Virus record (IMG/VR): IMGVR_UViG_3300037295_000360
Location: 1-64,000 of that record
Length of the DNA stretch: 64,000 nucleotides
Source: an uncultured virus (IMG/VR IMGVR_UViG_3300037295_000360)
Lineage: Duplodnaviria > Heunggongvirae > Uroviricota > Caudoviricetes
Reading direction: 5' to 3' (one strand)
Within the stretch, counting starts at the first letter, position 1. The number at the start of each line of letters is the position of its first letter. Of the stretch, positions 1 through 64,000 are shown in pieces. A program made the position numbers and the translations under genes. Under the pieces are notes generated by a model. The model saw only the letters and a program-made list of their open reading frames with translations, was not told where the DNA came from and made no database searches.

Positions 1-166
1 CTTTACCTTTGAAAAGAAGTAAAGATTTAGGAGATTTTTATGGAGGATACATAATACATAAATATGATAACCTTGGTAAATCTTACGGAACAAATTACAA
101 AACTTATGAAAAAGCTAGATTAGGATGTCTTAAAAAATTAATAGAAATAGTTAAAAATAAATAAAT

Positions 167-1303
167 ATGGAAAATTTAAATTCAGTATGTTACGTTGGTT
201 TAGTTACGGAAATTAATGAAATTAAAGGGGCTGATTTTCTTGAATTAGCATTAATCGGAGGTTGGAGTTGTGTAACTAAGAAAAACGAATTTCAAACTGG
301 TGATAAGATAGTGGTTGCAACAACCGATGCGGTCATTCCTGAGGCACTTTCAGATTTGATGGGTGTTACTACATATCTCAGAAAAGGTAACCGCGTGCGC
401 ACTGTGAAGTTACGAGGAGTATACTCCGAGTGTCTTCTTATTCCATTTAAGTATTTAGCACCGCAGTCTTTAGAAAAAAATTGTCCAGTTGGAACTGATA
501 TGATGTTAATGTTAGGTGTTACTAAATATGAGCCTCCTGTTAGACAAATTCAACTTGCTGGAGGTAGAAAAATTAAATATCGAGACAATCAAAACTTTCA
601 TGTTTATTACAAATTTCCAAATTTAAAAAATGTGGATGGAATGTTCAACGAAACAGACGAAGTTCAAATTACAAGAAAAATTCACGGAACAAACGCGAGA
701 TTCGGTATTGTTAGAAAAAATAAATTATCTATATGGGATAATATTAAAAAATACTTAAAATTTCCGGGACATAAATTCATTGGATATGAGTATGTATATG
801 GTTCACATAATGTTGAAAAAGGAAGTGACTCACAAGGTTTCTATTCTACTGATGTTTGGTCTAATATTGCAAAGCAGTATGGGATTAAAGAAAGTCTTTG
901 GGAATATGCAAAAAACATACACACTAGTATTGGTGAAGGAATTGTAATTTATGGTGAAATTTATGGAGCAGGTATTCAAAAGAACTATGAATACGGTTTA
1001 ACAGATACTCAATTTGTTGCATTCGATATTAAACGAGATGGAGAATATTTATCACCAAAAACCACCGAATTCTTAATAAATGAAGAGTTTAATCTTCCAC
1101 ATGTCGAGGTATTACACTCTGGCCTTTGGTCTCAATCAGTGCAAGACGAATTTACATTCAAAAACTTTATTAAAGGAACAAAGGTTCCACACGAAGGCAT
1201 TGTAATTAAGTATCATACTGGTGAAAGAAATAAAATAGCAAAGGTTATTAATCCAGACTATTTATGCTATAGTGAAGCAAATGATGTAGAAGATTCCCAT
1301 TAA
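167..1303 (+). CDS. RNA ligase, Rnl2/DRB0094-like, with N-terminal tRNA-binding OB-like domain
   Basis: Motif I KIHGTN, YGEIYG, AFDI and EGIVIK..K nucleotidyltransferase motifs; N-terminal ADFLE..IGGW..V. Confidence 0.88.
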   Translation: MENLNSVCYVGLVTEINEIKGADFLELALIGGWSCVTKKNEFQTGDKIVVATTDAVIPEALSDLMGVTTYLRKGNRVRTVKLRGVYSECLLIPFKYLAPQSLEKNCPVGTDMMLMLGVTKYEPPVRQIQLAGGRKIKYRDNQNFHVYYKFPNLKNVDGMFNETDEVQITRKIHGTNARFGIVRKNKLSIWDNIKKYLKFPGHKFIGYEYVYGSHNVEKGSDSQGFYSTDVWSNIAKQYGIKESLWEYAKNIHTSIGEGIVIYGEIYGAGIQKNYEYGLTDTQFVAFDIKRDGEYLSPKTTEFLINEEFNLPHVEVLHSGLWSQSVQDEFTFKNFIKGTKVPHEGIVIKYHTGERNKIAKVINPDYLCYSEANDVEDSH

Positions 1304-1418
1304 TATTAATGGGAATCTATAAAAATGGTAGCTCATGAGCTACCATTTTTTTGTTTAGTACGTAAAGGCTATATATGAAATAAGTAGTCTTATAATAAAT
1401 ATTTTAAAATATAAAAAA

Positions 1419-1874
1419 ATGGATGTAAATTACAAAAAAATACTATTAGGAATGTTAGGTGAAAAGATAATTGCAAAACATTTAAGGGAACATGGATGTG
1501 TTGTTGAAGAATCATTAGATGTGTTTGATAGTATAAAGGATATGGTAGTAGATGGCATGAGTGTTGAAGTAAAGACAAATGCTCCATTATTTTATTATGA
1601 TTCGTTTACTATACCACATAATCAATATAATAAGATTACAAAGTCACATCGAGTCTATTGGTTATCTGTTCCATTACAGACTAAAGAAGACCAATTTTCT
1701 GGCTGTATTTTTGAAATGGATCCTAATATTGCAAAGGTACATGAAATTAAGTTCAATGGCGGCAGATCTGTTATGGGTGTTAAACGACAACAAGAAGGAA
1801 TGAAGATTATTTATAAAATAACAGACATAAAATTATTAAATCATCTAAGGGAACTTTCGTCATCTTATATATAA
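1419..1874 (+). CDS. Putative PD-(D/E)XK nuclease
   Basis: G.LGE, D-MVVDG..VEVKT pattern. Confidence 0.5.
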   Translation: MDVNYKKILLGMLGEKIIAKHLREHGCVVEESLDVFDSIKDMVVDGMSVEVKTNAPLFYYDSFTIPHNQYNKITKSHRVYWLSVPLQTKEDQFSGCIFEMDPNIAKVHEIKFNGGRSVMGVKRQQEGMKIIYKITDIKLLNHLRELSSSYI

Positions 1875-1886
1875 GATATATAATCT

Positions 1887-2831
1887 ATGAAAAAAATTAA
1901 ATTATTTGAACAATTTATTGCGGAGCAATCTAATTTTCCAAGTCTATATAAAATATACTTAACAATTAACCCTACAAGTGGTCATCGATGGTGGTCGTAT
2001 AAGGATTTTGCAGGAGACAATTTCTTTATTCAGGTAACACTCGAAAATTATAAGGATTTAGATATTAATCCTGAATTTCCAGTGTTAACTTACAATTCTG
2101 AAGTTACACAGAAACTATTAGATGAGGGACTTATTAAGAAAGAAAATATATATAATTTACCTGAATTTATTAAATTATCTGGTTCTAAATCAGTATTTCA
2201 CAAGATGGTTAAAGGTGATGAAAATATTCCAAAAACAGTACATGGCACTGAAGAAGCCCTGGAAATAGGATTTCCTTTGATAGGCAAACCTGCTAAGGGA
2301 CATTCAGGAATAGGCATTCAGATATTTAAAAATCAATCAGAATGGGATGCAGCAGATCACACAAAATTAGATGTTTACTCAGAGTATATTGATAAGGTAG
2401 CAGAGCACAGGTTATTTACATTCAAAGGTAAGCCTTTCTTTTGGATGGAAAGGGAACCAATGAATGATAAGGCAAAGTCGGGAAAGGGAAAGAAGGATGA
2501 GCAAATGGATTTTAAGTATATTAAAATGGACGTAAATAAAATTCCTGAAAAATTTAATACACTAGTGTCTAGGTTCGGTAAAATATTTTCAGATCTTCCT
2601 TATATATGTTTTGACATAATGGAAGACAAGTCCGGAAAGCTATATATAATTGAAAGTAATTCTCAACCTGGAGTGCCATACGATTCAACAATACAAATAT
2701 ACAGAACAATATATAATGACTTTTATGGAACTGATATAGACAAAAAATCAGATACTGAATTAATTCGATTAAGTTATTATATGGATAATAAAACACTGGA
2801 TTTAAATCCAGAAAGATTTGAAATAAAATAA
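1887..2831 (+). CDS. ATP-grasp (RimK-like) ligase with N-terminal KLFEQFIAE peptide
   Basis: IPKT, FPLIGKP..GHSGIGI, EYID..EHR, FDIM and IIESNSQPG motifs. Confidence 0.75.
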   Translation: MKKIKLFEQFIAEQSNFPSLYKIYLTINPTSGHRWWSYKDFAGDNFFIQVTLENYKDLDINPEFPVLTYNSEVTQKLLDEGLIKKENIYNLPEFIKLSGSKSVFHKMVKGDENIPKTVHGTEEALEIGFPLIGKPAKGHSGIGIQIFKNQSEWDAADHTKLDVYSEYIDKVAEHRLFTFKGKPFFWMEREPMNDKAKSGKGKKDEQMDFKYIKMDVNKIPEKFNTLVSRFGKIFSDLPYICFDIMEDKSGKLYIIESNSQPGVPYDSTIQIYRTIYNDFYGTDIDKKSDTELIRLSYYMDNKTLDLNPERFEIK

Positions 2832-2843
2832 AATAAAATAAGA

Positions 2844-3299
2844 ATGAAACTATTTAAAACATTTGAAGAATTTTCTGTTAATCAAGTAACATGTGATAAA
2901 TGCAAGTGGGAATGGAGATTAGAAGAAGGTGGAAATGATCCATATATTTGCCATAACTGTGGAAATGACAACTATCCTGATTTTATTAGTGAGAAGGAAG
3001 ATAAGGCAACTTCACGTGAAAAACTCGCAAACGCAGCGGTTAATACTGGATTAGACAATAAGGCAAAAGCATCAGGTGTTCCTATTGGAATTATTAGAGC
3101 GGTAATGCGAAGAGGAATGGGAGCATGGAATTCAAGTCACTATGCTGGAATGACACAAGAAGGATGGGGATATGCAAGAGTAAATGCATTCTTAGAAAAA
3201 GGAAAAGGAACATGGGGAAATGCAGATAAGGATTTAGCCAAAGAAGTTAGAGACGGTGGTCATGACAAAAAACTTCCATGGAAGCCTGAAAAAGATTAA
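2844..3299 (+). CDS. Putative virion/internal protein with Zn ribbon and conserved RRG.GAW..WG.ARVN domain
   Basis: CDKC..CHNC; LDNKAKASGVP..RRGMGAW..WGYARVNAFL; N-terminus MKLFKTFEEF. Confidence 0.5.
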   Translation: MKLFKTFEEFSVNQVTCDKCKWEWRLEEGGNDPYICHNCGNDNYPDFISEKEDKATSREKLANAAVNTGLDNKAKASGVPIGIIRAVMRRGMGAWNSSHYAGMTQEGWGYARVNAFLEKGKGTWGNADKDLAKEVRDGGHDKKLPWKPEKD

Positions 3300-3306
3300 T
3301 ACATTA

Positions 3307-3678
3307 ATGAAAAGGATAAAATTATTTGAAGAGTTTTTAAACGAATCAGAGGAAACATATAATGATTATCCAGCTGCCGCATCTCAAAATGCAAAAATGG
3401 CAATTGATTGGCGCGATGAATATGGTAGAGATGAAATAAAGGCCGGTACTGCAGTTGGATGGCAACGAGCAAATCAATTAGCAAATAAAGAAAAGATATC
3501 TGCTGATGTTGTATCTCGAATGGCATCATTTAATAGACATAGAAAAAACTCAGCAATATCACCTGAATTTAAAAGTACACCATGGCTTGATAAAGGATAT
3601 GTTAGTTGGTTACTATGGGGTGGAGATGAAGGAGTTGATTGGGCTATTGAAAAGGGAAAGAAACTTAATAAAAAATAA
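3307..3678 (+). CDS. Putative head-associated protein (KLFEEF family)
   Basis: Start moved to MKRIKLFEEFLNE; GT.VGW.RA.QL, MASF.RH and WLLWGG motifs typical of phage head-associated proteins. Confidence 0.55.
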   Translation: MKRIKLFEEFLNESEETYNDYPAAASQNAKMAIDWRDEYGRDEIKAGTAVGWQRANQLANKEKISADVVSRMASFNRHRKNSAISPEFKSTPWLDKGYVSWLLWGGDEGVDWAIEKGKKLNKK

Positions 3679-3683
3679 GGCAA

Positions 3684-4226
3684 ATGAAAAAAATAAAATT
3701 ATTTGAGGAATTTATGAACGAGGCTAAAAAACAAACATATAGCGCTAATTGTGCAATGTTATACTTTGACTTTCCAAAAATGGCACAAATTCATAAAGAA
3801 ATAATAGCGTCTGATCTATTTGAATCCGATGAAGGAGGAGGTCATGGTCTAGAAACCGAATCACATTGTACTCTATTATATGGACTGAATGCAGATGTAT
3901 CATTAAATACTGTTAAAGTAAAATTACAAGGGTTTGACTTTGGTAAATGTATCGCACATAACATTTCATTATTTGAAAACAAAGAGTTTGATGTACTTAA
4001 ATTTGATATTAAGGGAGATAATTTACATGCCGCCAATAAATCTTTATGTGAACTTCCATATAAAACAGACTATCCTGATTATCATCCTCATATGACTGTT
4101 GCATATTTAAAATCAGGTATGGGAAAAAAATACGTAGAAATGTTTAATACGAATGAACATGTCTTAATTCCATCACATATTGTTTATTCAATGACAGATG
4201 GTAGTAAAAATACTATTAATATTTAA
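3684..4226 (+). CDS. 2H phosphoesterase, T4 gp57B/Acb1-like (candidate anti-CBASS nuclease), KLFEEF family
   Basis: Two HxT motifs: SHCTLLYG and DYPDYHPHMTVAY. Confidence 0.7.
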   Translation: MKKIKLFEEFMNEAKKQTYSANCAMLYFDFPKMAQIHKEIIASDLFESDEGGGHGLETESHCTLLYGLNADVSLNTVKVKLQGFDFGKCIAHNISLFENKEFDVLKFDIKGDNLHAANKSLCELPYKTDYPDYHPHMTVAYLKSGMGKKYVEMFNTNEHVLIPSHIVYSMTDGSKNTINI

Positions 4227-4315
4227 ATAGAAATTTAACAAAGATTTAACACTCTGTATTTTTTAATACGGAGTTTTTTGATTATATTTACATATACAAA
4301 TTAAAACATATTATC

Positions 4316-4846
4316 ATGGAAGACAAAATCAAATATATTTTAGAACAACATAGATCTACTAATCACATGTACGATACGTATTTACCATATGAATTTCATT
4401 TAAGAATGGTAGCTAATACTGCTCAACAATTTATAAAATTAGTTCGCAATCCAAATGACATAGAATCAGTTATTTTAGCAGCGTATGGCCACGATCTTAT
4501 TGAAGATACTAGAGTATCATATAATGATGTTAAAAATGTGATAGGACATGTTGCAGCGGATATTATTTATGCTGTTTCAAATGAAAAGGGTAAAACACGA
4601 AAGGAACGAGCAAACGATAAATACTATGAAGGAATTAAAAGCACAGAGTATGCTTTGTTCGTAAAGTTATGTGATAGAATTGCAAATGTACAATATTCAA
4701 AGATGACAAGATCTAGAATGTTCGAGATGTATAAAAAAGAAAATGATTGTTTTATTACATCATTGGGCTATTCTCAATCACATGAACTGTCTATAATGTT
4801 TATTTATTTGAATGACTTATTTACTTCAACATTTGATCAGAAATAA
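4316..4846 (+). CDS. HD-domain hydrolase, SpoT/Mesh1-like
   Basis: PYEFHL..V, AAYGHDLIEDT, VKLCDRIAN. Confidence 0.8.
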   Translation: MEDKIKYILEQHRSTNHMYDTYLPYEFHLRMVANTAQQFIKLVRNPNDIESVILAAYGHDLIEDTRVSYNDVKNVIGHVAADIIYAVSNEKGKTRKERANDKYYEGIKSTEYALFVKLCDRIANVQYSKMTRSRMFEMYKKENDCFITSLGYSQSHELSIMFIYLNDLFTSTFDQK

Positions 4847-5140
4847 ACTTTAACAAAAAGTTAACACTCCGTATTTTTAATGCGGAGTTTTTTGTTTATA
4901 TTTACATATAACTAAAAACAAAATAATATGTGGTTCAAAAAACATAAACACAAACACTATTTCGATACCTCGTTGTATAATATTCCAATGGAAAATGAAA
5001 CTAACTATATCGTAACAAAATGTAAATGTGGAGAAACAAAAATAGAAAGAGTTCATAGGAAGAGTATATCATATATGAAGTTTATTAAAATAATTACGTA
5101 AAAACAAAAACAAAATTTAAAAATAACTAAATAAAAAATT

Positions 5141-5380
5141 ATGGCACATTCATCACCGGAGGGAATAACCCTAGGAAAGGGTAGTACTTTACTATCTTTC
5201 TCATTATCAATAAATGGAGTTTTAACCAAAGAAGAGTTAATTGATGCATGGAATAACGGTAAAACCATTCAATCAAACCATCATAACGAACCATGGCATG
5301 ATTTTATTAAACATAATCAAGTAGATAGACCTAATTTCGATTATGGTGAATTATGTAATTGGAGAATAAAACCCAACTAA
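5141..5380 (+). CDS. Hypothetical protein
   Basis: ORF with A-rich leader in a promoter-driven unit. Confidence 0.5.
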   Translation: MAHSSPEGITLGKGSTLLSFSLSINGVLTKEELIDAWNNGKTIQSNHHNEPWHDFIKHNQVDRPNFDYGELCNWRIKPN

Positions 5381-5469
5381 ACATAACTTTAACAAAAAAT
5401 TAACACTCTGTATTTTTTAATACAGAGTTTTTTGATTATATTTACATATACAAATTAAAACAATCAATT

Positions 5470-5796
5470 ATGACTAATTTCAATAAAGATACAAACATAT
5501 TATTTGAAATGATTCCAGGATTTATAAATATCGACGGAAAATTATATAAATTTCACATGTCAAAGGGTAAAAGAATTACAATATCATATCAGACTGATTG
5601 GGATTCTCAGCAAAACGCATCATATCTTGGTGAAACAAATCGAAGTAGTGATAAATCCCTACATGACGTTTGTGAAAAAACAATTAAATGGTTATTTGAA
5701 GGAGATTACGTACGATATATGCCATTTGGCTTTAAGAAAAAGTATGAGGAATTATATGGTGTTACTATAGTACATTCTAGGGGGTTCGAAGAATAA
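5470..5796 (+). CDS. Hypothetical protein
   Basis: Directly follows a promoter cassette. Confidence 0.6.
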   Translation: MTNFNKDTNILFEMIPGFINIDGKLYKFHMSKGKRITISYQTDWDSQQNASYLGETNRSSDKSLHDVCEKTIKWLFEGDYVRYMPFGFKKKYEELYGVTIVHSRGFEE

Positions 5797-5824
5797 TTAG
5801 TTAATCTAACATACTAAAAATATT

Positions 5825-6178
5825 ATGGCAAAATATAAAATACCAAGAGATCCAGTTTTCAAGACATTTGGAATATTTAACACATTAAGCGGGACATATA
5901 TCTGCCCAGGATGGATTCAGGTTGATCCTGGAACAACAAGGGAGGATATCGAGTATACTGATGATATAATATATAAAGAGAAACAGATTGCCCTAGAGGT
6001 GACGTCTAAGTCCCAGATAGATCTTGAATTTAAAGTACCTTCATCAAATGGAAAATCAGAATATTTAGTAAAATTTAAACAAGGCGATTGGAGTTGTAAT
6101 TGTCCTGCTTCTACATTTAGAAGAGGAAATTGCAAGCACATAAAGGAAATTGAAACAAACCAAAAATCAAAGGTATAA
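5825..6178 (+). CDS. SWIM zinc-finger protein
   Basis: WSCNCPA...NCKHI. Confidence 0.8.
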   Translation: MAKYKIPRDPVFKTFGIFNTLSGTYICPGWIQVDPGTTREDIEYTDDIIYKEKQIALEVTSKSQIDLEFKVPSSNGKSEYLVKFKQGDWSCNCPASTFRRGNCKHIKEIETNQKSKV

Positions 6179-6505
6179 GTTATAACAAATAATTTATTAA
6201 TGAATACCGAAGAAAAGAAATTTATACAGAGACAAGTCAATATATTCATATTAATTGCTATACTTTCATTATTAGTACTCATTGGATTTACATTTATTAT
6301 TTAATTAAAAATATAAACTATGTCATTTTACACAAGATCAACCATAAATAGATCAGACGCACATTACGTGAAAGGAATGTATATTAATCCAAACAATCTA
6401 GATGAATTGTTTAATTTCCCATATACAAACTATAAAGAAAATTTGTATTAAAACAAAACAATCATAAAAATTTGACAGAAAATTAATATAACCTTTAAAT
6501 GAATT

Positions 6506-6988
6506 ATGGGAAAAAAAATAAAAATTATAGCTAAGTTCATGGGTTATAAGATTGAAAATAAAAAGTTTCAAACTTTGCAATATCATTCTTCAAATGAATC
6601 CGATTGGGTATGTGATGAACGAAAAATCGTAACTTTAGAAGGAGCCGAGGTATGTGATTACAACAATGAATCCGATTGGGTATGTGATGAACGAAAAATC
6701 GTAACTTTAGAAGGAGCCGAGGTATGTGATTACAACAATGAACCTTATTTTTTATTAGAAGATTTACCTTTTAATAAAAACTGGGATTGGTTAATGCCTG
6801 TTGTAGAAAAAATTGAATCATTAGGGTATACTTTTAAAATAACAGGAAATATCGTTACTATTAATCACCCGTTTTTTGAAGACATAGACTATCGAAAAAC
6901 AGATTTGTCTAAAATCGAAGCAGTTTACTTAGGAGTATTAATGTTTATTAAATGGTACAACAATCAGAAAACTTTAACAAAACTTTAA
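6506..6988 (+). CDS. Hypothetical protein with internal 24-aa duplication
   Basis: WDWLMPVVEKIE motif; 72-bp tandem duplication. Confidence 0.65.
   Translation: MGKKIKIIAKFMGYKIENKKFQTLQYHSSNESDWVCDERKIVTLEGAEVCDYNNESDWVCDERKIVTLEGAEVCDYNNEPYFLLEDLPFNKNWDWLMPVVEKIESLGYTFKITGNIVTINHPFFEDIDYRKTDLSKIEAVYLGVLMFIKWYNNQKTLTKL
6593..6742 (+). repeat. Exact 72-bp tandem duplication (2 copies)
   Basis: aatgaatccgattggg...gattacaac starts at 6593 and 6665. Confidence 0.95.
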
Positions 6989-7052
6989 CACTTAAAGTTT
7001 TCAAGATTAAAAAGTTTTGATTATATTTACTTATAATTAAAAACAAAACAAC

Positions 7053-7517
7053 ATGAGAACGTTAAAGGATTTAAAAGTAGGAGATAATGTTTGGACAATT
7101 TACGGCGGTAAAACTAAAGTAGAAGCTATAAATTTTAAATCAACTTATCCAATTCAAATTGAATCAGGAAGCACATTTATGTTAGACGGAAAACGCTACG
7201 TTCTTCATCATCATCCATCTTTATTTTTAGAAAATCCATTTAAAACAAAATCATTATTTAATGAAAGATGGGTTCTAGTTAGTGACTCCAATATTTATTG
7301 GTGTAAAAGATGGTTAGTAAAAGAAACAAATAAAGAATACAGTTATGTAGTTTACAGTGGAGCTGCAACAGAATATGAATTAACAAAGGTAAAAGGAGAA
7401 GTTATAAGTTATAAGTTTATGAAAGAAATTGAAGAAGTTAAAATAATTGAATTAACACTCGAAGACATTGCTAAAAAATACAATGTTGATGTATCAGAAA
7501 TAAGAATAAAAGAATAA
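7053..7517 (+). CDS. Hypothetical protein
   Basis: Follows a promoter cassette; C-terminal ELTLEDIAKKYNV. Confidence 0.65.
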   Translation: MRTLKDLKVGDNVWTIYGGKTKVEAINFKSTYPIQIESGSTFMLDGKRYVLHHHPSLFLENPFKTKSLFNERWVLVSDSNIYWCKRWLVKETNKEYSYVVYSGAATEYELTKVKGEVISYKFMKEIEEVKIIELTLEDIAKKYNVDVSEIRIKE

Positions 7518-7694
7518 AACTCTTTGATTGAAGACAAACAATAATATTTTCTATTCTATAACATATTAGATAGTTAATGTAGTTTTTACAAATATTATAG
7601 ACTGTATCAGCAGTTGTGTTTGTTGTAGATATGTGTCGTTCCACAGATAGGGTCACGCCGAGCACATCCCACTGAAATTTGGGCAAAGAGTTTT
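7516..7694 (+). ncRNA. Structured RNA candidate, copy 1
   Basis: Closing stem AAAACTCTTTG/CAAAGAGTTTT with nested stems; scaffold identical to 8189-8385. Confidence 0.6.
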
Positions 7695-7963
7695 TTTAAA
7701 TACAAATAGTTATGTTAATATTATTAGATTATTGTAACAAAAATTTACCTATTTATTTAGATGAAGAAACTGAATGTATTGTATACAAAGAACATAGCAT
7801 TAATTATAAGAGTATAAAAGAAGCTTATGAAAGTGGTTATGACGTAGTTTGTATATTCAAAAAATACTTAACGATGCTAAAGATAAAAAAAGTGGTGTAA
7901 GAGTTGTCAAAGGTTTAGATGGTTTAGAAGATTTATTAAATTTTTTAAAAAAAGGAGAATAAA

Positions 7964-8182
7964 ATGGCAATAAAATTTATTATAGCAATTTTTGTAATAT
8001 TAGTAGTATTCTATTATTTAATACAATTTTTAAATAAACCTTTAGCTAAAGAAGCTAAAAATTTAGATAATTTAGAGAAAGTCTCTGAAGAAATAAAATG
8101 TGAAAATCAAAAAATCAAAGGTGATATTGAACAAACACAAAAACAATTAGATAAAATTAAAAAAAATTTAAAAAATAAATAA
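7964..8182 (+). CDS. Small membrane-anchored coiled-coil protein
   Basis: N-terminal hydrophobic helix, charged C-terminus. Confidence 0.55.
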   Translation: MAIKFIIAIFVILVVFYYLIQFLNKPLAKEAKNLDNLEKVSEEIKCENQKIKGDIEQTQKQLDKIKKNLKNK

Positions 8183-8188
8183 AAGAAT

Positions 8189-8385
8189 AAAACTCTTTGA
8201 TTGAAGACAAACAATAATATTTTCTATTCTATAACATATTAGATAGTTAATGTAGTTTTTACAAATATTATAGACTGTATCAGCAGTTGTGTTTGTTGTA
8301 AATGTATTAGTATGAGTCAAATGCAAACCTTTTAAGTGCGTAATAACTATGAAAGTATCCCACTGAAATTTGGGCAAAGAGTTTT
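8189..8385 (+). ncRNA. Structured RNA candidate, copy 2
   Basis: Same scaffold as copy 1 with a different module at 8301-8356. Confidence 0.6.
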
Positions 8386-8396
8386 TTAATAATTTA

Positions 8397-8877
8397 AAGC
8401 ATAGGTTGTGAGCAACGTGCCCCTTAATTGCACAATGTAGACTGATAGGAAAGACTATTAAAACAGGTTAAACATTGAATACCTTTGTAAATTACAAACT
8501 ATTGTGTCGGAATAAGACGAGGATTAATAATCTGGAATTGATTCCATGTAAGATAAAATTTCTTACCAAACTATTGGTTTACATAAAGATACTAGCAGTA
8601 ATGTTAGATGTGTTGTTCCCTTGAGAAAGGATAGGTTTAGAAAAGAGTGTAATATAACATACCTCACTACAACACAAATGAGTTCTCAGCAAGTAGTTAA
8701 GTGTGATAAGTGGAAAGTATCTTTAGTAACATAGGAGAAGCTCGAAACACTTTATAGGAAAGTTACTGATACCTAATTAACTACGTGACCCTACAGACTA
8801 GACTATATGTGAAAACGTAAAGGTAGTGAAACACGATTCAACATTATAATGTTGATGAGATAGTGAGGTGGGTGCTA
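8397..8877 (+). ncRNA. Large ornate ncRNA candidate (ROOL/GOLLD-like class)
   Basis: No long ORF; many long-range helices, e.g. 8584-8593/8716-8725, 8661-8669/8861-8869, 8609-8616/8669-8676, 8693-8700/8777-8784. Confidence 0.65.
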
Positions 8878-9076
8878 AAAAATTAATTGTAATTGAAACA
8901 AAAATAAAAAGTTATATATAACTAGTATAAAATAATTTAAATTCGTGAAGAAATACACTTTTTGAAAATAAATTAAAAATAAAGCTCTTTTATAGTGAAT
9001 TAGCTGAAACTAAAAGATATATAATAATATAATATGTATAAGAAAATAAAGCTTATATATAATTAAACAAATTAAA

Positions 9077-9223
9077 ATGAAAACATTGCAAATCATATCG
9101 CAGAATATTAGTCTACTTGAGATGAATCTAGCCTTACCGACAGGGGATCAAACATGTGTCTTTTATACTAGAGAATGGAAACACAATGGTTCTTTTGAAA
9201 ATCATAAAGTTAATATGAGTTAA
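9077..9223 (+). CDS. 48-aa leader-like ORF upstream of the tRNA array
   Basis: MKTLQIISQNIS...HKVNMS, A-rich leader, followed by a terminator. Confidence 0.45.
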   Translation: MKTLQIISQNISLLEMNLALPTGDQTCVFYTREWKHNGSFENHKVNMS

Positions 9224-9247
9224 AAATCTATTAACATATAAATATTC

Positions 9248-9281
9248 AAAAGGACCTCTCAAAACTGATTGGTCCTTTTTT
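9248..9281 (+). terminator. Intrinsic terminator / possible attenuator
   Basis: AAAAGGACC..GGTCCTTTTTT. Confidence 0.7.
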
Positions 9282-9291
9282 AATTTAACAT

Positions 9292-9361
9292 GTTTCGTTT
9301 AATCTTGGAGGTTGGATAGGTTGCAACCCTATCAGAAGTGGTTCGATTCCACTACGAAACT
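9292..9361 (+). tRNA. tRNA-Cys(GCA), atypical D arm
   Basis: GTTTCGT/ACGAAAC acceptor, TTGCAAC loop, U73. Confidence 0.8.
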
Positions 9362-9530
9362 CTAATAACTTTAACAAAACATTAACACTAGAGGTTTTTA
9401 TAAGTCAAATAAAATGATTATATTTACTTATAATTAAAAACAATAGAATATGTGTGAAAAGGAAAGATTATTAAGAGAATTGTTTAAGACCGTAGAAAAG
9501 AAAACAAACGGTTGGAAATGTAAAATGGAA

Positions 9531-9635
9531 ACTTTAACAAAAAATTAACACTTAAAGTTTTCAAGATTAAAAGATTTTGATTATATTTACTTATAATTAA
9601 AAACAAACGTTAATTGACATATTGATAATACTAAA
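9531..9635 (+). promoter_or_regulatory. ~105-bp tRNA promoter/leader repeat (also 10540-10644 and 11841-11945; variant 6971-7048)
   Basis: Near-identical copies ending GTTAATTGACATATTGATAATACTAAA just before a tRNA. Confidence 0.85.
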
Positions 9636-9636
9636 C

Positions 9637-9709
9637 GCGAATATCGTATAATGGCTTATTACTCTAGACTTCCAATCTGGAAATGACAGTTCGATCCTGT
9701 CTATTCGCT
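9637..9709 (+). tRNA. tRNA-Gly(TCC)
   Basis: Cloverleaf, CTTCCAA loop. Confidence 0.9.
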
Positions 9710-9738
9710 CCGGGAACCTTTTTAACATTTCCATATAT

Positions 9739-10422
9739 ATGGAAAAGTTAATTAAGGTTAAACAAGCCTCAAGGCGAAAATATCATTACATCTATAAAAC
9801 TACATGTATCATTACTGAAAGGTTTTATATTGGAATGCACTCAACTGATAACCTAGAAGATGGTTATGTTGGTTCAGGTAAAAGATTATGGCATTCAATA
9901 AACAAACATGGCAAACAAAATCATGTCACTGCGATAATTGAATATTTAAAAGATAGAGATTCTTTAAAAGCTAGAGAAAAAGAAATGGTTAATGAAGATC
10001 TATTAAAGGATCCTCAATGCATGAATTTAGCGTTAGGCGGAGAAGGTGGTGCGGGTTGCATGACTAAAGAACAATTATCTAAAGGAGGTAAAAAAATGAA
10101 TGAACTAAATTGGACTGATCCTGAATTTATAAAACGGAATGCAGAAAGAAATAAAATAAGGTTAAAAGAATTATGGAAAGATCCAGAATATAGAAACAAA
10201 ATGTTAGTTTTAATAAATTGGACTGGTAGAAAACATAAAGAAGATTCTATAAATAAAATGAAAATGTCTAAGATCGATCATGGAAAAGGATCTTTAAACT
10301 CACAATATAATACATGTTGGATTTATAAAATTACAGATGAAAAATCTATTAAAATAAAAAATAATGAAATTCAATCATATTTAGATAATGGTTGGATTGA
10401 AGGTAGGAAGATGAAATGGTAA
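9739..10422 (+). CDS. GIY-YIG homing endonuclease (Seg-like, NUMOD3-type repeat) inside the tRNA array
   Basis: YIYKTT..FYIGMH..Y.GSG; GRKHKEDSINKM. Confidence 0.85.
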   Translation: MEKLIKVKQASRRKYHYIYKTTCIITERFYIGMHSTDNLEDGYVGSGKRLWHSINKHGKQNHVTAIIEYLKDRDSLKAREKEMVNEDLLKDPQCMNLALGGEGGAGCMTKEQLSKGGKKMNELNWTDPEFIKRNAERNKIRLKELWKDPEYRNKMLVLINWTGRKHKEDSINKMKMSKIDHGKGSLNSQYNTCWIYKITDEKSIKIKNNEIQSYLDNGWIEGRKMKW

Positions 10423-10468
10423 AACATTAAATAGCAATTGACTCCTTTTATTAGAGAAAGAATTACAA

Positions 10469-10540
10469 TATCTTATAGTGTAACGGTTAGCACGAATCAC
10501 TTTGAATGATTCAGTTTAGGTTCGAATCCTAATAAGATAA
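10469..10540 (+). tRNA. tRNA-Gln(TTG)
   Basis: Cloverleaf, CTTTGAA loop. Confidence 0.85.
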
Positions 10541-10644
10541 CTTTAACAAAACTTTAACACTTAAAGTTTTCAAGATTAAAAGATTTTGATTATATTTACT
10601 TATAATTAAAAACAAACGTTAATTGACATATTGATAATACTAAA

Positions 10645-10720
10645 CGAGAGGTATAGGAGTCAGGTTTATCTAGCTGCACTTGGACTGCAGATCACGTGGG
10701 TTCGAATCCCACTCTCTCGA
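10645..10720 (+). tRNA. tRNA-Pro(TGG)
   Basis: CTTGGAC loop, C1-G72. Confidence 0.9.
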
Positions 10721-10851
10721 CTAAATCTTTAAAGATTACAATACCGCAATGATTGCCGGCTACATGCATTGATCCTTAACCCATATATTCGTTTGGGGTT
10801 CTTTCGAATTGGATAAACCGGACAGTTTTCCTAGGTGATGCTAGGATATTT

Positions 10852-10934
10852 GCTCTTATGGCGGAACAGGTAGACGCACTGGTCTTAGAAACCAACGCTG
10901 TAATGGCATCTCGGTTCGACTCCGAGTAAGAGTA
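10852..10934 (+). tRNA. tRNA-Leu(TAG)
   Basis: CTTAGAA loop, long variable arm. Confidence 0.92.
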
Positions 10935-10966
10935 CTATAATGACTATTAGGAAAGACTAATAATTT

Positions 10967-11040
10967 GCTCTCTACGCATAAATGGTGGTGCGCTGGCTTT
11001 GTAACCCGGAATAGATTCAGTTCGATCCTGAAAGAGAGCT
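10967..11040 (+). tRNA. tRNA-Thr(TGT)
   Basis: GCTCTCT/AGAGAGC acceptor, TTTGTAA loop. Confidence 0.8.
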
Positions 11041-11051
11041 CTAATTTAAAT

Positions 11052-11120
11052 TAGTAATTAGCTTAAGAGATTAAAGCGTAATACGAGATTAAGATATGGA
11101 TTCAAAAAACCATATTACAT
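11052..11120 (+). pseudogene. Degenerate tRNA-like remnant
   Basis: D-arm-like TAGCTTAA..AAGC and a weak T arm; no clean anticodon arm. Confidence 0.35.
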
Positions 11121-11134
11121 AATTTAAATTAATT

Positions 11135-11205
11135 GGCCCGGTCGTCTAAAAGCAGGACATTGTACTTTCAATTCAAAAACCGGAGAGCGTTACTCCGTCG
11201 GGCTA
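11135..11205 (+). tRNA. tRNA-Glu(TTC)
   Basis: CTTTCAA loop; T loop AGCGTTA. Confidence 0.85.
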
Positions 11206-11225
11206 CTAAAAATAAGATTAAATAA

Positions 11226-11298
11226 GGGGTTGTAGCTAAAATGGATTAGCACTTCGTTTGCAACGAAAAGTATGCGGGTTCGAGGCCCGTCAGCTCCA
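11226..11298 (+). tRNA. tRNA-Ala(TGC)
   Basis: G3.U70, TTTGCAA loop. Confidence 0.92.
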
Positions 11299-11389
11299 CA
11301 CTAGTTAAGCAATTGGTCATAAACAGCAATTGTGGATATATATGTTGTTAAGGTCCGCAAAACCCTCTAGCCAACTACTGTTTATATTT

Positions 11390-11460
11390 GGTCCATTAGT
11401 ACAAAGGCAGTATACCTGGTTGTCGCCCAGATGAAAACGGATCGTTACCGTTATGGACCG
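11390..11460 (+). tRNA. tRNA-Asp(GTC)
   Basis: TTGTCGC loop, G73. Confidence 0.88.
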
Positions 11461-11546
11461 CTAAATATTTTCTATTATTGAAAAATAGTTTAAGATAAAG
11501 TTTAAGAGTAATTAACTTAAACCTAAGAACTTTGCAAGGTTCTAGA

Positions 11547-11620
11547 TTGATTATAGTGTATTGGAGCACGGGTCATTTATTGGAAAACAGGAGTAGGGTT
11601 CGAATCCCTTCAAATCAGCA
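11547..11620 (+). pseudogene. Degenerate tRNA
   Basis: D and T arms present (AGGG TTCGAAT CCCT); anticodon arm does not pair. Confidence 0.45.
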
Positions 11621-11625
11621 AATAT

Positions 11626-11700
11626 GGCGGGCGGACCGGTCGGTATCGGAGGTAGTCTCATAAGCTACATTAAATGTAGTTCGACTCTACAGCGTCGCAA
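11626..11700 (+). tRNA. tRNA with CAT anticodon (Met/fMet/Ile2 unresolved)
   Basis: CTCATAA loop, imperfect acceptor stem. Confidence 0.75.
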
Positions 11701-11763
11701 CGATGCAGTTTATATGATTCTCTTTTCATTGAGTTCTCCTCAGAAAAACTCTAAAAAAGAAAT

Positions 11764-11835
11764 GGTCTCGTGGCGCAGCGGTAGCGCAGTTCGCTCATAA
11801 CGAAAAGGTCGCAGGTCCGAATCCTGCCGGGACCA
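11764..11835 (+). tRNA. tRNA with CAT anticodon (Met or Ile2)
   Basis: Canonical cloverleaf, CTCATAA loop. Confidence 0.88.
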
Positions 11836-11946
11836 CTAAAACTTTAACAAAAAATTAACACTTAAAGTTTTCAAGATTAAAAGATTTTGATTATATTTAC
11901 TTATAATTAAAAACAAACGTTAATTGACATATTGATAATACTAAAT

Positions 11947-12031
11947 GGAATTTATCCGGGTGGATGAGGAGCTTGTTTTGAAAACAAGTAACAGGTTATA
12001 CTGTTGTGGGTTCGAATCCCACACCTTCTTC
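11947..12031 (+). tRNA. tRNA-Ser(TGA), imperfect acceptor stem
   Basis: TTTGAAA loop, long variable arm. Confidence 0.75.
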
Positions 12032-12119
12032 AAATAAAATCTTAATTATAAGTATCTCCCAAAACATTCTAAGTTATATTTAAAGGAGAGAGAAGAACTT
12101 AGAGTACTTATAATTACAC

Positions 12120-12190
12120 GCCCTTGATGCTTTAAAGTGAAGCACCTAGCTTTTAACTAGGGGAAGTAGGAGCATTACCTACCAGGGGTA
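12120..12190 (+). tRNA. tRNA-Lys(TTT)
   Basis: CTTTTAA loop; T loop AGCATTA. Confidence 0.85.
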
Positions 12191-12249
12191 CACGGATGAG
12201 ACTGTTACTAATACATAGAGCTACATATTGCTAGCATAGAATTAGATTT

Positions 12250-12320
12250 GCCTCGTTGGCGTAATGGAAGCGTAATTGTTTTACATGCAATTGGCAGTGG
12301 TTCGATTCCACTACGAGGTA
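12250..12320 (+). tRNA. tRNA-Val(TAC)
   Basis: TTTACAT loop. Confidence 0.88.
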
Positions 12321-12418
12321 CAAAAATGGGAATAAACAAACAAATGACTGCAATCCTTATTTTGTTTATAAACATACTATGAAAGTTAAATCTTGCAGGA
12401 AATAACTACTAATAGTTT

Positions 12419-12481
12419 TGCTAATGGTATTCTGGGAATACACCACATAAGTGGAGAGTAGGTTTCGAATCCCTTTGGTAA
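12419..12481 (+). pseudogene. Shortened tRNA-like remnant
   Basis: Mini D and anticodon hairpins plus a TTCGAAT T loop. Confidence 0.35.
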
Positions 12482-12506
12482 TCAAATTTAAGTTTTCTTA
12501 AAAACT

Positions 12507-12587
12507 GGGAACAGAAAGTCGTTTGGATACGGCAGCGAGACTGTAAATCTCGTCCGAAAGGGAGTGGTTCGAGTCCACCCGGTCCCA
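12507..12587 (+). tRNA. tRNA-Tyr(GTA)
   Basis: CTGTAAA loop, variable arm. Confidence 0.88.
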
Positions 12588-12674
12588 CTAAACTTTAACA
12601 TGTTAAAGTTGATTAAAACATAATGTCAACGTATTGGAATTTAAACCCCCGTTAGGCTCTGATATTATGTAATT

Positions 12675-12747
12675 GCGGATTAAGCTAATCTGGTGAAAGC
12701 GCATGGTTGAAGCCCATGAGAGACAGGATCGTAACCTGTAATCCGCA
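12675..12747 (+). tRNA. tRNA-Phe(GAA)
   Basis: TTGAAGC loop. Confidence 0.88.
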
Positions 12748-12800
12748 CAGCGTTAAAGGTAATGCTGAACGTCAAACGACAATCCGGAAAGACGGATAAT

Positions 12801-12872
12801 GGATCGGTAGCTCAGGGGCAGAGCGGATGTTTGTTAGGCATCGGGTCGAGATTTCGAAATTCTCCCGGTCCG
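12801..12872 (+). tRNA. tRNA-Asn(GTT)
   Basis: TTGTTAG loop, G73. Confidence 0.88.
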
Positions 12873-12877
12873 CTAAA

Positions 12878-12958
12878 TTGCAATGGTGGTCGCCATCGGT
12901 CTCATGAGCCGTGTTGGTAGTATATACCTGGTGGAGGTTCGATTCCTCCAATTGCAAC
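12878..12958 (+). tRNA. Atypical CAT tRNA-like RNA (vestigial D arm, long variable arm)
   Basis: TTGCAAT/ATTGCAA acceptor, CTCATGA loop, canonical T arm. Confidence 0.55.
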
Positions 12959-13054
12959 AAAATTGCTAAAAATAAATAAAAAGTGACCTGACGCCAAGAA
13001 ATGACGTCCGCAATAAAACATTCAGTGGGAGTCAACCACATTTAGCGATCAATT

Positions 13055-13194
13055 GCCCGAATAGGTACTAAGGTATATCCTTAGTGGCGAGTGGGCTAAC
13101 GATGGTTTAATATTACTGCCCGATATTCTAGATAAAGCATGGAAAGTGATTAAACATGTGGTTAGCAGGGTTGGTTCGATTCCATCTTTGGGCA
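13055..13194 (+). ncRNA. 140-nt tRNA-like RNA with greatly extended anticodon arm
   Basis: GCCCGAA/TTTGGGC-A acceptor, TTCGATT T loop, GCTAAC/GTTAGC and GTTTAAT/ATTAAAC stems. Confidence 0.6.
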
Positions 13195-13202
13195 CAAAAA
13201 AT

Positions 13203-13274
13203 TCACCTGTAGTAGAATGGTTAGCACACATCTCTGATAAGGATGAAATGGAAGTTCAATTCTTCCCAGGTGAA
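13203..13274 (+). tRNA. tRNA-Ile(GAT)
   Basis: CTGATAA loop. Confidence 0.85.
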
Positions 13275-13280
13275 CAATAT

Positions 13281-13351
13281 TCGCATGTAGTATAGGGGTT
13301 AGCACGCATCCCTATCGCGATGAAATGGAAGTTCAAATATTCCCATGTGAA
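13281..13351 (+). pseudogene. Diverged tandem duplicate of tRNA-Ile with altered anticodon loop
   Basis: Colinear with 13203-13274; loop region CCTATCGC. Confidence 0.55.
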
Positions 13352-13358
13352 TAATAAT

Positions 13359-13441
13359 AGAGAGTAAACTAGAATGGTTCTAGCACTGTTTGCTAAACAG
13401 TTGGTCCGAATTCGGATGGGGATCGTAACCTCTTCTCTCTA
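13359..13441 (+). tRNA. tRNA-Ser(GCT)
   Basis: TTGCTAA loop, variable arm. Confidence 0.85.
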
Positions 13442-13573
13442 CTAAGTACCTGTAAAGCGTTAGAGAATTGGTGCACCAATATATTATGTAGAATGGCCAT
13501 TTTATTATAGTAACGTTGTCTTAGGTTGATCAAGTTCGAATCTTGATAGACAAACTTAATACGATACTTAAAT

Positions 13574-13642
13574 TGCGATTTGATCTAGGATCGAGAATAT
13601 CTCATAAGTATTTTCAGACAGGAGCGTAACCTGTAATCGCAA
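13574..13642 (+). tRNA. tRNA with CAT anticodon, short D arm
   Basis: TGCGATT/AATCGCA acceptor, CTCATAA loop. Confidence 0.7.
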
Positions 13643-13668
13643 CGAAGATTAGTTACTAATCTCCATAT

Positions 13669-13741
13669 GGTGTTTGAAGCTTTTTAGTGAAGCGCAAGAC
13701 TGTGAATCTTGAGAAGACGGGGCAGTACCGTCCTAACACCC
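13669..13741 (+). tRNA. tRNA-His(GTG)
   Basis: G-1/C73, CTGTGAA loop. Confidence 0.85.
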
Positions 13742-13964
13742 GACATCTCCAAAATGGAGAATGACTTGGTAATGAATTTATTTCAAACAAACTCAATACC
13801 TTAAGTTGAGCTGCTAATCTACGGGATTAGTTATTAAAAATAAAAATAGTAGTGAAGCTGTATTTATATTACTTTATTCTCGCTGATTGTTGAAAAGGCG
13901 TTAGGAGATTCAGATGAGTTAGTAATATCACAGAATGCCTGAAAGACCCGAAACTATTTTAAAC

Positions 13965-14046
13965 TCCCTTTTGATGGAACAGTAGACATGTCAGACTTAA
14001 AATCTGGTGCCTTTATGGTGTGCGAGTGCAACTCTCGTAAGGGGAA
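13965..14046 (+). tRNA. tRNA-Leu(TAA)
   Basis: CTTAAAA loop, variable arm. Confidence 0.85.
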
Positions 14047-14052
14047 CTATAT

Positions 14053-14127
14053 AATCCTATAGCTTAATCGGAAAAGAGCGCTGTGCTACGAACGCAGAGG
14101 ATATAGGTTCGAGTCCTATTGGGATTT
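14053..14127 (+). tRNA. tRNA-Arg(ACG)
   Basis: CTACGAA loop. Confidence 0.9.
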
Positions 14128-14144
14128 CAAATATTAATTGTTGA

Positions 14145-14360
14145 AGTTTATGGACGTTTTGCAAGACTCGAGTTCGACTCTCGACATCTCCACTAAATTA
14201 GAAGTAATATAAGGGGATGACTGGTTTTGATTGCAATATAGGATATAAGACGAGATTGATATCAATGCAAACGACAAATTTGCCTTAGCAGCGTAGTTGC
14301 TGTTAGGTATTAACTTCCAGAGAGGTTATTTATCTACGTCACCTGAAACGAAATTCAGGA
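14145..14360 (+). ncRNA. ssrA: Circularly permuted (two-piece) tmRNA; tag ANDKFALAA at 14267-14296; outer ends approximate
   Basis: 3' half (T arm plus CATCTCC-A, ending 14192) precedes 5' half GGGGATG (14213); G3.U; TTGCAA/TTGCAA helix; tag ORF with stop hairpin. Confidence 0.88.
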
Positions 14361-14364
14361 ATTT

Positions 14365-14436
14365 GCCTCTATAGTTTAATTGGAAAAACGGATCTCTTCT
14401 AAAGATCAAACATGGGTTCGACTCCCGTTAGAGGTT
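14365..14436 (+). tRNA. tRNA-Arg(TCT)
   Basis: CTTCTAA loop. Confidence 0.9.
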
Positions 14437-14511
14437 CTAATATTAAAGAAACAGAGTAACATTTAGACAACCATTATATAGTAGAATTTAACTTAGACAT
14501 TTTCTTTAAAT

Positions 14512-14582
14512 ACTTCTCACAGGCAAGGTGCCGGTATGGTCTCCAAAACTACTACGGCTAGGTTCGATTCCTAGGGGTCGTG
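14512..14582 (+). tRNA. tRNA-Trp(CCA), imperfect acceptor stem
   Basis: CTCCAAA loop, good T arm. Confidence 0.7.
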
Positions 14583-14584
14583 CA

Positions 14585-14650
14585 ACTTTAACAAAGATTT
14601 AACACTCCGTATTTTTTAATGCGGAGTTTTTTGTTTAGATTTACATATAA
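14585..14650 (+). promoter_or_regulatory. Representative terminator+promoter cassette (about 25 related copies in the window)
   Basis: TTTAACA-N4-TTAACAC, hairpin ACTCCGTATT..AATGCGGAGT-T6, TTAGATTTACATATA. Confidence 0.85.
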
Positions 14651-14694
14651 TAATCAATCATATATTAGATGATTTTAAGACACTTAAATCTAAT

Positions 14695-15228
14695 ATGTAT
14701 AATCATACAATATCAATGAAAAAGTACACCAAAACACTAGTGCTTGACTCTAGTTACATGCCAAGAAGTATTATCACTAGTCTACGAGCATATGTCGTTG
14801 TTATTAAGGGAAACGCAGCAATCGTTGAAGAACATGATTGTAATTTTAAATTATGCAATCCAGATACGATTATAAAAAAGCCATCAGTTATTAGAGTTCA
14901 GAAGTACGTAAACACCCGACACAATAAGGTTCCGTTAACAAGGGAGAATGTATTTAAGAGGGATGGAAATATGTGTGTATATTGTGGAGATGACAATATT
15001 AAAACACTAACCATAGATCATGTTGTTCCTCAGTCTAAAGGAGGTGGAAATTCATGGGATAATTTAGTAACCGCATGTAAAAGATGCAATGGAGAAAAGG
15101 CAGATTTAAGCTTAGAAGAATTTGGAAAAGACATACCAGTGCCAAAACGACCTCATTATCTAATGCTATTAAAATCCATTGAATATATTCCAGAAGAATG
15201 GAAAAAATACATGTTTTTCTCAGTTTAA
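14695..15228 (+). CDS. HNH endonuclease (McrA-like)
   Basis: RDG..CVYCG, TIDHVVP.SKGG..WDNLVTAC..CN..K. Confidence 0.92.
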   Translation: MYNHTISMKKYTKTLVLDSSYMPRSIITSLRAYVVVIKGNAAIVEEHDCNFKLCNPDTIIKKPSVIRVQKYVNTRHNKVPLTRENVFKRDGNMCVYCGDDNIKTLTIDHVVPQSKGGGNSWDNLVTACKRCNGEKADLSLEEFGKDIPVPKRPHYLMLLKSIEYIPEEWKKYMFFSV

Positions 15229-15316
15229 ACTTTAACAAAGATTTAACAACCCTGATTTTTTAATCAGGGTTTTTTTGTTTATATTTACATATAATAATTA
15301 ATCAAAAACATACGAT

Positions 15317-15724
15317 ATGAATAATTTAAAAATATTATGGTTAGATGATTTAAGAAATCCTTACTTAAATATAGAAGGTAGAGTACCAAAGGAAGAGGGA
15401 GTTATTGAGTGGGTTTTAAATTATGAACAATTTACACAATGGATAACTAAATTTGGTCTTCCTTATTTAATATCATTCGACCATGATTTAGCCGATGAAC
15501 ATTATACTCCAGAAGAATACTGGCATGATTATCAAATAAGTAAAGATTATCAAGATGCTCAAAATTATACTGAAAAAACTGGAATGGATTGTGCAAAATG
15601 GTTAGTTGATTATTGTATAGATAATAATCAAAAACTACCAATATTTTATTCTCATTCTGCGAATCCAGTAGGTGCTGACAATATCATAGGTCTTTTAGGA
15701 AACTACAAGAGACTCTGTGAGTAA
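15317..15724 (+). CDS. Cyclic-phosphate-processing receiver-like domain protein
   Basis: LWLDDLR, ISFDHDL, TGMDCAKWL, HSANPVG. Confidence 0.8.
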   Translation: MNNLKILWLDDLRNPYLNIEGRVPKEEGVIEWVLNYEQFTQWITKFGLPYLISFDHDLADEHYTPEEYWHDYQISKDYQDAQNYTEKTGMDCAKWLVDYCIDNNQKLPIFYSHSANPVGADNIIGLLGNYKRLCE

Positions 15725-15817
15725 TTACATAGTATTTTATCAGATTGCTGAAACATTCCAGTCAACTGTCAATATAATTAAAGTATTTAAGCCTTTGGGT
15801 AAGATATAAATCAATCT

Positions 15818-16024
15818 ATGAAGAAATTATTAATAATGTCAGCATTTACTTTAATATCATGTGGTAGTGTTGAAGACCGAATAAACGATTCCAGTTACAC
15901 TAAAGAATGGCATCAAGTAGAAGGTGTAAGGTATCAGGTATACAAATACAGGAATGATGTTAGATATATTATAGTCCTAAATAAGAATGAGTCTAGATTT
16001 ATAAAAAGAAACTTAAAAAGATGA
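15818..16024 (+). CDS. Small putative lipoprotein
   Basis: MKK signal with LISC lipobox. Confidence 0.55.
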   Translation: MKKLLIMSAFTLISCGSVEDRINDSSYTKEWHQVEGVRYQVYKYRNDVRYIIVLNKNESRFIKRNLKR

Positions 16025-16746
16025 AACAGAGAATAACATTAATATCAGATACTCACACTAGGCATGGTTTAATTAATCTATTGGATCTGCCAGGTGGAGA
16101 TATCTTAATTCACGCTGGTGATTTAATGAATTCAGGCTATAATTCAAATGAAGTTAAAGACTTTTGTTATTGGTATAATTCACTAAGTCAATATGATTCA
16201 AAGATATTTATAGCGGGAAATCATGATAGATTCTTCGAAAACAATCCAGATGGTGCTAAAGGGATATATGAAGAGTATAAAGCGATTGATTATTTACAAG
16301 ACGATCAATTAACAATATATAATGATGGACCTAATGGAGATTTAACTGGAGATAATATTAAAATATATGGCAGTCCATGGCAGCCTGAATTTTATAATTG
16401 GGCATTTAATCTGCCTAAGAATGGACCTGGTTTAATGTCAAAATGGGAAGCTATTCCACACGACACCGATATATTAGTTACGCATTGTCCTCCATCAGGG
16501 ATATTGGATACTAGTGGATATCCATATAATGAACCTATGTTAGGTTGTACGATATTAAGGGAACGGGTTGATTTAATCGTGCCAAAGATTCATGTGTTTG
16601 GACATATTCATGGAAGTGCAGGATATCGATTCCTCAATGGAACTCACTTTTTTAACGCCTCCTTATTGAACGAAGAATATCAATATGCGAATAAGCCAAT
16701 AACATTTGATTGGGACAAAGAAACTAACGCCATAGAATTCATTTAA
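16021..16746 (+). CDS. Calcineurin-like metallophosphoesterase
   Basis: SDTH, HAGD, GNHD, THCPP, GHIH. Confidence 0.93.
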   Translation: MKQRITLISDTHTRHGLINLLDLPGGDILIHAGDLMNSGYNSNEVKDFCYWYNSLSQYDSKIFIAGNHDRFFENNPDGAKGIYEEYKAIDYLQDDQLTIYNDGPNGDLTGDNIKIYGSPWQPEFYNWAFNLPKNGPGLMSKWEAIPHDTDILVTHCPPSGILDTSGYPYNEPMLGCTILRERVDLIVPKIHVFGHIHGSAGYRFLNGTHFFNASLLNEEYQYANKPITFDWDKETNAIEFI

Positions 16747-16791
16747 AAATGGAAAATAAAGATATTATACACATATACAAAATAAATCAGC

Positions 16792-17067
16792 ATGAAACAT
16801 AAAGTAATAGTAACAGATCAAGGTAAAAAGGTTGTAGTAGATGAATTCGCTGAAATAAAAATGGGATATTTGTGTACAAATAAAGAAAACGCAATACTAA
16901 AAATAAAATCGTTAGTTAACACTGAAAATGGAGATATTTTAGTTAATTGTGGATGGGTAGATTTTTCAGAAAGTTGGTTAAAAGACTGTAAAAAAATCAT
17001 GTGTACTATTAATTTCTCAATTGACAAAAAAGCAGCAATAAACCAAGTTTTAACCAAATTGATATGA
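16792..17067 (+). CDS. Hypothetical protein, truncated paralog of 17252-17827
   Basis: Shared MKHKVI.T.QGK and TINFSIDK. Confidence 0.6.
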   Translation: MKHKVIVTDQGKKVVVDEFAEIKMGYLCTNKENAILKIKSLVNTENGDILVNCGWVDFSESWLKDCKKIMCTINFSIDKKAAINQVLTKLI

Positions 17068-17251
17068 CTAAATTAGAAGAAGAAAAACTAAAAAATCTTG
17101 TACCGCCAGAAGAGTTTAAAGGTTATAGTGCATACACTTACAGTATAACTAATTGTCCTTATTATAGTGGGTATATCCCAAAAAACTTAACACATGAAAT
17201 TTGTAAATTTTGTGGTTCTATTAGTTATTATCATTAAAAAACAAAATTATT

Positions 17252-17827
17252 ATGAAACACAAAGTAATAACAACATCACAGGGTAAAGTGGTTATAGATG
17301 AAACCGCAGATAGAAGTAATCAAGGGTTTTATGTAATGTTCGATACCTCATCAACTCTATTTTCGTTAATAGATAAACATACTGGAGGTTATGTGCGAAA
17401 TGACCAATGGAGTAAAATCATAGCAACAATAAACTTCTCAATAGACAAAGACATCCCGGTGATTGTTGTTGAGGATGAGGTTGAAAAATTAGCTCGTAGA
17501 GAATATGGGTCAAGTATTTATTCTATTGAGCAAGTTGAAGCTTTTAAAGAAGGTTATAAAGCATCACAGCAAAATGGTGTTTATTCAGAAGAGGATTTGA
17601 GAAAAGTTGCACAATTTGCACAAGGAGCTGAATTAACTTATGTAACAGATGAAGGTAAAGAGATTTTAATATCTAAATTCATTCAATCCCTTAACAAAGA
17701 ATACATTGAGTTAGAGACTGATTTGACACTTGGAAATGAGGAAGATGAAAATCAGAATTTAATTCCCGTTATGTGTTTAAAAACTGATAGAGTTAATGGT
17801 CAATTAATATCATATGTTAAACAATAA
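17252..17827 (+). CDS. Hypothetical phage protein
   Basis: YSEEDLRK motif; long ORF. Confidence 0.65.
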   Translation: MKHKVITTSQGKVVIDETADRSNQGFYVMFDTSSTLFSLIDKHTGGYVRNDQWSKIIATINFSIDKDIPVIVVEDEVEKLARREYGSSIYSIEQVEAFKEGYKASQQNGVYSEEDLRKVAQFAQGAELTYVTDEGKEILISKFIQSLNKEYIELETDLTLGNEEDENQNLIPVMCLKTDRVNGQLISYVKQ

Positions 17828-17949
17828 AGATTATGCAAGAAATAATATTAGATAACAGAGAATACATATTTAATAGGAATCAACAAAGAGACAAATCGAG
17901 ACAAATTAACTAAGTTTAAATTAATTTAATAAATCAAAACAGTCATATC

Positions 17950-18594
17950 ATGATAAATAATTTAGAAATAATCAAAACACTTCTTAATTTTGAAAACAAA
18001 GGAGATTTTTACATGTTATATGTCTTAAAGAGAAAGAAAGATCAACCGGTCGAAGAAAGAAGTTCACATCAATCAGTAAGGACAATAAAGACATACTGTA
18101 TTGAAAGTATCGAACACTTAGAATCAAGATATCCAGAAGTTATTCAACTATGTGAGTTGTTTAAGGCCAGAGCGTATATACATGTTCAAAAACAAAATCA
18201 TAAGGATGTTTCATTAAGTATGATGGTTACACTTGCACAAAAAATACAAGATGGCAATCAAAATCAAAAAGGGTTATTTGAATCAGTAGTTGGAAAATTA
18301 AAGACCCATGAAAAGAGATGGATTATTGATATTGATGACGCTGACGAAGTTTCTCCATTAATGATAGCACATATTGAATATCATTGCCGCCCCTATACTG
18401 TAATAGAATACGACGATATAGGTATACCTATAGGATATTTAGTAGGTCCAAAGATCGAAAAGATTATACCAACAAAAAGTGGCTATCATTTAATCACATC
18501 TCGTTTTGATCTTTTAAAATTTAAAGAAAAATATCCTAATATAGATATACAAAAAAAGAATCCAACATTATTATATTATCCTAATTCATTATAA
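17950..18594 (+). CDS. Conserved-looking phage protein, possibly an enzyme
   Basis: RKKD, ARAY, WIIDID, PTKSGYHLI. Confidence 0.6.
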   Translation: MINNLEIIKTLLNFENKGDFYMLYVLKRKKDQPVEERSSHQSVRTIKTYCIESIEHLESRYPEVIQLCELFKARAYIHVQKQNHKDVSLSMMVTLAQKIQDGNQNQKGLFESVVGKLKTHEKRWIIDIDDADEVSPLMIAHIEYHCRPYTVIEYDDIGIPIGYLVGPKIEKIIPTKSGYHLITSRFDLLKFKEKYPNIDIQKKNPTLLYYPNSL

Positions 18595-18705
18595 AAATGG
18601 AAAGAAATTAATAAATAGAAGGTATGAGACTAGGGATAAACCAATAAAAGATACAGTAAATGATTCGGTAAATGATTCGGTAAAGAATTCAATAGACAGA
18701 GTAAT

Positions 18706-18897
18706 ATGAAACTAGGTAAATGTGTAAGGATGTTAATAGAGGATTCAGTCAGGGATTCAGTATGGACGTCGGTTAGGGATTCAGTATGGGATTTATCAAA
18801 GAATTCAGTCAGGGATTCAGTAGGGAATTCAATAAGGGTTCCAGTGTGGGATTCAGTAATGACGTCGGTAATAACCCAAATAGATATAAAAACATGA
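18706..18897 (+). CDS. MKLG-(xDSV)n tetrapeptide-repeat small protein
   Basis: 12-nt periodic GATTCAGT repeats. Confidence 0.6.
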   Translation: MKLGKCVRMLIEDSVRDSVWTSVRDSVWDLSKNSVRDSVGNSIRVPVWDSVMTSVITQIDIKT

Positions 18898-19211
18898 AAC
18901 TAGGTAAACCTATAAATAATTCAGCAAGGGAGTCAATCGTGGATGCAATATGCGATCCAGTATGCGATCCAGTATGCGATCCAGTATATGATACAGTATG
19001 TAACGAAGTATGTCATTCAATATCGATTTCCATAGGAAATCAAACCATGACTTCAGTAAGAAATACAGTATCTGATAGAATATGGACCTCGGAAAGGAAT
19101 TTGGTACATATCAAATTAACGGATTTAGTAAAGAGTTCATCATTCTATTCAGCGAGGTGTTTTATAGGCAAAACGATATCGAACATGTATTCTATTATAA
19201 TAAAAAATTAA
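18894..19211 (+). CDS. MKLG-(xDSV)n family paralog
   Basis: ATGA overlap with the previous gene; CDPV repeats. Confidence 0.6.
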   Translation: MKLGKPINNSARESIVDAICDPVCDPVCDPVYDTVCNEVCHSISISIGNQTMTSVRNTVSDRIWTSERNLVHIKLTDLVKSSSFYSARCFIGKTISNMYSIIIKN

Positions 19212-19480
19212 CAAAGATTTAACACTTTATATTTTTAATAGGTCTATATATTGATTATATTTACATATACAAATTAAAACAATCATATTATGACAGATAC
19301 AAGATCAAATATCGAAAAAATAAAAAGTATTTTCTTCGACTACGCTGAAGGAATAAATTATCTAGAAGTAAGCCCTGACGATTTAGATATTATTGCAGCT
19401 CGTATAGAAATCGAGGTTATGGGAATTCAAGATGACAATGAATCTGCAATTCAAGAAATTAAAAAATAAAAAATTAGAAA

Positions 19481-19915
19481 ATGTTAGAAATAAAATCATT
19501 AGCACACAGATTAAAGGATCATTTAGAAAGTCCAGAGGGAGAATTATCAATGAAAACTTATTTTAATAAGATTGAAATAAGAAATGCAATTGAACGAGCA
19601 AGAGCACAAAGAATTAAGAATCATTTTACAGATGAGACTTCATTTAGTACCCTAATGCAATTTGTACTTGAAAGACAGAAAGTATATGACTCTCGTCATT
19701 ATAAAACATATTCAGAGCGTGCACTTCACGTTACAGATCTTTTATGGGAACTTGCAAGTAATGAAGGTCAGGAAATAGACGCAATTGACAAGTTAACTGA
19801 AGGCTTTCCATCAATGGTCTATGAATATTTTGGATGGCAGTTTGCAATATCACATGGGCAGGGTTCAGTATTAAGTATTTATAAAAATAGAGAATTAATG
19901 TATAGAAGTAATTAA
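19481..19915 (+). CDS. Hypothetical protein
   Basis: Long ORF; HGQGS motif. Confidence 0.6.
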   Translation: MLEIKSLAHRLKDHLESPEGELSMKTYFNKIEIRNAIERARAQRIKNHFTDETSFSTLMQFVLERQKVYDSRHYKTYSERALHVTDLLWELASNEGQEIDAIDKLTEGFPSMVYEYFGWQFAISHGQGSVLSIYKNRELMYRSN

Positions 19916-20466
19916 TCATGAAACATTTTTCAATCTCACTCATTTACATTGCATTTTTCACACTGATTGGATTTACATGCTATCACTCAAGTTCGTCAAT
20001 TCCGTTACTTGCACTATTTTTAACTCCAACTTATAAAAAATAAAGATGAAAATTAAAGAACTATTAGACAAAAAATTAAATTTTGATTTAAAACTAAGTC
20101 TTAAATCAGTTGCAAATCTTATTTTTCCTTGGGTTGATTTGGTTTAAACAAATCCAATACCATATATATATATATCATATTGGATCTAAAGGTTCTACCA
20201 TAATAAGGTCTGAAAGGGTTTTAAGTCAATATGAGCAAACATATGGTAAAATGGATTCAAAGTTTGCATTAGATGCAATTAAAGTAGCAATTGCACGTGA
20301 TATATGCGACCAACTTATGAAAAGTGATGCGTTTGAATGGGCAATTGAAGAAACTCAGATGGGAACCCATGTGGCTGCTATAATAATTGTTAATAACTTT
20401 AACAAATAAAGTTATTATATATCAAAAGGTTTGTTTATATTTACATATAACTAAAAACAACATAAT

Positions 20467-20748
20467 ATGTTTAAAAAATTAGCAGTATTAGTAGTAGTAT
20501 TATCATTAACATCATGTGCCGATAATAAGACAATAGATGGAGTAACATATAGGCCGTATGGTTTAATCAACGAGTCAACCACAAAAAATGATTCAATTGA
20601 ATATGAGATTTCACTTCCAGCGGTATGTTCAGGTATTGTATTTGTGGAAATAATAGTTCCTTCGATATATACATTTGGATTTAATTTATGGGAACCAGTT
20701 AGAAAAAAAGGAGAGAAAAACAATTTTGAAAAAGGAATTATAAAATAA
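20467..20748 (+). CDS. Putative lipoprotein/membrane protein
   Basis: LTSC lipobox and a second hydrophobic segment. Confidence 0.65.
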   Translation: MFKKLAVLVVVLSLTSCADNKTIDGVTYRPYGLINESTTKNDSIEYEISLPAVCSGIVFVEIIVPSIYTFGFNLWEPVRKKGEKNNFEKGIIK

Positions 20749-21010
20749 AAATTATGAAAAAAACAGAAATTTTAAAGGTTGAGCAATTAGTTCTGGTATA
20801 TGATCCTATCCTAGGCTCTCGTTATGAATTACAATTAGTAGGAGTAGAAGTAGAAGAGTCTAAAGATGAACAATAGAACTTATAGAATATATGAATGGGT
20901 AGCATACTAATTGAGCGATGTATCAAAGGCACTTCTCTTCGGAGACCCTCCATATTGGTTAGTCTTAATCTTTTAGGAAATGCATTAAATCTAGTAAAAC
21001 AACAAATAAG

Positions 21011-21595
21011 ATGAGTCAAACAGAATCCCACCTAGGTAAATTATACCCAGTAAAAATGGAGTCTTCATTAGAAGAAACTTGTAAAAAAATTGCTAAAAGG
21101 CATAATATCGAATTAGGAGAGGATTGGCAAGAAGACTTCAGAGAAAACTTTAATGAATATGAACATCAAAACAAAAGAGTAGATGAGGAATATTTTATTC
21201 ATGGCGAAACACTTTATAGAGTTATAAATCATGAAGAATCAAGTGATGACGATTGTTTTATGAAACTTGGTAGGAATAGTGATGGTTCAATTTCATTCAC
21301 AGGACAATTCTATAATAGTGCAACATGTTTTTCTGAGATGCTAGAAGAGGCGCTTGACAATTTAAAGCCTTCATATAATGAGCAATTTAGAGATGCCATT
21401 AAAAAAATACTTGAAGATAAAACTATTAAACCACCAGTATCTGTTCCATCGGCTTGTTTATTATTAGCACAACATGTTGGATTAGATGAATCTATTGAAT
21501 TAATAGAAGGCGTGATTAAAGAAAACAAAGATAATATTTTTAAATCTTTGGCATATGAGACCGCACTAGATTATATTAAAAACGAATTAAAATAA
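21011..21595 (+). CDS. Hypothetical protein
   Basis: Long ORF. Confidence 0.6.
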   Translation: MSQTESHLGKLYPVKMESSLEETCKKIAKRHNIELGEDWQEDFRENFNEYEHQNKRVDEEYFIHGETLYRVINHEESSDDDCFMKLGRNSDGSISFTGQFYNSATCFSEMLEEALDNLKPSYNEQFRDAIKKILEDKTIKPPVSVPSACLLLAQHVGLDESIELIEGVIKENKDNIFKSLAYETALDYIKNELK

Positions 21596-22089
21596 TGAAA
21601 GTAATATTCCTGGATTTTGACGGTGTACTTAATGTAATTCCACAGGATCATGATCAATATGGCGGTATTTTCCATCAGAATTTAGTAGAAAACCTAGGTA
21701 GAATCATAGAAGTAACTAGCGCTAAATTAATTATAAGTTCTTCTTGGAGGCATATGGGTTTGGCAATGTTACGTATGATGTGGGAACACCGAGGTTATCC
21801 TGGTGAAATTATAGGAATTACTCCAGATTTATGGAGAAGAGTTAAAGACGAAGAATCTCATGAAAGTTTACAAAGAGGTGATGAAATTCAAGTAGTTCTT
21901 AATTTACATCCAGAAATAGAAAATTATGTTATTTTAGATGATGACCAGGATATGTTAAAAAGCCAATTAGGAAATTTCGTATGTTGCTCTAATAACATTA
22001 ATCACCCCGATTGTATCGATATTGGATATGGACTAACTAATGAATGTGCTAATAAAGCAATAAGAATTTTAAATAAACGTATTCATTAA
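21595..22089 (+). CDS. HAD phosphatase (Swiss-Army-knife RNA-repair type)
   Basis: IFLDFDGVLN, ISSSWR, RGDEI, VILDD. Confidence 0.85.
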   Translation: MKVIFLDFDGVLNVIPQDHDQYGGIFHQNLVENLGRIIEVTSAKLIISSSWRHMGLAMLRMMWEHRGYPGEIIGITPDLWRRVKDEESHESLQRGDEIQVVLNLHPEIENYVILDDDQDMLKSQLGNFVCCSNNINHPDCIDIGYGLTNECANKAIRILNKRIH

Positions 22090-22185
22090 CTTTAACACAA
22101 ATTTAACACTTTAAATTTTTAATAGGTCAACATATTGATTATATTTACATATACAAATTAAAACAATATAAAAACTGGCTTAATC

Positions 22186-22710
22186 ATGAAAAACATTCCA
22201 GAATATAATAAAGAGCTATCAATATATCAATTTAAAGATAGAAATGATTTTACTCCAAACTATTCTCCAATTGAAATGATTAATGAAGGAATATTTGGAG
22301 GCAATTATTTTGGAAACGTAGAAGTAGATCGATATTGGACAGAACACGTTCACTCTAGCTTTTTACTAGAAACCAAATCAATTGATCCGGAGAAATTAAT
22401 TAAAAAGACATATGATAAGAGTATCAATAAATACAAGGTTCAATGTGGAATGAATTATGAAGGATGGATAAATTCAGGTTGGATAAAGGACCAAGATCCG
22501 TACGGATGGTTTAATTGGTATATTAATTTTTATTATGGTAGAAGGTCAGTTGATGACAACCGACAAATAGGTAGATGGAAATCTTTTATTCCACGTCATT
22601 CTGGAATGTTAAAGTCAATGTGCATTCGAAAGAATAAATTAATAACAGATGAAAGTATTGGATTAAAAACACGCCAAGGGCTTTTACATTGGGCATATAA
22701 AATTACATAA
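22186..22710 (+). CDS. Conserved hypothetical protein
   Basis: FTP..SP.EM..G.FGG.YF, QDPYGWF.WY..FY.GRR..DD.RQI.RW, RQ.LLHW. Confidence 0.65.
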   Translation: MKNIPEYNKELSIYQFKDRNDFTPNYSPIEMINEGIFGGNYFGNVEVDRYWTEHVHSSFLLETKSIDPEKLIKKTYDKSINKYKVQCGMNYEGWINSGWIKDQDPYGWFNWYINFYYGRRSVDDNRQIGRWKSFIPRHSGMLKSMCIRKNKLITDESIGLKTRQGLLHWAYKIT

Positions 22711-22712
22711 AA

Positions 22713-23300
22713 ATGAAAATAATATTCTTAGACAATGATGGCGTAATTTGCCTTGATAATAATTGGGGCGGGAGAACTCGAAAATGGAATGAATGGATTA
22801 AGAAACATCCGGAATCTTTGTCATATAAAGATTGTGATGTATTTCATCGTTTTGATAACTTTGATAAAAAGGCTGTTAATGTTTTAAATCAAATTTTAGA
22901 AGAGACAGGAGCAGAAATTGTTGTTTCTTCTGATTGGAAGAAACATGCATCATTAAATGAACTAGGTGATTATTACATATCACAGGGAATCTCTAAAAGA
23001 CCAATTGCAATTACTCCTATTTTTATAGGATGCGATAAACATGATGGGTTTGAATGGAGTTATTGTGATCAATATGAGCAACAAAGATGTTTAGAGATTA
23101 TGCAATATGTAAAGGACAATCCATCAATAACACATTGGGTTGCAGTAGATGATCTGGTAATGCAAAGGGAAGTTACTAATAAACATAATGGAGATCAATC
23201 GAGAGTTTGGGGTTTAGATAATTTTGTATGGACACCAAAGATGAGCGAAGGTATTAAACAAACTGGCATCAAGCAAAAAATATTAAACCTTTTAAGTTAA
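22713..23300 (+). CDS. HAD phosphatase (Swiss-Army-knife type), second paralog
   Basis: IFLDNDGVI, VSSDW, WVAVDD. Confidence 0.82.
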   Translation: MKIIFLDNDGVICLDNNWGGRTRKWNEWIKKHPESLSYKDCDVFHRFDNFDKKAVNVLNQILEETGAEIVVSSDWKKHASLNELGDYYISQGISKRPIAITPIFIGCDKHDGFEWSYCDQYEQQRCLEIMQYVKDNPSITHWVAVDDLVMQREVTNKHNGDQSRVWGLDNFVWTPKMSEGIKQTGIKQKILNLLS

Positions 23301-23306
23301 ATATAA

Positions 23307-23891
23307 ATGAAAGTATTAGTAGCACCACCTAAGGGAAAATTAGAAAAAGAGACATATATAAATTGGCTAAATATTAATGGATTTACCTCTATTATATTAG
23401 ATGATAGTATCACCAATATTGATGCTCCTTTACTATTATGTGGAGGAGCTGATATCGGTGTAAATACAAAAAGAGATAATTTAGAAATAAAATGGATAGA
23501 ATCTGCTCTTAAAAATAATCAGCCTATCATTGGAATATGTAAAGGAATGCAAATCCTAAATTTTTATTTCGGAGGAAAGGTTTCAAACTTGCCTAAAAAT
23601 ATTTCGGAAATACACACTATAGATATATTTAAAGACGATGAAGATCATAGCCAACGAATTTCAGGATTTCATAATGTAATAGATATCAACGGAAACTTGA
23701 CAGAAGTAAATTCTAGGCATCATCAATATTGTGAAACAATTGCATCTAATTTTAATGCAACACACTATTCACTAGATAGTGATAAAATAGTAGAAGGTAT
23801 TGAAGATGATGAAAAAAGAATATGGGCAGTTCAATGGCACCCTGAGTATAACAAATCAACTGATAACAAATATCCTCTAAATAAACTTTAA
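23307..23891 (+). CDS. Class I glutamine amidotransferase / peptidase C26
   Basis: GGAD, GICKGMQ, NSRHHQ, VQWHPE. Confidence 0.9.
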   Translation: MKVLVAPPKGKLEKETYINWLNINGFTSIILDDSITNIDAPLLLCGGADIGVNTKRDNLEIKWIESALKNNQPIIGICKGMQILNFYFGGKVSNLPKNISEIHTIDIFKDDEDHSQRISGFHNVIDINGNLTEVNSRHHQYCETIASNFNATHYSLDSDKIVEGIEDDEKRIWAVQWHPEYNKSTDNKYPLNKL

Positions 23892-24140
23892 CAAAAAATT
23901 AACATAAAATGTTTTTAATTATTAAATAAAAAAGTTATATTTACTATAACAAATTAAAACGATCGAATATGAAAACAGTTATCGGAGAATTTTTAATAGT
24001 GTTAGATATCGATACTATCATGATTAAGAATGCAAAAACTAATGAACTAATAAGAGCAAAGGAAGTAAACGCAAATGATGCAGTTGATGCATATCGAGAT
24101 TTAATAAAAGTACTTACTGAAAAACATAAAAAACAAAAAA

Positions 24141-24377
24141 ATGATCAAGACACAATCTAATCAATATGATTCTTCAACAATAGAATCATCTGAATATAAT
24201 TTCGACAACAAAAAATTAAGTATCATATTTAAACATGCGACATATGAATATGCAAATGTTGAGTATTCTGATTACTTCTTTTTTTCAACAGCTGAATCAC
24301 AGGGAATATCATTGAATACTTACATTAAAGGAAAATATGAATTTATTAAAGTAGATTCAAAGGTACTAAATAATTAA
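24141..24377 (+). CDS. KTSC-domain protein
   Basis: SS.I....Y......L.I.F...YEY..V......F..AES.G...N..IKGKY. Confidence 0.8.
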   Translation: MIKTQSNQYDSSTIESSEYNFDNKKLSIIFKHATYEYANVEYSDYFFFSTAESQGISLNTYIKGKYEFIKVDSKVLNN

Positions 24378-24398
24378 TAACATTTAAATATAATCTAA

Positions 24399-24764
24399 AT
24401 GGAAAAAGAAATACAACATGAAACTTTAGGAAAAATAAAAGTTTTGATGAGCTTTGAAAGAAAAAAAGAAAAAGATGATAGTTCACGATGTGTATTATCA
24501 CTGGTAAGTTCAATGCGAAGAAAATACATATCCGATAGCTGGAAATCAATGAACATTGTATCATATCGCGAAGCATATACTACCGGTAAAGGGATTGCTA
24601 ATCCCAACTATTATTTAATGTGGGGAGTTAACGATAATTTAAATGAGAGTTCATTTTTGTATTTAACATCACGTAATGGAAGAAAGTCAACATTAGATGC
24701 TTCTATTAAGTTTTTTATGGAGGCTAAAAATGCTACCGAATTTGTAAACTTTTTAAAGATTTAG
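24399..24764 (+). CDS. Hypothetical protein
   Basis: ORF on the coding strand. Confidence 0.55.
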   Translation: MEKEIQHETLGKIKVLMSFERKKEKDDSSRCVLSLVSSMRRKYISDSWKSMNIVSYREAYTTGKGIANPNYYLMWGVNDNLNESSFLYLTSRNGRKSTLDASIKFFMEAKNATEFVNFLKI

Positions 24765-24787
24765 AATATAATTAAAAACTAAATATT

Positions 24788-25471
24788 ATGAAGTATATAA
24801 GTATTGATATCGAAACAACAGGGTTAGATCCTGTAAATTGCCAAATACTAAGCATCGGTGCTGTAATTGAAGACACTAACAATAAGTTACCGCTTAGTGA
24901 TCTTCCTAGGTTTCACGGAGTCATCTCACATGAAAATATAACAGGAAGTGTATTTGCTATTAACTTAAATAAAGAGCTAATAGGGGCCATTCATAATTAC
25001 AGAGAGGCTAAAACACAAGAGCTTAAAATCGAATGTGAGACTTCGTATGGCTGTAAATTTTATAGCGAAAAAGAAATCGTAGAAAAATTATTTCAGTTTT
25101 GCTTTAGAAATGGAATAGATCCCGATTATAAAAAACCCGATAGTCCTATTGGAAATCATACTGTGAGTGTAGATGGCATACCATATCCTGCAATAACATC
25201 AACATTACCTAAAACTTATTTAACATGTGCTGGTAAAAACTTTGCAGGATTTGATAAAAAGTTTTTAGAATTACTTCCAAGATGGAAACAGATATTTTCT
25301 ATTAGAAGTAGAGTATTAGATCCTGCAATTCTTTTTGTTGACTGGCAAAATGATGAACATGTTCCAAATCTTTATGAATGCAAACAAAGGGCAGGAATTG
25401 ATGGTGTTGTTACACATAATGCAGTTGAAGATGCGATGGATGTTGTAAAATTACTTAGAACACAATATTAA
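24788..25471 (+). CDS. DEDDh 3'-5' exonuclease
   Basis: IDIETTG, GKN.AGFD, HNAVEDA. Confidence 0.88.
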   Translation: MKYISIDIETTGLDPVNCQILSIGAVIEDTNNKLPLSDLPRFHGVISHENITGSVFAINLNKELIGAIHNYREAKTQELKIECETSYGCKFYSEKEIVEKLFQFCFRNGIDPDYKKPDSPIGNHTVSVDGIPYPAITSTLPKTYLTCAGKNFAGFDKKFLELLPRWKQIFSIRSRVLDPAILFVDWQNDEHVPNLYECKQRAGIDGVVTHNAVEDAMDVVKLLRTQY

Positions 25472-25977
25472 TATGGCAATTCAATTCAATCTTATACCTG
25501 AACAGGAAAGGGCGCTTAAGGAGTGGCAAGAAAAAATAAAAGATTTGTTCGGCAAGTATGGGTTATATGATTTTACATTTACACCAGACGGAATTGGAGA
25601 ATCTCTTATAGTTAAAAGTCATTTAACAGGAACTTCTATTGATTTGACAGATGTGGAATTATGGTAATATTCCAATATCAATCTGCCTGTTAATATAATA
25701 TAATTATACATAACATTAATAAATATAAATATGAAAAATAGATTAATTACAGCATTAAATTCTAAATACACGGCAGATATGCATGATGCATTAGCTCGAT
25801 TAGAAATTTATTTAAAAACACCAGTTGCGATTGGTGAACATCCTCAACATACTGAGGAAATTGATAAATTAGTTCAACAGTACACAGACGCTGAAAGTAA
25901 AAAAATAGCATTACATGAAATGTATAATGAATTGTTTTCCGATATAGTATAATCATAATATAAATCAAATAAAGACA

Positions 25978-26610
25978 ATGGAACCAGATAAAGACATATT
26001 CGATGAATGGAAAGATGAACGAGCTGCAAGAAATTGGATTACACACAAAGTCGACTCGATATCTTCATGGTGGAACCACGAAGGTAAATATATGCATCTT
26101 CATTTAAAAAATGGAGTTAAAAATCTCATTTACTGGTTTCCTGTAATATGGAATGACAGAAACTATGATTCTCATTATATTTTTGAGGTTTTAAAACACA
26201 AATTAAATGCACAGTCTAATTATATAGGAAAGAGAGACATTCACACTATGGCTCAGCGGGATTCAAGAAGAATGATGGTTTGCAGTAAATTGATTCAATT
26301 GATTCAAGATGATTTTTATGCATCTGAGTACTCTAATTACCATAAAACGAAAAATTGGTTTAAACCAATTGAAGGTAGCGATTCATCAACATGGGAATCT
26401 AGAACTTTAGAAGAAAACTTTAGCGACTATTTTAATAAATATCCTCTCATTTATAAGAGAGTTTTAAACGGTGAAGGTGTATTCAACAGAGAGGATAGAG
26501 AAGAAGATCAGCAAATTATTGCAATGAATATGTCGCACATCAATCAACAAAGAGCACAAAACATGCTATTTAGTATAATGAACGAAAATATCAGTGGATG
26601 GTGGGATTAA
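25978..26610 (+). CDS. Hypothetical phage protein
   Basis: Long ORF ending GWWD. Confidence 0.65.
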   Translation: MEPDKDIFDEWKDERAARNWITHKVDSISSWWNHEGKYMHLHLKNGVKNLIYWFPVIWNDRNYDSHYIFEVLKHKLNAQSNYIGKRDIHTMAQRDSRRMMVCSKLIQLIQDDFYASEYSNYHKTKNWFKPIEGSDSSTWESRTLEENFSDYFNKYPLIYKRVLNGEGVFNREDREEDQQIIAMNMSHINQQRAQNMLFSIMNENISGWWD

Positions 26611-26697
26611 CTACATAGTTTAACAAAGATTTAAAACTCCATATTTTTAATATGGAGTTTTTTGATTAGATTACATATAATAATTAATCAAAACAAC

Positions 26698-26874
26698 ATG
26701 AAGAAATTAAAAAGAATTAGAGGAAAATCATATTTTGGAGGAGTATGTACTGGTATCGGTGAATGGACTGATACATATGTAAATGGATGGAGACTTTTAT
26801 TTATATTTACACCAGGTGGTCCTTTACTATATTTAGTATTGTCGATTTTATTAAAAAGAAAGACCAATACTTAA
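26698..26874 (+). CDS. PspC-domain membrane protein
   Basis: KLKR....YFGGVCTGIGE.......RLLF...LYL. Confidence 0.75.
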   Translation: MKKLKRIRGKSYFGGVCTGIGEWTDTYVNGWRLLFIFTPGGPLLYLVLSILLKRKTNT

Positions 26875-26949
26875 TATTTTATTATAAGTAATATATCCAA
26901 TCTTTAAATAAAGTAATATTGATATATAAAATAAAGATTTTATTAGATT

Positions 26950-27414
26950 ATGGCAATTTCAGCAAGTGGACCTGTTTCCGCAAGTACAATTAATAGTGAA
27001 TTAGCTAGAGCTAATTCTAGTACACTTTCAATAGATGCGGCAGAAAACGGGTCGTATGGCGCTATAAATCAAAATAGTACTAATAGGCCTTCTAGTAGTA
27101 ATCCAGCATCATATAGTGAGTGGAGAGGATATGATCATCGAGCGGCGGCTGCAATGTTGCCTGCTCCTCAACAACTACAACAAACAGATACTTCAGGTAG
27201 TTCAATTAAATTTACACATAGTTTAGTATCAGGAGCATCCTCTTATAGGGCATTTTTTAATGGTATATTAACATCTAATTATACTAATCCACCTAATACA
27301 GTATTTGGTCTTAGCCCTGACACAGAATATGCGGTAATGGTTAGGGCAGTTGATTCCACAGGAGAAGATGGGCTTGATTCAAATATAGTATATATGAGTA
27401 CTTTAGTCTTTTGA
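26950..27414 (+). CDS. Virion-associated protein with fibronectin type III domain
   Basis: SGPVSASTINSEL N-terminus; GLSPDTEYAVMVRAVD..G..S. Confidence 0.7.
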   Translation: MAISASGPVSASTINSELARANSSTLSIDAAENGSYGAINQNSTNRPSSSNPASYSEWRGYDHRAAAAMLPAPQQLQQTDTSGSSIKFTHSLVSGASSYRAFFNGILTSNYTNPPNTVFGLSPDTEYAVMVRAVDSTGEDGLDSNIVYMSTLVF

Positions 27415-27429
27415 TTTGTAAAAGGAACA

Positions 27430-27888
27430 ATGATAACTCTACCAGGTGGAAGTACATCACCTATAGAATTACTATACTTAAATCAAATATTATTATCCGC
27501 AAGAATTGAAACACTCGCCGATACTAATGATGTTAATGAATTATATAAATGGAATAGCAATTATATAAAAACAACAAGTCAAAATTCTAGTATTGCATCA
27601 ATAGTACCTGTTGAAGTCTACAATACTATTATAATAAATAATGGACTGCTCGAGGCAACACATAGTCACTCTCAATTAATACAAAGAAATGGTATCTGGA
27701 AATTTATACCATTAATAGACATACAATTAAACGATATGTTATATGATATAGAAGGAAACATGATAAAGGTATCTTCAATTGATTATAATATTGAAAAAAG
27801 AACAGTGTATAAGATGGCACTTGTCAATCCACATACGTATTATGCGAATAACATTTTAACACATAATGTTAAAGATGCCGTTGAATGA
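27430..27888 (+). CDS. Hint (intein-like) domain, in frame with the upstream gene across a TGA
   Basis: *FVKGTMITL..G..PIE.L, T.SH, VY......HTYYAN.ILTHN. Confidence 0.8.
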   Translation: MITLPGGSTSPIELLYLNQILLSARIETLADTNDVNELYKWNSNYIKTTSQNSSIASIVPVEVYNTIIINNGLLEATHSHSQLIQRNGIWKFIPLIDIQLNDMLYDIEGNMIKVSSIDYNIEKRTVYKMALVNPHTYYANNILTHNVKDAVE

Positions 27889-27904
27889 TAATAAATTTAA
27901 AACT

Positions 27905-28240
27905 ATGAAATATACAATAAGACAATCAGATATCGAAGGCATGGGAATATTCGCAACTGCAGATATTCTTTTAGACGAAATAATAGGTATATGGACAACT
28001 ACAATATGGACACCTGATGGTAGATGTATGTTTCAGGATGGAATGGAAGTTCCATGGTACGAGACTGCTGATTTAGGTAGATACTGTAATGATAGTCGTA
28101 CACCTAATTCAACCGCAATCCTGGTTAATGGAGAATTTATGTTATATTCAAATGGTATATTAATTGACGATGAAATAACAGTAGATTATAACATATTCTT
28201 AGATCACTCCGGATATGTATTAGGCAATACTGACATTTAA
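27905..28240 (+). CDS. SET-domain protein
   Basis: S.IEG.GIFA..DI, RYCNDS..PN (NH to ND variant), DEITVDY. Confidence 0.75.
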   Translation: MKYTIRQSDIEGMGIFATADILLDEIIGIWTTTIWTPDGRCMFQDGMEVPWYETADLGRYCNDSRTPNSTAILVNGEFMLYSNGILIDDEITVDYNIFLDHSGYVLGNTDI

Positions 28241-28329
28241 GGTAAAACTTTAACAAAAAATTAACACTCCATATTTTTTAATATGGAGTTTTTTGATTAG
28301 ATTTACATATAATAATTAATCAAAACAAT

Positions 28330-29634
28330 ATGAACAACTTCACCGATCTTCAATCAATTCAAAATTTTGTTAATGAGTCTAATAAAACAAACTCAAACAC
28401 TGATAAATTAAATGTACTTAAGTCATATACTGAAAATATCACAGTAAAAAAAGCCTTGCAATATACATATGATACATTTAAACAGTATGGTGTTACTTCA
28501 GAAAATTGTAAAAAAAATTCACAATTAGTTAAATACGGATATACTAATCTTTTCGTTTTACTAGACGATTTAAATAACAGATGGATAACAGGTCATACTG
28601 CGATCTCTAGTGTTAATGGATTCGTACAGGCAAATAAGAGATACGAGGATTTAATATTTAGTATTATTGATAGAAACCTAAAGACGCGTTCAACTACATC
28701 CATGATTAACAAGGTAATGCCAGGGTTAATACCTACATTTGATGTTGCTTTGGCAAATTCATACGATGAAAAAATGGCAAAGAAAATAGATCTAAACAAT
28801 GACGTATGGTACCTAAGTCGCAAGCTCGATGGTTGCAGATGTATCTGTATTATCGATGATAATGGAGAACCTAAATACTTTTCTAGGGCAGGTAATGAAT
28901 TCACAACTCTTAGGAACTTAGATTCTCAGATAATTTCGTTAGGATTAAAGAATGTAGTTATTGATGGTGAAATTTGCATGATGGATGAAAATGGAAATGA
29001 AAATTTTCAAGGAATTATTAAAGAAATTAAAAAGAAAGATCATTCGATTAGAAATCCTTTCTTTTATATGTTTGATATCATACCAACTGATGATTTTATT
29101 AACAAAAAGGGAAACACTCTTTTTGGAATTAGAAATGTGCAATTGGAAAATTTATTCTTTCAAAAAAAATTTAAAAACATAGGCGTATTAGAACAAAAAA
29201 TTGTAGTAGACGATAAGATGTTAAATCATTATATAGGATATGCAAAGGAACAAGGATGGGAAGGTTTAATGCTTAGACGTGATGCAGATTATATCGGTAA
29301 AAGAAGTAATGATGTTCTTAAGGTTAAACAATTCAGCGACGTAGAATACACTGTAATCGATATTGAAAATGCATTTAATAGAGTTATCGTCGATGGAGTA
29401 GAAATCGAAGAGATGATGATGAAAAATGTAGTTATTGAACACAAGGGAAATAGAGTTCAAGTAGGTAGTGGATTTAATCACGAACAGAAAAGATTCTTTT
29501 TTCAAAATCCTAATGAAATTTTAGGAAAGCAGATAACAGTACAATATTTTGAAGAAACTTTTAATGAAAAAGGAAGTTACTCATTAAGATTTCCAACATT
29601 TAAAGGATTGTATGAAACAGAAAGAAACTTTTAA
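28330..29634 (+). CDS. ATP-dependent DNA ligase
   Basis: KLDGCR, DGE, FDI, EGLMLR, KVK, SLRFP. Confidence 0.95.
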   Translation: MNNFTDLQSIQNFVNESNKTNSNTDKLNVLKSYTENITVKKALQYTYDTFKQYGVTSENCKKNSQLVKYGYTNLFVLLDDLNNRWITGHTAISSVNGFVQANKRYEDLIFSIIDRNLKTRSTTSMINKVMPGLIPTFDVALANSYDEKMAKKIDLNNDVWYLSRKLDGCRCICIIDDNGEPKYFSRAGNEFTTLRNLDSQIISLGLKNVVIDGEICMMDENGNENFQGIIKEIKKKDHSIRNPFFYMFDIIPTDDFINKKGNTLFGIRNVQLENLFFQKKFKNIGVLEQKIVVDDKMLNHYIGYAKEQGWEGLMLRRDADYIGKRSNDVLKVKQFSDVEYTVIDIENAFNRVIVDGVEIEEMMMKNVVIEHKGNRVQVGSGFNHEQKRFFFQNPNEILGKQITVQYFEETFNEKGSYSLRFPTFKGLYETERNF

Positions 29635-29952
29635 CAAAGATTTAACACTCTGTATTTTTTAATACAGAGTTTTTTAATTATATTTACATATATTAATTAA
29701 AATTAAATAAAATGGAAAAACAAAAACAACCTGAATTAGATAGATCTACATTTGAATTCACACAACCATCCAATTGTGTGTCTGATAGAGATGATTATGA
29801 AAAATTAATAATAGAATGTGAATCAAGCCTTGGTGTAGATTATGACAAAGGTGCATTTTTTGTATTAAAGACTAAAGGTTGGTCAATTGATAGTGAAGAT
29901 GACATACAAAGATTACTAGATAGAATCAGAACAAGCTTAAATATAAAAAAAA

Positions 29953-30315
29953 ATGTTTGAAAAAATAAAAAATAGGTTCTTCATGTATAAACCTACGCCG
30001 CAGGAATCTCAATTTATTGAGATAATAGACAGTCTTTTAAAAAACAAAGACACTAAAATCGAAATGACTCCATTAACTGATAAGTATTACATTTCAAATA
30101 TTCCATTGAAATATGACATTATGGTTAATGGTAGCACAATACAAGTTACTAATTCAGTTTTTTGTATTGCAAAAAATCTTCATTCAAATGTGCATGTCAA
30201 TATTATTAAAAAAATACAGGTAGCAATGGAAGAAGATAGAGCAATTTCAGAGGAAAGAATTTTCAGAAGAGAATCTATTATGTTAGAGAGTGTAATCACA
30301 TCATTAAATAAATAA
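29953..30315 (+). CDS. Hypothetical protein
   Basis: ORF in an operon. Confidence 0.55.
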   Translation: MFEKIKNRFFMYKPTPQESQFIEIIDSLLKNKDTKIEMTPLTDKYYISNIPLKYDIMVNGSTIQVTNSVFCIAKNLHSNVHVNIIKKIQVAMEEDRAISEERIFRRESIMLESVITSLNK

Positions 30316-30603
30316 ATAAAAATGGAAAATCAGAAAAACGAAGTTTGTTCGACTAATCGAAACAATAACCTATCCCTTAAAAAAACGAGTAATGTCATAA
30401 AAGTACATTATTCAAATGAAATCAGAGTGTATGACAATATACATTTCCCGGAGGCATACATTAATAAACTAAAACTCGATGGACGTAATCCTATTATTGC
30501 CGTTGAATTAAATGGAAGTTACATAGATCTTAAAAATAGATAATATTTAGTTGAAACCTTTTAAAGGATATTTATATAAATAGTAACTTAAAATAAATTA
30601 AAC

Positions 30604-30780
30604 ATGGAAGAATTATTAAATCAGATTACAGAAGCAGTTGATTCAATCAGAGAAGATGCAGCTAAGTTTGAAGCAAAGGGAAACGGAGCTGCAGGAACAC
30701 GTGTCAGAAAGGCAATGCAGACTATTAAGACACTTGCACAGGATGTTAGGGTTAATGTATCTGAATCCAAAAAGGCATAA
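30604..30780 (+). CDS. Histone H1-like nucleoid protein (Hc1 family, Bacteroidota type); absent from the ORF track
   Basis: MEELL..DAAKFEAKGNGAAGTRVRKAMQTIK.LAQDVR. Confidence 0.85.
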   Translation: MEELLNQITEAVDSIREDAAKFEAKGNGAAGTRVRKAMQTIKTLAQDVRVNVSESKKA

Positions 30781-30987
30781 CAATATTATTTTTAAAGGAT
30801 ATTTTCAGCAACGTAACCTAACTTGAAATTATATCAAACAAAAGATATCCTGTAAAATATATTGCTTAAAACCTATTCACGTTAAGGTATAAGTAGTTTC
30901 GCGCGGTGGTGATGCAACAGTCATCGAGTCTTTCAGAACAAGACATTAAACAATTCGAAACCTGTAATTTATTACAAAACTATCATA

Positions 30988-31016
30988 GAGGGTGCCGTAG
31001 GTGACCCTCTTTTTTA
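30988..31016 (+). terminator. Intrinsic terminator
   Basis: AGAGGGT..ACCCTCTTTTTT. Confidence 0.75.
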
Positions 31017-31053
31017 TTAAATATATAATTAAAAATAGCAGGTTAGAGATATC

Positions 31054-31587
31054 ATGAAAAAAAGAATGCACATCTGGATTCAAATCATTTTTGGATTAAT
31101 TTTAATTATATTAATATATTTTTTAATAAACAAACAACCTGAAATAACCTTTAAAAAGGTTGCATTTACCGAGAAAAATGTAGTAATCAACAGGACTAAA
31201 AACAGCTTTTTAGATACCATCGTATTAGCAGGTTTAAATTCTATGAAAATAGATAGTGTAACAGTTGCTGTTTTTCCATTAACATCTGACCAAATTGATG
31301 GATTTGAATTAAAGGGATTAATCTATCAGACAAAAAATGGACAGTATGTTATTCACGTAAAAAAAACTAACAGAAGAGAATCTATTGAAATCATAGCACA
31401 TGAATTAATTCATCTTAGACAATATCTTTCAAAAGAATTAATAGTAGAATTAAACGGAGTTAGATATAAAAACATTTTCTATGATTTTGAATACTTTCCA
31501 GATTATTATGGTAGGGTATGGGAGAAAGAAGCATTCGATGAACAAAATAAAGTTGAAGCCAGTATCATGAAAATCTTATATAAATGA
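31054..31587 (+). CDS. Membrane-anchored zincin-like metallopeptidase
   Basis: IAHELIHLRQ...WEKEA; N-terminal TM helix. Confidence 0.75.
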   Translation: MKKRMHIWIQIIFGLILIILIYFLINKQPEITFKKVAFTEKNVVINRTKNSFLDTIVLAGLNSMKIDSVTVAVFPLTSDQIDGFELKGLIYQTKNGQYVIHVKKTNRRESIEIIAHELIHLRQYLSKELIVELNGVRYKNIFYDFEYFPDYYGRVWEKEAFDEQNKVEASIMKILYK

Positions 31588-31635
31588 TGAAACATACTAT
31601 AAATTATCCATATAATATATAAATACAATAAAAAC

Positions 31636-32058
31636 ATGAAAGATACGTTATTATTTTGGCCTTACTTTATTAAAGAGGCTTATATATCTAGAAAGTACTT
31701 TAACGCAGTAAAGGGTATTGAAAAGGAGTTAAATGCTGCAAATCTTCGTGTTGATTGGATTGGAAGAATTTACGGAGTAATGTCAATTAAAGAAGAGTTT
31801 ATGAATCAACCTGAACTTGTGCAGCAATCTATTGTTTTTCAACAATTAGCACCTGTAAACGATCTTCTTATAAAATATGGATTATCAGACTTGTCATATC
31901 CTGAAATAAGTAAAATAAAAGGAACTGAACAGTTTTTAGTAGTTCTATATCCTGAAAATGATTATTTTAATACAGAGGCATTTTTTAGAAATTTATTAGT
32001 ATTAGGGATGTGGTCAGGTGGATTACTTTTGTTAAATTATATCTTTAATCTAGTTTAA
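31636..32058 (+). CDS. Hypothetical membrane protein
   Basis: LRVDWIGRIY; C-terminal TM helix. Confidence 0.6.
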   Translation: MKDTLLFWPYFIKEAYISRKYFNAVKGIEKELNAANLRVDWIGRIYGVMSIKEEFMNQPELVQQSIVFQQLAPVNDLLIKYGLSDLSYPEISKIKGTEQFLVVLYPENDYFNTEAFFRNLLVLGMWSGGLLLLNYIFNLV

Positions 32059-32068
32059 CTGAAAAATT

Positions 32069-32821
32069 ATGAATAATAGTGAAACTATTATAAGAGTAGA
32101 CGTCAATGGAGAGAGACACTATCAAGTAACAATTAATGACATCGTAATTGGAACCTTTCCATCAATGACTACTGTTCTTGGAAATACAAAGGATGATACT
32201 GGGTTAGATAATTGGAGAGATAGAGTAGGCCCCGAAGAAGCTGATAGAATTACAAACCTATCCGGGAACAGAGGAACTATAATGCATCGATTAATTGAAA
32301 TATACAAGTTAATACAAGGCACACCACATGAAAGATTATCAAATCTAATATATTTATCAGGTAGCGATAAAGAAATCAATCAATTTAACGAGAATGAACA
32401 TGGAGGTGTGTGGCTAAATGCAGGTTGGGAAATGTTTCTAAAATTCTGGATGCACCATGATCTATTTTTTGATAGAATTCAAAAGGTACTAGCTTCAGAA
32501 AAATTTATATGGTCAGGTAAGGGATATGCTGGTACTTTAGACAATGTATCACAACTATATGATGGTAAAATATTAATCATAGATTATAAGAATTCCAGGA
32601 GACCTAAAAAAGATGAATGGATTCAGGATTATTTTATACAAGTTGCTGGATACGCAATTGCATTCTGGGAACGTACAGGAATAGTTCCTACAGGATGTGA
32701 GGTTTGGATTGCAAATGAAATGGAAGACAAACCTCAAATATTTACATTAACACAACCTGATATTAAATACTATTATAGAGAATTTATTAAAAGATTAAAT
32801 CAATATGCAAATGAAAAATAG
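32069..32821 (+). CDS. PD-(D/E)XK exonuclease (phage Cas4-like)
   Basis: PSMTTVL, RGT.MH, AGTLD, IDYKNS, Q..GYA. Confidence 0.88.
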   Translation: MNNSETIIRVDVNGERHYQVTINDIVIGTFPSMTTVLGNTKDDTGLDNWRDRVGPEEADRITNLSGNRGTIMHRLIEIYKLIQGTPHERLSNLIYLSGSDKEINQFNENEHGGVWLNAGWEMFLKFWMHHDLFFDRIQKVLASEKFIWSGKGYAGTLDNVSQLYDGKILIIDYKNSRRPKKDEWIQDYFIQVAGYAIAFWERTGIVPTGCEVWIANEMEDKPQIFTLTQPDIKYYYREFIKRLNQYANEK

Positions 32822-33896
32822 CGAAATATTTTTACATGAATACCTTAATGCATTTTCGCCAGTAGGCCAAGAAACAGAAGGTCAGAATATATGGACAGAT
32901 TATATTCGTCCATTAGTTGACGAACTTAATGTTGATGCGTATGGAACGGCATATGGAATTCTAAAGAATAAAACACATTCAGGAGATGTACTCGCTTCCA
33001 ATATCCAAAGGGTTGTTATTGAAGCTCATTGCGACGAGATTGCATGGATCATCACATCGATTGAATCAAGTGGAATGATTAGGGTTAAACGACATGGTGG
33101 TTCTGATAATATGATTGCACCTTCTAAGAAGGTAATGATACATACACACGATGGCAACAAACTTAGAGGAGTTTTCGGATGGCCTGCTATTCATACGAGG
33201 GAACATACAACATCGCTTGGTTTTTCTCAACATGAATTATGGGTTGATATGGGACTTAAAAATAAGAAGAAGGTCCTAAATGCAGGTGTAGAGGTTGGAA
33301 ACCTAATAACCTTCGACACTCAATTAGAAGAAATAGGAGATTTTTATGTTGGAAGATCACTTGACAATAAGATTGGAGGATATATTATAGCCGAAGCACT
33401 TAGATCAATAGTAGAACATAATATAAACCTTCCATATGATTTATACGTTGTTAACTCGGTACAGGAAGAGGTAGGATCACATGGTGCCGCATTAATTGCA
33501 AAGAAATTAAATGCCAATATTGCAATAGTTCATGATGTATGCCATGCAACGGATACGCCTGCAATGTCTACTGCAATTAATGGTGACAACAGGGCCGGAA
33601 GTGGACCATGTTTAGAATATACTGCACAGAATCATAGAAAAATAAACAAAATGTTAAGGAAAATTGCAGATATACATAAAATTCCTTTACAGTTAACAGT
33701 AGGATCAATGGGAAATGATACTATGTCATTTTTCATGGAAAATACACCTACTGCAATAATTGCAACACCAATGAGATATATGCATACTACGGTAGAAATG
33801 TGTCATAAAACAGATATAAAAAATGCAATTAAGCTTTTTGTTGAATTCTTAAAGGAATTAACACCTAAAAGGATTAACGAAATAAACAATAGATAA
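32805..33896 (+). CDS. M42 family aminopeptidase
   Basis: AHCDEI, LDNKIG, VQEEVG, HDV, RYMHT. Confidence 0.92.
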   Translation: MQMKNSEIFLHEYLNAFSPVGQETEGQNIWTDYIRPLVDELNVDAYGTAYGILKNKTHSGDVLASNIQRVVIEAHCDEIAWIITSIESSGMIRVKRHGGSDNMIAPSKKVMIHTHDGNKLRGVFGWPAIHTREHTTSLGFSQHELWVDMGLKNKKKVLNAGVEVGNLITFDTQLEEIGDFYVGRSLDNKIGGYIIAEALRSIVEHNINLPYDLYVVNSVQEEVGSHGAALIAKKLNANIAIVHDVCHATDTPAMSTAINGDNRAGSGPCLEYTAQNHRKINKMLRKIADIHKIPLQLTVGSMGNDTMSFFMENTPTAIIATPMRYMHTTVEMCHKTDIKNAIKLFVEFLKELTPKRINEINNR

Positions 33897-33924
33897 ATAA
33901 TATCTAATTAAAATAATTTTTACT

Positions 33925-34215
33925 ATGAACACATTAAATGATTTTTTTACAAAGCATGGCACAAAGGTAGTTACCGTTTTACTAGTATTAATACTATTCA
34001 AATCATGTGGAATTGGATTCTCAATCGATACTCTTAAAAAACAAAGCAAATCAAATACAGAACTTATTGTTAAATTACCAACAAAACTTGATGTTAAAAT
34101 AGAAGGACTTAACATTGAAAAAAGAATGATACAGGCAACTGACAGAAAAATGCTAGATGTTCAGCGACAGAATCAAATCGAAAAAGAAATAAAGGAATTA
34201 GAATCTATTAAGTAA
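33925..34215 (+). CDS. Membrane/lipoprotein with coiled coil
   Basis: TM segment followed by FKSC. Confidence 0.55.
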   Translation: MNTLNDFFTKHGTKVVTVLLVLILFKSCGIGFSIDTLKKQSKSNTELIVKLPTKLDVKIEGLNIEKRMIQATDRKMLDVQRQNQIEKEIKELESIK

Positions 34216-34407
34216 TGGCTATTGAAAAAAATAAACAGATATACGGAGTTGGAAGTGATATAGCAAAGGCAGCTAGAGCGCTTAGACTTGATCAATTAGC
34301 TCAAAGAATTGCAAAGGCGACTGGCGCTGAAGATTGTGGTTGCGCGGCAAGAGCAGAAAGATTAAATAATCCAGATCTATTAATTAACAAAATATTTTAT
34401 AAAAACA

Positions 34408-35124
34408 ATGATGAAAACATCAAAGAATAAAATTACAAACATATTTATAATATGTACATTTGTTGGTTTGTATTTACTCACGAGTATTGTTTCCACGATT
34501 CACGTTGTAGATTTTTTTAAATTATCTAATCCTAATTGGCTAGCTATCACATTAGCAATAGGATTTGAATTAGGAGCTGCCGCTTCCCTTGCAGCACTTG
34601 TTATACTAGAAAAAATGAACAAAACTTTAATTTGGTCATTATTTATTACAATTACACTTGTTCAAATGCAAGGAAATATGTATTATGCATACTCACATAT
34701 TTCCGATTTTAAAGGATGGATAGAATTATTTAATTTAGTAGAATGGGAACCTATTGCACAAAAAAGAATATTAGCTACAGTATCAGGAGCAATATTGCCA
34801 TTAGTGGCACTTGGATTTATTAAATCATTAGTTGACTATATTAGACCAGAATCTATAATTGGAAAAGAGGATTCATTTAAAAATCCTATACCTGAAAATG
34901 ACATAGAAGAAGAGAAGGATTCATTTGAATATGATGTAATTTCCATGGATGATGATATAGAATTACAGACGATGTCGGTTGAAAAAAAAACACCTGATGC
35001 CGGAATATTAAATTCAATTAATAAATCAAAACAAATAGTTGACGATAAACGAGGACCTCTATATCCATATAGAACCGATATTAAACCTATGTCTGATAAG
35101 AATATCAATCAAACTAACGATTAA
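34408..35124 (+). CDS. Multi-pass membrane protein
   Basis: About four hydrophobic helices. Confidence 0.7.
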   Translation: MMKTSKNKITNIFIICTFVGLYLLTSIVSTIHVVDFFKLSNPNWLAITLAIGFELGAAASLAALVILEKMNKTLIWSLFITITLVQMQGNMYYAYSHISDFKGWIELFNLVEWEPIAQKRILATVSGAILPLVALGFIKSLVDYIRPESIIGKEDSFKNPIPENDIEEEKDSFEYDVISMDDDIELQTMSVEKKTPDAGILNSINKSKQIVDDKRGPLYPYRTDIKPMSDKNINQTND

Positions 35125-35143
35125 TTATTTAATATTATAATAA

Positions 35144-35542
35144 ATGAAGATTCCCAAGTCTTATATTAATAAAAAATTAGAATCAAGTAGTATACCAACC
35201 ATATTAAAGTCGGATCATCATACTGCTTACAGGTTATATTTAATAACAAACAATATTAAAGAAGTAGAAAATTTTGCAACAATAGATTCTTTAGATTATA
35301 ATCTAATAGCTTATGTTAAAACAGAGTGCGGATTTACTGGTTTGGCTAGAAAACAAATATGGGATATTATTCACCTACAACCTTTACTTAAAAAAATACC
35401 AAGATATACCTTACAATGTGAACTGAGGCATAGAATGACTAATAAGGTTATTTATAAATGTGTTTTTCAACATAAGAATATAAATGTAATGTATACACAG
35501 ATACAAGAATGTATTAAACAATTAAATGAAATATTAAAATGA
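35144..35542 (+). CDS. Hypothetical protein
   Basis: ORF coupled to the amidase gene. Confidence 0.55.
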   Translation: MKIPKSYINKKLESSSIPTILKSDHHTAYRLYLITNNIKEVENFATIDSLDYNLIAYVKTECGFTGLARKQIWDIIHLQPLLKKIPRYTLQCELRHRMTNKVIYKCVFQHKNINVMYTQIQECIKQLNEILK

Positions 35543-36438
35543 GAAGTTTATTAAAACGAGGAGATAAAGGAGAAGATGTAAAACTAATACAGACTGCATT
35601 AGGATTAAATCCTGATGGTAAATTCGGACCTAAGACTGAATACTCAGTTAAGAACTTTCAAGGAATTCACGGAATGAATATTGATGGAATAGTAGGTCCA
35701 TTAACTCAAACTGCTATTTTCAAAAAGGATTTAGAGAAACATTTAGATTCGCAGGTTACTGTAAACCAATTTGAATTGGCATATTTAGATCCTGATGAAT
35801 ATAATGCAGGCCCACATAGGCCAGAATATTTGTTTTTACACCATACGGCAGGTAGCGAAAATCCATTTGCAGTCGTGAATCAATGGAACAATGATTCACG
35901 AGGAAAAATAGGTACCGAGTTCTTAATAGGAGGTCAATCAGTTAGGAACGGAAATACAAAATATGATGGTGTTATATTAAAATGTATGCCTGATGGTGGA
36001 TATGCATGGCACCTAGGAGAAAATGGTTCACAACATATGCATGTTAATTCAGTAGGTGTTGAGGTTTGTAGTTTTGGTCCACTTACCCCTACATCAAACG
36101 GAGGATATAAAACTTATAATGGTACATTGGTTCACCATAGTCAAGTTTGCGATCTTGGATTCAAGTTTAGAGGATATCAATTCTATCACAAATATTCAGA
36201 TGCGCAAATTGAATCATTAATGGAATTAATTTTATTCATTAAGAAGAGAGATGGAATAGATATTAAAAAAGGATTAATAGAATGGTTAGCTGTTAAAACA
36301 CCAGGAGAAGCATTTGATTTCAACAAAGACGCATGGTCAGGTAAGGTTAAAGGTATGTTAACACATACATCTACTCGCAAAGATAAAAGCGATATGAGCC
36401 CACAGCCTAACTTAATTAAAATGCTTAAGTCAATATAA
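35539..36438 (+). CDS. Endolysin: peptidoglycan-binding domain plus N-acetylmuramoyl-L-alanine amidase
   Basis: LKRGDKG.DV..IQ..L..DG.FG..T..V..FQ..DGIVG; HHTAG, AWH.G, S.GVE, TH..RKDK.D. Confidence 0.88.
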   Translation: MRSLLKRGDKGEDVKLIQTALGLNPDGKFGPKTEYSVKNFQGIHGMNIDGIVGPLTQTAIFKKDLEKHLDSQVTVNQFELAYLDPDEYNAGPHRPEYLFLHHTAGSENPFAVVNQWNNDSRGKIGTEFLIGGQSVRNGNTKYDGVILKCMPDGGYAWHLGENGSQHMHVNSVGVEVCSFGPLTPTSNGGYKTYNGTLVHHSQVCDLGFKFRGYQFYHKYSDAQIESLMELILFIKKRDGIDIKKGLIEWLAVKTPGEAFDFNKDAWSGKVKGMLTHTSTRKDKSDMSPQPNLIKMLKSI

Positions 36439-36509
36439 GGAAGTGAAACAAAATAAAATAAATGTATATAATAAATCTAATATAAATAAATTTAAATTAA
36501 TATCTATCT

Positions 36510-36785
36510 ATGAAAACAAACGAAGATGTAACTAGAAATCAAGAGCCATTACCTGAGGAATATGATGGGCCATTAACTGAGCAATCATCAGGTAATGAAA
36601 ACAGAGCACAGAAAACTGAAAATGTTTCTCCTATTTTCGAAGAAATTAAAGGAATGGATGTTGGAGGAGCTGTAAATGTGTTGATTCAAGTTGCTCAACA
36701 ATCACAAAGTGCAGGAGTTCTTACAATTAGGGATTCAGTAGTAGTCGCACATGCTATTAGTATATTGCATCCAGGAAGTATTTAA
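36510..36785 (+). CDS. Hypothetical protein
   Basis: ORF followed by a terminator at ~36795-36828. Confidence 0.6.
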   Translation: MKTNEDVTRNQEPLPEEYDGPLTEQSSGNENRAQKTENVSPIFEEIKGMDVGGAVNVLIQVAQQSQSAGVLTIRDSVVVAHAISILHPGSI

Positions 36786-37383
36786 TAAGAAACAAAAACC
36801 CTATGAATTTATTTATGGGGTTTTTTTATGCAAAGTATAAATTAATAACCAAGCCAACAATAGCATATAACTGATGTTAGCAAATCGTTGTGTAATTTAA
36901 AAAAAAACTCATGGAAAAATTAAAACAAGAAATTATTAATATTTTAATTTCAGAACAAGAAAAATGTAAAATAGGTTCGGATGTAGAATATTCTAGTGAA
37001 TTATGTGTATTTAGTGATGATTTTGAATTAGTGTCAGATAAAATAATCACACTTATTCAGATTATTTTTGACCCCGAAAACCAACCAAATCAATTAGGAA
37101 TAGAAAACCCTTTTGATTTTAAATAATGTATGCCTGATGGTATTGAAACAGAAGAAGACCACGAAGAATATTTAAAAGCGATAGGTTATGAAAAATAAAT
37201 AAAAATGATGCCGAAAAATCAAAAAATAGTACTTTTTTGGGAAAAAGAAGGATACCACTTTGGAGAGTTTTGTAATGATTGGATAAATAAAGGATATGTT
37301 ATACATCAAGTCATAAATGTAGGTAAGTCTATTTATTTACTACTATACAAATATGTTTCTTTTGAAAACGATTAGTAACAATG

Positions 37384-37523
37384 TTTGCTAACGGTTCTCG
37401 GCTATACGTCTGTTGTGGTCAAGAAATGCAGAATGTTTCAGTTTAAGACTGATTTGACAGACACAAAACAAATTATAAATTAATAACCAAAGCCCACAAT
37501 AGCGTATAACTGATGTTAGCAAA
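37384..37523. mobile_element. attC-like recombination site (right-half copy at 36836-36884)
   Basis: TGCTAAC..GTTAGCA cores; inner imperfect inverted repeat with one extra base; about 140 bp. Confidence 0.6.
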
Positions 37524-37551
37524 TTGTTGTGTGAATTTAAAACAAAACGTG

Positions 37552-37947
37552 ATGGAAGAACAATTTATAAACTATAATCAATCATTGAAGATAAAAGAAT
37601 TAGGTTTTGATGAACCCTGCTTAGGGTTATACTATGGAACATCTATAAAAGAAGTTCCTGAATTTCTTTTTGAAAAAAGGAGTTCTCAATATAGTGCGAA
37701 AAAAGGATTTATTGATGCGGTATTAGCTCCACTCTATCAACAAGCCTTTAAATGGTTTATTGAAAAATATAAATTAAATGGATATATAAGTTATAGCAAA
37801 AGTTATGATTGGCAATTTATAATTGATGATATTGTTTCTGATGATGTTGTTATAGAAGTTTTATATTTCAAAACACAAGAAGAAGCTATGTTAAATTGTT
37901 TAGACAATCTTTTAGAAAAAGCATCTTTGAAAACGATTAGCAAATAG
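37552..37947 (+). CDS. Hypothetical phage protein (cassette-like)
   Basis: KELGFDEPC..APLYQQAF.WF. Confidence 0.65.
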   Translation: MEEQFINYNQSLKIKELGFDEPCLGLYYGTSIKEVPEFLFEKRSSQYSAKKGFIDAVLAPLYQQAFKWFIEKYKLNGYISYSKSYDWQFIIDDIVSDDVVIEVLYFKTQEEAMLNCLDNLLEKASLKTISK

Positions 37948-37969
37948 TTGTGGGAATTTAAAACAAACC

Positions 37970-38266
37970 GTGATGGAAGAATTAATTGAACAAAGTATAG
38001 GTAAAGAATATGGAGTTACTACAAGAAAAGTAGGAATGTATCATAACTATTCTTTTTTATTGCCTACACTTGAATTATTAGTAGAACAAAGAAAAAAATT
38101 AAAAATATCTTTAAATAAAATGAGTAAAGATTTATACGGTAGCAGATACTATGTTAATTATTTATCTAAAATTGAAAAAGGAAAAATACCAAATGTAAGT
38201 TATGAAGTAGTTGCAAGAATATATTCTTATCTTGGAGAAATAGAATATCAAATAAATAAAAAATAA
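37970..38266 (+). CDS. XRE-like HTH protein
   Basis: RKKLKISL..MS.......YLSKIEKGK..N.S. Confidence 0.6.
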   Translation: MMEELIEQSIGKEYGVTTRKVGMYHNYSFLLPTLELLVEQRKKLKISLNKMSKDLYGSRYYVNYLSKIEKGKIPNVSYEVVARIYSYLGEIEYQINKK

Positions 38267-38268
38267 TT

Positions 38269-38505
38269 ATGACAGCAAAAGAAAAAGCAAAAGAGTTGTT
38301 TGATAAATTTAGACCGCTTGCGTATCACGATGAAAGAGAAATTGGCTCTTATCAATTAATGCAAGAAATACACAACGCAAAGCAATGCGCGTTAATTTTA
38401 TTTGATGAGATATTAAAAAACAACGAAATTTTTTTACATCCAGACGAATCTTATTTATATTCTTTATATTGTAAAGAAGTTAAACAAGAAATAACCGAAC
38501 TATGA
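38269..38505 (+). CDS. Hypothetical phage protein
   Basis: MTAKEKAKEL..AKQCALI..DEI..EVKQEI. Confidence 0.65.
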   Translation: MTAKEKAKELFDKFRPLAYHDEREIGSYQLMQEIHNAKQCALILFDEILKNNEIFLHPDESYLYSLYCKEVKQEITEL

Positions 38506-39393
38506 AATACTTTAAAGTAAACAAAAAGAAAGAGAAGAAAGACATTAATAAATTGATTAAACAGGTCCTTATGGAAACGCATACGCATTAATGGCATATG
38601 CTAGGAGATTTTCAAAACAATTAGAAATGGATGGTGATGAAATTATTTCTGAAATGATGTCAAGTGACTATGAAAATTTAATACGTGCATTTGACAAAAA
38701 TTTCGGAAGTTTTGTCAAATGCTATATAGATAAAATAATTTAAATTATAATAAATATAATATCTATAAAAATAATAAATATTATGAGCGATTCTAAACAC
38801 ACACTAGAAGGTTTTCTCAAAACATTTTGGAATTTTGATTTAAATGTTCTTAAGAAAAACAAGAGAGTAGAAATAGATTACAGTATGGATTCTATTCAAC
38901 AGGCTAAACATCATTTAGAAAAAATGCTACAAGATGCAAGAAGAGATCTTGCAAAGGCTCATAAATCACACAAAGCAGGAAAGCTAGATATCGAAGAACT
39001 ATTCGACTATCAATGGCACGTTAATGACTTAGAACAACAAATCAAAAATCTAGAAGACTACTCAACAGATATATGAAAACACTATACGACTCAATAGACT
39101 CACTAGTTGCAGAAGAGCTTAAAATAGACATTAACACTTACATTAGAATAATAGAATGTGAATGTACTGAAGACGAAGCTGAATTTATTATTATGACAAT
39201 CATAGAAGGTGACTCTGCTAACTTTCAAAAGGCAAAAGACGCATTTTACCAATACTTATGAAAAGCATAAACTATTTTAAGGGTTTTCTAGAAACAGCTG
39301 CACTTTTTGCCTTTGTATTTGTATACTAGTGGTGTTGGTTTAAAGCATTAGATTGGATTTTATCATTTATATAATAAACATTAAATACAAAGA

Positions 39394-40506
39394 ATGAATA
39401 AATTAGACACACAATACGTTGAATTATTACAAGAAATCCTTAATGATGGAATTAAAAAAGAAGACAGAACCGGAACTGGAACAACTTCTATATTTGGAAA
39501 ACAAATTAGACATAAAATGTCAGAAGGATTTCCAATCTTAACAACAAAGAAGGTTGCTTTTAAAACAATGACAACTGAACTTCTTTGGTTTTTAAAAGGA
39601 AGAACAGACTTGCGATATCTCCTAGAAAACAAATGTCGTATATGGACTGGTGATGCATATAAAGTATATGTTGATAATTATAATTTAGAAAATCCGGCAT
39701 TTAGTTCACCATATCCTCATCTCTTTAGTGAAGCTGAATTTGAAAAAGAAATCATGTCTAATGATTCATTTAATACACTGTTTGGCGATTTAGGTCCTAT
39801 TTATGGAAAACAATGGAGAGCATGGAACACTGGAGAAATAACAACCCTTGAACATAATGGACTACATACTTTAATTGGAGAAAAGGTTATAGATCAAATT
39901 AAAACATTAATATATGATTTAAGAACAAATCCTGATTCTAGAAGACTTATTGTAAGTGCATGGAATGTAAATTCTCTTCCACTAATGACATTACCACCTT
40001 GTCATTATGGATTTCAAATGTATACTAAGGAATTAACATATGAGGAAAGATACGATGTGTGGTTTTCTCGTAATTATGAAACAGGAATGGAACACAATTA
40101 CGATATTATTCCCGATTTCGATAATCAATATTATGAGATTACGCCTACAAGATCTATTTCATTAATGTGGAATCAAAGATCAGTTGATACCCTATTAGGT
40201 CTTCCTTTTAACATCGCATCATATGGATTGTTATTAGAGATTATTGCCAAAATGGTTAATATGATTCCAGATGAGTTAATTGGTAATCTAGGAGATACTC
40301 ATCTATATTCAAATCATATAGAACATGCAGTTACTCAAATAATTAGAGAACCTTTTAAATTACCGACACTTGGTATAAATTCAGGAAATAAAAATTGGCA
40401 TTTACTAAGTGTAGATGAAATTTTAGACACACTAGATAAAGATATTACATTCAAACTTAATAATTATAATTCTCATCCTGCAATAGCAGCACCCTTAAGT
40501 AACTAA
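39394..40506 (+). CDS. thyA: Thymidylate synthase
   Basis: DRTGTGT, ELLWFL.G, GPIYGKQWR, LPPCH, QRSVD.LGLPFNIASY, GDTHLY. Confidence 0.97.
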   Translation: MNKLDTQYVELLQEILNDGIKKEDRTGTGTTSIFGKQIRHKMSEGFPILTTKKVAFKTMTTELLWFLKGRTDLRYLLENKCRIWTGDAYKVYVDNYNLENPAFSSPYPHLFSEAEFEKEIMSNDSFNTLFGDLGPIYGKQWRAWNTGEITTLEHNGLHTLIGEKVIDQIKTLIYDLRTNPDSRRLIVSAWNVNSLPLMTLPPCHYGFQMYTKELTYEERYDVWFSRNYETGMEHNYDIIPDFDNQYYEITPTRSISLMWNQRSVDTLLGLPFNIASYGLLLEIIAKMVNMIPDELIGNLGDTHLYSNHIEHAVTQIIREPFKLPTLGINSGNKNWHLLSVDEILDTLDKDITFKLNNYNSHPAIAAPLSN

Positions 40507-40953
40507 ATATGGAAACACAGAAAATAATAGATTTAATGATAAAGTCATCAGACACGTGTCCATATAGTGGAATGTTGTCAAAGAGGGATAATTATATAGC
40601 TGCAATTGAATTAGCTGAATTATTTCATAAATTCGCAATAAGTGGAGACGATGAAAGTGCTTGCAACATTAATGTTAGTGAATGGAAGGTAGTATTATCT
40701 CAATTAAATCTCGAATTAACATTAGTTTAGAATGAGTAAAAAACCAAAAATAACAAAACAATATTATTTTGAAGCAATGGATCGAACATCTGTTCTATCT
40801 GATATGATTGATAGACATCTAATCCAACATCCGGTTTGTAAGCTAGATAAAGAAGTAGGAGGTTTAGTGGATGAGGCGGCAATGAAGCTATATGAGGCGT
40901 ATCAAATATTAGGACAACGTTATTTTGAAAGTAAAACAAAAGATATATAAATC

Positions 40954-41775
40954 ATGGATATATTTAAAAAATACAATGCATTTTCACTTGACAATTTAAA
41001 ATATACTGAAGTACCTTCGGTAAAACATCAATTTGAATTAGATTCACATGCAAGTCTTAATTTAATTAAGATCGACGAATGGAGTGCACCTGTGTATTTA
41101 TATCCATCAAACTCTTCAATTAATACTAGGAATGAATTATTAATAATGGCTGCCGAAATTCAGCAAAAATCCGCTAAGGATCAAATCGAGTACGTTAATA
41201 AATACAACGATGTTACTTCAGAATTTAGAAAATTATGCGAAAAAGAATATTTAATATTTCCGGAAACATATATTGACGATCTACTTGAAGAAGCAACTGA
41301 CATTATAATCAAGTTGAAATATAAGTATAATAGACCAAGACCATATCAGCTAGCACATGTGCTATGTATACCATTAAGATTTGATATAAAGGACTCTGCT
41401 AAATCTCCTAGTTTTCCAAGTGGACATGCTCTTCAAGGCAAATTAGCAGCAAATGTATTAAGTTTAATGTTTCCTGAATTAGAGCATAAATTTCAAAAAA
41501 TAGGAGCTAATGTTGCATATTCAAGATATATTGGAGCATTTCATTTTCCTTCAGATTTAGAATACGGTGCACTATTGGCAGATTGGTTAATGGACCATAT
41601 AGTATTACCTGATCAAATGGATGAAACTCCGACAATAGGCAAAAGAAATGATTTACCCAATATTACCCCTAATCCGATTCAACCAGGTAAGGGCGAGGAT
41701 GCTAGATTATTAAAAATAAGACAATTCAAAGGATCATTTGCAGATTATAAAAATTATTGGAATGATAGAATATGA
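40954..41775 (+). CDS. PAP2 family acid phosphatase
   Basis: K..YNRPRP, PSFPSGH, SR..G.HFPSD. Confidence 0.9.
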   Translation: MDIFKKYNAFSLDNLKYTEVPSVKHQFELDSHASLNLIKIDEWSAPVYLYPSNSSINTRNELLIMAAEIQQKSAKDQIEYVNKYNDVTSEFRKLCEKEYLIFPETYIDDLLEEATDIIIKLKYKYNRPRPYQLAHVLCIPLRFDIKDSAKSPSFPSGHALQGKLAANVLSLMFPELEHKFQKIGANVAYSRYIGAFHFPSDLEYGALLADWLMDHIVLPDQMDETPTIGKRNDLPNITPNPIQPGKGEDARLLKIRQFKGSFADYKNYWNDRI

Positions 41776-42086
41776 ATATGAATGAAATTGCATTAATAAC
41801 GTCAATACTTGTACATGAATGGGGATGGGCAATTGCCGTTGCAGTATTAACATTAGCAGCGAAGGACACTTTATCTAAAATCTTACTAGGTATTCAGTTT
41901 TTAGCAGGAAGTGATTTCAATATGGATGATATCGTTTATATAAATGGAATTAAAAAGGCAAGAATAGTCAGACAGGGTATCTGGAAAACTACATTTTTTC
42001 TTTACGATCATAATAGAAAATTCATAGTACCTAACGATAGGATATGGACACTAAATATAGAAAAGGAATTGCCAGATAGTAATTAA
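41772..42086 (+). CDS. Small MscS-like membrane protein
   Basis: KD.LS....G......F..DDIV.I.G....I.....KT......VPN. Confidence 0.6.
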   Translation: MNMNEIALITSILVHEWGWAIAVAVLTLAAKDTLSKILLGIQFLAGSDFNMDDIVYINGIKKARIVRQGIWKTTFFLYDHNRKFIVPNDRIWTLNIEKELPDSN

Positions 42087-42185
42087 TTCAGAAAAATCTA
42101 CATTTAACAAAGATTTAACACTCCGTATTTTTTAATGCGGAGTTTTTTGATTATATTTACATATATTAATCAACAAACATCTAAT

Positions 42186-42755
42186 ATGTTATATGTATAT
42201 TGTCAAGACTCTTTACAATTTAAACAAATACGAAAAAGATCATATGTAAAATGTGCATTAGTTTCATGTATATTGTTATCAGGATTCAGTTATCTAACGT
42301 ATTATAATGGTTCTAAAACAGCAATTGAAACTCTTACTGTTGAAGAAAGGATTACAATTGTACAAGAATCTGATAAATTTAGTCAACAAAAAATGGCAAC
42401 AATGATGCGAGATTTAAACATCAAATTTGCTTGGATTCCTATGGCTCAATCTATTCTCGAAACCGGACAATGGAAAAGCGATATCTTTCTGGAAAACAAT
42501 AACCTGTTTGGAATGAAAGAAGCAAAATCAAGAATTACAACAGCCATTGGTACCAATAAACATCATGCTGAATATGACACATGGAGAGAAAGTGTGTATG
42601 ATTATGCGTTTTATCAAAGTAGATATTTAAGTAAAATAAAGACAGAGGAGGCATACTATGAATATTTAAACGCAAGTTATGCAGAAGATCCTAACTATAC
42701 CATTAAAATAAAACAAATGGTAAAACGTAAAAATTTAAAGCAAATTTTTAAATAG
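42186..42755 (+). CDS. Membrane-anchored glucosaminidase (GH73-like)
   Basis: AQSILETG, NNLFGMK, YAEDPNY; start chosen downstream of the promoter cassette. Confidence 0.85.
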   Translation: MLYVYCQDSLQFKQIRKRSYVKCALVSCILLSGFSYLTYYNGSKTAIETLTVEERITIVQESDKFSQQKMATMMRDLNIKFAWIPMAQSILETGQWKSDIFLENNNLFGMKEAKSRITTAIGTNKHHAEYDTWRESVYDYAFYQSRYLSKIKTEEAYYEYLNASYAEDPNYTIKIKQMVKRKNLKQIFK

Positions 42756-42779
42756 ATATATAATAAAAAATATTAAACA

Positions 42780-43052
42780 ATGAATCATATTAAATTATAC
42801 GAAGAATACATTAGTGAAGCTAAAGGCAATTGGAGTAAAATAATGAAAGGTGTTAAGGATGGAAGCCAAACAGGACCATGGACATTAGTTGTTATTAAGG
42901 ATAAAAAGGTAGTTCATCAAGAATTAGTAAATGTTAGAGACATTATTCCTGCAAAATATGAATCAATTCGCGATATGAAGTTTACATATTATACAATATC
43001 TATAGAAGATAATGAAGGTAAGCAAGTTTATTCCGAATACATAAAATCATAA
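42780..43052 (+). CDS. KLFEEF-family protein
   Basis: MNHIKLYEEYISE. Confidence 0.7.
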   Translation: MNHIKLYEEYISEAKGNWSKIMKGVKDGSQTGPWTLVVIKDKKVVHQELVNVRDIIPAKYESIRDMKFTYYTISIEDNEGKQVYSEYIKS

Positions 43053-43063
43053 AAGAAATATAA

Positions 43064-43690
43064 ATGAAAAAAGTAAAATTATTCGAAGAGTTCATTTCTG
43101 AATATAAGAATGTTGCATATGATACTCAAATTTCAGGAGAATATGAACTAGTTATTGGTGCAAAGAAATATAACATTAACGTTGCAGGTTTTGAAAGAGA
43201 AGGAGATAAGACCGATAGCCTTTATCTAATGGATAACGATCCACAAAAAGAGATTATAGGTTCTGTTATTGTAAAGAACAGTGACATGATTAAAATGTCA
43301 AAGGGAACTAAGATAGATGTTTCAACGAGCAAAAATTTCATGAAAGGTACTTTAATAAAACTAAATGAAAACATTATAGTAGAGGGTAAAGTTGATTCTA
43401 CTAAATTGTATCCATTAAGGAAAACTGACAATCCAGAAAAATATTTGTCAGGTAAAACTGCAGATGAGTGGGTTGCACGTAATAGTGTTGATGACTTAAT
43501 AGATATATTCGGAAATAACATAGACATATCAAAGGGCGATGGTATAGCAATGTACCTATTAAATAATGGAAATGATGATGATTACATTTACAGAATTAGA
43601 AAAACAAATTTAAAAGGAACTAAATATTTTTACATTCCTTCGATTATTGATAAATCAAATCAATATGATGAAATACAATCAAGTTATTAA
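43064..43690 (+). CDS. KLFEEF-family protein
   Basis: MKKVKLFEEFISE. Confidence 0.7.
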   Translation: MKKVKLFEEFISEYKNVAYDTQISGEYELVIGAKKYNINVAGFEREGDKTDSLYLMDNDPQKEIIGSVIVKNSDMIKMSKGTKIDVSTSKNFMKGTLIKLNENIIVEGKVDSTKLYPLRKTDNPEKYLSGKTADEWVARNSVDDLIDIFGNNIDISKGDGIAMYLLNNGNDDDYIYRIRKTNLKGTKYFYIPSIIDKSNQYDEIQSSY

Positions 43691-43693
43691 ATT

Positions 43694-44041
43694 ATGAAAA
43701 AAGTAAAATTATTTGAAGAGTTCAATAGTGATTCCAAATCAGCTAAAATATTTCATGATAATGATTTTTTAGGAATGAAAGCAAAAGAGGCTAATATGAC
43801 TAGAGAAGAATGGATTGCACGTTATGGTACTTCTACAATTGGATCTGGAATTGACGAAGCCAAAGAATCAATGTACGTTGTTACGTTCTGGGATTCTAAC
43901 GACAATGACACAGATTTTGATGTTTTAGCAAAATCACCTAAAGATGCAATTGAACTTGTAAAGACAGGAAAGGCTAAAGGTCCATTCAATCAAGGAATTC
44001 CACGTGGAGCAAGAAACTTTACTGCGATGCCAAAGAAATAA
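43694..44041 (+). CDS. KLFEEF-family protein
   Basis: MKKVKLFEEF. Confidence 0.7.
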   Translation: MKKVKLFEEFNSDSKSAKIFHDNDFLGMKAKEANMTREEWIARYGTSTIGSGIDEAKESMYVVTFWDSNDNDTDFDVLAKSPKDAIELVKTGKAKGPFNQGIPRGARNFTAMPKK

Positions 44042-44112
44042 TACATTTTACATAAGTATACCATTTAATGGGTCTTTTTAGTCTGATATATACATTAGAC
44101 TAAAAAGACCCA

Positions 44113-44508
44113 TTGACATTTATAATGATACCAGAAAGAAGCCCACAAGACATGATTATTGAACTATATGATCTCTTTTCTTCGTTTAAAAGAAGAATAG
44201 AAGATCCTAATTATGTTCAGATAGAAAATACCTTAGAAAAACTGGTAGAAAACCAGAATGAAATGAAGACGGAAATCAGAGAAATTAAAAAACAATTACT
44301 AAGTCCATATGATGGTGTAATTGTTGAAAACAAGAAAAACTCTGAATTTAGAGAATCCCAAGAATCTCTATTAAGTGAAAGAAAAAAAATAGCAGAAGAA
44401 CATGAAGATCTTGTTCGCTGGAAAAATTCAGTAAACAAAATATTAATTGCAATATTGACAGCTAGTGGTGCAATAATAACATTTTTCCTAAGCAAATATA
44501 TTGTATAA
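44113..44508 (+). CDS. Coiled-coil protein with C-terminal TM helix
   Basis: Heptad pattern then ILIAILTASGAIITFFL. Confidence 0.6.
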   Translation: MTFIMIPERSPQDMIIELYDLFSSFKRRIEDPNYVQIENTLEKLVENQNEMKTEIREIKKQLLSPYDGVIVENKKNSEFRESQESLLSERKKIAEEHEDLVRWKNSVNKILIAILTASGAIITFFLSKYIV

Positions 44509-44510
44509 TT

Positions 44511-45020
44511 ATGACAAATAGAATATCTTTGAATATAGCTCTTAAGCATTTAAATGTGTTTGAAAGAAATGAAGGATTAATAACAAATATTTTGTTTTCT
44601 ATTAGAAATAATATGAACGATAATATTATATCAGCGGGTCCATTTGAAGACATTAATATGCTTCATGAATATATTAAAATATTTACACAACCCAGCAAAA
44701 AGGACCTCGGCTGTTCACCTCTTCTTTTATTTGAATTAAAAAAATTCACAATATTTAATAACAACACTAACCGAAATCTAGTCTATAACACAGATGGTAT
44801 TTTTATTACTAAAAGCAGTAATATTAGCCTACCATCTATGTTAGGATTAAACACTGTATATTTTCAAGATTTCAAAGAAGTAAAAAATATATACACTAAA
44901 CTTAATGTTTCCGAGTATATTCTTAAGCAAATAACGTATATTGAATGTGGATATCTAGAAGGATACAATAAGGAAGATCTAGAATATTTACAAAAACTAT
45001 ATAATAAATATAATCAATAA
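44511..45020 (+). CDS. Hypothetical protein
   Basis: ORF in an operon. Confidence 0.55.
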   Translation: MTNRISLNIALKHLNVFERNEGLITNILFSIRNNMNDNIISAGPFEDINMLHEYIKIFTQPSKKDLGCSPLLLFELKKFTIFNNNTNRNLVYNTDGIFITKSSNISLPSMLGLNTVYFQDFKEVKNIYTKLNVSEYILKQITYIECGYLEGYNKEDLEYLQKLYNKYNQ

Positions 45021-45022
45021 AA

Positions 45023-46939
45023 ATGGCACAAGACAATTTACAAGACTCTAATATGAGAGGACCTGCTGGAAAATATGCTCCAAAATATCCGGGTTCACTT
45101 GGTAGATCATTATTTCACACTGAAATGGATTATAATTTAGATCTCATTGGTCAAGTTATTAATGGATATAGAGTAATGGGTAGCAATGTTGACGGAACTG
45201 TTAATACTGACAATGATATATCAAAGGTTCTTACATTGTATAGAGTTCTTTCTACTGATACTATATTAATACAGGCAGGCGCACTAGTAGGTGATATCGT
45301 TTGGAAGATAATAAATAGAGATGTATTTAATGGAATGCAAGGTAATATTGGGTTTCAAGGTGACAGGGGTTTTCAAGGTGACAGGGGTTTTCAAGGGTTT
45401 CAAGGTCTTAAGGGAGATCAAGGTTTTCAAGGTCTTAAGGGAGATCAAGGTTCTTTAGGTCTTAAGGGAGATCAAGGTTTTCAAGGAATTGCAGGAGTTC
45501 AAGGAGTTCAAGGTTTTCAAGGAAGCATAGGTGTTCAAGGTCTTAAAGGAGATCAAGGTGTTCAAGGTCTTAAAGGAGATCAAGGTTTTCAAGGAATTAC
45601 AGGAGTTCAAGGTCTTAAAGGAGATCAAGGTTTTCAAGGAATTACAGGAGTTCAAGGTTTTCAAGGAAGCATAGGTTTTCAAGGAAGCATAGGTGTTCAA
45701 GGTCTTAAAGGAGATCAAGGTTTTCAAGGTCTTAAAGGAGATCAAGGTTTTCAAGGAAGCATAGGTACTCAAGGTATTAAAGGAGATCAAGGTTTTCAAG
45801 GAAGCATAGGTACACAAGGTTTTAAAGGAGATCAAGGATTAGTTGGACCTCAAGGTTTTAAAGGAGATCAAGGATTAGTTGGACCTCAAGGTTTTAAAGG
45901 AGATCAAGGATTGGTTGGACCTCAAGGTTTTAAAGGAGATCAAGGATTAGTTGGACCTCAAGGTTTTAAAGGAGATCAAGGAAATCCTGGTTTTCAAGGA
46001 AATACTGGACCTTCAGCTTCATTATCAATTATTAATAACGTAGATAACAGATTAGTAACAGCAACTGGAAACTCAAGCCAGCCATTAGCGGGAGAAGATA
46101 ATTTAACATTTGATGGTAGTAAGTTAGATCTTAATGGAAAAATGACAATTTCACAAAACAACCTAACAGATCAGGCTACTATTGCATGGAATTTAAATCT
46201 AGGATCTAATGCTAAGGTAACACTTGGAGGAAATAGATCATTAAGTATTTCAAATGTAGTTACTGGTGATACTGGAGTAATTCTTGTAAAACAGAATGCT
46301 AGTCAATCATACACTATGTCATTACCACCTGGATCTATCATAATAGGAGGAGGTGGATATACTACTTCAACTCAACTAGGTGTTGTAGATGTTTTAGGAT
46401 TTTATTTCGATGGAAATAATTATTATTGGAGCACTCCAGTAAACAATGAGCAAATTCTTACTAATAGTTATAGATTATTCAATAATCAATCAATAGGTAA
46501 TAACAATGGAGATTACATATATTTTAATTCAGTAGCCAGTGCAATACAGGGATATATTAATGACAATATTGTTATGACATTATCTGATACAGGAGATTTT
46601 CAGGTTTCGGGTGACATTACGGCGTTCTCTACTTCGATGTCAGACATACGATTAAAGGATAATATTACAACAGTATCTAATGCATTGGATAAAGTCAAGG
46701 CAATGAGAGGAGTTGAATATGATTGGAATGCTGGTTCTAGAAAAGGACAACATGACATAGGATTAATCGCACAAGAAGTTGAAAAGGTAATTCCTGACAT
46801 TGTTAGAGAGAAAGAATTACCGTTCATAGATGACAGTGGAACTAAATATAAAACAATAGATTATGAAAAAATTATAGCTATATTAATAGAAGCAATTAAA
46901 GATCAACAAATACAAATAGACGAATTAAAAAAGAAATGA
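45023..46939 (+). CDS. Tail fibre with collagen-like Gly-X-Y repeats and C-terminal peptidase S74 chaperone
   Basis: About 75 GXY triplets; SDIRLKDNI..G.IAQEVE..P..V..YEKI.A.LIEAIK. Confidence 0.9.
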   Translation: MAQDNLQDSNMRGPAGKYAPKYPGSLGRSLFHTEMDYNLDLIGQVINGYRVMGSNVDGTVNTDNDISKVLTLYRVLSTDTILIQAGALVGDIVWKIINRDVFNGMQGNIGFQGDRGFQGDRGFQGFQGLKGDQGFQGLKGDQGSLGLKGDQGFQGIAGVQGVQGFQGSIGVQGLKGDQGVQGLKGDQGFQGITGVQGLKGDQGFQGITGVQGFQGSIGFQGSIGVQGLKGDQGFQGLKGDQGFQGSIGTQGIKGDQGFQGSIGTQGFKGDQGLVGPQGFKGDQGLVGPQGFKGDQGLVGPQGFKGDQGLVGPQGFKGDQGNPGFQGNTGPSASLSIINNVDNRLVTATGNSSQPLAGEDNLTFDGSKLDLNGKMTISQNNLTDQATIAWNLNLGSNAKVTLGGNRSLSISNVVTGDTGVILVKQNASQSYTMSLPPGSIIIGGGGYTTSTQLGVVDVLGFYFDGNNYYWSTPVNNEQILTNSYRLFNNQSIGNNNGDYIYFNSVASAIQGYINDNIVMTLSDTGDFQVSGDITAFSTSMSDIRLKDNITTVSNALDKVKAMRGVEYDWNAGSRKGQHDIGLIAQEVEKVIPDIVREKELPFIDDSGTKYKTIDYEKIIAILIEAIKDQQIQIDELKKK

Positions 46940-47553
46940 GTAACGTAAATTTTTTTAGGATGTTACGTAGGGCAAATGGAACAGGTTCAGCTACTGAGTT
47001 TGTCTTTGTTTCTGAATGGGTCATGGTAACTTATGAATTTAATGATGGAACTGATTTAGACACTAGAACTCGAGTAGTGACACCTGATGTTGGTCAAACC
47101 TCAATAGGTACTTATTTAGGCTTCGGTGTACAATCGCAGTGGCCATCAACTTCACCTTATTTGACATGGGGACTAGATAATACTGGTAATGGATTTGAGT
47201 CGGTTTTATTTGATGTGACACAATACAGGGCAGCATATCCTTCATCTAATAACATTATAATGGACCTTAGGGCATTTTGGTATGGTACAAAGGGACAGCT
47301 TCCTGTTAACATTGATGTTACACTATGGAAAGGAGGTACGCCTACTAAAGCATCCGGTGCATATGTTTGGACAAATCCGACTGCTAATGAAGCGTTTAAT
47401 GTTGCATCAGTTGGTAAGTTAATTACACTAAATACTACTAATAATGATTCACAAACAGGTACACAGGGTGAAAGAGTAGCTACTTTAAGTTACGATGTAA
47501 TAAACGGAATAGGGACATTAGATGCAAACGATCAGAATACTCCAATCATATAG
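46936..47553 (+). CDS. Putative tail-fibre-associated protein
   Basis: Coupled to the fibre gene; DG.DLDTRT, WG.DN.G.G.E. Confidence 0.55.
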   Translation: MSNVNFFRMLRRANGTGSATEFVFVSEWVMVTYEFNDGTDLDTRTRVVTPDVGQTSIGTYLGFGVQSQWPSTSPYLTWGLDNTGNGFESVLFDVTQYRAAYPSSNNIIMDLRAFWYGTKGQLPVNIDVTLWKGGTPTKASGAYVWTNPTANEAFNVASVGKLITLNTTNNDSQTGTQGERVATLSYDVINGIGTLDANDQNTPII

Positions 47554-47652
47554 TTAACACTCTAATTACTAATATAAAAAGAACCCTATATGGGGTTCTT
47601 TTTTATTTTAAACATTATGACATATTATGATATAAATTAAAAGAAAAATATT

Positions 47653-48303
47653 ATGGGTAGGAGTAAATATGATTCATTATCATCTAAAATTGTACAAAAA
47701 ACAATTAAAACATGGAAAAAAGACTACACTATCTCTCCGGATAACTTTTCAAATTACAGTATAAATATCGATACCAAAAATCTAATATTTGATTTTAATG
47801 CTAGATTATTTTTCACAAACGAAAAGGGTATTATCGTACTTGATTCAACTGGAGCTGATGGTAGAGAACTAGATGAAAATGAATGTTATCAAACACCTTT
47901 TATTGATATAAACATTAATATTAATCCTGAATGGCTACCTGATCAATGGAGCACTCTTTATTTTCTATTATGTGATATAGTTCGTCATGAAATAGAACAC
48001 ATCACACAGGAAGGCGAATCAATACATAACTACAAGAATGGAAAACCATATGACGATGACTCTGATCATCGTCATATGATTAAAATGAATTTGATTCCAT
48101 CATACTTATATTATATATTACCCAAAGAAATAGACGCAAACTTACAAGGATTAAGATTTGAAGGAAAAAAGAGAAGAGAAAGCATGCTAACATCAGTCAC
48201 TCGATATCTGAATAAGCAAGGATTAACTGCAAGTGAGAAGAAGCAAATTCTAATAGCATGGAGAAAAAGAGCTATTAAAATAGGAGGAATTCCTAAATTT
48301 TAA
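47653..48303 (+). CDS. Zincin-like (HExxH) protein
   Basis: RHEIEHITQ...Y....EIDA. Confidence 0.65.
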   Translation: MGRSKYDSLSSKIVQKTIKTWKKDYTISPDNFSNYSINIDTKNLIFDFNARLFFTNEKGIIVLDSTGADGRELDENECYQTPFIDINININPEWLPDQWSTLYFLLCDIVRHEIEHITQEGESIHNYKNGKPYDDDSDHRHMIKMNLIPSYLYYILPKEIDANLQGLRFEGKKRRESMLTSVTRYLNKQGLTASEKKQILIAWRKRAIKIGGIPKF

Positions 48304-48367
48304 AATAAGCGTTAAAATATTTTTATACTTAATGAAAAATGATTATATTTACTTAAATATATAATAT

Positions 48368-48916
48368 ATGAACGAAAAATACAGTACAACAAAGATTTTG
48401 ATATTTGATATAGACGACACTATATTAATTACATCAGCGAAAATCAAGGTAACTGATCCTAAAACAGATAAGACATATGAGTTAACACCAGAGGAATTTA
48501 ATTCATATGAAAAGAATCAACGGCATATAATTAACTTTGATCAATTTAAGTCGATTGAAATAATGAAAGCAGGAAAGATCATTGACAAATATTTTAGTGT
48601 ACTTACTAGGAATTATAACAAAGGTATTGCAATTGGAGTAATTACAGCACGAGATAATAGAGAAATGATCTATGAATTTTTTAGATTTCATTTAGGATTC
48701 CATATTGACAAAAAATTTATATGGGCGGTCAATGATCCTGTGCATGGTTTAGTAGGAAACATACAAGAAAGAAAACAAGGGGCAATGCGATGGTTTATTG
48801 ATGAAGGTTACACTGACATCACTTTCTTTGATGATGATAAGAATAATATAAAACTAATAAAACAATTAGAGAGTGAACTAGGAACACCTATTAAAACACA
48901 TCTAGTAAAACAATAA
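48368..48916 (+). CDS. HAD-superfamily phosphatase
   Basis: FDIDDT, ITAR, K, FFDDD..N. Confidence 0.8.
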   Translation: MNEKYSTTKILIFDIDDTILITSAKIKVTDPKTDKTYELTPEEFNSYEKNQRHIINFDQFKSIEIMKAGKIIDKYFSVLTRNYNKGIAIGVITARDNREMIYEFFRFHLGFHIDKKFIWAVNDPVHGLVGNIQERKQGAMRWFIDEGYTDITFFDDDKNNIKLIKQLESELGTPIKTHLVKQ

Positions 48917-48923
48917 TAAAAAT

Positions 48924-50369
48924 ATGGGAACAATAGGAGATTTTAAAGCAAGGTTTGATATTGCAATGAATGAAAATTCAAGAACTATAGAGGGACAGAT
49001 ATTGGATCCATTATCAAGGATTTTAGGCAAAGGGCGTATTAATTCTAAAAATGGAAATAAAGATATTAGATTTGATTTAGGAGGAGACACTAAAACTGCA
49101 ACCAATAAAATAGAAAAAGCTCTCAATACACTTAAAATTAGCAATTCGATACAATTAGCAATGCCTGGTGATTATTCTAATGGAGCAAACTCCGGAAAGT
49201 TTTACACATACACCGTAACGCTAACTGAACCATATATTAATGGAAAGGTAACAATGAATCCTGGTGAATCATTTAAAATAGTAGATAACAACCCACCTAA
49301 AGGTTCTATTAAGTCTAAAGAATTAACTCCTACTAATCTCAAAATACCAGAAGATTTAGATATGAATCTAAGCACATTAGGCGGATATGTTACGTCAAGC
49401 ATTGAGAGAATATATGGAAAATCAAATCCATATCTAAATTCTATGTTATCCGAATTGTATATCTTAGTAGCAGATTACGTGCCTTCTAGCTCATTTAAAA
49501 ATCCCAACGAAATAGAAAGTTTTAATGAGAATATCAAATATACTGCAAATATTAAAGAAGGAATAGATGTATTAGGGCCTGCTGATTTAAATACAATAGG
49601 TAAAGATTTTGGAGAAATATTAGGAGCTGCCCTGATGTTAAATATTGTTAATTACACAAATGGAATTAAATTTCCTTCAGGTAATAATCCATTAATAGAT
49701 TTTTACATTGATGGATATGGGATATCTTCAAAATACAAAAGCGGAGCAGCACCTACGCTTACTAATATCATTAAAGACTTAAAACCTGAGCAATTTACAT
49801 TAGATGGTGAATCTCAACTCTATAATTTATTTAAAATAATAGAGACAAACTCAGTTGTAAATGGATATCTCAAGGGGGCTGAATTCATGAATCTGCCATC
49901 TGTATTAAAGCTTAAAGAAATTACTAAATTAAAAAATATAGATCAAGGTACAATTGAAACGTTTATTCAAAATGGTATTTTAGCAATGGGAAAAGAAGAA
50001 TTCTTTTACAAATTTGTTGAACCTGTAAATTTAGCAGCAGGTAGAGGTAGTAGTTTTAGTAGAATTGACTGGGCTAAGCTTAAATTAAGTAATAAATATG
50101 TAGGTCTTTTTTCATATCCACTAACAATGAATCTTATTGATAAATTAAACGGAAAACTAGGAGATGGAGATCTGTATATTAATACACTTAGGACTATAGT
50201 CTCTAAACTAGAGGTAAAGCAATTATATATGGATGTAAATTTAAAAACAGAGGAAATACTCTTTTATCTTAAAGGGTTTAATGATACTGATTCAAATATA
50301 ACATTCGAGGCTCCTAATGTTTCTACACCGAATCCAGGAAACGGAAAGCTTGGATTCAAAATGAAATAA
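48924..50369 (+). CDS. Large hypothetical protein, possible PD-(D/E)XK-like core
   Basis: DFGE, FP..NNPLIDF...GISSK. Confidence 0.5.
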   Translation: MGTIGDFKARFDIAMNENSRTIEGQILDPLSRILGKGRINSKNGNKDIRFDLGGDTKTATNKIEKALNTLKISNSIQLAMPGDYSNGANSGKFYTYTVTLTEPYINGKVTMNPGESFKIVDNNPPKGSIKSKELTPTNLKIPEDLDMNLSTLGGYVTSSIERIYGKSNPYLNSMLSELYILVADYVPSSSFKNPNEIESFNENIKYTANIKEGIDVLGPADLNTIGKDFGEILGAALMLNIVNYTNGIKFPSGNNPLIDFYIDGYGISSKYKSGAAPTLTNIIKDLKPEQFTLDGESQLYNLFKIIETNSVVNGYLKGAEFMNLPSVLKLKEITKLKNIDQGTIETFIQNGILAMGKEEFFYKFVEPVNLAAGRGSSFSRIDWAKLKLSNKYVGLFSYPLTMNLIDKLNGKLGDGDLYINTLRTIVSKLEVKQLYMDVNLKTEEILFYLKGFNDTDSNITFEAPNVSTPNPGNGKLGFKMK

Positions 50370-50542
50370 AATGACTAAGATAGAACATATTAAGTATATT
50401 GACACAGGGGAAGTCCCCTCCTATTTTTTAATAGAAATAATGGAATATATAAAGAAAGGCAAGCAGTTAACACCGATGCATATACAAGTATATATGAGTC
50501 ACTCGTCTGTTATAGAAAAAATAATTAAAAATAATAATATAA

Positions 50543-51136
50543 ATGAAAAAAGTAAAATTATTTGAAGAATTCATTAACGAAAAAACAAGCGGTGAGATAT
50601 TTAATCCTAAAAGAGGCAAAACTCTTAAATTTGATTATAAAAAGTATCCAGAACTTGCAGGTGAATTTTATAATTTAATTTCAACAGCTTATGCTGAAAT
50701 AGGTGGACATGCAAAAATAAATTCACCGGATGATGTGTTTGCAGACTCAGAATGGAATTATTGGGAAGGAATTGATATTCACGGGGACAATGATTTTGAC
50801 ATGATAATGTTTGGTAAGAAAACTAGATTCGGCATAAAATATTCAGGTGTCGGACATGATGGAACAAGTGCAGCTAAACGTGAGTACATTACCACAAGAG
50901 GAAATGAATTACAAAAACTTGGATTTTATATAGAAGTATCAGGTAAGATTGCAGAGATATTATTAGGTAAGTATGATGTGCCAGTTGTTTCTGATATAAA
51001 CATTATCGAAAAGGTTCTTGGAAAAAAGGTTGAATTTCTTGGAAATAAAGAAGGAATGCCCGGAAATGGTTGGTATTCGAGAAAGCTAGGAGGTTCGAGT
51101 CATGATAAAATATTATTAGGTAGACCAAAGATTTAA
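50543..51136 (+). CDS. KLFEEF-family protein
   Basis: MKKVKLFEEFINE. Confidence 0.7.
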   Translation: MKKVKLFEEFINEKTSGEIFNPKRGKTLKFDYKKYPELAGEFYNLISTAYAEIGGHAKINSPDDVFADSEWNYWEGIDIHGDNDFDMIMFGKKTRFGIKYSGVGHDGTSAAKREYITTRGNELQKLGFYIEVSGKIAEILLGKYDVPVVSDINIIEKVLGKKVEFLGNKEGMPGNGWYSRKLGGSSHDKILLGRPKI

Positions 51137-51209
51137 TTAAAATAAGTGATATAAAGTTTTTTTATATCACTTATTTTGTTTATATTTACATATAAATCAA
51201 AGAAACATT

Positions 51210-51686
51210 ATGAAAATAGCATACCTCCATGGTCTTGAATCAGTTATAGATGAAAAGGACCCTAAGATTATTTTTTTAAGACAACAATTTAGCAGTGTAT
51301 ATGCACCGGATATTAATTATAAAGAAAAAGACTTCTTTAAAAAAATATTATCGAACGTATCTAAATTAGCACCCGATTTGATTGTAGGGTCATCTGCTGG
51401 TGGATATATTTCTTATTTAATAGGAAGTAAACTATCAATACCGACACTCTTGTTTAATCCTGCAATGGTTGGAAGATCATTTGAGCCAGTAGTTGACACC
51501 ACGGATTTAAAAAACACAAAACATACTATATATTTCGGTAATAAAGACACTGTGATTGATGGAAATAAGGTTAAATCTTTTTTTAAAGAGGACGGTGTAG
51601 GTTCATTTGAATATAATATATATAGTGGTGGACATAGAGTCCCTGTTGATGTTTTTATAAATTCAATTAAAGTAGTACTAACTTAA
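51210..51686 (+). CDS. Alpha/beta hydrolase (YqiA-like esterase)
   Basis: YLHGLES, GSSAGG, NPA, D.VI, GGH. Confidence 0.88.
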   Translation: MKIAYLHGLESVIDEKDPKIIFLRQQFSSVYAPDINYKEKDFFKKILSNVSKLAPDLIVGSSAGGYISYLIGSKLSIPTLLFNPAMVGRSFEPVVDTTDLKNTKHTIYFGNKDTVIDGNKVKSFFKEDGVGSFEYNIYSGGHRVPVDVFINSIKVVLT

Positions 51687-51718
51687 ATGAGATATATAAC
51701 ACAAAAATGAAACAGAAA

Positions 51719-52198
51719 ATGAAACATATTAAACTATACGAAGATTTTATAAACGAGAAAATAGAAAATACAGGCAATACGGGTGGCCAATCGTATGATA
51801 TGCAACAGGTCATGAAATCATTACTTACTAAACTAGGCGGTGATTGGGAAATAAAATCTTCTGATACTTCAAGGGTAAACACACGCGGCGAAAGAATCTC
51901 TGCATTTCCTACTGATTCAAAGTCAAAAATTAAAAGTATTTATGTTGAAGATTTGGAAATCATGCGACGAAGCGGTGGTAACACTGTTGAAAATAAAATA
52001 GAAGTTGAATTTACAAGTAAAAAACCTCTGATCATCACACTAGAATATATAGATGCATATGCACCAGCTTCTGCACGTGATGCAAGCGACAGTAAATCTT
52101 CTGTACTACATTCTGAAATGATTAAAGCCAATGGAGGCAAATCTACAGGTGCGTTTTTAGCACATCACATACCAACAATCATTAAATATATAAAATAA
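51719..52198 (+). CDS. KLFEEF-family protein
   Basis: MKHIKLYEDFINE. Confidence 0.7.
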   Translation: MKHIKLYEDFINEKIENTGNTGGQSYDMQQVMKSLLTKLGGDWEIKSSDTSRVNTRGERISAFPTDSKSKIKSIYVEDLEIMRRSGGNTVENKIEVEFTSKKPLIITLEYIDAYAPASARDASDSKSSVLHSEMIKANGGKSTGAFLAHHIPTIIKYIK

Positions 52199-52203
52199 AA
52201 GAA

Positions 52204-52656
52204 ATGAAACACATTAAACTATACGAAGATTTCGTAAACGAAGGTAAACTCGATTTCATGATAAGTCAACCTATTATAATGAATGATCTTAAATATACAA
52301 TTCTTAAGGTGAAGGATGATGTTGTTGATGTTGTTGATGCAAGAAAAAACCCTAAATCGTTTAGTTTAAAGGCGGTAGTATCTCAAAACACTGGAATAGA
52401 TGTTAAACCAAAAGCTGCCAAGAAGGAAACCACATTAAATCCGGAATGGATAAAGGCATATACAAAGGCAGAATATAATAAGATACTTAAAGGCGTGGTA
52501 GCTGACAACGGAGGTACTGAGAACGCATATGATTTAGCACAAAATCTTATAATAGATCCACGCATGAGAACAAAACTATTTAACGATTATCCAATGCTTC
52601 GCACCATGGACAAATATATTGAAAGACTTCAATGGGATATTGAATCACGGATATAA
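52204..52656 (+). CDS. KLFEEF-family protein
   Basis: MKHIKLYEDFVNE. Confidence 0.7.
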   Translation: MKHIKLYEDFVNEGKLDFMISQPIIMNDLKYTILKVKDDVVDVVDARKNPKSFSLKAVVSQNTGIDVKPKAAKKETTLNPEWIKAYTKAEYNKILKGVVADNGGTENAYDLAQNLIIDPRMRTKLFNDYPMLRTMDKYIERLQWDIESRI

Positions 52657-52695
52657 AAACCAAACATAAAAACCAAACATAAAAACACAGACATT

Positions 52696-53019
52696 ATGAA
52701 ACATATTAAACTATACGAAGATTTCGTAAACGAAGCATCACTTACTGTTAAAGTGCAAAAAGAATTAACCGACATTGTAAAATCAGTCTCTGATAAATTA
52801 ACAGTAAGAAGTATAAAAAAGAACTTCTTAGGATATCCTAGTTTAAGATTTAATGGTTCTAAACAAGACTTTGAACTATCAATTTCAGGTGACAAAATTA
52901 TGATGTATATTGATAATGGGGATGCTGTAGAAACATTAGACAAATTCGATGTCAATCTTAAAAAATCATCAGAAGAAATAAAAAAATATATACAAGATAA
53001 TCTATATAAATTTGTATAG
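52696..53019 (+). CDS. KLFEEF-family protein
   Basis: MKHIKLYEDFVNE. Confidence 0.7.
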   Translation: MKHIKLYEDFVNEASLTVKVQKELTDIVKSVSDKLTVRSIKKNFLGYPSLRFNGSKQDFELSISGDKIMMYIDNGDAVETLDKFDVNLKKSSEEIKKYIQDNLYKFV

Positions 53020-53192
53020 CAGTTGAGTCTAAAGAAATCCGGAAAGCAAAAAAATGACCAGGTAACCATGTTAAAGGACAGAGAGTTTTAATGAAATTCT
53101 ACGTATCTTAAAATCCGCATCCCTAAAATAAATTGTTAAAATTAAAACAATATTGGATATTGAATCACAAATATAATAAACAAAAACTAAAC

Positions 53193-53600
53193 ATGAAATA
53201 CGTAAAACTATACGAAGAATTCGTTAATGAATCTTGGCCATTTAACGAAAAACGCCACATCAGCAAATCTGAAGAGCAAAAACTCTCAAAGTATGCAAGT
53301 AAGAATAGTATTTTCGATGACAACAATGGGTCAGTAGCCTCCTTTGTAAACGACAAAAAATTCCAGACAAACAATGAAGAAAAAGCTTGGGAGTTATTTG
53401 AAATATTTACAGGGGCAGGAAATGTAGTTGACGCTATTAAGTTTGCCGCTGATTATACATGGATATCTCACGATGAATTATATGCTAAAGATAATCGTAA
53501 TGCTCTTAGTCAGATTACTGATATACTAGTTGACATGCTCGAAAGACGTTCAGCACAAGACGTAATAACATTAAAGAAAATGAAATTTTTAATAAACTAA
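53193..53600 (+). CDS. KLFEEF-family protein
   Basis: MKYVKLYEEFVNE (start moved from 53133). Confidence 0.7.
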   Translation: MKYVKLYEEFVNESWPFNEKRHISKSEEQKLSKYASKNSIFDDNNGSVASFVNDKKFQTNNEEKAWELFEIFTGAGNVVDAIKFAADYTWISHDELYAKDNRNALSQITDILVDMLERRSAQDVITLKKMKFLIN

Positions 53601-53611
53601 TATAAATAAGT

Positions 53612-54340
53612 ATGAAACATATTAAACTATATGAAGATTTCATAAACGAATCAATTGTTAGTGATATTAAAGATTTCGCACTTGGAATAAAATCAGATGA
53701 TGATAGATTAATACAGACTCTTATTAATAATGTAGAACTTTTAGAAAATCTAGAAATAATCCGAGGCGAAATAGAATTTCAATATGGTGAGAATAGATTT
53801 AAAATTTTTAAAGCAACGTGTAGTTTTATTGGACCTGATACGGGAGGTAAACGTCTGGAAATCGATTCTAAAAAAACAGGTAAGTTATACATAAAATTAA
53901 AAAAGATAACAGACGACATTGAACAACGTGAATTCGCTGCCACTTTAAAGTTATCTGCTGCAAACAAGGTGGTTGAATTTGAAAATGTAATTAAACATGC
54001 AGGTGGAATAGAGGAAATTTCAAAGACCCTAATAGACAAAATACAATCCCAATCAGGTAGTTTTAATAGAGGAGACATTAGATATAATAATAATGAACTA
54101 ACACTACTAGCCGGCACAGATACATCATATGAAGACGTCAATCTGTTAATTGTTAATTTTAAAACAGGTCAATTAAGACTCACAATTAGTTATGCAGCCT
54201 ATTCGAATTATGTCGATGTCAGCGGTGAACTGGATAAAAAGAATCTTAATTATCTAAAGAAATACATACAGATAGCTGGTGAATTACAAAATAATAAAGA
54301 AGCAGATAGAGCATCATTAATCAAAAAAATGTTAAAGTAA
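53612..54340 (+). CDS. KLFEEF-family protein
   Basis: MKHIKLYEDFINE. Confidence 0.7.
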   Translation: MKHIKLYEDFINESIVSDIKDFALGIKSDDDRLIQTLINNVELLENLEIIRGEIEFQYGENRFKIFKATCSFIGPDTGGKRLEIDSKKTGKLYIKLKKITDDIEQREFAATLKLSAANKVVEFENVIKHAGGIEEISKTLIDKIQSQSGSFNRGDIRYNNNELTLLAGTDTSYEDVNLLIVNFKTGQLRLTISYAAYSNYVDVSGELDKKNLNYLKKYIQIAGELQNNKEADRASLIKKMLK

Positions 54341-54402
54341 TGAAAAACACTAAACTACATGAAGATTTCGTAAACAAATCAGATGATATTATCTTAGGAT
54401 AA
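54340..54402 (+). pseudogene. Cargo-less KLFEEF leader remnant
   Basis: MKNTKLHEDFVNKSDDIILG*. Confidence 0.5.
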
Positions 54403-54907
54403 CATATCCACCCTAGGTAAACAGAGAAGGATCCCCATAAAGGATCCTTCTGTCGTTTAGCAAGACCCCCTGACATGCCCTCACCCTACTGGAAACCACA
54501 TGGGATAGGATTAAACATCACACCAAGATTAAACCCCAAGATCATCTATACCCACACATCCACAAGGTCCCAAGTCGACCAAAAACCCACCCCACCGGAA
54601 CAATAAAATGTGCCACAAAAAAAGACAAGTAATCAACATCAACATACATCAGCTAGATATACATATAAGATAAAATAACAAATACCTAGTAATACACAAA
54701 CCCTTAAAATAAACCTAGCCTCTCCACCCTATATTCCCTTAAAGTATTAAAGAATCATTCCTACCTACACACCTGCCCGTGTAAGGACCCTCCAGTTGCC
54801 GGTTCTAGTGATTTAAATGTTTAATGGATATATACGTGATTTAAGTTCTCACATGTAATGATATTAATCCTACCCATAAATCTATCTAAGCATCAAAGTC
54901 ACTATAA

Positions 54908-55041
54908 GTCCCTAAGTACCTAAATATCCCTAAATATCCCTAAATATCAATAGATATGCCTAAGTATCCCTAAATATCCCTAAATATCCCTAAATATCAA
55001 TAGATATGCCTAAATATCCCTAAATATCAATAGATATGCCT
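54908..55041. repeat. 10-bp tandem array (CCTAAATATC x ~10 interspersed with AATAGATATG x3)
   Basis: Directly visible, non-coding. Confidence 0.92.
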
Positions 55042-55325
55042 AAATATCCCTAAATATCAATGTCCAAAGTCCCAACTTAAACCTCTCGCCCTACCGATTC
55101 ACCCACCAGGACTCTCTCCACGTGTATGTTAGCGATATCTCAACCAAACAAAGGGCCCTTAACATGCCAAGGTGAAGAAAACTTCATTTCCCTAACAGGT
55201 AGCTTGCCGGATTGCGCCAATCAGAAGTCCAGATACCACAAGACCCTCACATATATGCAAGGGTCTAAGGTAATAGATAGGAACACCACACCCCTATCTA
55301 ATTAATTAATCAAAACTAAATTTTA

Positions 55326-56438
55326 CTATGCAACTTCAGATTCTACATCAGCTGTAGTATACTCATTAAGTGCAATTTTATTAAAGCCAAACAAGGCGTC
55401 AAATGCGTTTGATTCTCCATCTAACTGCGTTCTTTCCGCGGCTAGTGTTTCATCGTTTTGTACGTCTCTGTCAAATCGTGCAGCATCGAAGTGGACACCA
55501 CCATCAAGTGAGTAATATAATTTTTTACCAACTTGACCAACACGATTCTTTGAGAAGTACATATATCTTTTACCGTTATTTTCAGAGCCATCCCATTCCA
55601 GGTGAATCATAGCGGATGACATGTGCTTAAGTTTATTAGAACCTGAGAAGACACCCGATTTACCAACTTGTAGAATTGTTAAAAATGTAGTATACTTCTT
55701 TAATTTATTATGCCCTGTATTGTGCGAATTCATTAGAGTTAAGAACCATTTCTCTACTGCACCTCGACTCATATTTGAATCCTCTTTAACTGTGTCACAT
55801 ACTTCAGAGAATGAATCAGTAAATACCATATCATAACCTTCAGCCAAAACTTGTTCGATAACCTGCTGTGCAGAATTATCAGAGTAGTCAGCCAAAAATA
55901 ACATAGGTATTTGACCCCAGTGTGGAAATCTTTTTAAGTATCTTGACATGTCGATTTGATTCATTTCCGCAGAGATAAAAATTACCTTCTTACCAGCATC
56001 ATGTAGTTTTGAAATAAGCTCACATCCAATTGTAGTTTTACCAAGACCAGGTCCAGCCGCAAACATTACATTTGTTCCAGGTAAGAAACCACCTTCAGTA
56101 GAACAAAATTGATCAAATATTGTATTAGTAGGTAATGCATCAAAAAGACTTGCATCTATATCTAGATCGTCAAGTTTAGTAAGTTGTACATCAATTGGAG
56201 TTACAATCTTAGCGGTCTTACCTGTATTTTGTAATCCACCACCATATTCGTTATTATATGATATACTTGAATTCCATCTACCTGCTTCAGAAATATTAAT
56301 GATTCGTCCCGGGGTTAATGCTTCCATCCATGGATATTTACTAGCACCTGGTTCGATTACGATTTTGTGATCGCATATTGTAGATCTTAATTCAAATAAA
56401 TTACTTATTTTGTGGAATGTGTATGTTGTTTTTGACAT
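55326..56438 (-). CDS. RadA/Sms-like RecA-family ATPase (no Zn finger or Lon-like domain)
   Basis: GPGLGKTT Walker A, SAEM, FTDS Walker B, LKHM, KNRVG. Confidence 0.8.
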   Translation of the reverse strand: MSKTTYTFHKISNLFELRSTICDHKIVIEPGASKYPWMEALTPGRIINISEAGRWNSSISYNNEYGGGLQNTGKTAKIVTPIDVQLTKLDDLDIDASLFDALPTNTIFDQFCSTEGGFLPGTNVMFAAGPGLGKTTIGCELISKLHDAGKKVIFISAEMNQIDMSRYLKRFPHWGQIPMLFLADYSDNSAQQVIEQVLAEGYDMVFTDSFSEVCDTVKEDSNMSRGAVEKWFLTLMNSHNTGHNKLKKYTTFLTILQVGKSGVFSGSNKLKHMSSAMIHLEWDGSENNGKRYMYFSKNRVGQVGKKLYYSLDGGVHFDAARFDRDVQNDETLAAERTQLDGESNAFDALFGFNKIALNEYTTADVESEVA

Positions 56439-56535
56439 GGTGGTGGTGTTTAAGATTGATTAATTATTATATATAAATCTAATCAATTTTGGGTTAAGAA
56501 AGAAATAATTAGTGTTAAAGTTTTGTTAAAGTTTA
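56430..56535 (-). promoter_or_regulatory. ~100-bp promoter/leader repeat (minus copies also ~56650-56735, ~58375-58461, ~58675-58762; inverted copy 59134-59238)
   Basis: Reverse complement matches TTTAACA-N4-TTAACAC..TTGATTAGATTTA. Confidence 0.85.
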
Positions 56536-56969
56536 ATTGAAATAATTAATTACAGGTATGTTATTAGTGCCATCAGGATCGAGACATACATTAACATTGA
56601 TAATTCCATGAATAGCTTTGAATAACTTTTTGTTTTGAATAGACATGATGTTTAAGATTGATTAATTATTATATATAAATCTAATCAATTTTGGGTTAAG
56701 AAAGAAATAATTGGTGTTAAAGTTTTGTTAAAGTTTCTTGAGACTGAATCTTCTACTGAATGCATTATTGAATCCACTATTGAGTTCCATACTGAATCCC
56801 ATAATGCATCCCCTAGCTGGATTACCGACTAGACCAGGTATACCTAGTTTCATACTCTATTTTTAGTATTTGAATTTCTTATATAAAAAAACCAGCACTG
56901 GTGCTGGTTTTGGTTGTCTGATCAGGTGACTTATATAATGCATGTGTTTGCACACAAACAGAGCTACTA

Positions 56970-58106
56970 TTAGTTTAACGAACTACCACCTCTTAATAAT
57001 TCACGGTTACCAAATACATTTGGCATCTGGTTTTCATGGTCAAATGATTTCTTTCCAAAAAGATTACCAGCCTTAATCATTAGGTCAGTTGCATTGTAGT
57101 CTTGCATGTTAGTATCAATAATACCAGCACCATTAGATGCAAAGTGATTAATTCCATTCACAACATCCCATACTGAAGTGTTACCTTTAGCACCGCGTAA
57201 TTGATCAGAAGTTAATTGATTATATCCTGCATTGTAATATGCATTCATGTTTTCAGCGTAAGGAATCCAGTTAGATGAACGTTCTCCTGCAAATGGCTCA
57301 ATTAATCTATGACCAAATCCAATTTCACTAAGTGATGCTGGGGTAGCGTTTGCAATACGAACACGATCTGCAAATCCAGTAGGTGCAAAGTTATTTTTAC
57401 GAAGTTCGTTTAAGTTTTCAAAGAACTTCTCCATAGAACCACTATCCAATGAAGCTAGAGTATATGCTTCAGCTGCAAATTGACTTGTTAATCCATTTGA
57501 ACACCATTGGCGATTTACATATGGTAATACTTGGAAACCCTCTTTCGGTGAATTTTTAAATGTTACACCTCCTGTAAATACTTCATTTGATAATCCATCA
57601 ACGGCAAAGTTAGCCTTTGGATTAAATGCATTAATTGTAATGATTCCAGTACCTGGGTCAATTGACCAATCCTTAACATCCATTGAATGGTTGTCAATGA
57701 TGTTTTCAGCCACATTCATGAATTGTTGGTTAGATATACCAATATCGTCCCTCTTTGTAATTGCAACAACAGTCTTTGTATATGGATTAAGAACCAATGT
57801 TACTTCAGACAATTTACCTGAATTAGATGCCATTGCATTTTTCATAGTATTAATGAATTGTGCCTTTGCTTCTTTAGTAAAAAGGGTTTCAAATTTAGTT
57901 GCGAATGTGGCTGACATTCCAAGTAAGCCTAAAAGATTTTTAAAAGCTGATTTCGTTATCGTGATGCGGGTACCATTATATTCTAATGTTTCTCCATCGA
58001 TAATATTAATATCCCTGAATGGTACTACCTTGCGTAGATTTTGTGCTTCTAATGTTTGAACTTTACGTGTTTCAATTATTGTATTTGAAAGAGTTGAGAT
58101 AGACAT
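56970..58106 (-). CDS. DUF932-like phage protein
   Basis: G....NS.....V..Y..R..CSNG and S.WD..N....A. Confidence 0.6.
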   Translation of the reverse strand: MSISTLSNTIIETRKVQTLEAQNLRKVVPFRDINIIDGETLEYNGTRITITKSAFKNLLGLLGMSATFATKFETLFTKEAKAQFINTMKNAMASNSGKLSEVTLVLNPYTKTVVAITKRDDIGISNQQFMNVAENIIDNHSMDVKDWSIDPGTGIITINAFNPKANFAVDGLSNEVFTGGVTFKNSPKEGFQVLPYVNRQWCSNGLTSQFAAEAYTLASLDSGSMEKFFENLNELRKNNFAPTGFADRVRIANATPASLSEIGFGHRLIEPFAGERSSNWIPYAENMNAYYNAGYNQLTSDQLRGAKGNTSVWDVVNGINHFASNGAGIIDTNMQDYNATDLMIKAGNLFGKKSFDHENQMPNVFGNRELLRGGSSLN

Positions 58107-58156
58107 ATGATTGTTATTTTATAGTTATATATTTGTTTGATAAAAAGTTTCAGCTA

Positions 58157-58369
58157 TTAGTTGATTTTAGTTAGTGGTACCCACTGACCATTTACTATTT
58201 TGTGTGGTATACCATTACGACTAACATATTTAGTCCCAGTGGGTGTTGGATAAGATTCAGTATTAATAGACTTGTTTGCCAATGCCTTTGCCAATACCTC
58301 ATCGAAGTCTGCCTTGAATTGTGCTTTGGTTTTGTTTTGATCTTGATTAAGTGCGTTTTTCTTTGTCAT
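58157..58369 (-). CDS. Hypothetical protein
   Basis: Has its own promoter cassette. Confidence 0.6.
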   Translation of the reverse strand: MTKKNALNQDQNKTKAQFKADFDEVLAKALANKSINTESYPTPTGTKYVSRNGIPHKIVNGQWVPLTKIN

Positions 58370-58456
58370 GATTATGGTGTTTTAGATTAATTAATTATTA
58401 TATATAAATCTAATCAATTTTGGGTTAAGAAAGAAATAATTAGTGTTAATTTTTTG

Positions 58457-58669
58457 TTAAATTCTACTGATAACCATTTCCGGACGTTGAGGTTGTTTGG
58501 CAATCATATCAATAACTTGTTTTGTAGTTTCAGCTAAGTAATATTCGTTAATACTTCCATTTACATCTTCGTCAACCTTAACCTTGAATATTTCCAAATA
58601 AAAAGAATCTTTCCAATTTGGTATTGTTAATAGATTTTCAACTTCGAATTTTGCTAATTTTCTGATCAT
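58457..58669 (-). CDS. Hypothetical protein
   Basis: Has its own promoter cassette. Confidence 0.6.
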   Translation of the reverse strand: MIRKLAKFEVENLLTIPNWKDSFYLEIFKVKVDEDVNGSINEYYLAETTKQVIDMIAKQPQRPEMVISRI

Positions 58670-58854
58670 AATAGTGGTGTTTTAGATTGATTAATTATTA
58701 TATGTAAATCTAATCATTTTTGGGTTAACATGAAAATATTTAGTGTTAAAGTTTTGTTAAATTCTATATTAAACTTTAACATATATTTAACACTAAATAT
58801 TTTTAAAAGGTCTATAATTTGATTAAATTTACATATAATAATTAATACTAAAAT

Positions 58855-59058
58855 ATGAAATTAAGTGAACCGATAAATTCTCCACTAGGTGATTCGGCGG
58901 GGGAGTTAATATGGATATCATTGGGGGATTCATTCAGCGATTCAGTATGTGATTCAGTCAGGAATTCAATAGGGACATCAATACGGGATTCAGTAGTGGA
59001 TTTAGTAGTGGATTTAGTATTTAATATGGTAGTGCCCACACATGACACTAGACTTTAA
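58855..59058 (+). CDS. MKL-(xDSV)n family protein
   Basis: SDSVCDSVRNSIGTSIRDSVVDLV. Confidence 0.6.
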   Translation: MKLSEPINSPLGDSAGELIWISLGDSFSDSVCDSVRNSIGTSIRDSVVDLVVDLVFNMVVPTHDTRL

Positions 59059-59229
59059 CAAAGATCTAGTAATCTTCCATTCCTATTATGTATATTACTA
59101 GAGTCTAATGAAATAACAATCTATATTATGATTAAACTTTAACAAAACTTTAACACTAATTATTTCTTTCTTAACCCAAAATTGATTAGATTTATATATA
59201 ATAATTAATCAATCTAAAACACCACTATC

Positions 59230-59661
59230 ATGTCAAAGTTAATTAACATCAATAAAATACCTACAGTACAATTCATGGAAGGTTACACTATAGGTTCATT
59301 CCGTTTTGTAGCGCGTTCACAAGGAGGCATATTAGCAATATCAGATACAAGTGATCGTGATAATTTATACTATATGAAATATCCTGCTAGTACACTATCT
59401 GTATTTAAAAAAGGAAGTTTACAGACTATTGAATTTAAACCAGAAGGCGCTAGTTATTGGTTAACAGTATTTGCAAGGCGAGGTAACAAGATCATATTAA
59501 TTGATGAAACGATTCTAGCTGATGTTAGTGTAGAGTTAATTAACACTCTATATTATGAAACAAATCTATATAGTCAATCACAATACACAGCAGTAGCAGC
59601 AAAGACCTATAGTGACTTTGCATATATTTCCAATGTGATACCAGAAACATTAAATATATAA
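59230..59661 (+). CDS. Hypothetical protein
   Basis: Has its own promoter cassette. Confidence 0.65.
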   Translation: MSKLININKIPTVQFMEGYTIGSFRFVARSQGGILAISDTSDRDNLYYMKYPASTLSVFKKGSLQTIEFKPEGASYWLTVFARRGNKIILIDETILADVSVELINTLYYETNLYSQSQYTAVAAKTYSDFAYISNVIPETLNI

Positions 59662-59804
59662 TGTATGAAAAAACAAACAATACCCATGGCAGACGAGATA
59701 GCTCAATTGAAAGCTAAGATACTTGAGACTAAGATGACAGATCCGTTAAACTTCACAAAGATCCGCAGTCTACAAAACAAACTAAATAAGGCCCACGGTG
59801 CATA

Positions 59805-60422
59805 ATGTTTAAACCCAGCATAGCAGATAAGATAGCTGCAGTAAAGTCACAAATAACAGGTATACCTAACATACAACAGGTACCCATGACACTAGAGAAT
59901 AGTCCAGGTGACACAACTATCCAACAGCCTAAACTAACTAATGTGAACCAAACAAGTTCACAGGCTGCCAATCAAATAGACACACCACAGTCTGCACTAG
60001 CGGCAGATAAGATACCAAATACAGATACCTCAGCATCGTATAATGTGGTATATACATCGGAATTTACAGGTGAACCTGCAAATACACAAGTTAAGTCAAC
60101 TGGGTTTATGGCTAGCCTACAGGGCGCAATAAATGGCGCAATAAATGACGCAATAAATGATATATACTCTCCACCGCCATCAGACAATATTACGGTTAAC
60201 TCTAAACCGCTAGCAGACCCAGAGATTCATAGTGCACCGCCACCTAGACCTGTAAGTCGTCCGGACATTCCAACATTTAACCCATCAGTCATAGGTAACC
60301 GTCCGGACCCTGCAATCCCGGTGCAAGGGTCTCAACCTGCGTATACGCCACCTATGATGAATAACCGCACATATCAATCGACTCAGACACCTAAATTTAA
60401 GGCCTATCCGAAACCTCGCTAG
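59805..60422 (+). CDS. Pro/Thr/Ser-rich low-complexity protein
   Basis: 205-aa ORF with disordered composition. Confidence 0.5.
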   Translation: MFKPSIADKIAAVKSQITGIPNIQQVPMTLENSPGDTTIQQPKLTNVNQTSSQAANQIDTPQSALAADKIPNTDTSASYNVVYTSEFTGEPANTQVKSTGFMASLQGAINGAINDAINDIYSPPPSDNITVNSKPLADPEIHSAPPPRPVSRPDIPTFNPSVIGNRPDPAIPVQGSQPAYTPPMMNNRTYQSTQTPKFKAYPKPR

Positions 60423-61642
60423 TCTATAGAAATTCACGCCGACTAGAGAAATTCACGGCGAGGCGCGAAGTGATGTGAGGTAAATGCGCCTAATTATAAT
60501 TAATATTAATAGTATCTATAATAAAGGGCATGGTTTTCCGCCTAACCCAAAGTCAACCATTATTCCCAGGTGAGAAATACCTGCAATTGGCCCTCATCAC
60601 CTCCAAGATTCTCCAAGTACTCAAAGAACGCATAAGATCCTTCCAATATCATCCGCACCATGTAATCCCTCACATCACAACATCACCTCCAAGTGTACAG
60701 AACGCCTACAGAATATTGATACACCTCATCCCTAATGGTACCCCCTAAAAGGCCTATAGTACCTGGTAGAAAAATATTCCCAGAATTTTTTTAGAGGCCT
60801 CAAGGGCTGTTCGACTTCTTAAGTACTAATAGATATGTAGGCATGAGGACACACCTATTTAATACCTTTGATACCTTTGATACCTTACAGAATTCAAGTA
60901 CCCATACGTGACCGTCAGACAACATGTGATATTATTTTAAAAAGATTCACACATTGCTGAAACATTATGGGGTACTGTCAATATAACTAAAGTCTTTAAG
61001 CCTTTGGGGTAAGTTAGCTGAGCAGTGACGAGGATACTTTGAGGTCTCAGTGTGATTTGAGGTTTGACTAGTCAATTTTAAAAACAAAAAGAGTGTCATG
61101 TAGGCATTGATTGGGCGGTGAAACTGTATGATGTATGGTGCACTATAACAAATTATAGTCTATATAAAAATTATAGTAGAAGGGTTAATATAATAGAACC
61201 TAATAAGACACGCGGATTTAGATGTAACGTTACAGAATTGAATTCAATTCACCGCCAATTTGTCATATGCCTAGGCAGGACTCAATATGGTGTGGGAAAT
61301 GGGTGTCGTTGCAGGGGTCACTTTGCCAATTCTCAAACATTGGTATTTCTACATGGTATTAGATAGGTATGCCCGGGCCCTTTCGAATTTTCAGAGGTGA
61401 TTTGATGTTGCTGGTAATTTGATACTTGACGGTATTCGGAGGAACCCTATGGTATTAGGTGGGAATCGAGGCCTAGGCCCCTATATTCTTGCAAAAATAA
61501 TTTTTTTTTAAAACTGAGAATTAAATTTTCCCACACATTAGGACAAACTAAAGAATATGATTTAATTAGATGGCACACCTCTAATTACCTTGAGTAGTAA
61601 ACAAAATACAAATACTTAATATAACTAGAATAAATAAAAATT

Positions 61643-61864
61643 ATGTGGAAAACTAAAAAATTTACAAGAACCAACGGAACATCTTCAGTAAAAATGATTT
61701 GTCAAAATTCAGATCCAAGTCGAAGCAAATGGAGTGACTATGGACCTGAAGGAAAAGTTTGCAATGAATTCACTGAAGTGAGCGAACAAACAACAGCAGT
61801 GTTATGTCCATCATGTACACAGAGATCTGTTAATAATGTAGGAAGATCTACAACTAAAAAATAA
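61643..61864 (+). CDS. Small Cys-rich (Zn-binding) protein
   Basis: CQN..CN..CPSC. Confidence 0.6.
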   Translation: MWKTKKFTRTNGTSSVKMICQNSDPSRSKWSDYGPEGKVCNEFTEVSEQTTAVLCPSCTQRSVNNVGRSTTKK

Positions 61865-61877
61865 TTAAATAATTTAA

Positions 61878-63152
61878 ATGAGTAACAGCGTAGAAAGAAA
61901 CAAAATAATATTTGATCTCATAGACGAAGAATCCACGAGACAAAGGGGTGGATTAGAATTAATAGCATCCGAAAATTACGTAAGCCCAGAGGTATTGAAA
62001 GCATGTGGTTCGATATTAACAAATAAGTATGCTGAAGGATATCCGGGAAGGAGATATTATGGAGGTTGTGAAGTTGTTGATGAAATTGAAAAGCTGGCAA
62101 TAGATCGGGCAAAGGAATTGTTTGGCGCAGAATATGCAAATGTTCAACCACATTCAGGTTCGCAGGCAAATACTGCAGTTTTCTTTGCATGTTTAAAACC
62201 GGGAGATAAAATACTTGGTTTTGATTTATCACATGGTGGACATTTAACACATGGTTCAGGTGTTAACTTCTCTGGAAGAATTTACACACCTTCATTTTAT
62301 GGTGTTGAAGAATCTACAGGTCTTTTATGTTATGATAAAATTCAAGAAATTGCGGAGAAGGAAATGCCAAAAATGATTATAGCAGGTGCGTCTGCGTATT
62401 CAAGAGATATGGATTTTAAAAGATTTAGACAAATTGCAGATAGTGTTGGTGCACTTCTACTTGCAGATATTTCACATCCATCTGGTTTAATCGCAACAGG
62501 ATTATTAAATGATCCAATTCCTCATTGTCATATTGTAACAACTACTACACATAAAACCCTACGTGGTCCGAGGGGTGGATTGATTATGATGGGTAAAGAT
62601 TTTGAGCATCCTTCATATAATGGCGATCTTAAAATGATGTCATACTTATTAAACATGGCAGTTTTTCCAGGAAATCAAGGAGGACCTTTGATGCATATCA
62701 TTGCTGCAAAGGCAATCGCATTTGGAGAAGCACTTACCGATAATTATTTACAATATAATATTCAACTACAAAGGAATGCAAAGGCAATCGGCAAAGCATT
62801 TATTAAAAGAGGATATCATATCATTTCAGGAGGTACTGATAATCACATGATATTAATTGATTTAAGAAATAAAAACATTTCTGGAAAAAAGGCTGAACGA
62901 GCATTAGAACTTGCAGGTATTACTGTAAATAAAAATCTTGTTCCATTTGATGATAAGTCTCCATTTGTAACATCCGGTATTCGAATAGGAACGCCTGCCG
63001 TAACAACACGTGGACTTGTTGAACATGATATGGAATATATTGTTGAATTAATTGATATGGTAATATTAAATCATGACGATGATTTAATGATATCTAAAGT
63101 CAAGGCCCTTGTAAACAATATGATGTTTTCTAGAGAAATATTTGTATTTTAG
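61878..63152 (+). CDS. glyA: Serine hydroxymethyltransferase
   Basis: [41 protein letters not shown]. Confidence 0.98.
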
Positions 63153-63263
63153 AATAAAAGAACTATTATTAATTTAAACCCACTTTATGTGGGTTTTTTT
63201 ATGTGAATAAATAAAGAAACAAAATCACTTTTTCCCATAAAACTAGTATAAAATATACAATAT

Positions 63264-64000
63264 ATGTCAAACAATAAAACAACAACGCCATTTATCGATC
63301 AATTCGGAGAAGACCTAACAAAAATGGCAGCTGAAGGTAAATTAGATCCAATAATCGGGAGGGAAAAAGAAGTATATCGTATATGCCAAATTTTATCCCG
63401 TAGAAAAAAGAATAATCCAATTATATTAGGAGATCCTGGTGTTGGTAAAACTGCGCTGGTCGAAGCAATCGCACAACGCATTGTTGATAAAAAGGTTGCA
63501 ATGACTCTTCTTAATAAAAGAATAGTTTCGTTAAACATTGCAAATATAGTCGCGGGTACTAAATATCGTGGAGAATTTGAAGAACGAATGAAAAACATTG
63601 TTGATGAACTGAAGGAAAATAAAGACGTTATTGTGTTTATTGACGAGATTCATACAATAGTTGGTGCAGGTGGAGTGAGTGGTTCATTAGATGCGAGTAA
63701 CATTTTAAAACCAGCATTAGCAAGAGGCCAAGTACAATGTATAGGATCAACAACACTTGATGAATATAGAGAAAATATAGAAAAGGATGGAGCGCTTACT
63801 CGTAGATTCCAAGAAGTATTTATCGATCCTCCAAGTATTGAAGACACTGTCGAAATATTAAATAGAATCAAAGGTAATTATGAAGAGTATCATGCTGTTG
63901 AATATTCAGCCGAGGCGATCGAAGCGTGTGTTACACTTTCAGATAGATATATTACACAAAGAGAACTACCAGATAAGGCTATTGATATTATGGATGAGGC
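63264..64000 (+). CDS. ClpB/ClpC-type AAA+ ATPase lacking the N domain; runs off the window end
   Basis: [55 protein letters not shown]. Confidence 0.95.

Follow-up and report, generated by a model that had tools for sequence, protein, structure and literature searches.

A structured RNA family with two exchangeable arms in phages of marine Flavobacteria

Results

Two copies of one element in a T4-like phage

The window analysed here is a stretch of 64,000 nucleotides from an uncultured virus (positions 1 to 64,000 of IMG/VR record IMGVR_UViG_3300037295_000360), which is T4-like as judged by its gp23, gp20 and gp32 genes (matches to Gp23 and Portal_T4). Repeat comparison showed that a single element is present twice, identical save for one internal arm (Table 1). 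The 5' repeat block (7498-7630 and 8171-8303) extends over 133 nt with 97% identity and the 3' block (7666-7696 and 8357-8387) over 31 nt with 100% identity; an exact repeat of 112 nt makes a chance origin impossible. The copies are 673 nt apart and are the only two found by nhmmer in the 170-kb phage record. Copy 1 begins on the stop codon (7515-7517) of the ORF at 7053-7517 and copy 2 begins 7 nt past the stop (8180-8182) of the ORF at 7964-8182. A sequence-only reading of this DNA had described two copies, each starting at the stop of the preceding gene and identical outside one slot, and the repeats bear this out, with the complete difference confined to 7628-7665 in copy 1 and 8301-8356 in copy 2; every stem that it had named is likewise present in its place in the sequence.

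Table 1. Coordinates in the window of the two element copies, their parts and the adjacent larger RNA
Feature	Copy 1 or single position	Copy 2	Strand	Remarks
Element copy 1	7516-7696		+	full match to covariance model R1, 138.2 bits, E 7.8e-25; repeat families D1/D7
Element copy 2		8189-8387	+	match to covariance model R1, 137.8 bits
P1, 5' strand AAAACTCTTTG	7516-7526	8189-8199	+	pairs with CAAAGAGTTTT at 7684-7694 (copy 2: 8375-8385)
J1/2, unpaired conserved AUUGAAG	7527-7533	8200-8206	+	columns nearly invariant in alignments A1 and A2
P2, 5' strand ACAAACA	7534-7540	8207-8213	+	pairs with TGTTTGT at 7617-7623 (copy 2: 8290-8296)
P3 arm, variable module 1	7541-7598	8214-8271	+	common to both window copies
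P4 hairpin GACUG-UAUCAG-CAGUU	7600-7615	8273-8288	+	98.8% of cells paired
J2/5, unpaired conserved UGUAGA (copy 2: UGUAAA)	7624-7629	8297-8302	+	kept as U-N-N-A-R-A
P5 arm, variable module 2 of copy 1, GC-rich	7630-7667		+	closed by AUGUG/CACAU; wholly unlike copy 2
P5 arm, variable module 2 of copy 2		8303-8358	+	near-identical arm in MAG contig L204, there too preceding the larger RNA
P6 hairpin CCCA-CUGAAAUU-UGGG	7668-7683	8359-8374	+	stem strands 7668-7671 and 7680-7683 in copy 1
Second, larger structured RNA, associated but separate	8465-8878		+	directly downstream of copy 2

Covariation and the functional strand

Single-sequence folding was only moderately above shuffles (z = -2.97, 1 of 200 shuffles being equally good, and z = -2.10, 7 of 200), and the main support for a structure comes from homologues. 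Fifty-two distinct sequences were gathered from viral contigs, the shortest being 153 nt and the longest, from phage phi14:2, 281 nt. Pairing holds in 91.2% of the cells of a MAFFT alignment of 22 sequences, compared with 38.5-52.7% once the partners are slid, and 17 of 33 pairs have changed on both sides, a count reached by none of 500 shuffles. The alignment of the 52 distinct sequences, which was fitted to the model and is therefore biased towards the structure used to build it, has 90.8% of cells paired and double-sided changes in 23 of 31 modelled pairs (118 cells), also reached by 0 of 500 shuffles; P6 is only 76.4% paired in this alignment, its 5' strand being out of register in one subclass. 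Covariation among homologues had been set as a check on the proposal of a structured RNA in which the scaffold is invariant and one module is swapped, and it is found across the collected sequences. Mismatch cells, among 1572, comprise 103 G.U and 10 A.C, and this excess of G.U over A.C indicates that RNA of the plus strand is the functional form.

The fold and its loop-loop pairing

The fold is closed by helix P1 and contains a four-way junction, with pairing between the loops of P4 and P6 and two variable arms, P3 and P5. Double-sided changes occur at 11 of 11 pairs of P1 (92.3% paired in the 52 sequences), and whole-helix replacements are seen (e.g. AATCACTTA/TAAGTGATT). P2 is paired in 99.2% of cells; one of its pairs covaries from C-G to U-A and its closing pair is found as A-U, G.U and G-C. 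The base helix of P3, formed in copy 1 by ATAATATTT (7541-7549) with AAATATTAT (7590-7598), covaries at 4 of 4 pairs, and P4 has compensatory stem variants (CCG/CGG and CCA/UGG). At least 12 stem variants of P6 preserve pairing, including CCCA/TGGG, TCCA/TGGA, CCTA/TAGG, CTTAA/TTAAG, TACA/TGTA, TGTA/TACA and CCAG/CTGG.

The loops of P4 and P6 share a complement of at least 4 nt in 48 of 52 sequences, with a mean of 4.15 nt; shuffled loops averaged 2.67 nt, the highest value among 200 shuffles being 2.94. The usual pair is UAUCAG with CUGA(A/U)A, and one compensated variant, UAUUAG with CUAAAA, was found. P6 had previously been described as a T-loop-like hairpin; its loop lacks the tRNA T-loop sequence and is more aptly seen as the partner of the P4 loop in the loop-loop pairing.

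Exchange of the arms

The arms vary in length from 24 to 90 nt (P3) and from 36 to 152 nt (P5), with about 51% of their bases paired and their ends closed; within the P5 arm, comparison of contigs L120 and L139 shows changes from A-U to G-C and from G.U to G-C. The single variable slot of the sequence-only reading holds for the pair in the window, but family-wide there are two slots, P3 and P5. Arms are reassorted between contigs: L014 combines the P3 arm of the window with the P5 arm of L050; one P5 arm is common to L120, L132 and L139, where it accompanies three different P3 arms; and one P3 arm is common to L116 and L126. A motif search in the arms gave weak enrichment, with TAGGT in 9 of 41 versus 2.3 expected.

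Carriers and novelty

The element represents a genuine RNA family that is confined to phages of marine Flavobacteria. Among its carriers are the cultured Cellulophaga baltica phages phi14:2, which belongs to the Crassvirales (crAss-like), and phi4:1 and phi17:2, which belong to Lightbulbvirus; between the window and five relatives, similarity at the DNA level is limited to RNA genes. A search of 185,579 GTDB species genomes returned eight pattern matches, of which two were real copies, both on MAG contigs, and a housekeeping RNA of the host was rejected on this count. Each of four phage records that are at least 90% complete has one copy and the record of the window has two, as do contigs L004, L047 and L119. 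The recombinant duplicate that had been offered as the simpler alternative fits the origin of the window copies, given that near-complete relatives are single-copy and that arms reassort between contigs. From its sequence and contexts the element appears to behave as a stable-RNA gene that is usually single-copy.

The family had not been recognised from the sequence, and Rfam 15 gives the same answer. At gathering score the whole window yielded only 18 tRNAs and tmRNA_permuted; at E<=10 the region 7300-9300 yielded three chance-level matches, the best being GibS (27.3 bits versus 115), with CRISPR-DR35 scoring 19.5 versus 35 over P6/P1; and in eight relatives nothing matched the element at E<=1. 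The 15 tRNAs predicted by ARAGORN lie at 9292-14437; the region 7516-8387 contains none of them and has no match to the Rfam tRNA model either. GenBank labels the locus as tiny hypothetical ORFs (gp003/gp004 in phi14:2 and gp168 in phi4:1). No account of this RNA was found in the literature searched. It may nonetheless figure among the 10,006 viral candidate RNAs catalogued in PMC10690425, where the main text gave no match to six host and context words and supplement files 3-6 gave none to four sequence strings and three contig names.

Genomic setting

tRNAs lie within 2 kb of 9 of 43 elements, always on the same strand, and five elements are inside tRNA arrays at 8-16 nt from the flanking tRNAs. 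In these five arrays the next tRNA is 12-16 nt downstream, and the U-run that always follows P1 pairs with an upstream A-run, lengthening P1 to ~16 bp. An upstream ORF on the same strand was present for 33 of 38 elements, with its stop within 30 nt of the start of the RNA in 15 of 38. A TAnnTTTG box occurs no more than 70 nt upstream of 7 of 43 elements, compared with 4.4% of background windows, with TATATTTG 12-21 nt upstream in five of the seven box-bearing elements; some elements that possess such a promoter box of their own lack an adjoining ORF. A sigma-70 promoter scan showed no enrichment (12 sites versus 16.5 expected from shuffles), a consensus terminator scan of 6900-9400 gave 0 sites, and the 17 runs listed for the locus included 0 RNA runs. 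No conserved neighbouring protein emerged, the largest neighbour cluster being present at 5 of 27 loci. The downstream genes vary between loci, and a riboswitch was rejected on these grounds. In the window, the tRNA island is flanked by genes of RNA-repair type, encoding an RNA ligase, an Acb1/2H-like protein, cREC, Metallophos and two HAD_SAK proteins.

The larger RNA downstream of copy 2 has 45 consensus pairs, of which 11 are compensatory, and is represented by 107 stretches in IMG/VR; its homologues adjoin the element in ~10 contigs. It is often found just upstream of phage tmRNA genes and is more widespread than the element. Part of the copy-1 P5 arm (7648-7657) is complementary to an invariant block of the larger RNA (8784-8793) over 10 nt, which 0 of 200 shuffles reach. 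In tests of arm complementarity with the larger RNA, 18 of 20 were not significant, one was significant and one had p = 0.02; the block that complements the copy-1 arm is already paired in the larger RNA's own fold.

Searches for an effector or partner

Five phage records, four of them at least 90% complete, were searched for linked effectors. Neither reverse transcriptase (PF00078; the control was positive in 3 of 14 genomes) nor IS110 (PF01548) was detected in any of the five; PF07282 (Cas12f1-like_TNB, of TnpB/Cas12 type) gave one sub-threshold match in the five, at 14.2 bits versus a cut-off of 26.3; and a scan against Pfam showed no Cas9, Cas13 or IscB among 194 ORFs in the record of the window. 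The absence of reverse transcriptase from the five records led us to reject a template RNA of retron, DGR or UG27 type. A Cas12a-like handle was also rejected, as the motif ...UUGUAGAU varies (UUGGAGAU, UUCGAGAU and UUGUAAAU) and no TnpB/Cas12 effector was found.

TROVE/Ro60 (PF05731) was detected in none of the five phage records and in none of 41 genomes sampled from the Lutibacter-MAG family, with positive controls in Deinococcus and Bacteroides, and its absence from the phages and these host-family genomes led to rejection of the Y RNA/Ro60 reading. A DUF2828/DUF7788 protein (141004-142428 of the window's record), which looked at first sight like a possible Ro-type partner, was discarded in turn, as a PDB sequence search was empty and the protein is absent from five records bearing the RNA (four at least 90% complete).

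Discussion

On balance, if by a modest degree, we favour the reading that both repeats are genes for the same stable, compact non-coding RNA, with a core that is a trans-acting scaffold and arms that have been reshuffled. The family, its fold, strand, restriction to phages and genomic contexts, and the reassortment of its arms are shown by the comparisons above; trans action, a partner and processing are what we infer. The plus-strand RNA would be transcribed together with the genes or tRNAs beside it, or from a promoter of its own, and would be bounded by the long P1, the 3' strand of which leads into the U-tract. Its working part would be the invariant core, comprising the four-way junction, the two conserved purine-rich joining strands and the P4-P6 loop pairing, which probably offers a conserved partner a platform for binding or assembly in trans; candidates are a host protein or RNA from the sphere of tRNAs and translation, or further copies of the RNA. 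P3 and P5 would be peripheral helices that tolerate full replacement and are reshuffled by recombination within the invariant blocks, and the pair in the window may have arisen by duplication followed by replacement of one arm.

The starts close to stop codons (15 of 38) and the constant U-run, which speak against trans action, would also suit a cis-acting 3'-end or processing element, that is, a terminator, insulator or RNase stalk for the upstream transcript with no role in trans. The frequency of same-strand upstream ORFs (33 of 38) and the abutment of both window copies on stop codons point the same way. However, termination within the five tRNA arrays would silence the next tRNA only 12-16 nt downstream, and the U-run is there engaged with the A-run that extends P1; some copies have a promoter box and no ORF beside them, the terminator scan was empty, and a terminator needs neither an invariant junction, nor conserved joining strands, nor a covarying loop-loop contact. 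We consider this explanation distinctly improbable. Small ribozymes typically combine a conserved compact junction with variable stems and intergenic placement, and the element likewise has a compact junction, highly conserved unpaired nucleotides, variable peripheral stems and positions between genes and between tRNAs. A new class of self-cleaving or catalytic RNA that cuts polycistronic phage transcripts is nevertheless very unlikely, given that the ribozyme families of Rfam 15 gave no match even at E<=10 and that no conserved context of a candidate cleavage site was recognised. Hardly credible at all is an element acting at the level of DNA, a MITE-like mobile repeat or recombination site with inverted repeats that mimic the closing stem: its 11-nt terminal inverted repeats, the copies 673 nt apart and the spread over unrelated phages would fit, but the asymmetry between G.U and A.C is that expected of RNA and not of duplex DNA, the internal helices and the loop-loop contact covary, 4 of 4 near-complete genomes are single-copy and the strand is always that of the flanking tRNAs.

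The arms may have a greater role than the favoured reading gives them. Their replacement on identical scaffolds, together with the retention of two copies, means that they could carry specificity and need not be neutral; the core would then bind an effector or host factor and the arms would be decoy, aptamer or antisense cassettes, swapped by phages to track host targets or defences. Such a modular RNA generalises the earlier idea of a guide, antisense or decoy RNA with a programmable insert, and we judge it unlikely. It would account for the wholesale arm replacement and combinatorial reassortment between contigs, and for two copies that differ in one arm being kept in the window (L004, L047 and L119 are also two-copy); the 10-nt complement of the copy-1 arm to the larger RNA and the RNA-repair-type genes of the neighbourhood are in keeping with it. 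Against this, the arms are mostly helical and share weak motifs, most of the tests against the larger RNA were not significant with the complementary block itself paired, neighbour clusters reach at most 5 of 27 loci, and near-complete genomes have a single copy. Further points count both against it and against the programmable insert in its original form, which is not supported: no effector is linked to the element in the five phage records, the arms are closed helices, no complement to either window arm exceeds 13 nt anywhere in the phage's 170-kb record, and a search of 301 host-family genomes, allowing <=3 mismatches over 28 nt, gave no match to the GC-rich arm of copy 1.

A bolder joint proposal, which we regard as quite unlikely, is that the core docks a host factor or self-assembles via P4:P6 into rings or chains and so displays two exchangeable cassettes, which set binding or mimicry and are traded by unrelated phages of Flavobacteria in an arms race. 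If true, the element, the larger RNA, tmRNA and tRNAs would form a phage 'RNA toolkit' for seizing RNA metabolism or translation of the host.

The standing puzzle of structured phage RNAs near tRNA islands (GOLLD, ROOL) gains a smaller and strongly covarying family, and a second, more widespread structured RNA beside it has been brought to light. Two exchangeable cassettes on a near-invariant core are unusual among structured RNAs and amount to a natural mutagenesis series. The occurrence of the element in three unrelated phage lineages with a common host group points to a host-directed function, and its presence in the cultured C. baltica phages phi4:1, phi17:2 and phi14:2 makes it testable at the bench.

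Comparison with known systems

ROOL and GOLLD RNAs are encoded by phages, often near tRNA islands, and combine conserved cores with variable regions; neither has a known protein partner or function, and ROOL is roughly 500-600 nt long. GOLLD often exceeds 800 nt, and loop-loop contacts were first noticed as covariation (10.1101/2024.12.08.627333). The element resembles them in being phage-encoded, in lying near tRNAs in some cases (9 of 43 within 2 kb) and in its covarying loop-loop contact, which would suit pairing in cis or in trans, but differs in its far smaller size (153-281 nt), its unrelated four-way junction, its Flavobacteriia hosts and the lack of an Rfam match. Arrays of non-coding RNAs associated with UG27 reverse transcriptases in phages of Bacteroidota and Bacillota are made up of ~150-nt units with a basal hairpin and a pseudoknot, which are sequence-diverse, gained and lost, and located beside the reverse transcriptase and two accessory genes (10.64898/2026.09.22.753630). 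These too are phage-borne structured units, but they show little conservation of primary sequence, whereas the element has a nearly invariant scaffold, a copy number of 1-2 and no reverse transcriptase (0 of 5 records). Guide RNAs (crRNA/tracrRNA, the omega RNA of TnpB/IscB and the bridge RNA of IS110) differ from the element, for which no effector was found in the five phage records and the variable segments of which are helical.

Y RNA/YrlA is linked to RNA-repair genes and has a long stem formed by its ends, a variable interior and a proposed tRNA-like elbow, with paralogues that share the stem and differ inside. The ends of the element similarly form the long stem P1, and RNA-repair-type genes flank the tRNA island of the window; it differs in that the five phage records and the sampled host-family genomes have no TROVE/Ro60, Rfam gives no match and the P6 loop is without the T-loop sequence. 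Species 1 and 2 (rnaC, rnaD) of the T4 tRNA cluster are stable non-tRNA RNAs that are processed with the tRNAs, and the likeness to the element is an analogy of genomic context alone. The pRNA of phi29 is a small phage RNA with paired ends, a multi-helix junction and two covarying loops of Watson-Crick complementarity, which forms a ring on the packaging motor of phi29-like podoviruses. The carriers of the element are by contrast T4-like, Crassvirales and Lightbulbvirus phages and no Rfam pRNA match was obtained, but a covarying complement between two loops is a feature that the element has in common with pRNA (48 of 52 sequences and one compensated variant).

The two copies and their relatives

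The window comprises positions 1–64,000 of a viral record 170,013 nt long (31% G+C, estimated 61% complete). Positions 7498–7630 recur at 8171–8303 (133 nt, 97% identity) and 7666–7696 recur at 8357–8387 (31 nt, 100% identity), while the segments flanked by both blocks, 7628–7665 and 8301–8356, are unrelated between the copies. The two-copy repeat with a swapped internal slot described in the sequence-only reading is therefore borne out, and all the stems that it named were found in the sequence. Copy 1 starts on the stop codon of ORF 7053–7517 and copy 2 starts 7 nt past the stop of ORF 7964–8182. Folding of the single copies exceeded that of shuffles only moderately (z = -2.97 and -2.10), so the case for a structured RNA rests on homologues. 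Nearby, a 100-nt direct repeat (6956–7055 and 9353–9452, 77% identical), both copies of which end at ATG, may represent a common promoter or leader, and an exact 72-nt tandem duplication (6593–6736) doubles 24 residues within ORF 6506–6988.

Homologues were collected from IMG/VR by exact-word scans with three scaffold motifs. The 5' block word was present in 22 stretches, 21 of them with the whole element; the core 17-mer in 100, a good part of which were chance matches within coding DNA; and the 3' block word in two. Dereplication left 46 distinct elements, a sample skewed by exact-word collection toward conserved scaffolds, and a covariance model built on 22 of these matched 53 places (50 loci, 52 distinct sequences). 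No Rfam 15 family matched the element in the window or eight relatives, as established by the scan that the earlier reading had proposed. Cultured carriers include Cellulophaga baltica phage phi14:2 (Crassvirales), where the element (1285–1566) is annotated as two tiny ORFs, and the Lightbulbvirus phages phi4:1 (129598–129795, annotated as gp168) and phi17:2; the window phage is T4-like, judged from its Gp23, portal and gp32 genes. In a search of 50,697 records of cultured phages, the core block matched at E ≤ 0.007 in only nine, all from Cellulophaga phages. A 20-mer searched across 185,579 species (one genome each) matched eight contigs, with a real element in two, both MAG contigs.

A four-way junction supported by covariation

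Features of copy 1 of the element
Feature	Position	Strand	Description
P1 5' strand	7516–7526	+	pairs with 7684–7694
J1/2	7527–7533	+	AUUGAAG
P2 5' strand	7534–7540	+	pairs with 7617–7623
P3 arm	7541–7598	+	variable, enclosed by P2
P4 hairpin	7600–7615	+	enclosed by P2; UAUCAG loop
J2/5	7624–7629	+	UGUAGA
P5 arm	7630–7667	+	variable
P6 hairpin	7668–7683	+	CUGAAAUU loop; adjoins P1

When 22 sequences were aligned with MAFFT, pairing held in 91.2% of helix cells, compared with 38.5–52.7% when partners were slid, and 17 of 33 pairs showed double-sided change; none of 500 shuffles reached the observed values. The covariance model suggested earlier backed the fold: its alignment of 52 sequences, which leans toward the fitted model, gave 90.8% pairing and double-sided change in 23 of 31 pairs and 118 cells (0/500 shuffles). 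The whole P1 helix is swapped in some members, as in AATCACTTA/TAAGTGATT and AAAATCCCA/TGGGGGTTT, and P6 has at least 12 compensated stem variants. In 48 of 52 sequences, at least four bases of the P4 loop are complementary to the P6 loop, and one member carries a compensated pair, UAUUAG (P4) with CUAAAA (P6). Non-Watson–Crick cells comprised 103 G.U and 10 A.C; constraint therefore acts on + strand RNA rather than duplex DNA, which makes a DNA repeat highly improbable.

The arms range from 24 to 90 nt (P3) and 36 to 152 nt (P5). Conserved base helices close their ends, and roughly half of the arm nucleotides are predicted to pair. Their folding surpasses that of shuffles by a small margin (mean z = -1.0 and -0.7), and related arms show compensatory differences (e.g. 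contigs L120 and L139). P3 and P5 arms reassort independently among contigs: L014 combines the window P3 arm with the L050 P5 arm; L120, L132 and L139 have one P5 arm in common, each with a different P3 arm; one P3 arm occurs in both L116 and L126; and L204 joins the P5 arm of copy 2 to another P3 arm. DNA-level similarity between window positions 4000–11000 and five arm-sharing contigs is confined to RNA genes, which, with the reassortment, fits recombination inside invariant blocks.

Genomic surroundings

The element lies on the same strand as its neighbours and is present once in each of four records at least 90% complete and twice in the window; L004, L047 and L119 each carry a second, more diverged copy. 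tRNA genes lie within 2 kb in 9/43 cases, always on the same strand. Five elements (L100, L107, L117, L122, L125) are embedded in arrays, with flanking tRNAs 8–16 nt away, and there a U-run 3' of P1 pairs with an A-run 5' of P1 to give a closing helix of ~16 bp. A TAnnTTTG box, which we take to be the Bacteroidota -7 promoter element, precedes 7/43 elements compared with 4.4% of background windows, and a stop codon lies within 30 nt upstream of the start in 15/38. There was no conserved neighbour protein, the biggest cluster (5/27 loci) being without a Pfam family. A search for RNA sequencing runs containing the window locus gave none.

The window surroundings include 15 tRNAs and, where the tRNA array ends, one permuted-tmRNA match (Rfam tmRNA_permuted, 14146–14296 (+), 54.8 bits, gathering score 47) at which ARAGORN called no tmRNA; phi14:2 has a standard tmRNA-like match slightly below threshold (4031–4502). 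RNA-repair-type genes occur on both sides of the array (167–1300, 3684–4223, 15317–15721, 16021–16743, 21595–22086 and 22713–23297): an RNA ligase with a PHA02142 OB domain, an Acb1/2H-like protein, a cREC cyclic-phosphate receiver, Metallophos and two HAD_SAK_2. Two homing-endonuclease-type ORFs also occur within and next to it: 9739–10422, GIY-YIG-like by eye at its N-terminus and without a Pfam match, and 14695–15228, an HNH protein with a 68% identical homologue close to the element in L125.

Beyond the window, the full record encodes a protein of 474 aa (141004–142428) that contains DUF7788 and DUF2828 domains. It had no match in a PDB sequence search, and five further phage records that carry the RNA lack it. 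Weak intein/Hint matches (65767–66879, 129931–130914, 147460–148644) involve a ClpB-like ATPase, a helicase and ribonucleotide reductase; the last and the family B DNA polymerase are apparently split into pieces.

Immediately 3' of copy 2 lies a second, large structured RNA (8465–8878, +), built of invariant blocks with variable insertions between them. Eight relatives gave 45 consensus pairs, 11 with compensatory change; Rfam had no family for it in the window, eight relatives or 20 further loci. One 27-nt block is identical in the T4-like window phage, crAss-like phi14:2 and a third phage, and a 19-mer occurs in 107 IMG/VR stretches. Among 68 distinct loci with flanks, a tmRNA lies 150–500 nt downstream in 13, a tRNA in 10, and the four-way-junction element in seven.

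Possible functions of the element

The suggestion that the variable insert marks a guide, antisense or decoy RNA was not supported. RT, IS110 recombinase and TROVE were absent from five phage records, where a TnpB-type search gave a single weak sub-threshold match, and TROVE was absent from 41 sampled host-family genomes. No arm complement above 13 nt occurred in the 170-kb record, and the GC-rich copy-1 arm, the one arm compared with host genomes and for longer matches only, had no match with up to three mismatches over 28 nt in 301 genomes of the Lutibacter-MAG family. That the arms are specificity cassettes is possible but doubtful: copy-1 bases 7648–7657 are complementary to 8784–8793, an invariant block of the large RNA (0/200 shuffles), but that block is already paired inside the large RNA's own fold, and 18 of 20 arm tests against this RNA were unremarkable, with one further at p = 0.02. 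We regard a cis 3'-end element as unlikely, and a ribozyme as more unlikely still.

Most likely, the element is a predicted stable-RNA gene of Flavobacteria phages. Function would reside in the invariant junction and the P4:P6 loop–loop contact, the arms being peripheral, and the RNA may act in trans, serving as a platform for docking or assembly. The spread of the element over three unrelated phage lineages with a common host group suggests a partner on the host side or self-assembly.

The closest analogies would be with phi29 pRNA, Y RNAs, and ROOL and GOLLD, from each of which the element departs in at least one feature that defines membership. ROOL and GOLLD are described in one account as phage RNAs located close to tRNA islands, with covarying contacts between loops that proved intermolecular (10.1101/2024.12.08.627333). 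The element resembles them in its proximity to tRNAs (9/43) and in its covarying loop–loop contact.

What the first reader, a model, noticed from the sequence alone, without database searches (positions are those of the whole stretch)
8397..8877. ~480-nt ornate non-coding RNA just upstream of the tRNA array
Seen: a stretch with no long ORF and raised GC, closed by AGCAT/GTGCT. Long-range helices include TAAAGATACT 8584/AGTATCTTTA 8716, ACCTCACTA 8661/TAGTGAGGT 8861, TGTGTTGT 8609/ACAACACA 8669, TTGAGAA 8621/TTCTCAG 8683 and GTAGTTAA 8693/TTAACTAC 8777. Several cross each other, implying pseudoknots. Local hairpins include TCAACATTATAATGTTGA. Known: ROOL and GOLLD are large pseudoknotted phage RNAs of unknown function often found beside tRNA genes. 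Inference: a member of such a class or a new one.
Basis: partly seen in the sequence, partly recalled or inferred. Interest (0 to 1): 0.75.

Follow-up and report, generated by a model that had tools for sequence, protein, structure and literature searches.

The report
Uncatalogued pseudoknotted phage RNA gene
The flagged stretch is a gene for a folded, knotted non-coding RNA of about 415 bases from a family found almost only in phages, missing from the RNA family catalogue, abundant in one cultured phage, and still without a known job.

Summary
A real structured RNA gene lies at about 8465-8881 on the + strand, not 8397-8877. It belongs to a phage-only family that is absent from Rfam 15. I collected 89 distinct full-length members (216-518 nt) from viral contigs. 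One is the "g004-g005 junction" transcript of Cellulophaga crAss-like phage phi14:2, reported as very abundant, rightward, early and persistent, with unknown function.

Five sequence blocks are near-invariant. Covariation supports helices P0, Pa, Pb, H1 and X, and two pseudoknots in which two hairpin loops dock side by side on one linker. Across the model, 93.4% of cells pair against 85.1% in shuffles, and 0 of 500 shuffles reach the observed covariation score.

Two (8584/8716, 8661/8861) and the AGCAT/GTGCT closure are not conserved. On this sequence alone, neither fold energy nor inverted repeats beat chance.

It is not ROOL, GOLLD, RNase P, a group I or II intron, HEARO or tmRNA by Rfam. 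The function is unknown. My best guess is a stable trans-acting fold, matured with the phage's tRNA/tmRNA genes, that binds a conserved host component or is a ribozyme. This scan found the same family earlier on seven other stretches of DNA.

The parts
8465..8881 (+). The RNA gene: the conserved extent, from the first base of helix P0 to just past the invariant 3' GCUAA
   Evidence: Conservation profile over 45 relatives. Extent in 89 relatives. In relatives a tRNA ends 2 nt before this start (L028) and a tmRNA starts 2 nt after this end (L037).
8465..8484 (+). Hairpin P0: AGGU 8465-8468 pairs with ACCU 8481-8484. Its loop UAAACAUUGAAU is block B1.
   Evidence: Stem variants AGC/GCU, UCG/CGA, ACC/GGU, GGC/GCC, UGG/CCA and UCA/UGA are read from the list. 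91.6% of cells are paired.
8473..8476 (+). PK1 5' strand, CAUU in the P0 loop. It pairs with AAUG 8677-8680.
   Evidence: A short subfamily has CCC:GGG in place of CAU:AUG. CG replaces AU or UA at 2 pairs in 4 sequences.
8485..8588 (+). Arm Pa: UUGUAAA(U) 8485-8492 pairs with UUUAC(AU)AA 8578-8586 around a variable three-way insert. The arm is absent in the shortest relatives.
   Evidence: 5 of 6 inner pairs change on both sides. Arm missing in L035, L126 and others. Window fold.
8592..8607 (+). Hairpin Pb: CUAGCA, GUAA tetraloop, UGUUAG
   Evidence: All 6 pairs change on both sides. Loop G and A are at least 90% conserved.
8609..8676 (+). Helix H1: UGUGUUG 8609-8615 pairs with CAACACA 8670-8676. 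It encloses hairpin X and a variable hairpin.
   Evidence: All 7 pairs change on both sides, for example ACGUGAG/CUCACGU.
8616..8632 (+). Hairpin X: stem 8617-8619 with 8629-8631, and the conserved loop CUUGAGAAA
   Evidence: All 4 stem pairs change on both sides while the loop sequence is kept.
8621..8627 (+). PK2 5' strand, UUGAGAA in the X loop. It pairs with UUCUCAG 8683-8689.
   Evidence: 93.6% of cells are paired. Two compensated variants are seen: UGAGCA with UGCUCA in L128, and UGAAAA with UUUUCA in L083.
8668..8700 (+). Block B3, the near-invariant heart: H1 3' strand, AAUG (PK1), unpaired AG 8681-8682, UUCUCAG (PK2), CAA, then the H3 5' strand
   Evidence: A 28-mer from it occurs exactly in 50 viral contigs. 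Conservation.
8693..8784 (+). Helix H3: GUAGUUAA 8693-8700 pairs with UUAACUAC 8777-8784 around a variable insert
   Evidence: 94.5% of cells are paired, but both sides change at only 2 of 7 pairs. The helix is conserved rather than proven by covariation.
8785..8878 (+). GUG linker, then arm P5: ACCC 8788-8791 pairs with GGGU 8870-8873 around a variable insert. The invariant unpaired tail GCUAA 8874-8878 follows.
   Evidence: 99.2% of cells are paired with no covariation. Invariant columns.

Best explanation
Window 8465-8881 (+) is a gene for a stable, highly folded non-coding RNA. It is a member of an unnamed family that moves between very different phages, from crAss-like to T4-like.

Shown:
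- Five sequence blocks are near-invariant.
- The helices covary.
- The core is compact. Two hairpin loops (the P0 loop and the X loop) pair side by side with one linker, AAUG-AG-UUCUCAG. This makes two pseudoknots stacked against helix H1.
- Optional outer arms (Pa, Pb, and the inserts in H1, H3 and P5) vary from nothing to more than 100 nt.

Inferred:
- The RNA is made with the phage's tRNA and tmRNA genes and is cut out by the host enzymes that trim them.
- The conserved unpaired bases are all in runs too short for antisense action. They would form a pocket or active site, so the RNA acts through its three-dimensional fold.

My split for the mechanism:
- About 0.35: it binds and redirects a conserved host component of translation or RNA processing.
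- About 0.15: decoy against a host defence nuclease.
- About 0.12: ribozyme.
- About 0.10: RNA-only multimer like ROOL or GOLLD.
- The rest: unknown.

The confidence given below is for 'a real structured RNA gene of this family', not for any one mechanism.
For: Relatives:
- An exact 28-mer from block B3 is in 50 viral contigs, and an exact 16-mer from B4 is in 91.
- These yielded 89 distinct full-length copies of 216-518 nt.
- A 21-mer from B3 is in only 2 of the 185,579 species genomes scanned, both MAG contigs.

Structure (50 pairs, 89 sequences):
- 93.4% of cells pair, against 85.1% in shuffles.
- 33 pairs change on both sides, against 17.8.
- The covariation score is 0.189, against 0.066 (0 of 500 shuffles reach it) and 0.022-0.046 for slid partners.

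Strand:
- There are 210 G-U cells against 78 A-C cells.
- Every flanking tRNA or tmRNA gene that ARAGORN called, in 22 of 89 loci, is on the same strand.

Expression of a relative:
- The phi14:2 copy lies at about 2912-3362, just after g004 (2194-2904).
- The preprint reports the g004-g005 junction as transcribed rightward, above most protein genes, from the earliest time point and without decline.

Context:
- A tmRNA lies just downstream in 13 loci.
- All 5 of 5 large carrier contigs tested hold 2-25 tRNA genes.
- No neighbouring protein family is shared by more than 7 of 89 loci.
- In the window, an RNA ligase and an Acb1-like gene lie upstream and about 20 tRNA genes lie downstream.
Against: - No transcript is shown for this phage.
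- On this sequence alone, fold energy and inverted repeats are at chance level.
- H3 and P5a never covary, so those pairings are inferred from conservation only.
- PK1 does not fit a few members such as L091 and L071.
- All relatives were found with exact words from B3 or B4, so the invariance of those blocks is partly built in.
- Related sequences can beat column shuffles without any structure, as the tool's own caveat says.
- The MAFFT alignment is poor in the variable arms.
- Three rows (L111, L062, L059) have a false 5' end inside an HNH gene and were not removed from the counts.
- tmRNA is not always present: 2 of 5 large contigs have one.
- Nothing here tests any mechanism.
Confidence: 0.88

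Rival explanations
1. It is a ribozyme. The two guide-like loops clamp the linker strand and leave an almost invariant AG (8681-8682) unpaired between the two pseudoknot helices, as substrate arms do in small self-cleaving ribozymes. Alternatively it acts in trans on tRNA or tmRNA precursors.
For: A conserved pseudoknotted core with optional outer arms, GNRA loops, and T-arm-like hairpins in some inserts. It sits in a stable-RNA gene cluster.
Against: No known ribozyme family matches. The preprint describes a long abundant RNA and gives no sign of cleavage. The distance to the next tRNA or tmRNA ranges from 2 to more than 700 nt, which argues against a fixed role in releasing the neighbour. 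The idea rests on topology alone.
Confidence: 0.12
2. It is a decoy or inhibitor made early to blunt a host defence that attacks tRNA or other RNA, or that senses phage RNA.
For: In phi14:2 it is early, abundant and persistent. The window has an Acb1-like anti-CBASS gene and an RNA ligase a few kb upstream. In contigs of at least 60 kb, 53% of 49 copies lie in the terminal tenth, where 20% is expected (KS p = 2e-5). This fits a first-injected early region.
Against: About 45 near-invariant bases across very different phages would be unusual for a decoy of a fast-evolving defence. The end bias may come from assemblies breaking near repeats and tRNA arrays. No defence partner is known.
Confidence: 0.15
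3. It is an RNA-only multimeric assembly, in the manner reported for ROOL and GOLLD.
For: Earlier notes of this scan report tandem copies in other phages (not checked here).
Against: There is no Rfam match to ROOL or GOLLD. Members can be as short as 216 nt. I saw no conserved self-complementary loop in the blocks (by eye).
Confidence: 0.1
4. It is a cis-acting leader or processing element for the downstream tRNA/tmRNA transcript, not a product in its own right.
For: It has the same strand and close spacing as tRNA/tmRNA genes in 22 of 89 loci.
Against: In three large contigs the tRNA arrays lie 10-100 kb away. In phi14:2 the RNA itself accumulates. Leaders of 216-518 nt with invariant cores are not known.
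Confidence: 0.05
5. It is a very divergent member of a known class: RNase P RNA, group I intron, HDV-like ribozyme or IscB omega-RNA.
For: It has five conserved blocks, a pseudoknotted core, a size near that of RNase P RNA, and HNH genes next to a few copies.
Against: There is no match to any Rfam model at E up to 10 in the window, up to 1 in the phi14:2 locus, or up to 0.1 in 20 relatives. The order of strands does not fit group I P3/P7, or RNase P P4 with its A-rich 5' strand (my comparison from memory). There are no flanking exons. The HNH genes are about 180 aa (HNH_3), not IscB-sized.
Confidence: 0.03
6. There is no functional RNA: it is a conserved DNA site, or a small protein gene read in another code.
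For: The sequence alone is no better than chance. The original phi14:2 record had three tiny minus-strand ORFs here.
Against: Compensatory changes in at least 33 pairs. Whole blocks are invariant at every position, and lengths range from 216 to 518 nt. The tiny ORFs were removed from RefSeq. The relative is transcribed.
Confidence: 0.02

Closest known systems
The abundant 'long non-coding RNA' of the g004-g005 junction of Cellulophaga crAss-like phage phi14:2 (preprint 10.1101/2020.03.07.982082; passages read)
   Same: It is homologous. The same five blocks occur in the same order and on the same strand, and it sits near a tmRNA gene. It is one row (L038) of the 89-sequence alignment.
   Different: The phi14:2 copy has a branched Pb arm and different inserts. 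The host phage is crAss-like, while the window's phage carries T4-like genes. The preprint gives no structure, family or function.
ROOL and GOLLD (large ornate RNAs of phages and bacteria, often near tRNA genes; function unknown)
   Same: A large, pseudoknotted, phage-borne RNA near tRNA genes, with no known function.
   Different: No sequence or structure match in Rfam. It is smaller (216-518 nt) and has a different core. Whether it multimerises is not known.
RNase P RNA
   Same: Comparable size, five conserved blocks, a long-range pseudoknot, optional outer arms, and linkage to tRNA/tmRNA genes.
   Different: No Rfam match. The pseudoknots here are formed by hairpin loops. The GGAAAGUCC-type P4 signature (recalled) is absent.
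Candidate structured RNAs of IMG/VR (Fremin et al. 2023, PMC10690425; passages read and 6 supplementary files searched)
   Same: The same kind of source and method: conserved intergenic phage RNAs with covariation.
   Different: Their candidates are 29-151 bases long. Four words from blocks B3 and B4 (two motifs, each as DNA and RNA) were not found in the 6 files searched. The alignment files (1, 2) and file 4 could not be searched, so a fragment of this RNA may be listed there.

Membership tests
Unnamed phage RNA family (phi14:2 g004-g005 transcript family) | Five conserved blocks in fixed order: UAAACAUUGA; AAAGAUA..AGAUG..CUUGAGAAA; AAAUGAGUUCUCAGCAAGUAG; AACUACGUGACCCUAC; GGGUGCUAA | tested here: met
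   All five are present at 8469-8478, 8585-8628, 8676-8696, 8779-8794 and 8870-8878.
Unnamed phage RNA family (phi14:2 g004-g005 transcript family) | Helices P0, Pa, Pb, H1, X, H3 and P5a, and pseudoknots PK1 and PK2, can all form | tested here: met
   All form in the window (and coordinates).
Unnamed phage RNA family (phi14:2 g004-g005 transcript family) | Made as an abundant stable RNA during infection | not testable with these tools
   This is known only for phi14:2, from the preprint. No data exist for this phage.
ROOL | Match to the Rfam covariance model (that Rfam holds it is recalled) | tested here: not met
   No match at gathering score over the whole window or at E up to 10 over 8100-9300.
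GOLLD | Match to the Rfam covariance model (that Rfam holds it is recalled) | tested here: not met
   Also no match over 20 relatives at E up to 0.1.
RNase P RNA | Match to an Rfam RNase P model, and a P4 helix with its conserved A-rich 5' strand | tested here: not met
   No model match. The P4 signature was looked for by eye only, from memory.
Group I intron | Match to the Rfam model, and an interrupted host gene with joinable exons | tested here: not met
   No model match. The flanks differ between loci, and no protein family is shared by more than 7 of 89 loci.
HEARO / IscB omega-RNA | Match to the Rfam model, and an adjacent IscB-type nuclease gene | tested here: not met
   No model match. 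No ORF over 72 aa lies within 900 bases on either side in the window. The HNH_3 genes beside 5 relatives are about 180 aa.
tmRNA | Match to the Rfam tmRNA models or an ARAGORN call | tested here: not met
   The only tmRNA-type match in the window is at 14146-14296. In relatives the tmRNA is a separate gene downstream.

The most novel reading that the evidence does not exclude
This family is a new class of natural ribozyme carried by phages. Two internal guide loops (the P0 loop and the X loop) clamp one strand and present an invariant unpaired AG to a core built from the invariant bases of blocks B2, B4 and B5. The RNA would cut or join itself there, or use the same clamp in trans on host or phage RNAs of the translation apparatus.
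Probability: 0.12. Interest if true: 0.9.

Novelty: new variant of a known kind. Interest (0 to 1): 0.62.

Why it matters
Large, strongly conserved structured RNAs without a function are rare, and they have often turned out to be ribozymes, RNP scaffolds or new assemblies. This one has several features that make it worth pursuing:
- It is widespread in uncultured phages of several habitats and crosses phage lineages.
- It is among the most abundant transcripts of a cultured crAss-like phage.
- It has natural versions of about 220-260 nt, short enough for probing or cryo-EM.
- It is not in Rfam, so genome annotation misses it and tiny false ORFs get called over it.

A cultured system (Cellulophaga baltica with phi14:2) exists in which its role could be tested directly.

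Tried and rejected
- **Rfam.** The whole window at gathering score, 8100-9300 at E up to 10, the phi14:2 locus and 20 relatives gave nothing on the element. The only hits were chance-level ones (SNORD19B, DdR6).
- **Single-sequence statistics.** Fold z-scores and inverted-repeat counts are not significant.
- **Promoter and terminator scan of 7400-9700.** It found 13 promoter-like sites against 15.6 expected, and no terminator, so it is uninformative.
- **Covariance model.** I used counts on a MAFFT alignment instead.
- **Sequencing runs.** No RNA holder is listed for window 8100-9400. The DNA holders are mostly salt-lake metagenomes.
- **Obligatory pairing with tmRNA.** Rejected. Only 2 of 5 large carrier contigs have a tmRNA over the cut-off.
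- **A conserved partner protein next door.** Rejected. The largest neighbour cluster covers 7 of 89 loci.
- **A tmRNA-like tag frame starting at GCA of GCAAGUAGUUAA.** The frames run on into unrelated, unconserved peptides in L053 and phi14:2 (read by eye).
- **Antisense regulator.** No conserved unpaired run exceeds about 7 nt.
- **RNase P, group I and HDV-like topologies.** Compared from memory; the strand orders do not fit.
- **Second copy.** There is none in the window or in the 170-kb record.
- **Literature.** Searches found no named family. The journal version of the phi14:2 paper is not held. Their expression tables may bear on the claim.

Full report
**What is at the coordinates**

The stretch has no ORF longer than 49 aa. 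Its G+C is 0.315-0.35, against 0.155-0.20 on either side.

Taken alone, the sequence does not beat chance:
- The minimum free energy of 8397-8877 has a z-score of -1.26 on the + strand and -0.81 on the - strand.
- Perfect inverted repeats of at least 8, 9 and 10 bp number 4, 2 and 1. In 500 dinucleotide shuffles the means are 2.2, 0.56 and 0.13 (p = 0.18, 0.10, 0.11).
- Rfam 15 has no family matching the stretch, at gathering score over the whole window or at E up to 10 over 8100-9300.

**Relatives**

A blastn search of phage records found one partial match, in the crAss-like Cellulophaga phage phi14:2. Reading that locus showed the same five sequence blocks in the same order over about 450 nt.

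- An exact 28-mer from the central block occurs in 50 IMG/VR contigs.
- An exact 16-mer from the fourth block occurs in 91 stretches, of which 80 were fetched with flanks.
- A 21-mer from the central block occurs in only 2 of the species genomes of the bacterial and archaeal collection. Both are contigs of metagenome bins.
- From these loci I extracted 89 distinct full-length copies of 216-518 nt.
- The window's record holds one copy.

The conservation profile puts the 5' edge of the family at about 8465 and the 3' edge at about 8878-8881. Positions 8397-8465 are not conserved. In relatives, a tRNA ends 2 nt before the RNA in L028, and a tmRNA begins 2 nt after it in L037. These agree with the edges.

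**Structure**

By hand, from the shortest members and from the 89-row MAFFT alignment A3, I derived this model, in window coordinates:
- **P0:** 8465-8468 with 8481-8484. Its loop is block B1.
- **Pa:** 8485-8492 with 8578-8586.
- **Pb:** 8592-8607, with a GUAA loop.
- **H1:** 8609-8615 with 8670-8676. It encloses hairpin X and a variable hairpin.
- **X:** stem 8617-8619 with 8629-8631, loop CUUGAGAAA.
- **H3:** 8693-8700 with 8777-8784.
- **P5a:** 8788-8791 with 8870-8873, followed by the unpaired tail GCUAA.
- **PK1:** CAUU of the P0 loop (8473-8476) with AAUG (8677-8680).
- **PK2:** UUGAGAA of the X loop (8621-8627) with UUCUCAG (8683-8689).

The two loops therefore dock side by side on one linker. 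An almost invariant AG (8681-8682) is left unpaired between them.

Counts on A3 for 50 pairs:
- 93.4% of cells pair, against 85.1% in shuffles.
- 33 pairs change on both sides, against 17.8.
- The covariation score is 0.189, against 0.066. None of 500 shuffles reaches the observed value on any measure.
- Slid partners give 0.022-0.046.

Support differs between helices:
- H1, X, Pb and inner Pa covary strongly.
- P0 covaries more than the alignment shows. The stems AGC/GCU, UCG/CGA, ACC/GGU, GGC/GCC, UGG/CCA and UCA/UGA can be read.
- PK2 has two compensated variants: UGAGCA with UGCUCA in L128, and UGAAAA with UUUUCA in L083.
- PK1 is supported by a short subfamily with CCC:GGG. It does not fit L091 or L071.
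- H3 and P5a are conserved but do not covary.

Caveats:
- All relatives were fished with words from blocks B3 or B4.
- Relatedness alone can beat column shuffles.
- The variable arms are badly aligned.
- Three rows (L111, L062, L059) have a false 5' end inside an HNH gene. They stayed in the counts.

**Strand**

G-U cells outnumber A-C cells 210 to 78. Every flanking tRNA or tmRNA gene called by ARAGORN, in 22 of 89 loci, is on the RNA's strand. The phi14:2 transcript is rightward, which is the same strand.

- 8609/8669, 8621/8683 and 8693/8777 are H1, PK2 and H3 of the family. The crossing of H1 and PK2 is real.
- 8584/8716 has a perfect complement only in the window and in L040, which share the same 3' half. 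Two further sequences of the 73 tested have a complement with 2 mismatches.
- 8661/8861 is complementary at 9 of 9 positions only in the window. The next best of 89 is 7, and most have 3-4. L040 lacks the 5' partner.
- Both of these helices compete with family helices.
- With the family helices enforced, the window RNA folds at -70.7 kcal/mol without the pseudoknots, against -79.7 unconstrained.
- The AGCAT partner of the proposed closure lies outside the conserved RNA.

**Expression of a relative**

In RefSeq, phi14:2 g004 is 2194-2904 and g006 is 4602-4901. The tiny ORFs once annotated between them were removed. The RNA lies at about 2912-3362, and a near-threshold tmRNA match lies at about 4031-4502.

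The preprint 10.1101/2020.03.07.982082 (passages read) says that the g004-g005 and g005-g006 junctions:
[quoted passage not shown] - do not decline later;

The first junction is this RNA family. The second is, by my reading, the tmRNA.

**Context**

The window's phage is not crAss-like. It encodes an RNA ligase, an Acb1-like protein, DNA ligase, thymidylate synthase and SHMT. The RNA is followed by about 20 tRNA genes and a permuted-tmRNA match.

In relatives:
- A tmRNA follows within 2-750 nt in 13 loci.
- Of five large carrier contigs, all five have 2-25 tRNA genes, but only two have a tmRNA over the cut-off.
- No protein family is a constant neighbour. The largest cluster covers 7 of 89 loci.
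- An HNH_3 endonuclease gene lies 4-15 nt upstream in part of a short subfamily.

The window and L040 are 98.7% identical from 8668 to 9710. Upstream of 8668 they share only the conserved blocks. A recombination joint therefore lies inside the invariant central block.

In contigs of at least 60 kb, 53% of 49 copies lie in the terminal tenth of the contig, where 20% is expected (KS p = 2e-5). This may reflect an early region near a genome end, or assemblies breaking near repeats.

**What it does**

Nothing here tests function. Three observations bear on it:
- The conserved unpaired bases come in runs of at most about 7 nt, spread around a double-pseudoknot core.
- The outer arms are optional.
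- The RNA travels alone between unrelated phages.

I take this as an RNA that works through its fold rather than by antisense pairing or with a phage-encoded partner. Its company (tRNA and tmRNA genes) and its early, lasting abundance point to the host's translation or RNA-processing apparatus as the target (about 0.35). The rivals are a decoy against defence (0.15), a ribozyme (0.12) and an RNA-only assembly (0.10).

**Novelty**

Four literature searches found no named family. The IMG/VR catalogue of candidate RNAs (PMC10690425) holds only motifs of 29-151 bases. Its searchable supplements lack four words from blocks B3 and B4 (two motifs, each as DNA and RNA), but its alignment files could not be searched.

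This scan had already met the family on seven other stretches of DNA, with the same verdict. I reached mine before reading those notes.

Noticed in passing
window 7517-7700 and 8190-8390 (+): Two copies of a roughly 180-200 nt element lie upstream of the RNA. They are 99% identical over the first 114 nt, differ in the middle, and share the last 31 nt. A 10-bp closing stem (AAACUCUUUG with CAAAGAGUUU) and a small hairpin before a U run are present. Relatives exist in two viral contigs (L157, L158), one directly after a tRNA. This is probably a second small structured RNA family.
   Followed up: partly
window 8668, against L040: The window and L040 are 98.7% identical from 8668 to 9710 but unrelated upstream apart from the conserved blocks. 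A recombination joint therefore sits in the invariant central block of the RNA.
   Followed up: partly
window 9367-9443 and 9529-9607: A 77-79 nt repeat lies between tRNA genes and holds a TTATAAT-like box. In L040 a 95% identical copy lies about 150 nt upstream of the RNA. It is possibly the promoter unit of the stable-RNA genes.
   Followed up: no
window 9292-14437: The two tRNA finders disagree. Rfam lists 18 tRNA matches and ARAGORN lists 15. Five are Rfam-only: 11135, 11946, 12120, 13281 and 13965. Two are ARAGORN-only: Cys at 9292 and Tyr at 12508. Rfam also matches a permuted tmRNA at 14146-14296, which ARAGORN did not call.
   Followed up: no
window 13352-13964: About 600 bases inside the tRNA array have no tRNA, no Rfam match and no ORF over 46 aa, with G+C of 0.34-0.40. 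This could be another non-coding RNA.
   Followed up: no
window 167-1303, 3684-4226, 14695-15228: An RNA ligase, an Acb1-like anti-CBASS protein and an HNH endonuclease flank the stable-RNA island. This suggests an early, counter-defence and RNA-repair neighbourhood.
   Followed up: no
L096, L126, L092, L136 and relatives; L111, L062: An HNH_3 homing-type endonuclease gene lies 4-15 nt upstream of part of the short subfamily of the RNA. In L111 and L062 my 5' boundary fell inside such a gene.
   Followed up: partly
108 carrier contigs: The RNA gene tends to lie near contig ends. In contigs of at least 100 kb, 60% of 20 copies are within the terminal tenth.
   Followed up: partly
L035, L037 (H3 insert), L097 (Pa insert): Canonical tRNA T-arm-like hairpins (GUGG-UUCAAAU-CCAC and variants) are inserted in the variable arms of some members.
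   Followed up: no

Follow-up and report, generated by a model that had tools for sequence, protein, structure and literature searches.

An element on the + strand of an uncultured phage genome (positions 14129-14364), lying between two arginine tRNA genes, is confirmed by sequence analysis as a circularly permuted tmRNA gene, and we consider it likely that it is a genuine permuted ssrA in a tRNA array, processed by tRNA enzymes, partnered by host proteins and belonging to a family derived from a Bacteroidota-type one-piece tmRNA. The window analyzed here is a 64,000-nt stretch forming part of a 170,013-bp IMG/VR virus record (IMGVR_UViG_3300037295_000360), which also encodes a tail-fibre-like gene, lysins, an Acb1-like gene, an RNA ligase and a large tRNA array, in agreement with the original prediction that the RNA is phage-encoded. 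That prediction, made from the sequence alone, had placed the gene at 14145..14360; every item that it described was located in the sequence where it said, and although the location was right, the true extent is slightly larger (14129-14364) and fills the whole gap between tRNA-Arg(ACG) and tRNA-Arg(UCU). No open reading frame of at least 80 aa overlaps the element and no terminator-like site is listed on the + strand between 14128 and 14365; a hairpin followed by a T-run further downstream (14604..14627) probably marks where the tRNA/tmRNA transcription unit ends.

When the whole 64-kb window was compared with all 4227 Rfam families, the merged two-piece tmRNA model RF04321 matched 14146-14296 on the + strand (model positions 1-213 of 213) at 54.8 bits (E = 6.1e-08), above its gathering score of 47. 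The 170-kb record holds no second match to this model. The Rfam check proposed with the prediction was therefore passed, with a margin over the cut-off of 7.8 bits. The proposed ARAGORN check gave a divided answer: the program made no call at default settings, and at -ps80 it called the gene with the identical tag. At default it also misses the near-identical copy described below, and in three close relatives it missed or miscalled the gene. Among the lineage-specific models, beta_tmRNA (RF01850) reached 35 bits against a cut-off of 84 and aligned over model positions 77-166 only, and neither alpha_tmRNA (RF01849) nor cyano_tmRNA (RF01851) matched the element at E values up to 1. The features of the locus are as follows.

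14053..14128, + strand: tRNA-Arg(ACG) (ARAGORN; Rfam tRNA 59.2 bits)
14129..14192, + strand: acceptor piece, 64 nt without its CCA (RF04321 alignment, RNAalifold consensus and pair counts)
14131-14139, 14147-14155 and 14159-14164, + strand: helix-2 strands P2c, P2b and P2a of the acceptor piece
14165-14167, + strand: GAC after P2a in the acceptor piece
14168-14184, + strand: T-arm with a tRNA-type T-loop (100% of cells paired)
14185-14191, + strand: acceptor 3' strand, followed by the discriminator A14192
14193..14212, + strand: A+U-rich 20-nt spacer (12 of 18 gap-free columns variable and length differing among four homologues)
14213..14364, + strand: coding piece, at most 152 nt, its 3' limit set by the following tRNA, which begins at 14365
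14213-14219, + strand: acceptor 5' strand, pairing with 14185-14191
14220-14230, + strand: D-loop analogue lacking a D-stem, identical to that of Flavobacterium tmRNA
14231-14236, 14242-14249 and 14254-14262, + strand: helix-2 strands P2a, P2b and P2c of the coding piece
14267..14296, + strand: tag reading frame, nine sense codons and the stop codon TAG (14294-14296)
14281..14309, + strand: helix 5, a hairpin containing the final codons of the tag, with the stop codon in its loop
14311..14328, + strand: H6 hairpin, seven pairs and a 4-nt loop, predicted by folding
14342..14359, + strand: 3' hairpin of the coding piece, six to seven pairs, loop 14348-14353
14365..14437, + strand: tRNA-Arg(UCU) (ARAGORN; Rfam 63.7 bits)
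14604..14627, + strand: terminator-like hairpin of 10 pairs, then a T-run

The acceptor piece lies upstream of the coding piece, and the spacer between them is expected to be discarded on processing. Of the terminal CCA, only the first C is encoded, and the coding piece ends in a 5-nt tail after its 3' hairpin. The acceptor pairing that the prediction had described, with the G3.U alanine identity element, is found between 14213-14219 and 14185-14191, the third pair being G14215.U14189, and this G.U is invariant in all four homologues compared.

Those homologues were the window and three diverged metagenome sequences (L219, L221 and L238), each of which carries the gene in the same slot, with tRNA-Arg(ACG) before it and tRNA-Arg(UCU) after it (3/3), and passes RF04321 with 60-69 bits. 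Across the 53 pairs scored in this set (211 cells), standard pairs occupied 97.6% of the cells, compared with 35-47% in six slid controls, and both-sided compensatory changes occurred at 20 pairs, compared with 0-3 in the controls; none of 500 shuffles reached the observed covariation values. Compensatory change was seen at 2 of the 7 acceptor-stem pairs, at 4 of the 5 T-arm pairs and at 10 of the 24 pairs of helix 2, whose segments of 7, 8 and 9 pairs had 96.4%, 93.8% and 100% of their cells paired, respectively. Every scored cell was paired in the core of helix 5 (alignment columns 171-175 with 182-186), which had one compensatory change, and the 3' hairpin (columns 227-233 with 240-246) was paired in 96.4% of cells with compensatory change at three pairs. 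Comparative analysis thus supports the acceptor stem, the T-arm, the 24-pair helix 2, the stop-codon hairpin and the 3' hairpin. At the place of H6, inspection of the relatives revealed a hairpin with a different sequence. The near-identical copy (L007), from a second viral contig, differs at 2 positions in 655 nt, both outside the element. A scan of viral contigs for the motif that the subfamily carries upstream of the tag returned 42 stretches, one of them a tmRNA, which was on the contig of this copy. Among cultured phages, blastn found no match to the element in 50,697 phage records, and Flavobacterium phage immuto has no match to RF04321.

Further support came from a strain variant, represented by DNA contigs from three runs that are ~94% identical to the window. 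In its acceptor stem, 14188 C>G and 14216 G>C compensate each other and convert pair 4-69 from G-C to C-G, and in P2a the changes 14162 C>T and 14233 G>A are likewise compensatory. Six one-sided changes keep pairing (14147, 14152, 14235, 14248, 14258 and 14324), the last of which (14324 G>A) turns a G.U pair of H6 into A-U, the remaining H6 changes being in the loop. The spacer carries an insertion and substitutions, and no change is listed in 14267-14309, the T-arm or the 3' hairpin. The variant also has 14242 G>A, which disrupts one predicted P2b pair, and changes at 14221 and 14226 of the D-loop analogue, both otherwise invariant. Taken with the RF04321 match and the covariation of the four homologues, the two additional compensatory pairs of the variant bear out the claim that the gene is circularly permuted.

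The tag was also found as predicted: there are 54 nt from the 5' end of the coding piece to GCA 14267, the frame encodes ANDKFALAA, and TAG 14294-14296 sits in a hairpin loop. The resume codon itself is ambiguous, and may be GCA 14267 or, in the same frame, GAC 14273, in which case the tag would read DKFALAA; the first candidate codon is GCA in the window and GUA in the three relatives. In all four homologues the frame has the same length and stop, is free of indels and ends in ALAA or AIAA, a putative hydrophobic C-terminal degron. Variation affects 11 of 30 columns in the tag, compared with 21 of 32 and 27 of 39 columns in its flanks, and within the tag the variable columns fall at first, second and third codon positions 3, 2 and 6 times, respectively.

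The description of the RNA as highly reduced also holds. Its pieces total at most 64 + 152 nt, whereas the one-piece tmRNA of five Flavobacteriaceae genomes has 394-398 nt, and pseudoknot 1 is missing: helix 2 ends at 14262 and so abuts the tag region, with only 4 nt left to GCA 14267 and 10 nt to GAC 14273. We looked for a local hairpin that might replace it (14242-14246 with 14259-14263) and rejected this candidate, as 60% of its cells were paired and the slid controls gave 22-72%. Downstream of the tag, at the place of PK2-PK4, hairpins alone are predicted. In a sister group of phage genes the equivalent place holds an H-type pseudoknot, with 93.4% of cells paired vs. 27-41% in slid controls, and the 3' hairpin of the window gene (14342..14359) may be the remaining stem of this pseudoknot. 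Three possible pairs between 14337-14339 and the hairpin loop (14348-14350) would mimic the sister-group pseudoknot; their bases are invariant. At most one vestigial pseudoknot would persist near the 3' end. A candidate tether between 14153-14157 and 14336-14340 is paired in 83% of cells without compensatory change and competes with P2b, and in the strain variant 14153 G>A removes one of its pairs. Our structure model rests on comparative pairing and not on single-sequence folds: the minimum-energy fold of the window's own copy (-55.4 kcal/mol) is an alternative pairing that buries the resume region, as single-sequence folding gave for the precursor and for the two pieces, and the comparative structure is weaker than it by 4.7 kcal/mol.

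What pseudoknots are for is a long-standing question in tmRNA biology. As summarized in PMC3968760, wild-type E. coli tmRNA requires pseudoknot 1 for tagging, an E. coli tmRNA with a hairpin in its place keeps tagging, and two-piece tmRNAs have fewer pseudoknots. The engineered E. coli molecules (Tanner et al. 2006, Wower et al. 2009, via PMC3968760) resemble the phage gene in having no pseudoknot before the resume codon; they differ in that a stable hairpin serves as substitute, whereas the phage gene has no supported hairpin and its helix 2 reaches the tag region. If active, the phage RNA would be a natural, conserved, tag-encoding tmRNA that works without pseudoknot 1, and hence a minimal trans-translation substrate for structural and biochemical work, and a helix 2 that runs to the tag region would bear on how the resume codon is placed.

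The host is probably a Flavobacterium (Flavobacteriaceae), judging from one host-like gene, a phage-encoded SHMT with 74-76% identity to Flavobacterium proteins. Consistent with the expectation that ssrA is normally one-piece in Bacteroidota, all five Flavobacteriaceae genomes examined have a one-piece tmRNA of 394-398 nt (RF00023, 139-148 bits), and RF04321 was passed by 0 of these 5 and by 0 of 151 Bacteroidota genomes. The phage gene shares with Flavobacteriaceae tmRNA an identical D-loop analogue, G3.U with A73, and the ALAA end of the tag. The tags otherwise differ (GENNYALAA and GEENYALAA in Flavobacteriaceae; ANDKFALAA or DKFALAA in the phage), as does the architecture, which is one piece of 394-398 nt in the bacteria and permuted, at most 216 nt and without pseudoknot 1 in the phage.

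Two-piece tmRNAs occur in Alphaproteobacteria, some cyanobacteria and some Betaproteobacteria, and three independent origins have been counted so far. The window gene has the same order of pieces as these lineages (RF01849, RF01850, RF01851; merged in RF04321), namely acceptor, intervening segment and coding piece, and has in common with them, as far as PMC3968760 describes them, G3.U, an inter-piece helix 2, a tag frame ending in a hairpin, and fewer pseudoknots. In contrast to them it fails all three lineage models, has a U in the D-loop analogue, has no pseudoknot 1 and sits in a phage whose probable host belongs to a phylum with one-piece genes only in the genomes sampled (0/151 permuted). 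Sequence comparisons indicate that it is not a one-off but part of a wider family in Bacteroidota phages, the UUUUGA type, which is marked by this U where the alpha, beta and cyanobacterial lineages have C. When loci were ranked by similarity to the window, 29 of the best 30 were of the UUUUGA type. RF04321 was passed by 19 of 20 UUUUGA-type loci, whose matches to the alpha, beta and cyano models were confined to the tRNA-like domain.

On comparative grounds, the most likely ancestor of this family is a one-piece tmRNA of the Bacteroidota type, with an origin separate from those of the alpha, beta and cyanobacterial two-piece lineages. An origin of the UUUUGA genes from the two-piece tmRNA of an alpha- or betaproteobacterium or a cyanobacterium, with the domain later adapted to the SmpB and alanyl-tRNA synthetase of the host, is in our view unlikely. 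Its attractions are that the tRNA-like domain of the window resembles alpha-like references (43-44 of 66 positions) almost as much as Flavobacterium tmRNA (45/66), that the tag read from GCA (ANDKF...) resembles proteobacterial tags, and that host switching has been proposed for the two-piece tmRNA of phage Melnitz (PMC9004378). However, none of the 20 UUUUGA-type loci reaches the cut-off of an alpha, beta or cyano model, whereas 15 of 19 permuted genes of the UUUCGA type pass one of them; beyond the window's own strain, similar loci are all of the UUUUGA type or its variants; and the tRNA-like domain of a sister-group locus (L079) shares 61 of 66 positions with that of Flavobacterium, including the non-universal P2a, compared with 44-47 of 66 for alpha-, beta- and cyano-like references. 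For the window itself, identities of 45/66 to Flavobacterium and 38-44/66 to the other lineages do not discriminate, so that placing it as Bacteroidota-derived relies on the U signature, the shared architecture and its similarity to the sister groups. The prediction had left the choice between an independent permutation and a distant acquisition; the former is now well supported by these comparisons for the sister group, and for the subfamily of the window the support is only indirect. Tentatively, we go one step further and suggest that Bacteroidota phages might harbor a fourth, independently permuted two-piece lineage, with the hosts' one-piece tmRNA as its source and spanning Crassvirales, marine flavobacterial phages and the phage studied here, with the window subfamily as its most reduced form (~216 nt, no pseudoknot 1, four tRNA-processed ends).

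Phage-borne two-piece tmRNAs as such have been published, for the OM43 phage Melnitz, pelagiphages, cyanophages and Caulobacter phages (Buchholz et al. 2022, PMC9004378), along with an ARAGORN survey that lists 53 unique "permuted" calls among 18,146 phage genomes. Our gene is likewise a permuted ssrA in a large lytic phage, of a kind that is often aquatic; the published genes, as presented there, come mostly from phages whose hosts themselves have two-piece tmRNA, and are similar to the lineage of the host, whereas the likely host of our phage has one-piece tmRNA. Table S1 of PMC9004378 includes three crAssphage rows, given without description, and a "permuted" call for Cellulophaga phage phi4:1, which we rejected as an ARAGORN artefact over tRNA-Tyr, tRNA-Ser and tRNA-Asn (RF04321, 15.6 bits). 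The tmRNA database of PMC11915505 has 79 phage entries, and the covariance models and seed alignments in its supplement include no phage-, Bacteroidota- or Cellulophaga-named entry. A limited literature search found flavobacterial-phage tmRNA counts and the Table S1 rows only, and no description of a permuted lineage in Bacteroidota phages. The phage family to which the gene belongs appears to be under-described.

In the mechanism that we propose, the tRNA array would be transcribed as a single precursor and the tRNA-processing enzymes of the host would make all four ends of the two pieces. The acceptor piece would gain its 5' end when the 3' end of tRNA-Arg(ACG) is processed, and its 3' end through tRNA-type trimming after A14192 and CCA addition; an RNase P cut before G14213 would give the 5' end of the coding piece, and another before tRNA-Arg(UCU) its 3' end, which the stable hairpin may shield. 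The 7-pair acceptor stem and the three-segment, 24-pair helix 2, as shown by covariation, would hold the pieces together. By analogy with known tmRNA, the alanyl-tRNA synthetase of the host would charge the RNA via G3.U and A73, host SmpB and EF-Tu would bring it to stalled ribosomes, and translation would resume at GCA 14267 or GAC 14273 to add a short tag, the ALAA ending of which is common to the phage tag and GENNYALAA of the likely host. The search for a phage smpB, another of the checks proposed, came back negative: no SmpB gene (PF01668) was found in the 170-kb record or in those of three relatives (0/4; CheckV completeness 61-87%). The phage encodes no CCA-adding enzyme gene either, so every partner must be supplied by the host, and host SmpB is presumed to serve the phage RNA.

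Ribosome rescue by this RNA is predicted by analogy, and other roles have to be weighed. The RNA could be processed and perhaps charged, and act as a decoy that titrates host SmpB or blocks trans-translation, leaving the tag frame unused. There is a precedent in mycobacteriophage DS6A, which has an RNA consisting of the tRNA-like domain only, for which such a role has been proposed and whose analogue inhibits tmRNA (PMC4131195, PMC11915505). The lack of an SmpB gene in all four phage records would suit this role, as would the absence of pseudoknot 1, given that wild-type E. coli tmRNA needs it (PMC3968760). Both phage RNAs are strongly reduced relatives of tmRNA, but that of DS6A, as described in these sources, has no tag frame, whereas frame, stop codon and helix 5 are all conserved in the window gene. 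A decoy would need neither a conserved tag frame nor a stop-codon hairpin, and their conservation counts against it: length, frame, stop and the ALAA/AIAA end are kept in four of four homologues with change mostly at third codon positions, the stop-codon hairpin is conserved, and the strain variant has no listed change in the tag. We regard this role as improbable, and more so the possibility that the gene is a decaying relic of a formerly functional phage tmRNA that has lost its pseudoknots and fallen out of use. The very small size of the element, its rejection by ARAGORN at default, its modest excess over the RF04321 cut-off (7.8 bits) and the two changes in the D-loop analogue of the strain variant would fit decay; yet compensatory changes maintain all helices in four diverged phages and the strain variant, and every relative has the element in the same place with the same limits and an intact tag frame, which makes decay very improbable. 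That tRNA-like fragments of the array resemble a tmRNA by chance is scarcely credible. Such arrays do yield false permuted calls, as in Cellulophaga phage phi4:1 with its 15.6 bits on RF04321, but here the match lies between the tRNAs without overlapping them and passes the curated cut-off (E = 6e-08), and all helices covary, helix 2 between the two pieces among them; within the reach of sequence analysis, chance is refuted.

A genuine permuted tmRNA remains the preferred reading, and we take the window gene, from its sequence, to be a variant of a known RNA class with predicted activity. A further origin of permutation, in phages of a phylum with one-piece tmRNA, would if true mean that the rearrangement is easy and recurrent. 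It could be easy because tRNA enzymes do all the cutting, as is suggested by the exact fit of the element between two tRNAs and by the sister group, whose discarded spacer contains a complete tRNA-Ala. When the sister-group gene was compared with cultured phages, matches were limited to the T-arms of other tmRNAs. Since ARAGORN misses or miscalls members of the subfamily, surveys based on it and phage annotation pipelines would undercount these genes; a related crAss-type copy is present, unannotated, in one GenBank phage record.

Reading 14129–14364 bore out the parts of a tmRNA described in the original prediction, which are arranged as follows:

14129–14192, plus strand, acceptor piece
14168–14184, plus strand, T-arm, from sequence
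14185–14191, plus strand, seven-base 3′ strand of the acceptor stem, pairing with seven bases from G14213
14192, plus strand, discriminator A, from sequence
14193–14212, plus strand, A+U-rich spacer of 20 nt between the two pieces
14213–14364, plus strand, coding piece
14267 to 14294–14296, plus strand, tag frame from GCA to TAG, stop codon within a hairpin

The third acceptor-stem pair is G14215·U14189, the acceptor 5′ strand that starts at G14213 leads into a stemless D-loop analogue, and the six-base segment 14231–14236 is complementary to 14159–14164. RF04321, the merged permuted-tmRNA model of Rfam, matched 14146–14296 (+) at 54.8 bits against a gathering score of 47 (E = 6.1e-08, whole window against the 4227 families of Rfam 15), and the model matches nowhere else in the 170,013-bp virus record that contains the window. 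No ORF of at least 80 aa overlapping the element was found. ARAGORN called 15 tRNAs and no tmRNA in the window at default, and reported the element, with tag ANDKFALAA, only with the threshold dropped to -ps80; the proposed check by both tools was positive with Rfam, negative with default ARAGORN and positive with ARAGORN at the lowered setting alone. We conclude that the element is a genuine phage tmRNA gene, conserved, permuted and much reduced, and its predicted role in ribosome rescue is likely.

A general pattern for the permuted tRNA-like domain returned 94 stretches in viral contigs. L007, one of these loci, is on a 161-kb contig and matches the window at all but 2 of 655 positions, both of them outside the element. 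When the pattern was narrowed to the D-loop form seen in the window (U in place of the C of most permuted genes), it returned 80 stretches in metagenome contigs, the closest three to the window being L219, L221 and L238. As in the window, tRNA-Arg(ACG) and tRNA-Arg(UCU) flank the element in all three and set identical limits to it, and all three pass RF04321 (3/3; 60–69 bits); ARAGORN missed them or made calls across tRNAs with nonsense tags. Scanning for the subfamily motif upstream of the tag gave 42 stretches, and the only tmRNA re-found was that of L007's contig.

Alignment of the window's element with these three (251 columns; 78% mean column identity) gave 53 pairs with RNAalifold. Standard pairs were present in 97.6% of 211 cells, compared to 35–47% when the 3′ partners were slid by 1–3 columns; both sides had changed in 20 pairs, compared to 0–3 in the slid controls; and 0 of 500 shuffles matched the observed pairing values. 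The stems, in window coordinates where given, are:

acceptor stem: 7 pairs, 2 with compensatory change, G3·U invariant
T-arm: 5 pairs, 4 with compensatory change
P2a, 14159–14164 with 14231–14236: 7 pairs, 5 compensatory, one consensus pair missing in the window
P2b, 14147–14155 with 14242–14249: 8 pairs, 3 compensatory
P2c, 14131–14139 with 14254–14262: 9 pairs, 2 compensatory
helix 5 core: 5 pairs, 1 compensatory
3′ hairpin, 14342–14347 with 14354–14359: 7 pairs, 3 compensatory

Given the pairing of P2a–P2c, helix 2 takes up nearly all of the acceptor piece's 5′ portion, beginning 2 nt past the upstream tRNA and having 14262 as its last position. A five-pair hairpin predicted by RNAalifold within the tag is conserved in sequence, without covariation. 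The window's single-sequence minimum-energy fold is unlike the comparative structure and 4.7 kcal/mol more stable; we gave the comparative evidence more weight.

Among the runs listed for the stretch none is of RNA; DNA contigs of three runs hold a strain variant with about 94% identity to the window, which served as an independent test of the structure model. Paired substitutions convert acceptor pair 4–69 from G-C to C-G (14188 C>G with 14216 G>C) and a P2a pair from C-G to U-A (14162 C>T with 14233 G>A), and at six positions (14147, 14152, 14235, 14248, 14258 and 14324) a change on one side leaves the pair intact. At 14242, G>A disrupts one of the pairs predicted for P2b, although G14241 could replace the lost base. 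No changes are listed in 14267–14309 (tag and helix 5), the T-arm or the 3′ hairpin; substitutions and an insertion occur in the spacer, and the changes at 14221 and 14226 fall in the otherwise invariant D-loop analogue.

Comparison of the homologues makes the tag frame secure: all four have nine sense codons followed by TAG with zero indels (tags ANDKFALAA, VNDKFALAA, VNDEFAIAA and VNGNVAIAA), and their variable columns fall at codon positions 1, 2 and 3 in the numbers 3, 2 and 6. Variable columns make up 11/30 of the tag, compared to 21/32 of the helix-2 strand and 27/39 after the stop codon. Two codons are candidates for resumption. GCA 14267 agrees with the Rfam consensus and ARAGORN, and its equivalent is GUA in L219, L221 and L238. 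The sister groups, judging from their alignment, have a GGC resume codon about 11 nt past helix 2, a spacing that would point to GAC 14273 in the window and the tag DKFALAA. With either codon, the window's tag shares the ending ALAA with that of the likely host, GENNYALAA.

Pseudoknot 1 of a standard tmRNA separates helix 2 from the resume codon. The gap from the end of helix 2 at 14262 is 4 nt to GCA 14267 or 10 nt to GAC 14273, and pseudoknot 1 is missing from the window's element. A local hairpin (14242–14246 with 14259–14263), which would resemble the hairpins engineered to replace pseudoknot 1, was considered as a stand-in and rejected as not conserved: 60% of its cells pair, and the controls range from 22 to 72%. 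Downstream of the tag, the predicted structures are hairpins only. A sister group, represented by 16 sequences, retains an H-type pseudoknot 3′ of the tag (93.4% of cells pair, compared to 27–41% in slid controls; compensatory change in 6/10 pairs), and the 3′ hairpin in the window resembles its second stem, as if this alone had survived. For the first stem, three pairs between invariant bases (14337–14339 with 14348–14350) are possible in the window.

Permuted tmRNAs with U in the D-loop analogue (UUUUGA-type), found in Bacteroidota phages, and those with C (UUUCGA-type) performed as follows against the Rfam models:

UUUUGA-type, 20 loci: RF04321 19/20, 41–73 bits; alpha, beta or cyano model 0/20
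UUUCGA-type, 19 permuted genes among 20 loci: RF04321 19/19, 87–172 bits; alpha, beta or cyano model 15/19

At least three groups make up the UUUUGA family, one of which is the window's subfamily. The second, with tags such as GKQVEYAMAA, includes L079, whose tRNA-like domain equals that of Flavobacterium at 61/66 positions, compared to 44–47 for other lineages. The third is found on 89–101-kb contigs, and its member L212 is 94% identical over 262 nt to a Bohxovirus stretch: PV686213.1 (Bohxovirus sp., Crassvirales) holds a permuted UUUUGA-type tmRNA at 80558–80818, without an annotated feature. The window's tRNA-like domain does not separate the lineages (45/66 against the host type, 38–44 against the others), and the element was placed among them by its U signature, by an architecture that it shares and that lacks pseudoknot 1, and by overall similarity; 29 of the 30 loci most similar to it are of the UUUUGA type. 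Four further loci with this D-loop variant (L054, L033, L201 and L216; viral contigs of ~83–85 kb) are one-piece tmRNAs of ~311 nt directly 3′ of a tRNA-Ala, and fit the permuted pattern only because a tRNA 3′ end precedes each. ARAGORN gives the tag of L033 and L054 as AKVVNMTPRAQVLAAAA; L201 and L216 were assigned from sequence only.

The phage SHMT is 74–76% identical to Flavobacterium proteins, Bacteroidota accounting for all of the best 80 of 594 confirmed matches, and its thymidylate synthase gene has 77% DNA identity to those of Flavobacterium phages. That Bacteroidota ssrA is normally one-piece held up: 0/151 sampled Bacteroidota genomes passed RF04321, the best 10 of 21 sub-threshold matches all being 5′ halves of one-piece genes, and 5/5 Flavobacteriaceae genomes carry a one-piece tmRNA (394–398 nt; RF00023 139–148 bits) and gave no RF04321 match. 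The phage smpB that was to be looked for did not turn up in the window's record or three related records, all incomplete (0/4), and no phage-encoded CCA-adding enzyme was found; the RNA must therefore use the host's SmpB, AlaRS, RNase P, 3′ processing enzyme and CCA-adding enzyme.

The element sits in a tRNA array (9292–14437) of 15 ARAGORN tRNAs and five more Rfam-only matches, with these neighbors:

ends 14128, tRNA-Arg(ACG), upstream flank
starts 14365, tRNA-Arg(UCU), downstream flank
14604–14627, terminator-like hairpin with T-run, after the array

With these flanks the acceptor piece can be no longer than 64 nt, CCA not counted, and the coding piece no longer than 152 nt. No terminator-like site was found on the plus strand inside the element, and we infer co-transcription with the flanking tRNAs, which fits the terminator positions. 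The Rfam-only matches (11135–11205, 11946–12030, 12120–12190, 13281–13351 and 13965–14046; 31.8–42.9 bits, above cut-off) may be divergent or unusual phage tRNAs. At 14510–14585, where L219 and L238 carry tRNA-Trp(CCA), the window has a T-arm-like stretch and a CCA-anticodon-like loop, called by neither Rfam nor ARAGORN even at -ps80; this may be a degraded tRNA. Across 14584–14650, which includes the terminator-like hairpin, summed contig depth in metagenome runs is 7–15x that of the flank, many different contigs begin or stop, and one joint 'goes back 67'; the stretch resembles an intergenic repeat belonging to this phage or to phages related to it.

According to PMC11915505, tmRNA has three gene forms and three described bacterial two-piece clades, and RF04321 was made from 296 alpha, beta and cyano sequences. 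Phage tmRNAs were already known (PMC4131195), and a phage-genome survey counted 53 unique ARAGORN 'permuted' calls, its Table S1 including three crAssphage rows without description (PMC9004378). A Bacteroidota-related row of that table, the 'permuted tmRNA' of Cellulophaga phage phi4:1 (NC_021788.1), is an ARAGORN artefact: the call (L098, 2428–3089) runs 662 nt across tRNA-Tyr, tRNA-Ser and tRNA-Asn with a nonsense tag, and RF04321 reaches at most 15.6 bits anywhere in NC_021788.1. The flavobacterial-phage papers give tmRNA gene counts only. Among the papers searched, none describes a Bacteroidota-phage permuted lineage or a natural tmRNA without pseudoknot 1.

Also encoded in the window are an RNA ligase, two RNA-repair-type HAD domains, an Acb1-like protein, a DNA ligase, thymidylate synthase, SHMT, lysins and a collagen-repeat tail-fibre-like protein. 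ORFs 167–1300, 3684–4223, 21595–22086 and 22713–23297 comprise the RNA ligase (PHA02142-type OB-fold domain), the Acb1-like (anti-CBASS) protein and the two 'Swiss Army Knife' HAD domains for RNA repair. Taken with the tmRNA and the tRNA array, these genes suggest that the phage is prepared for a host that attacks the RNAs of translation. Among sister-group loci, 5/5 permuted tmRNAs examined hold a complete tRNA-Ala(UGC) within the intervening segment (oriented ~247–321 in L084, L072, L015 and L220; 95–169 in L227), the excision of which would generate both inner ends of the tmRNA.
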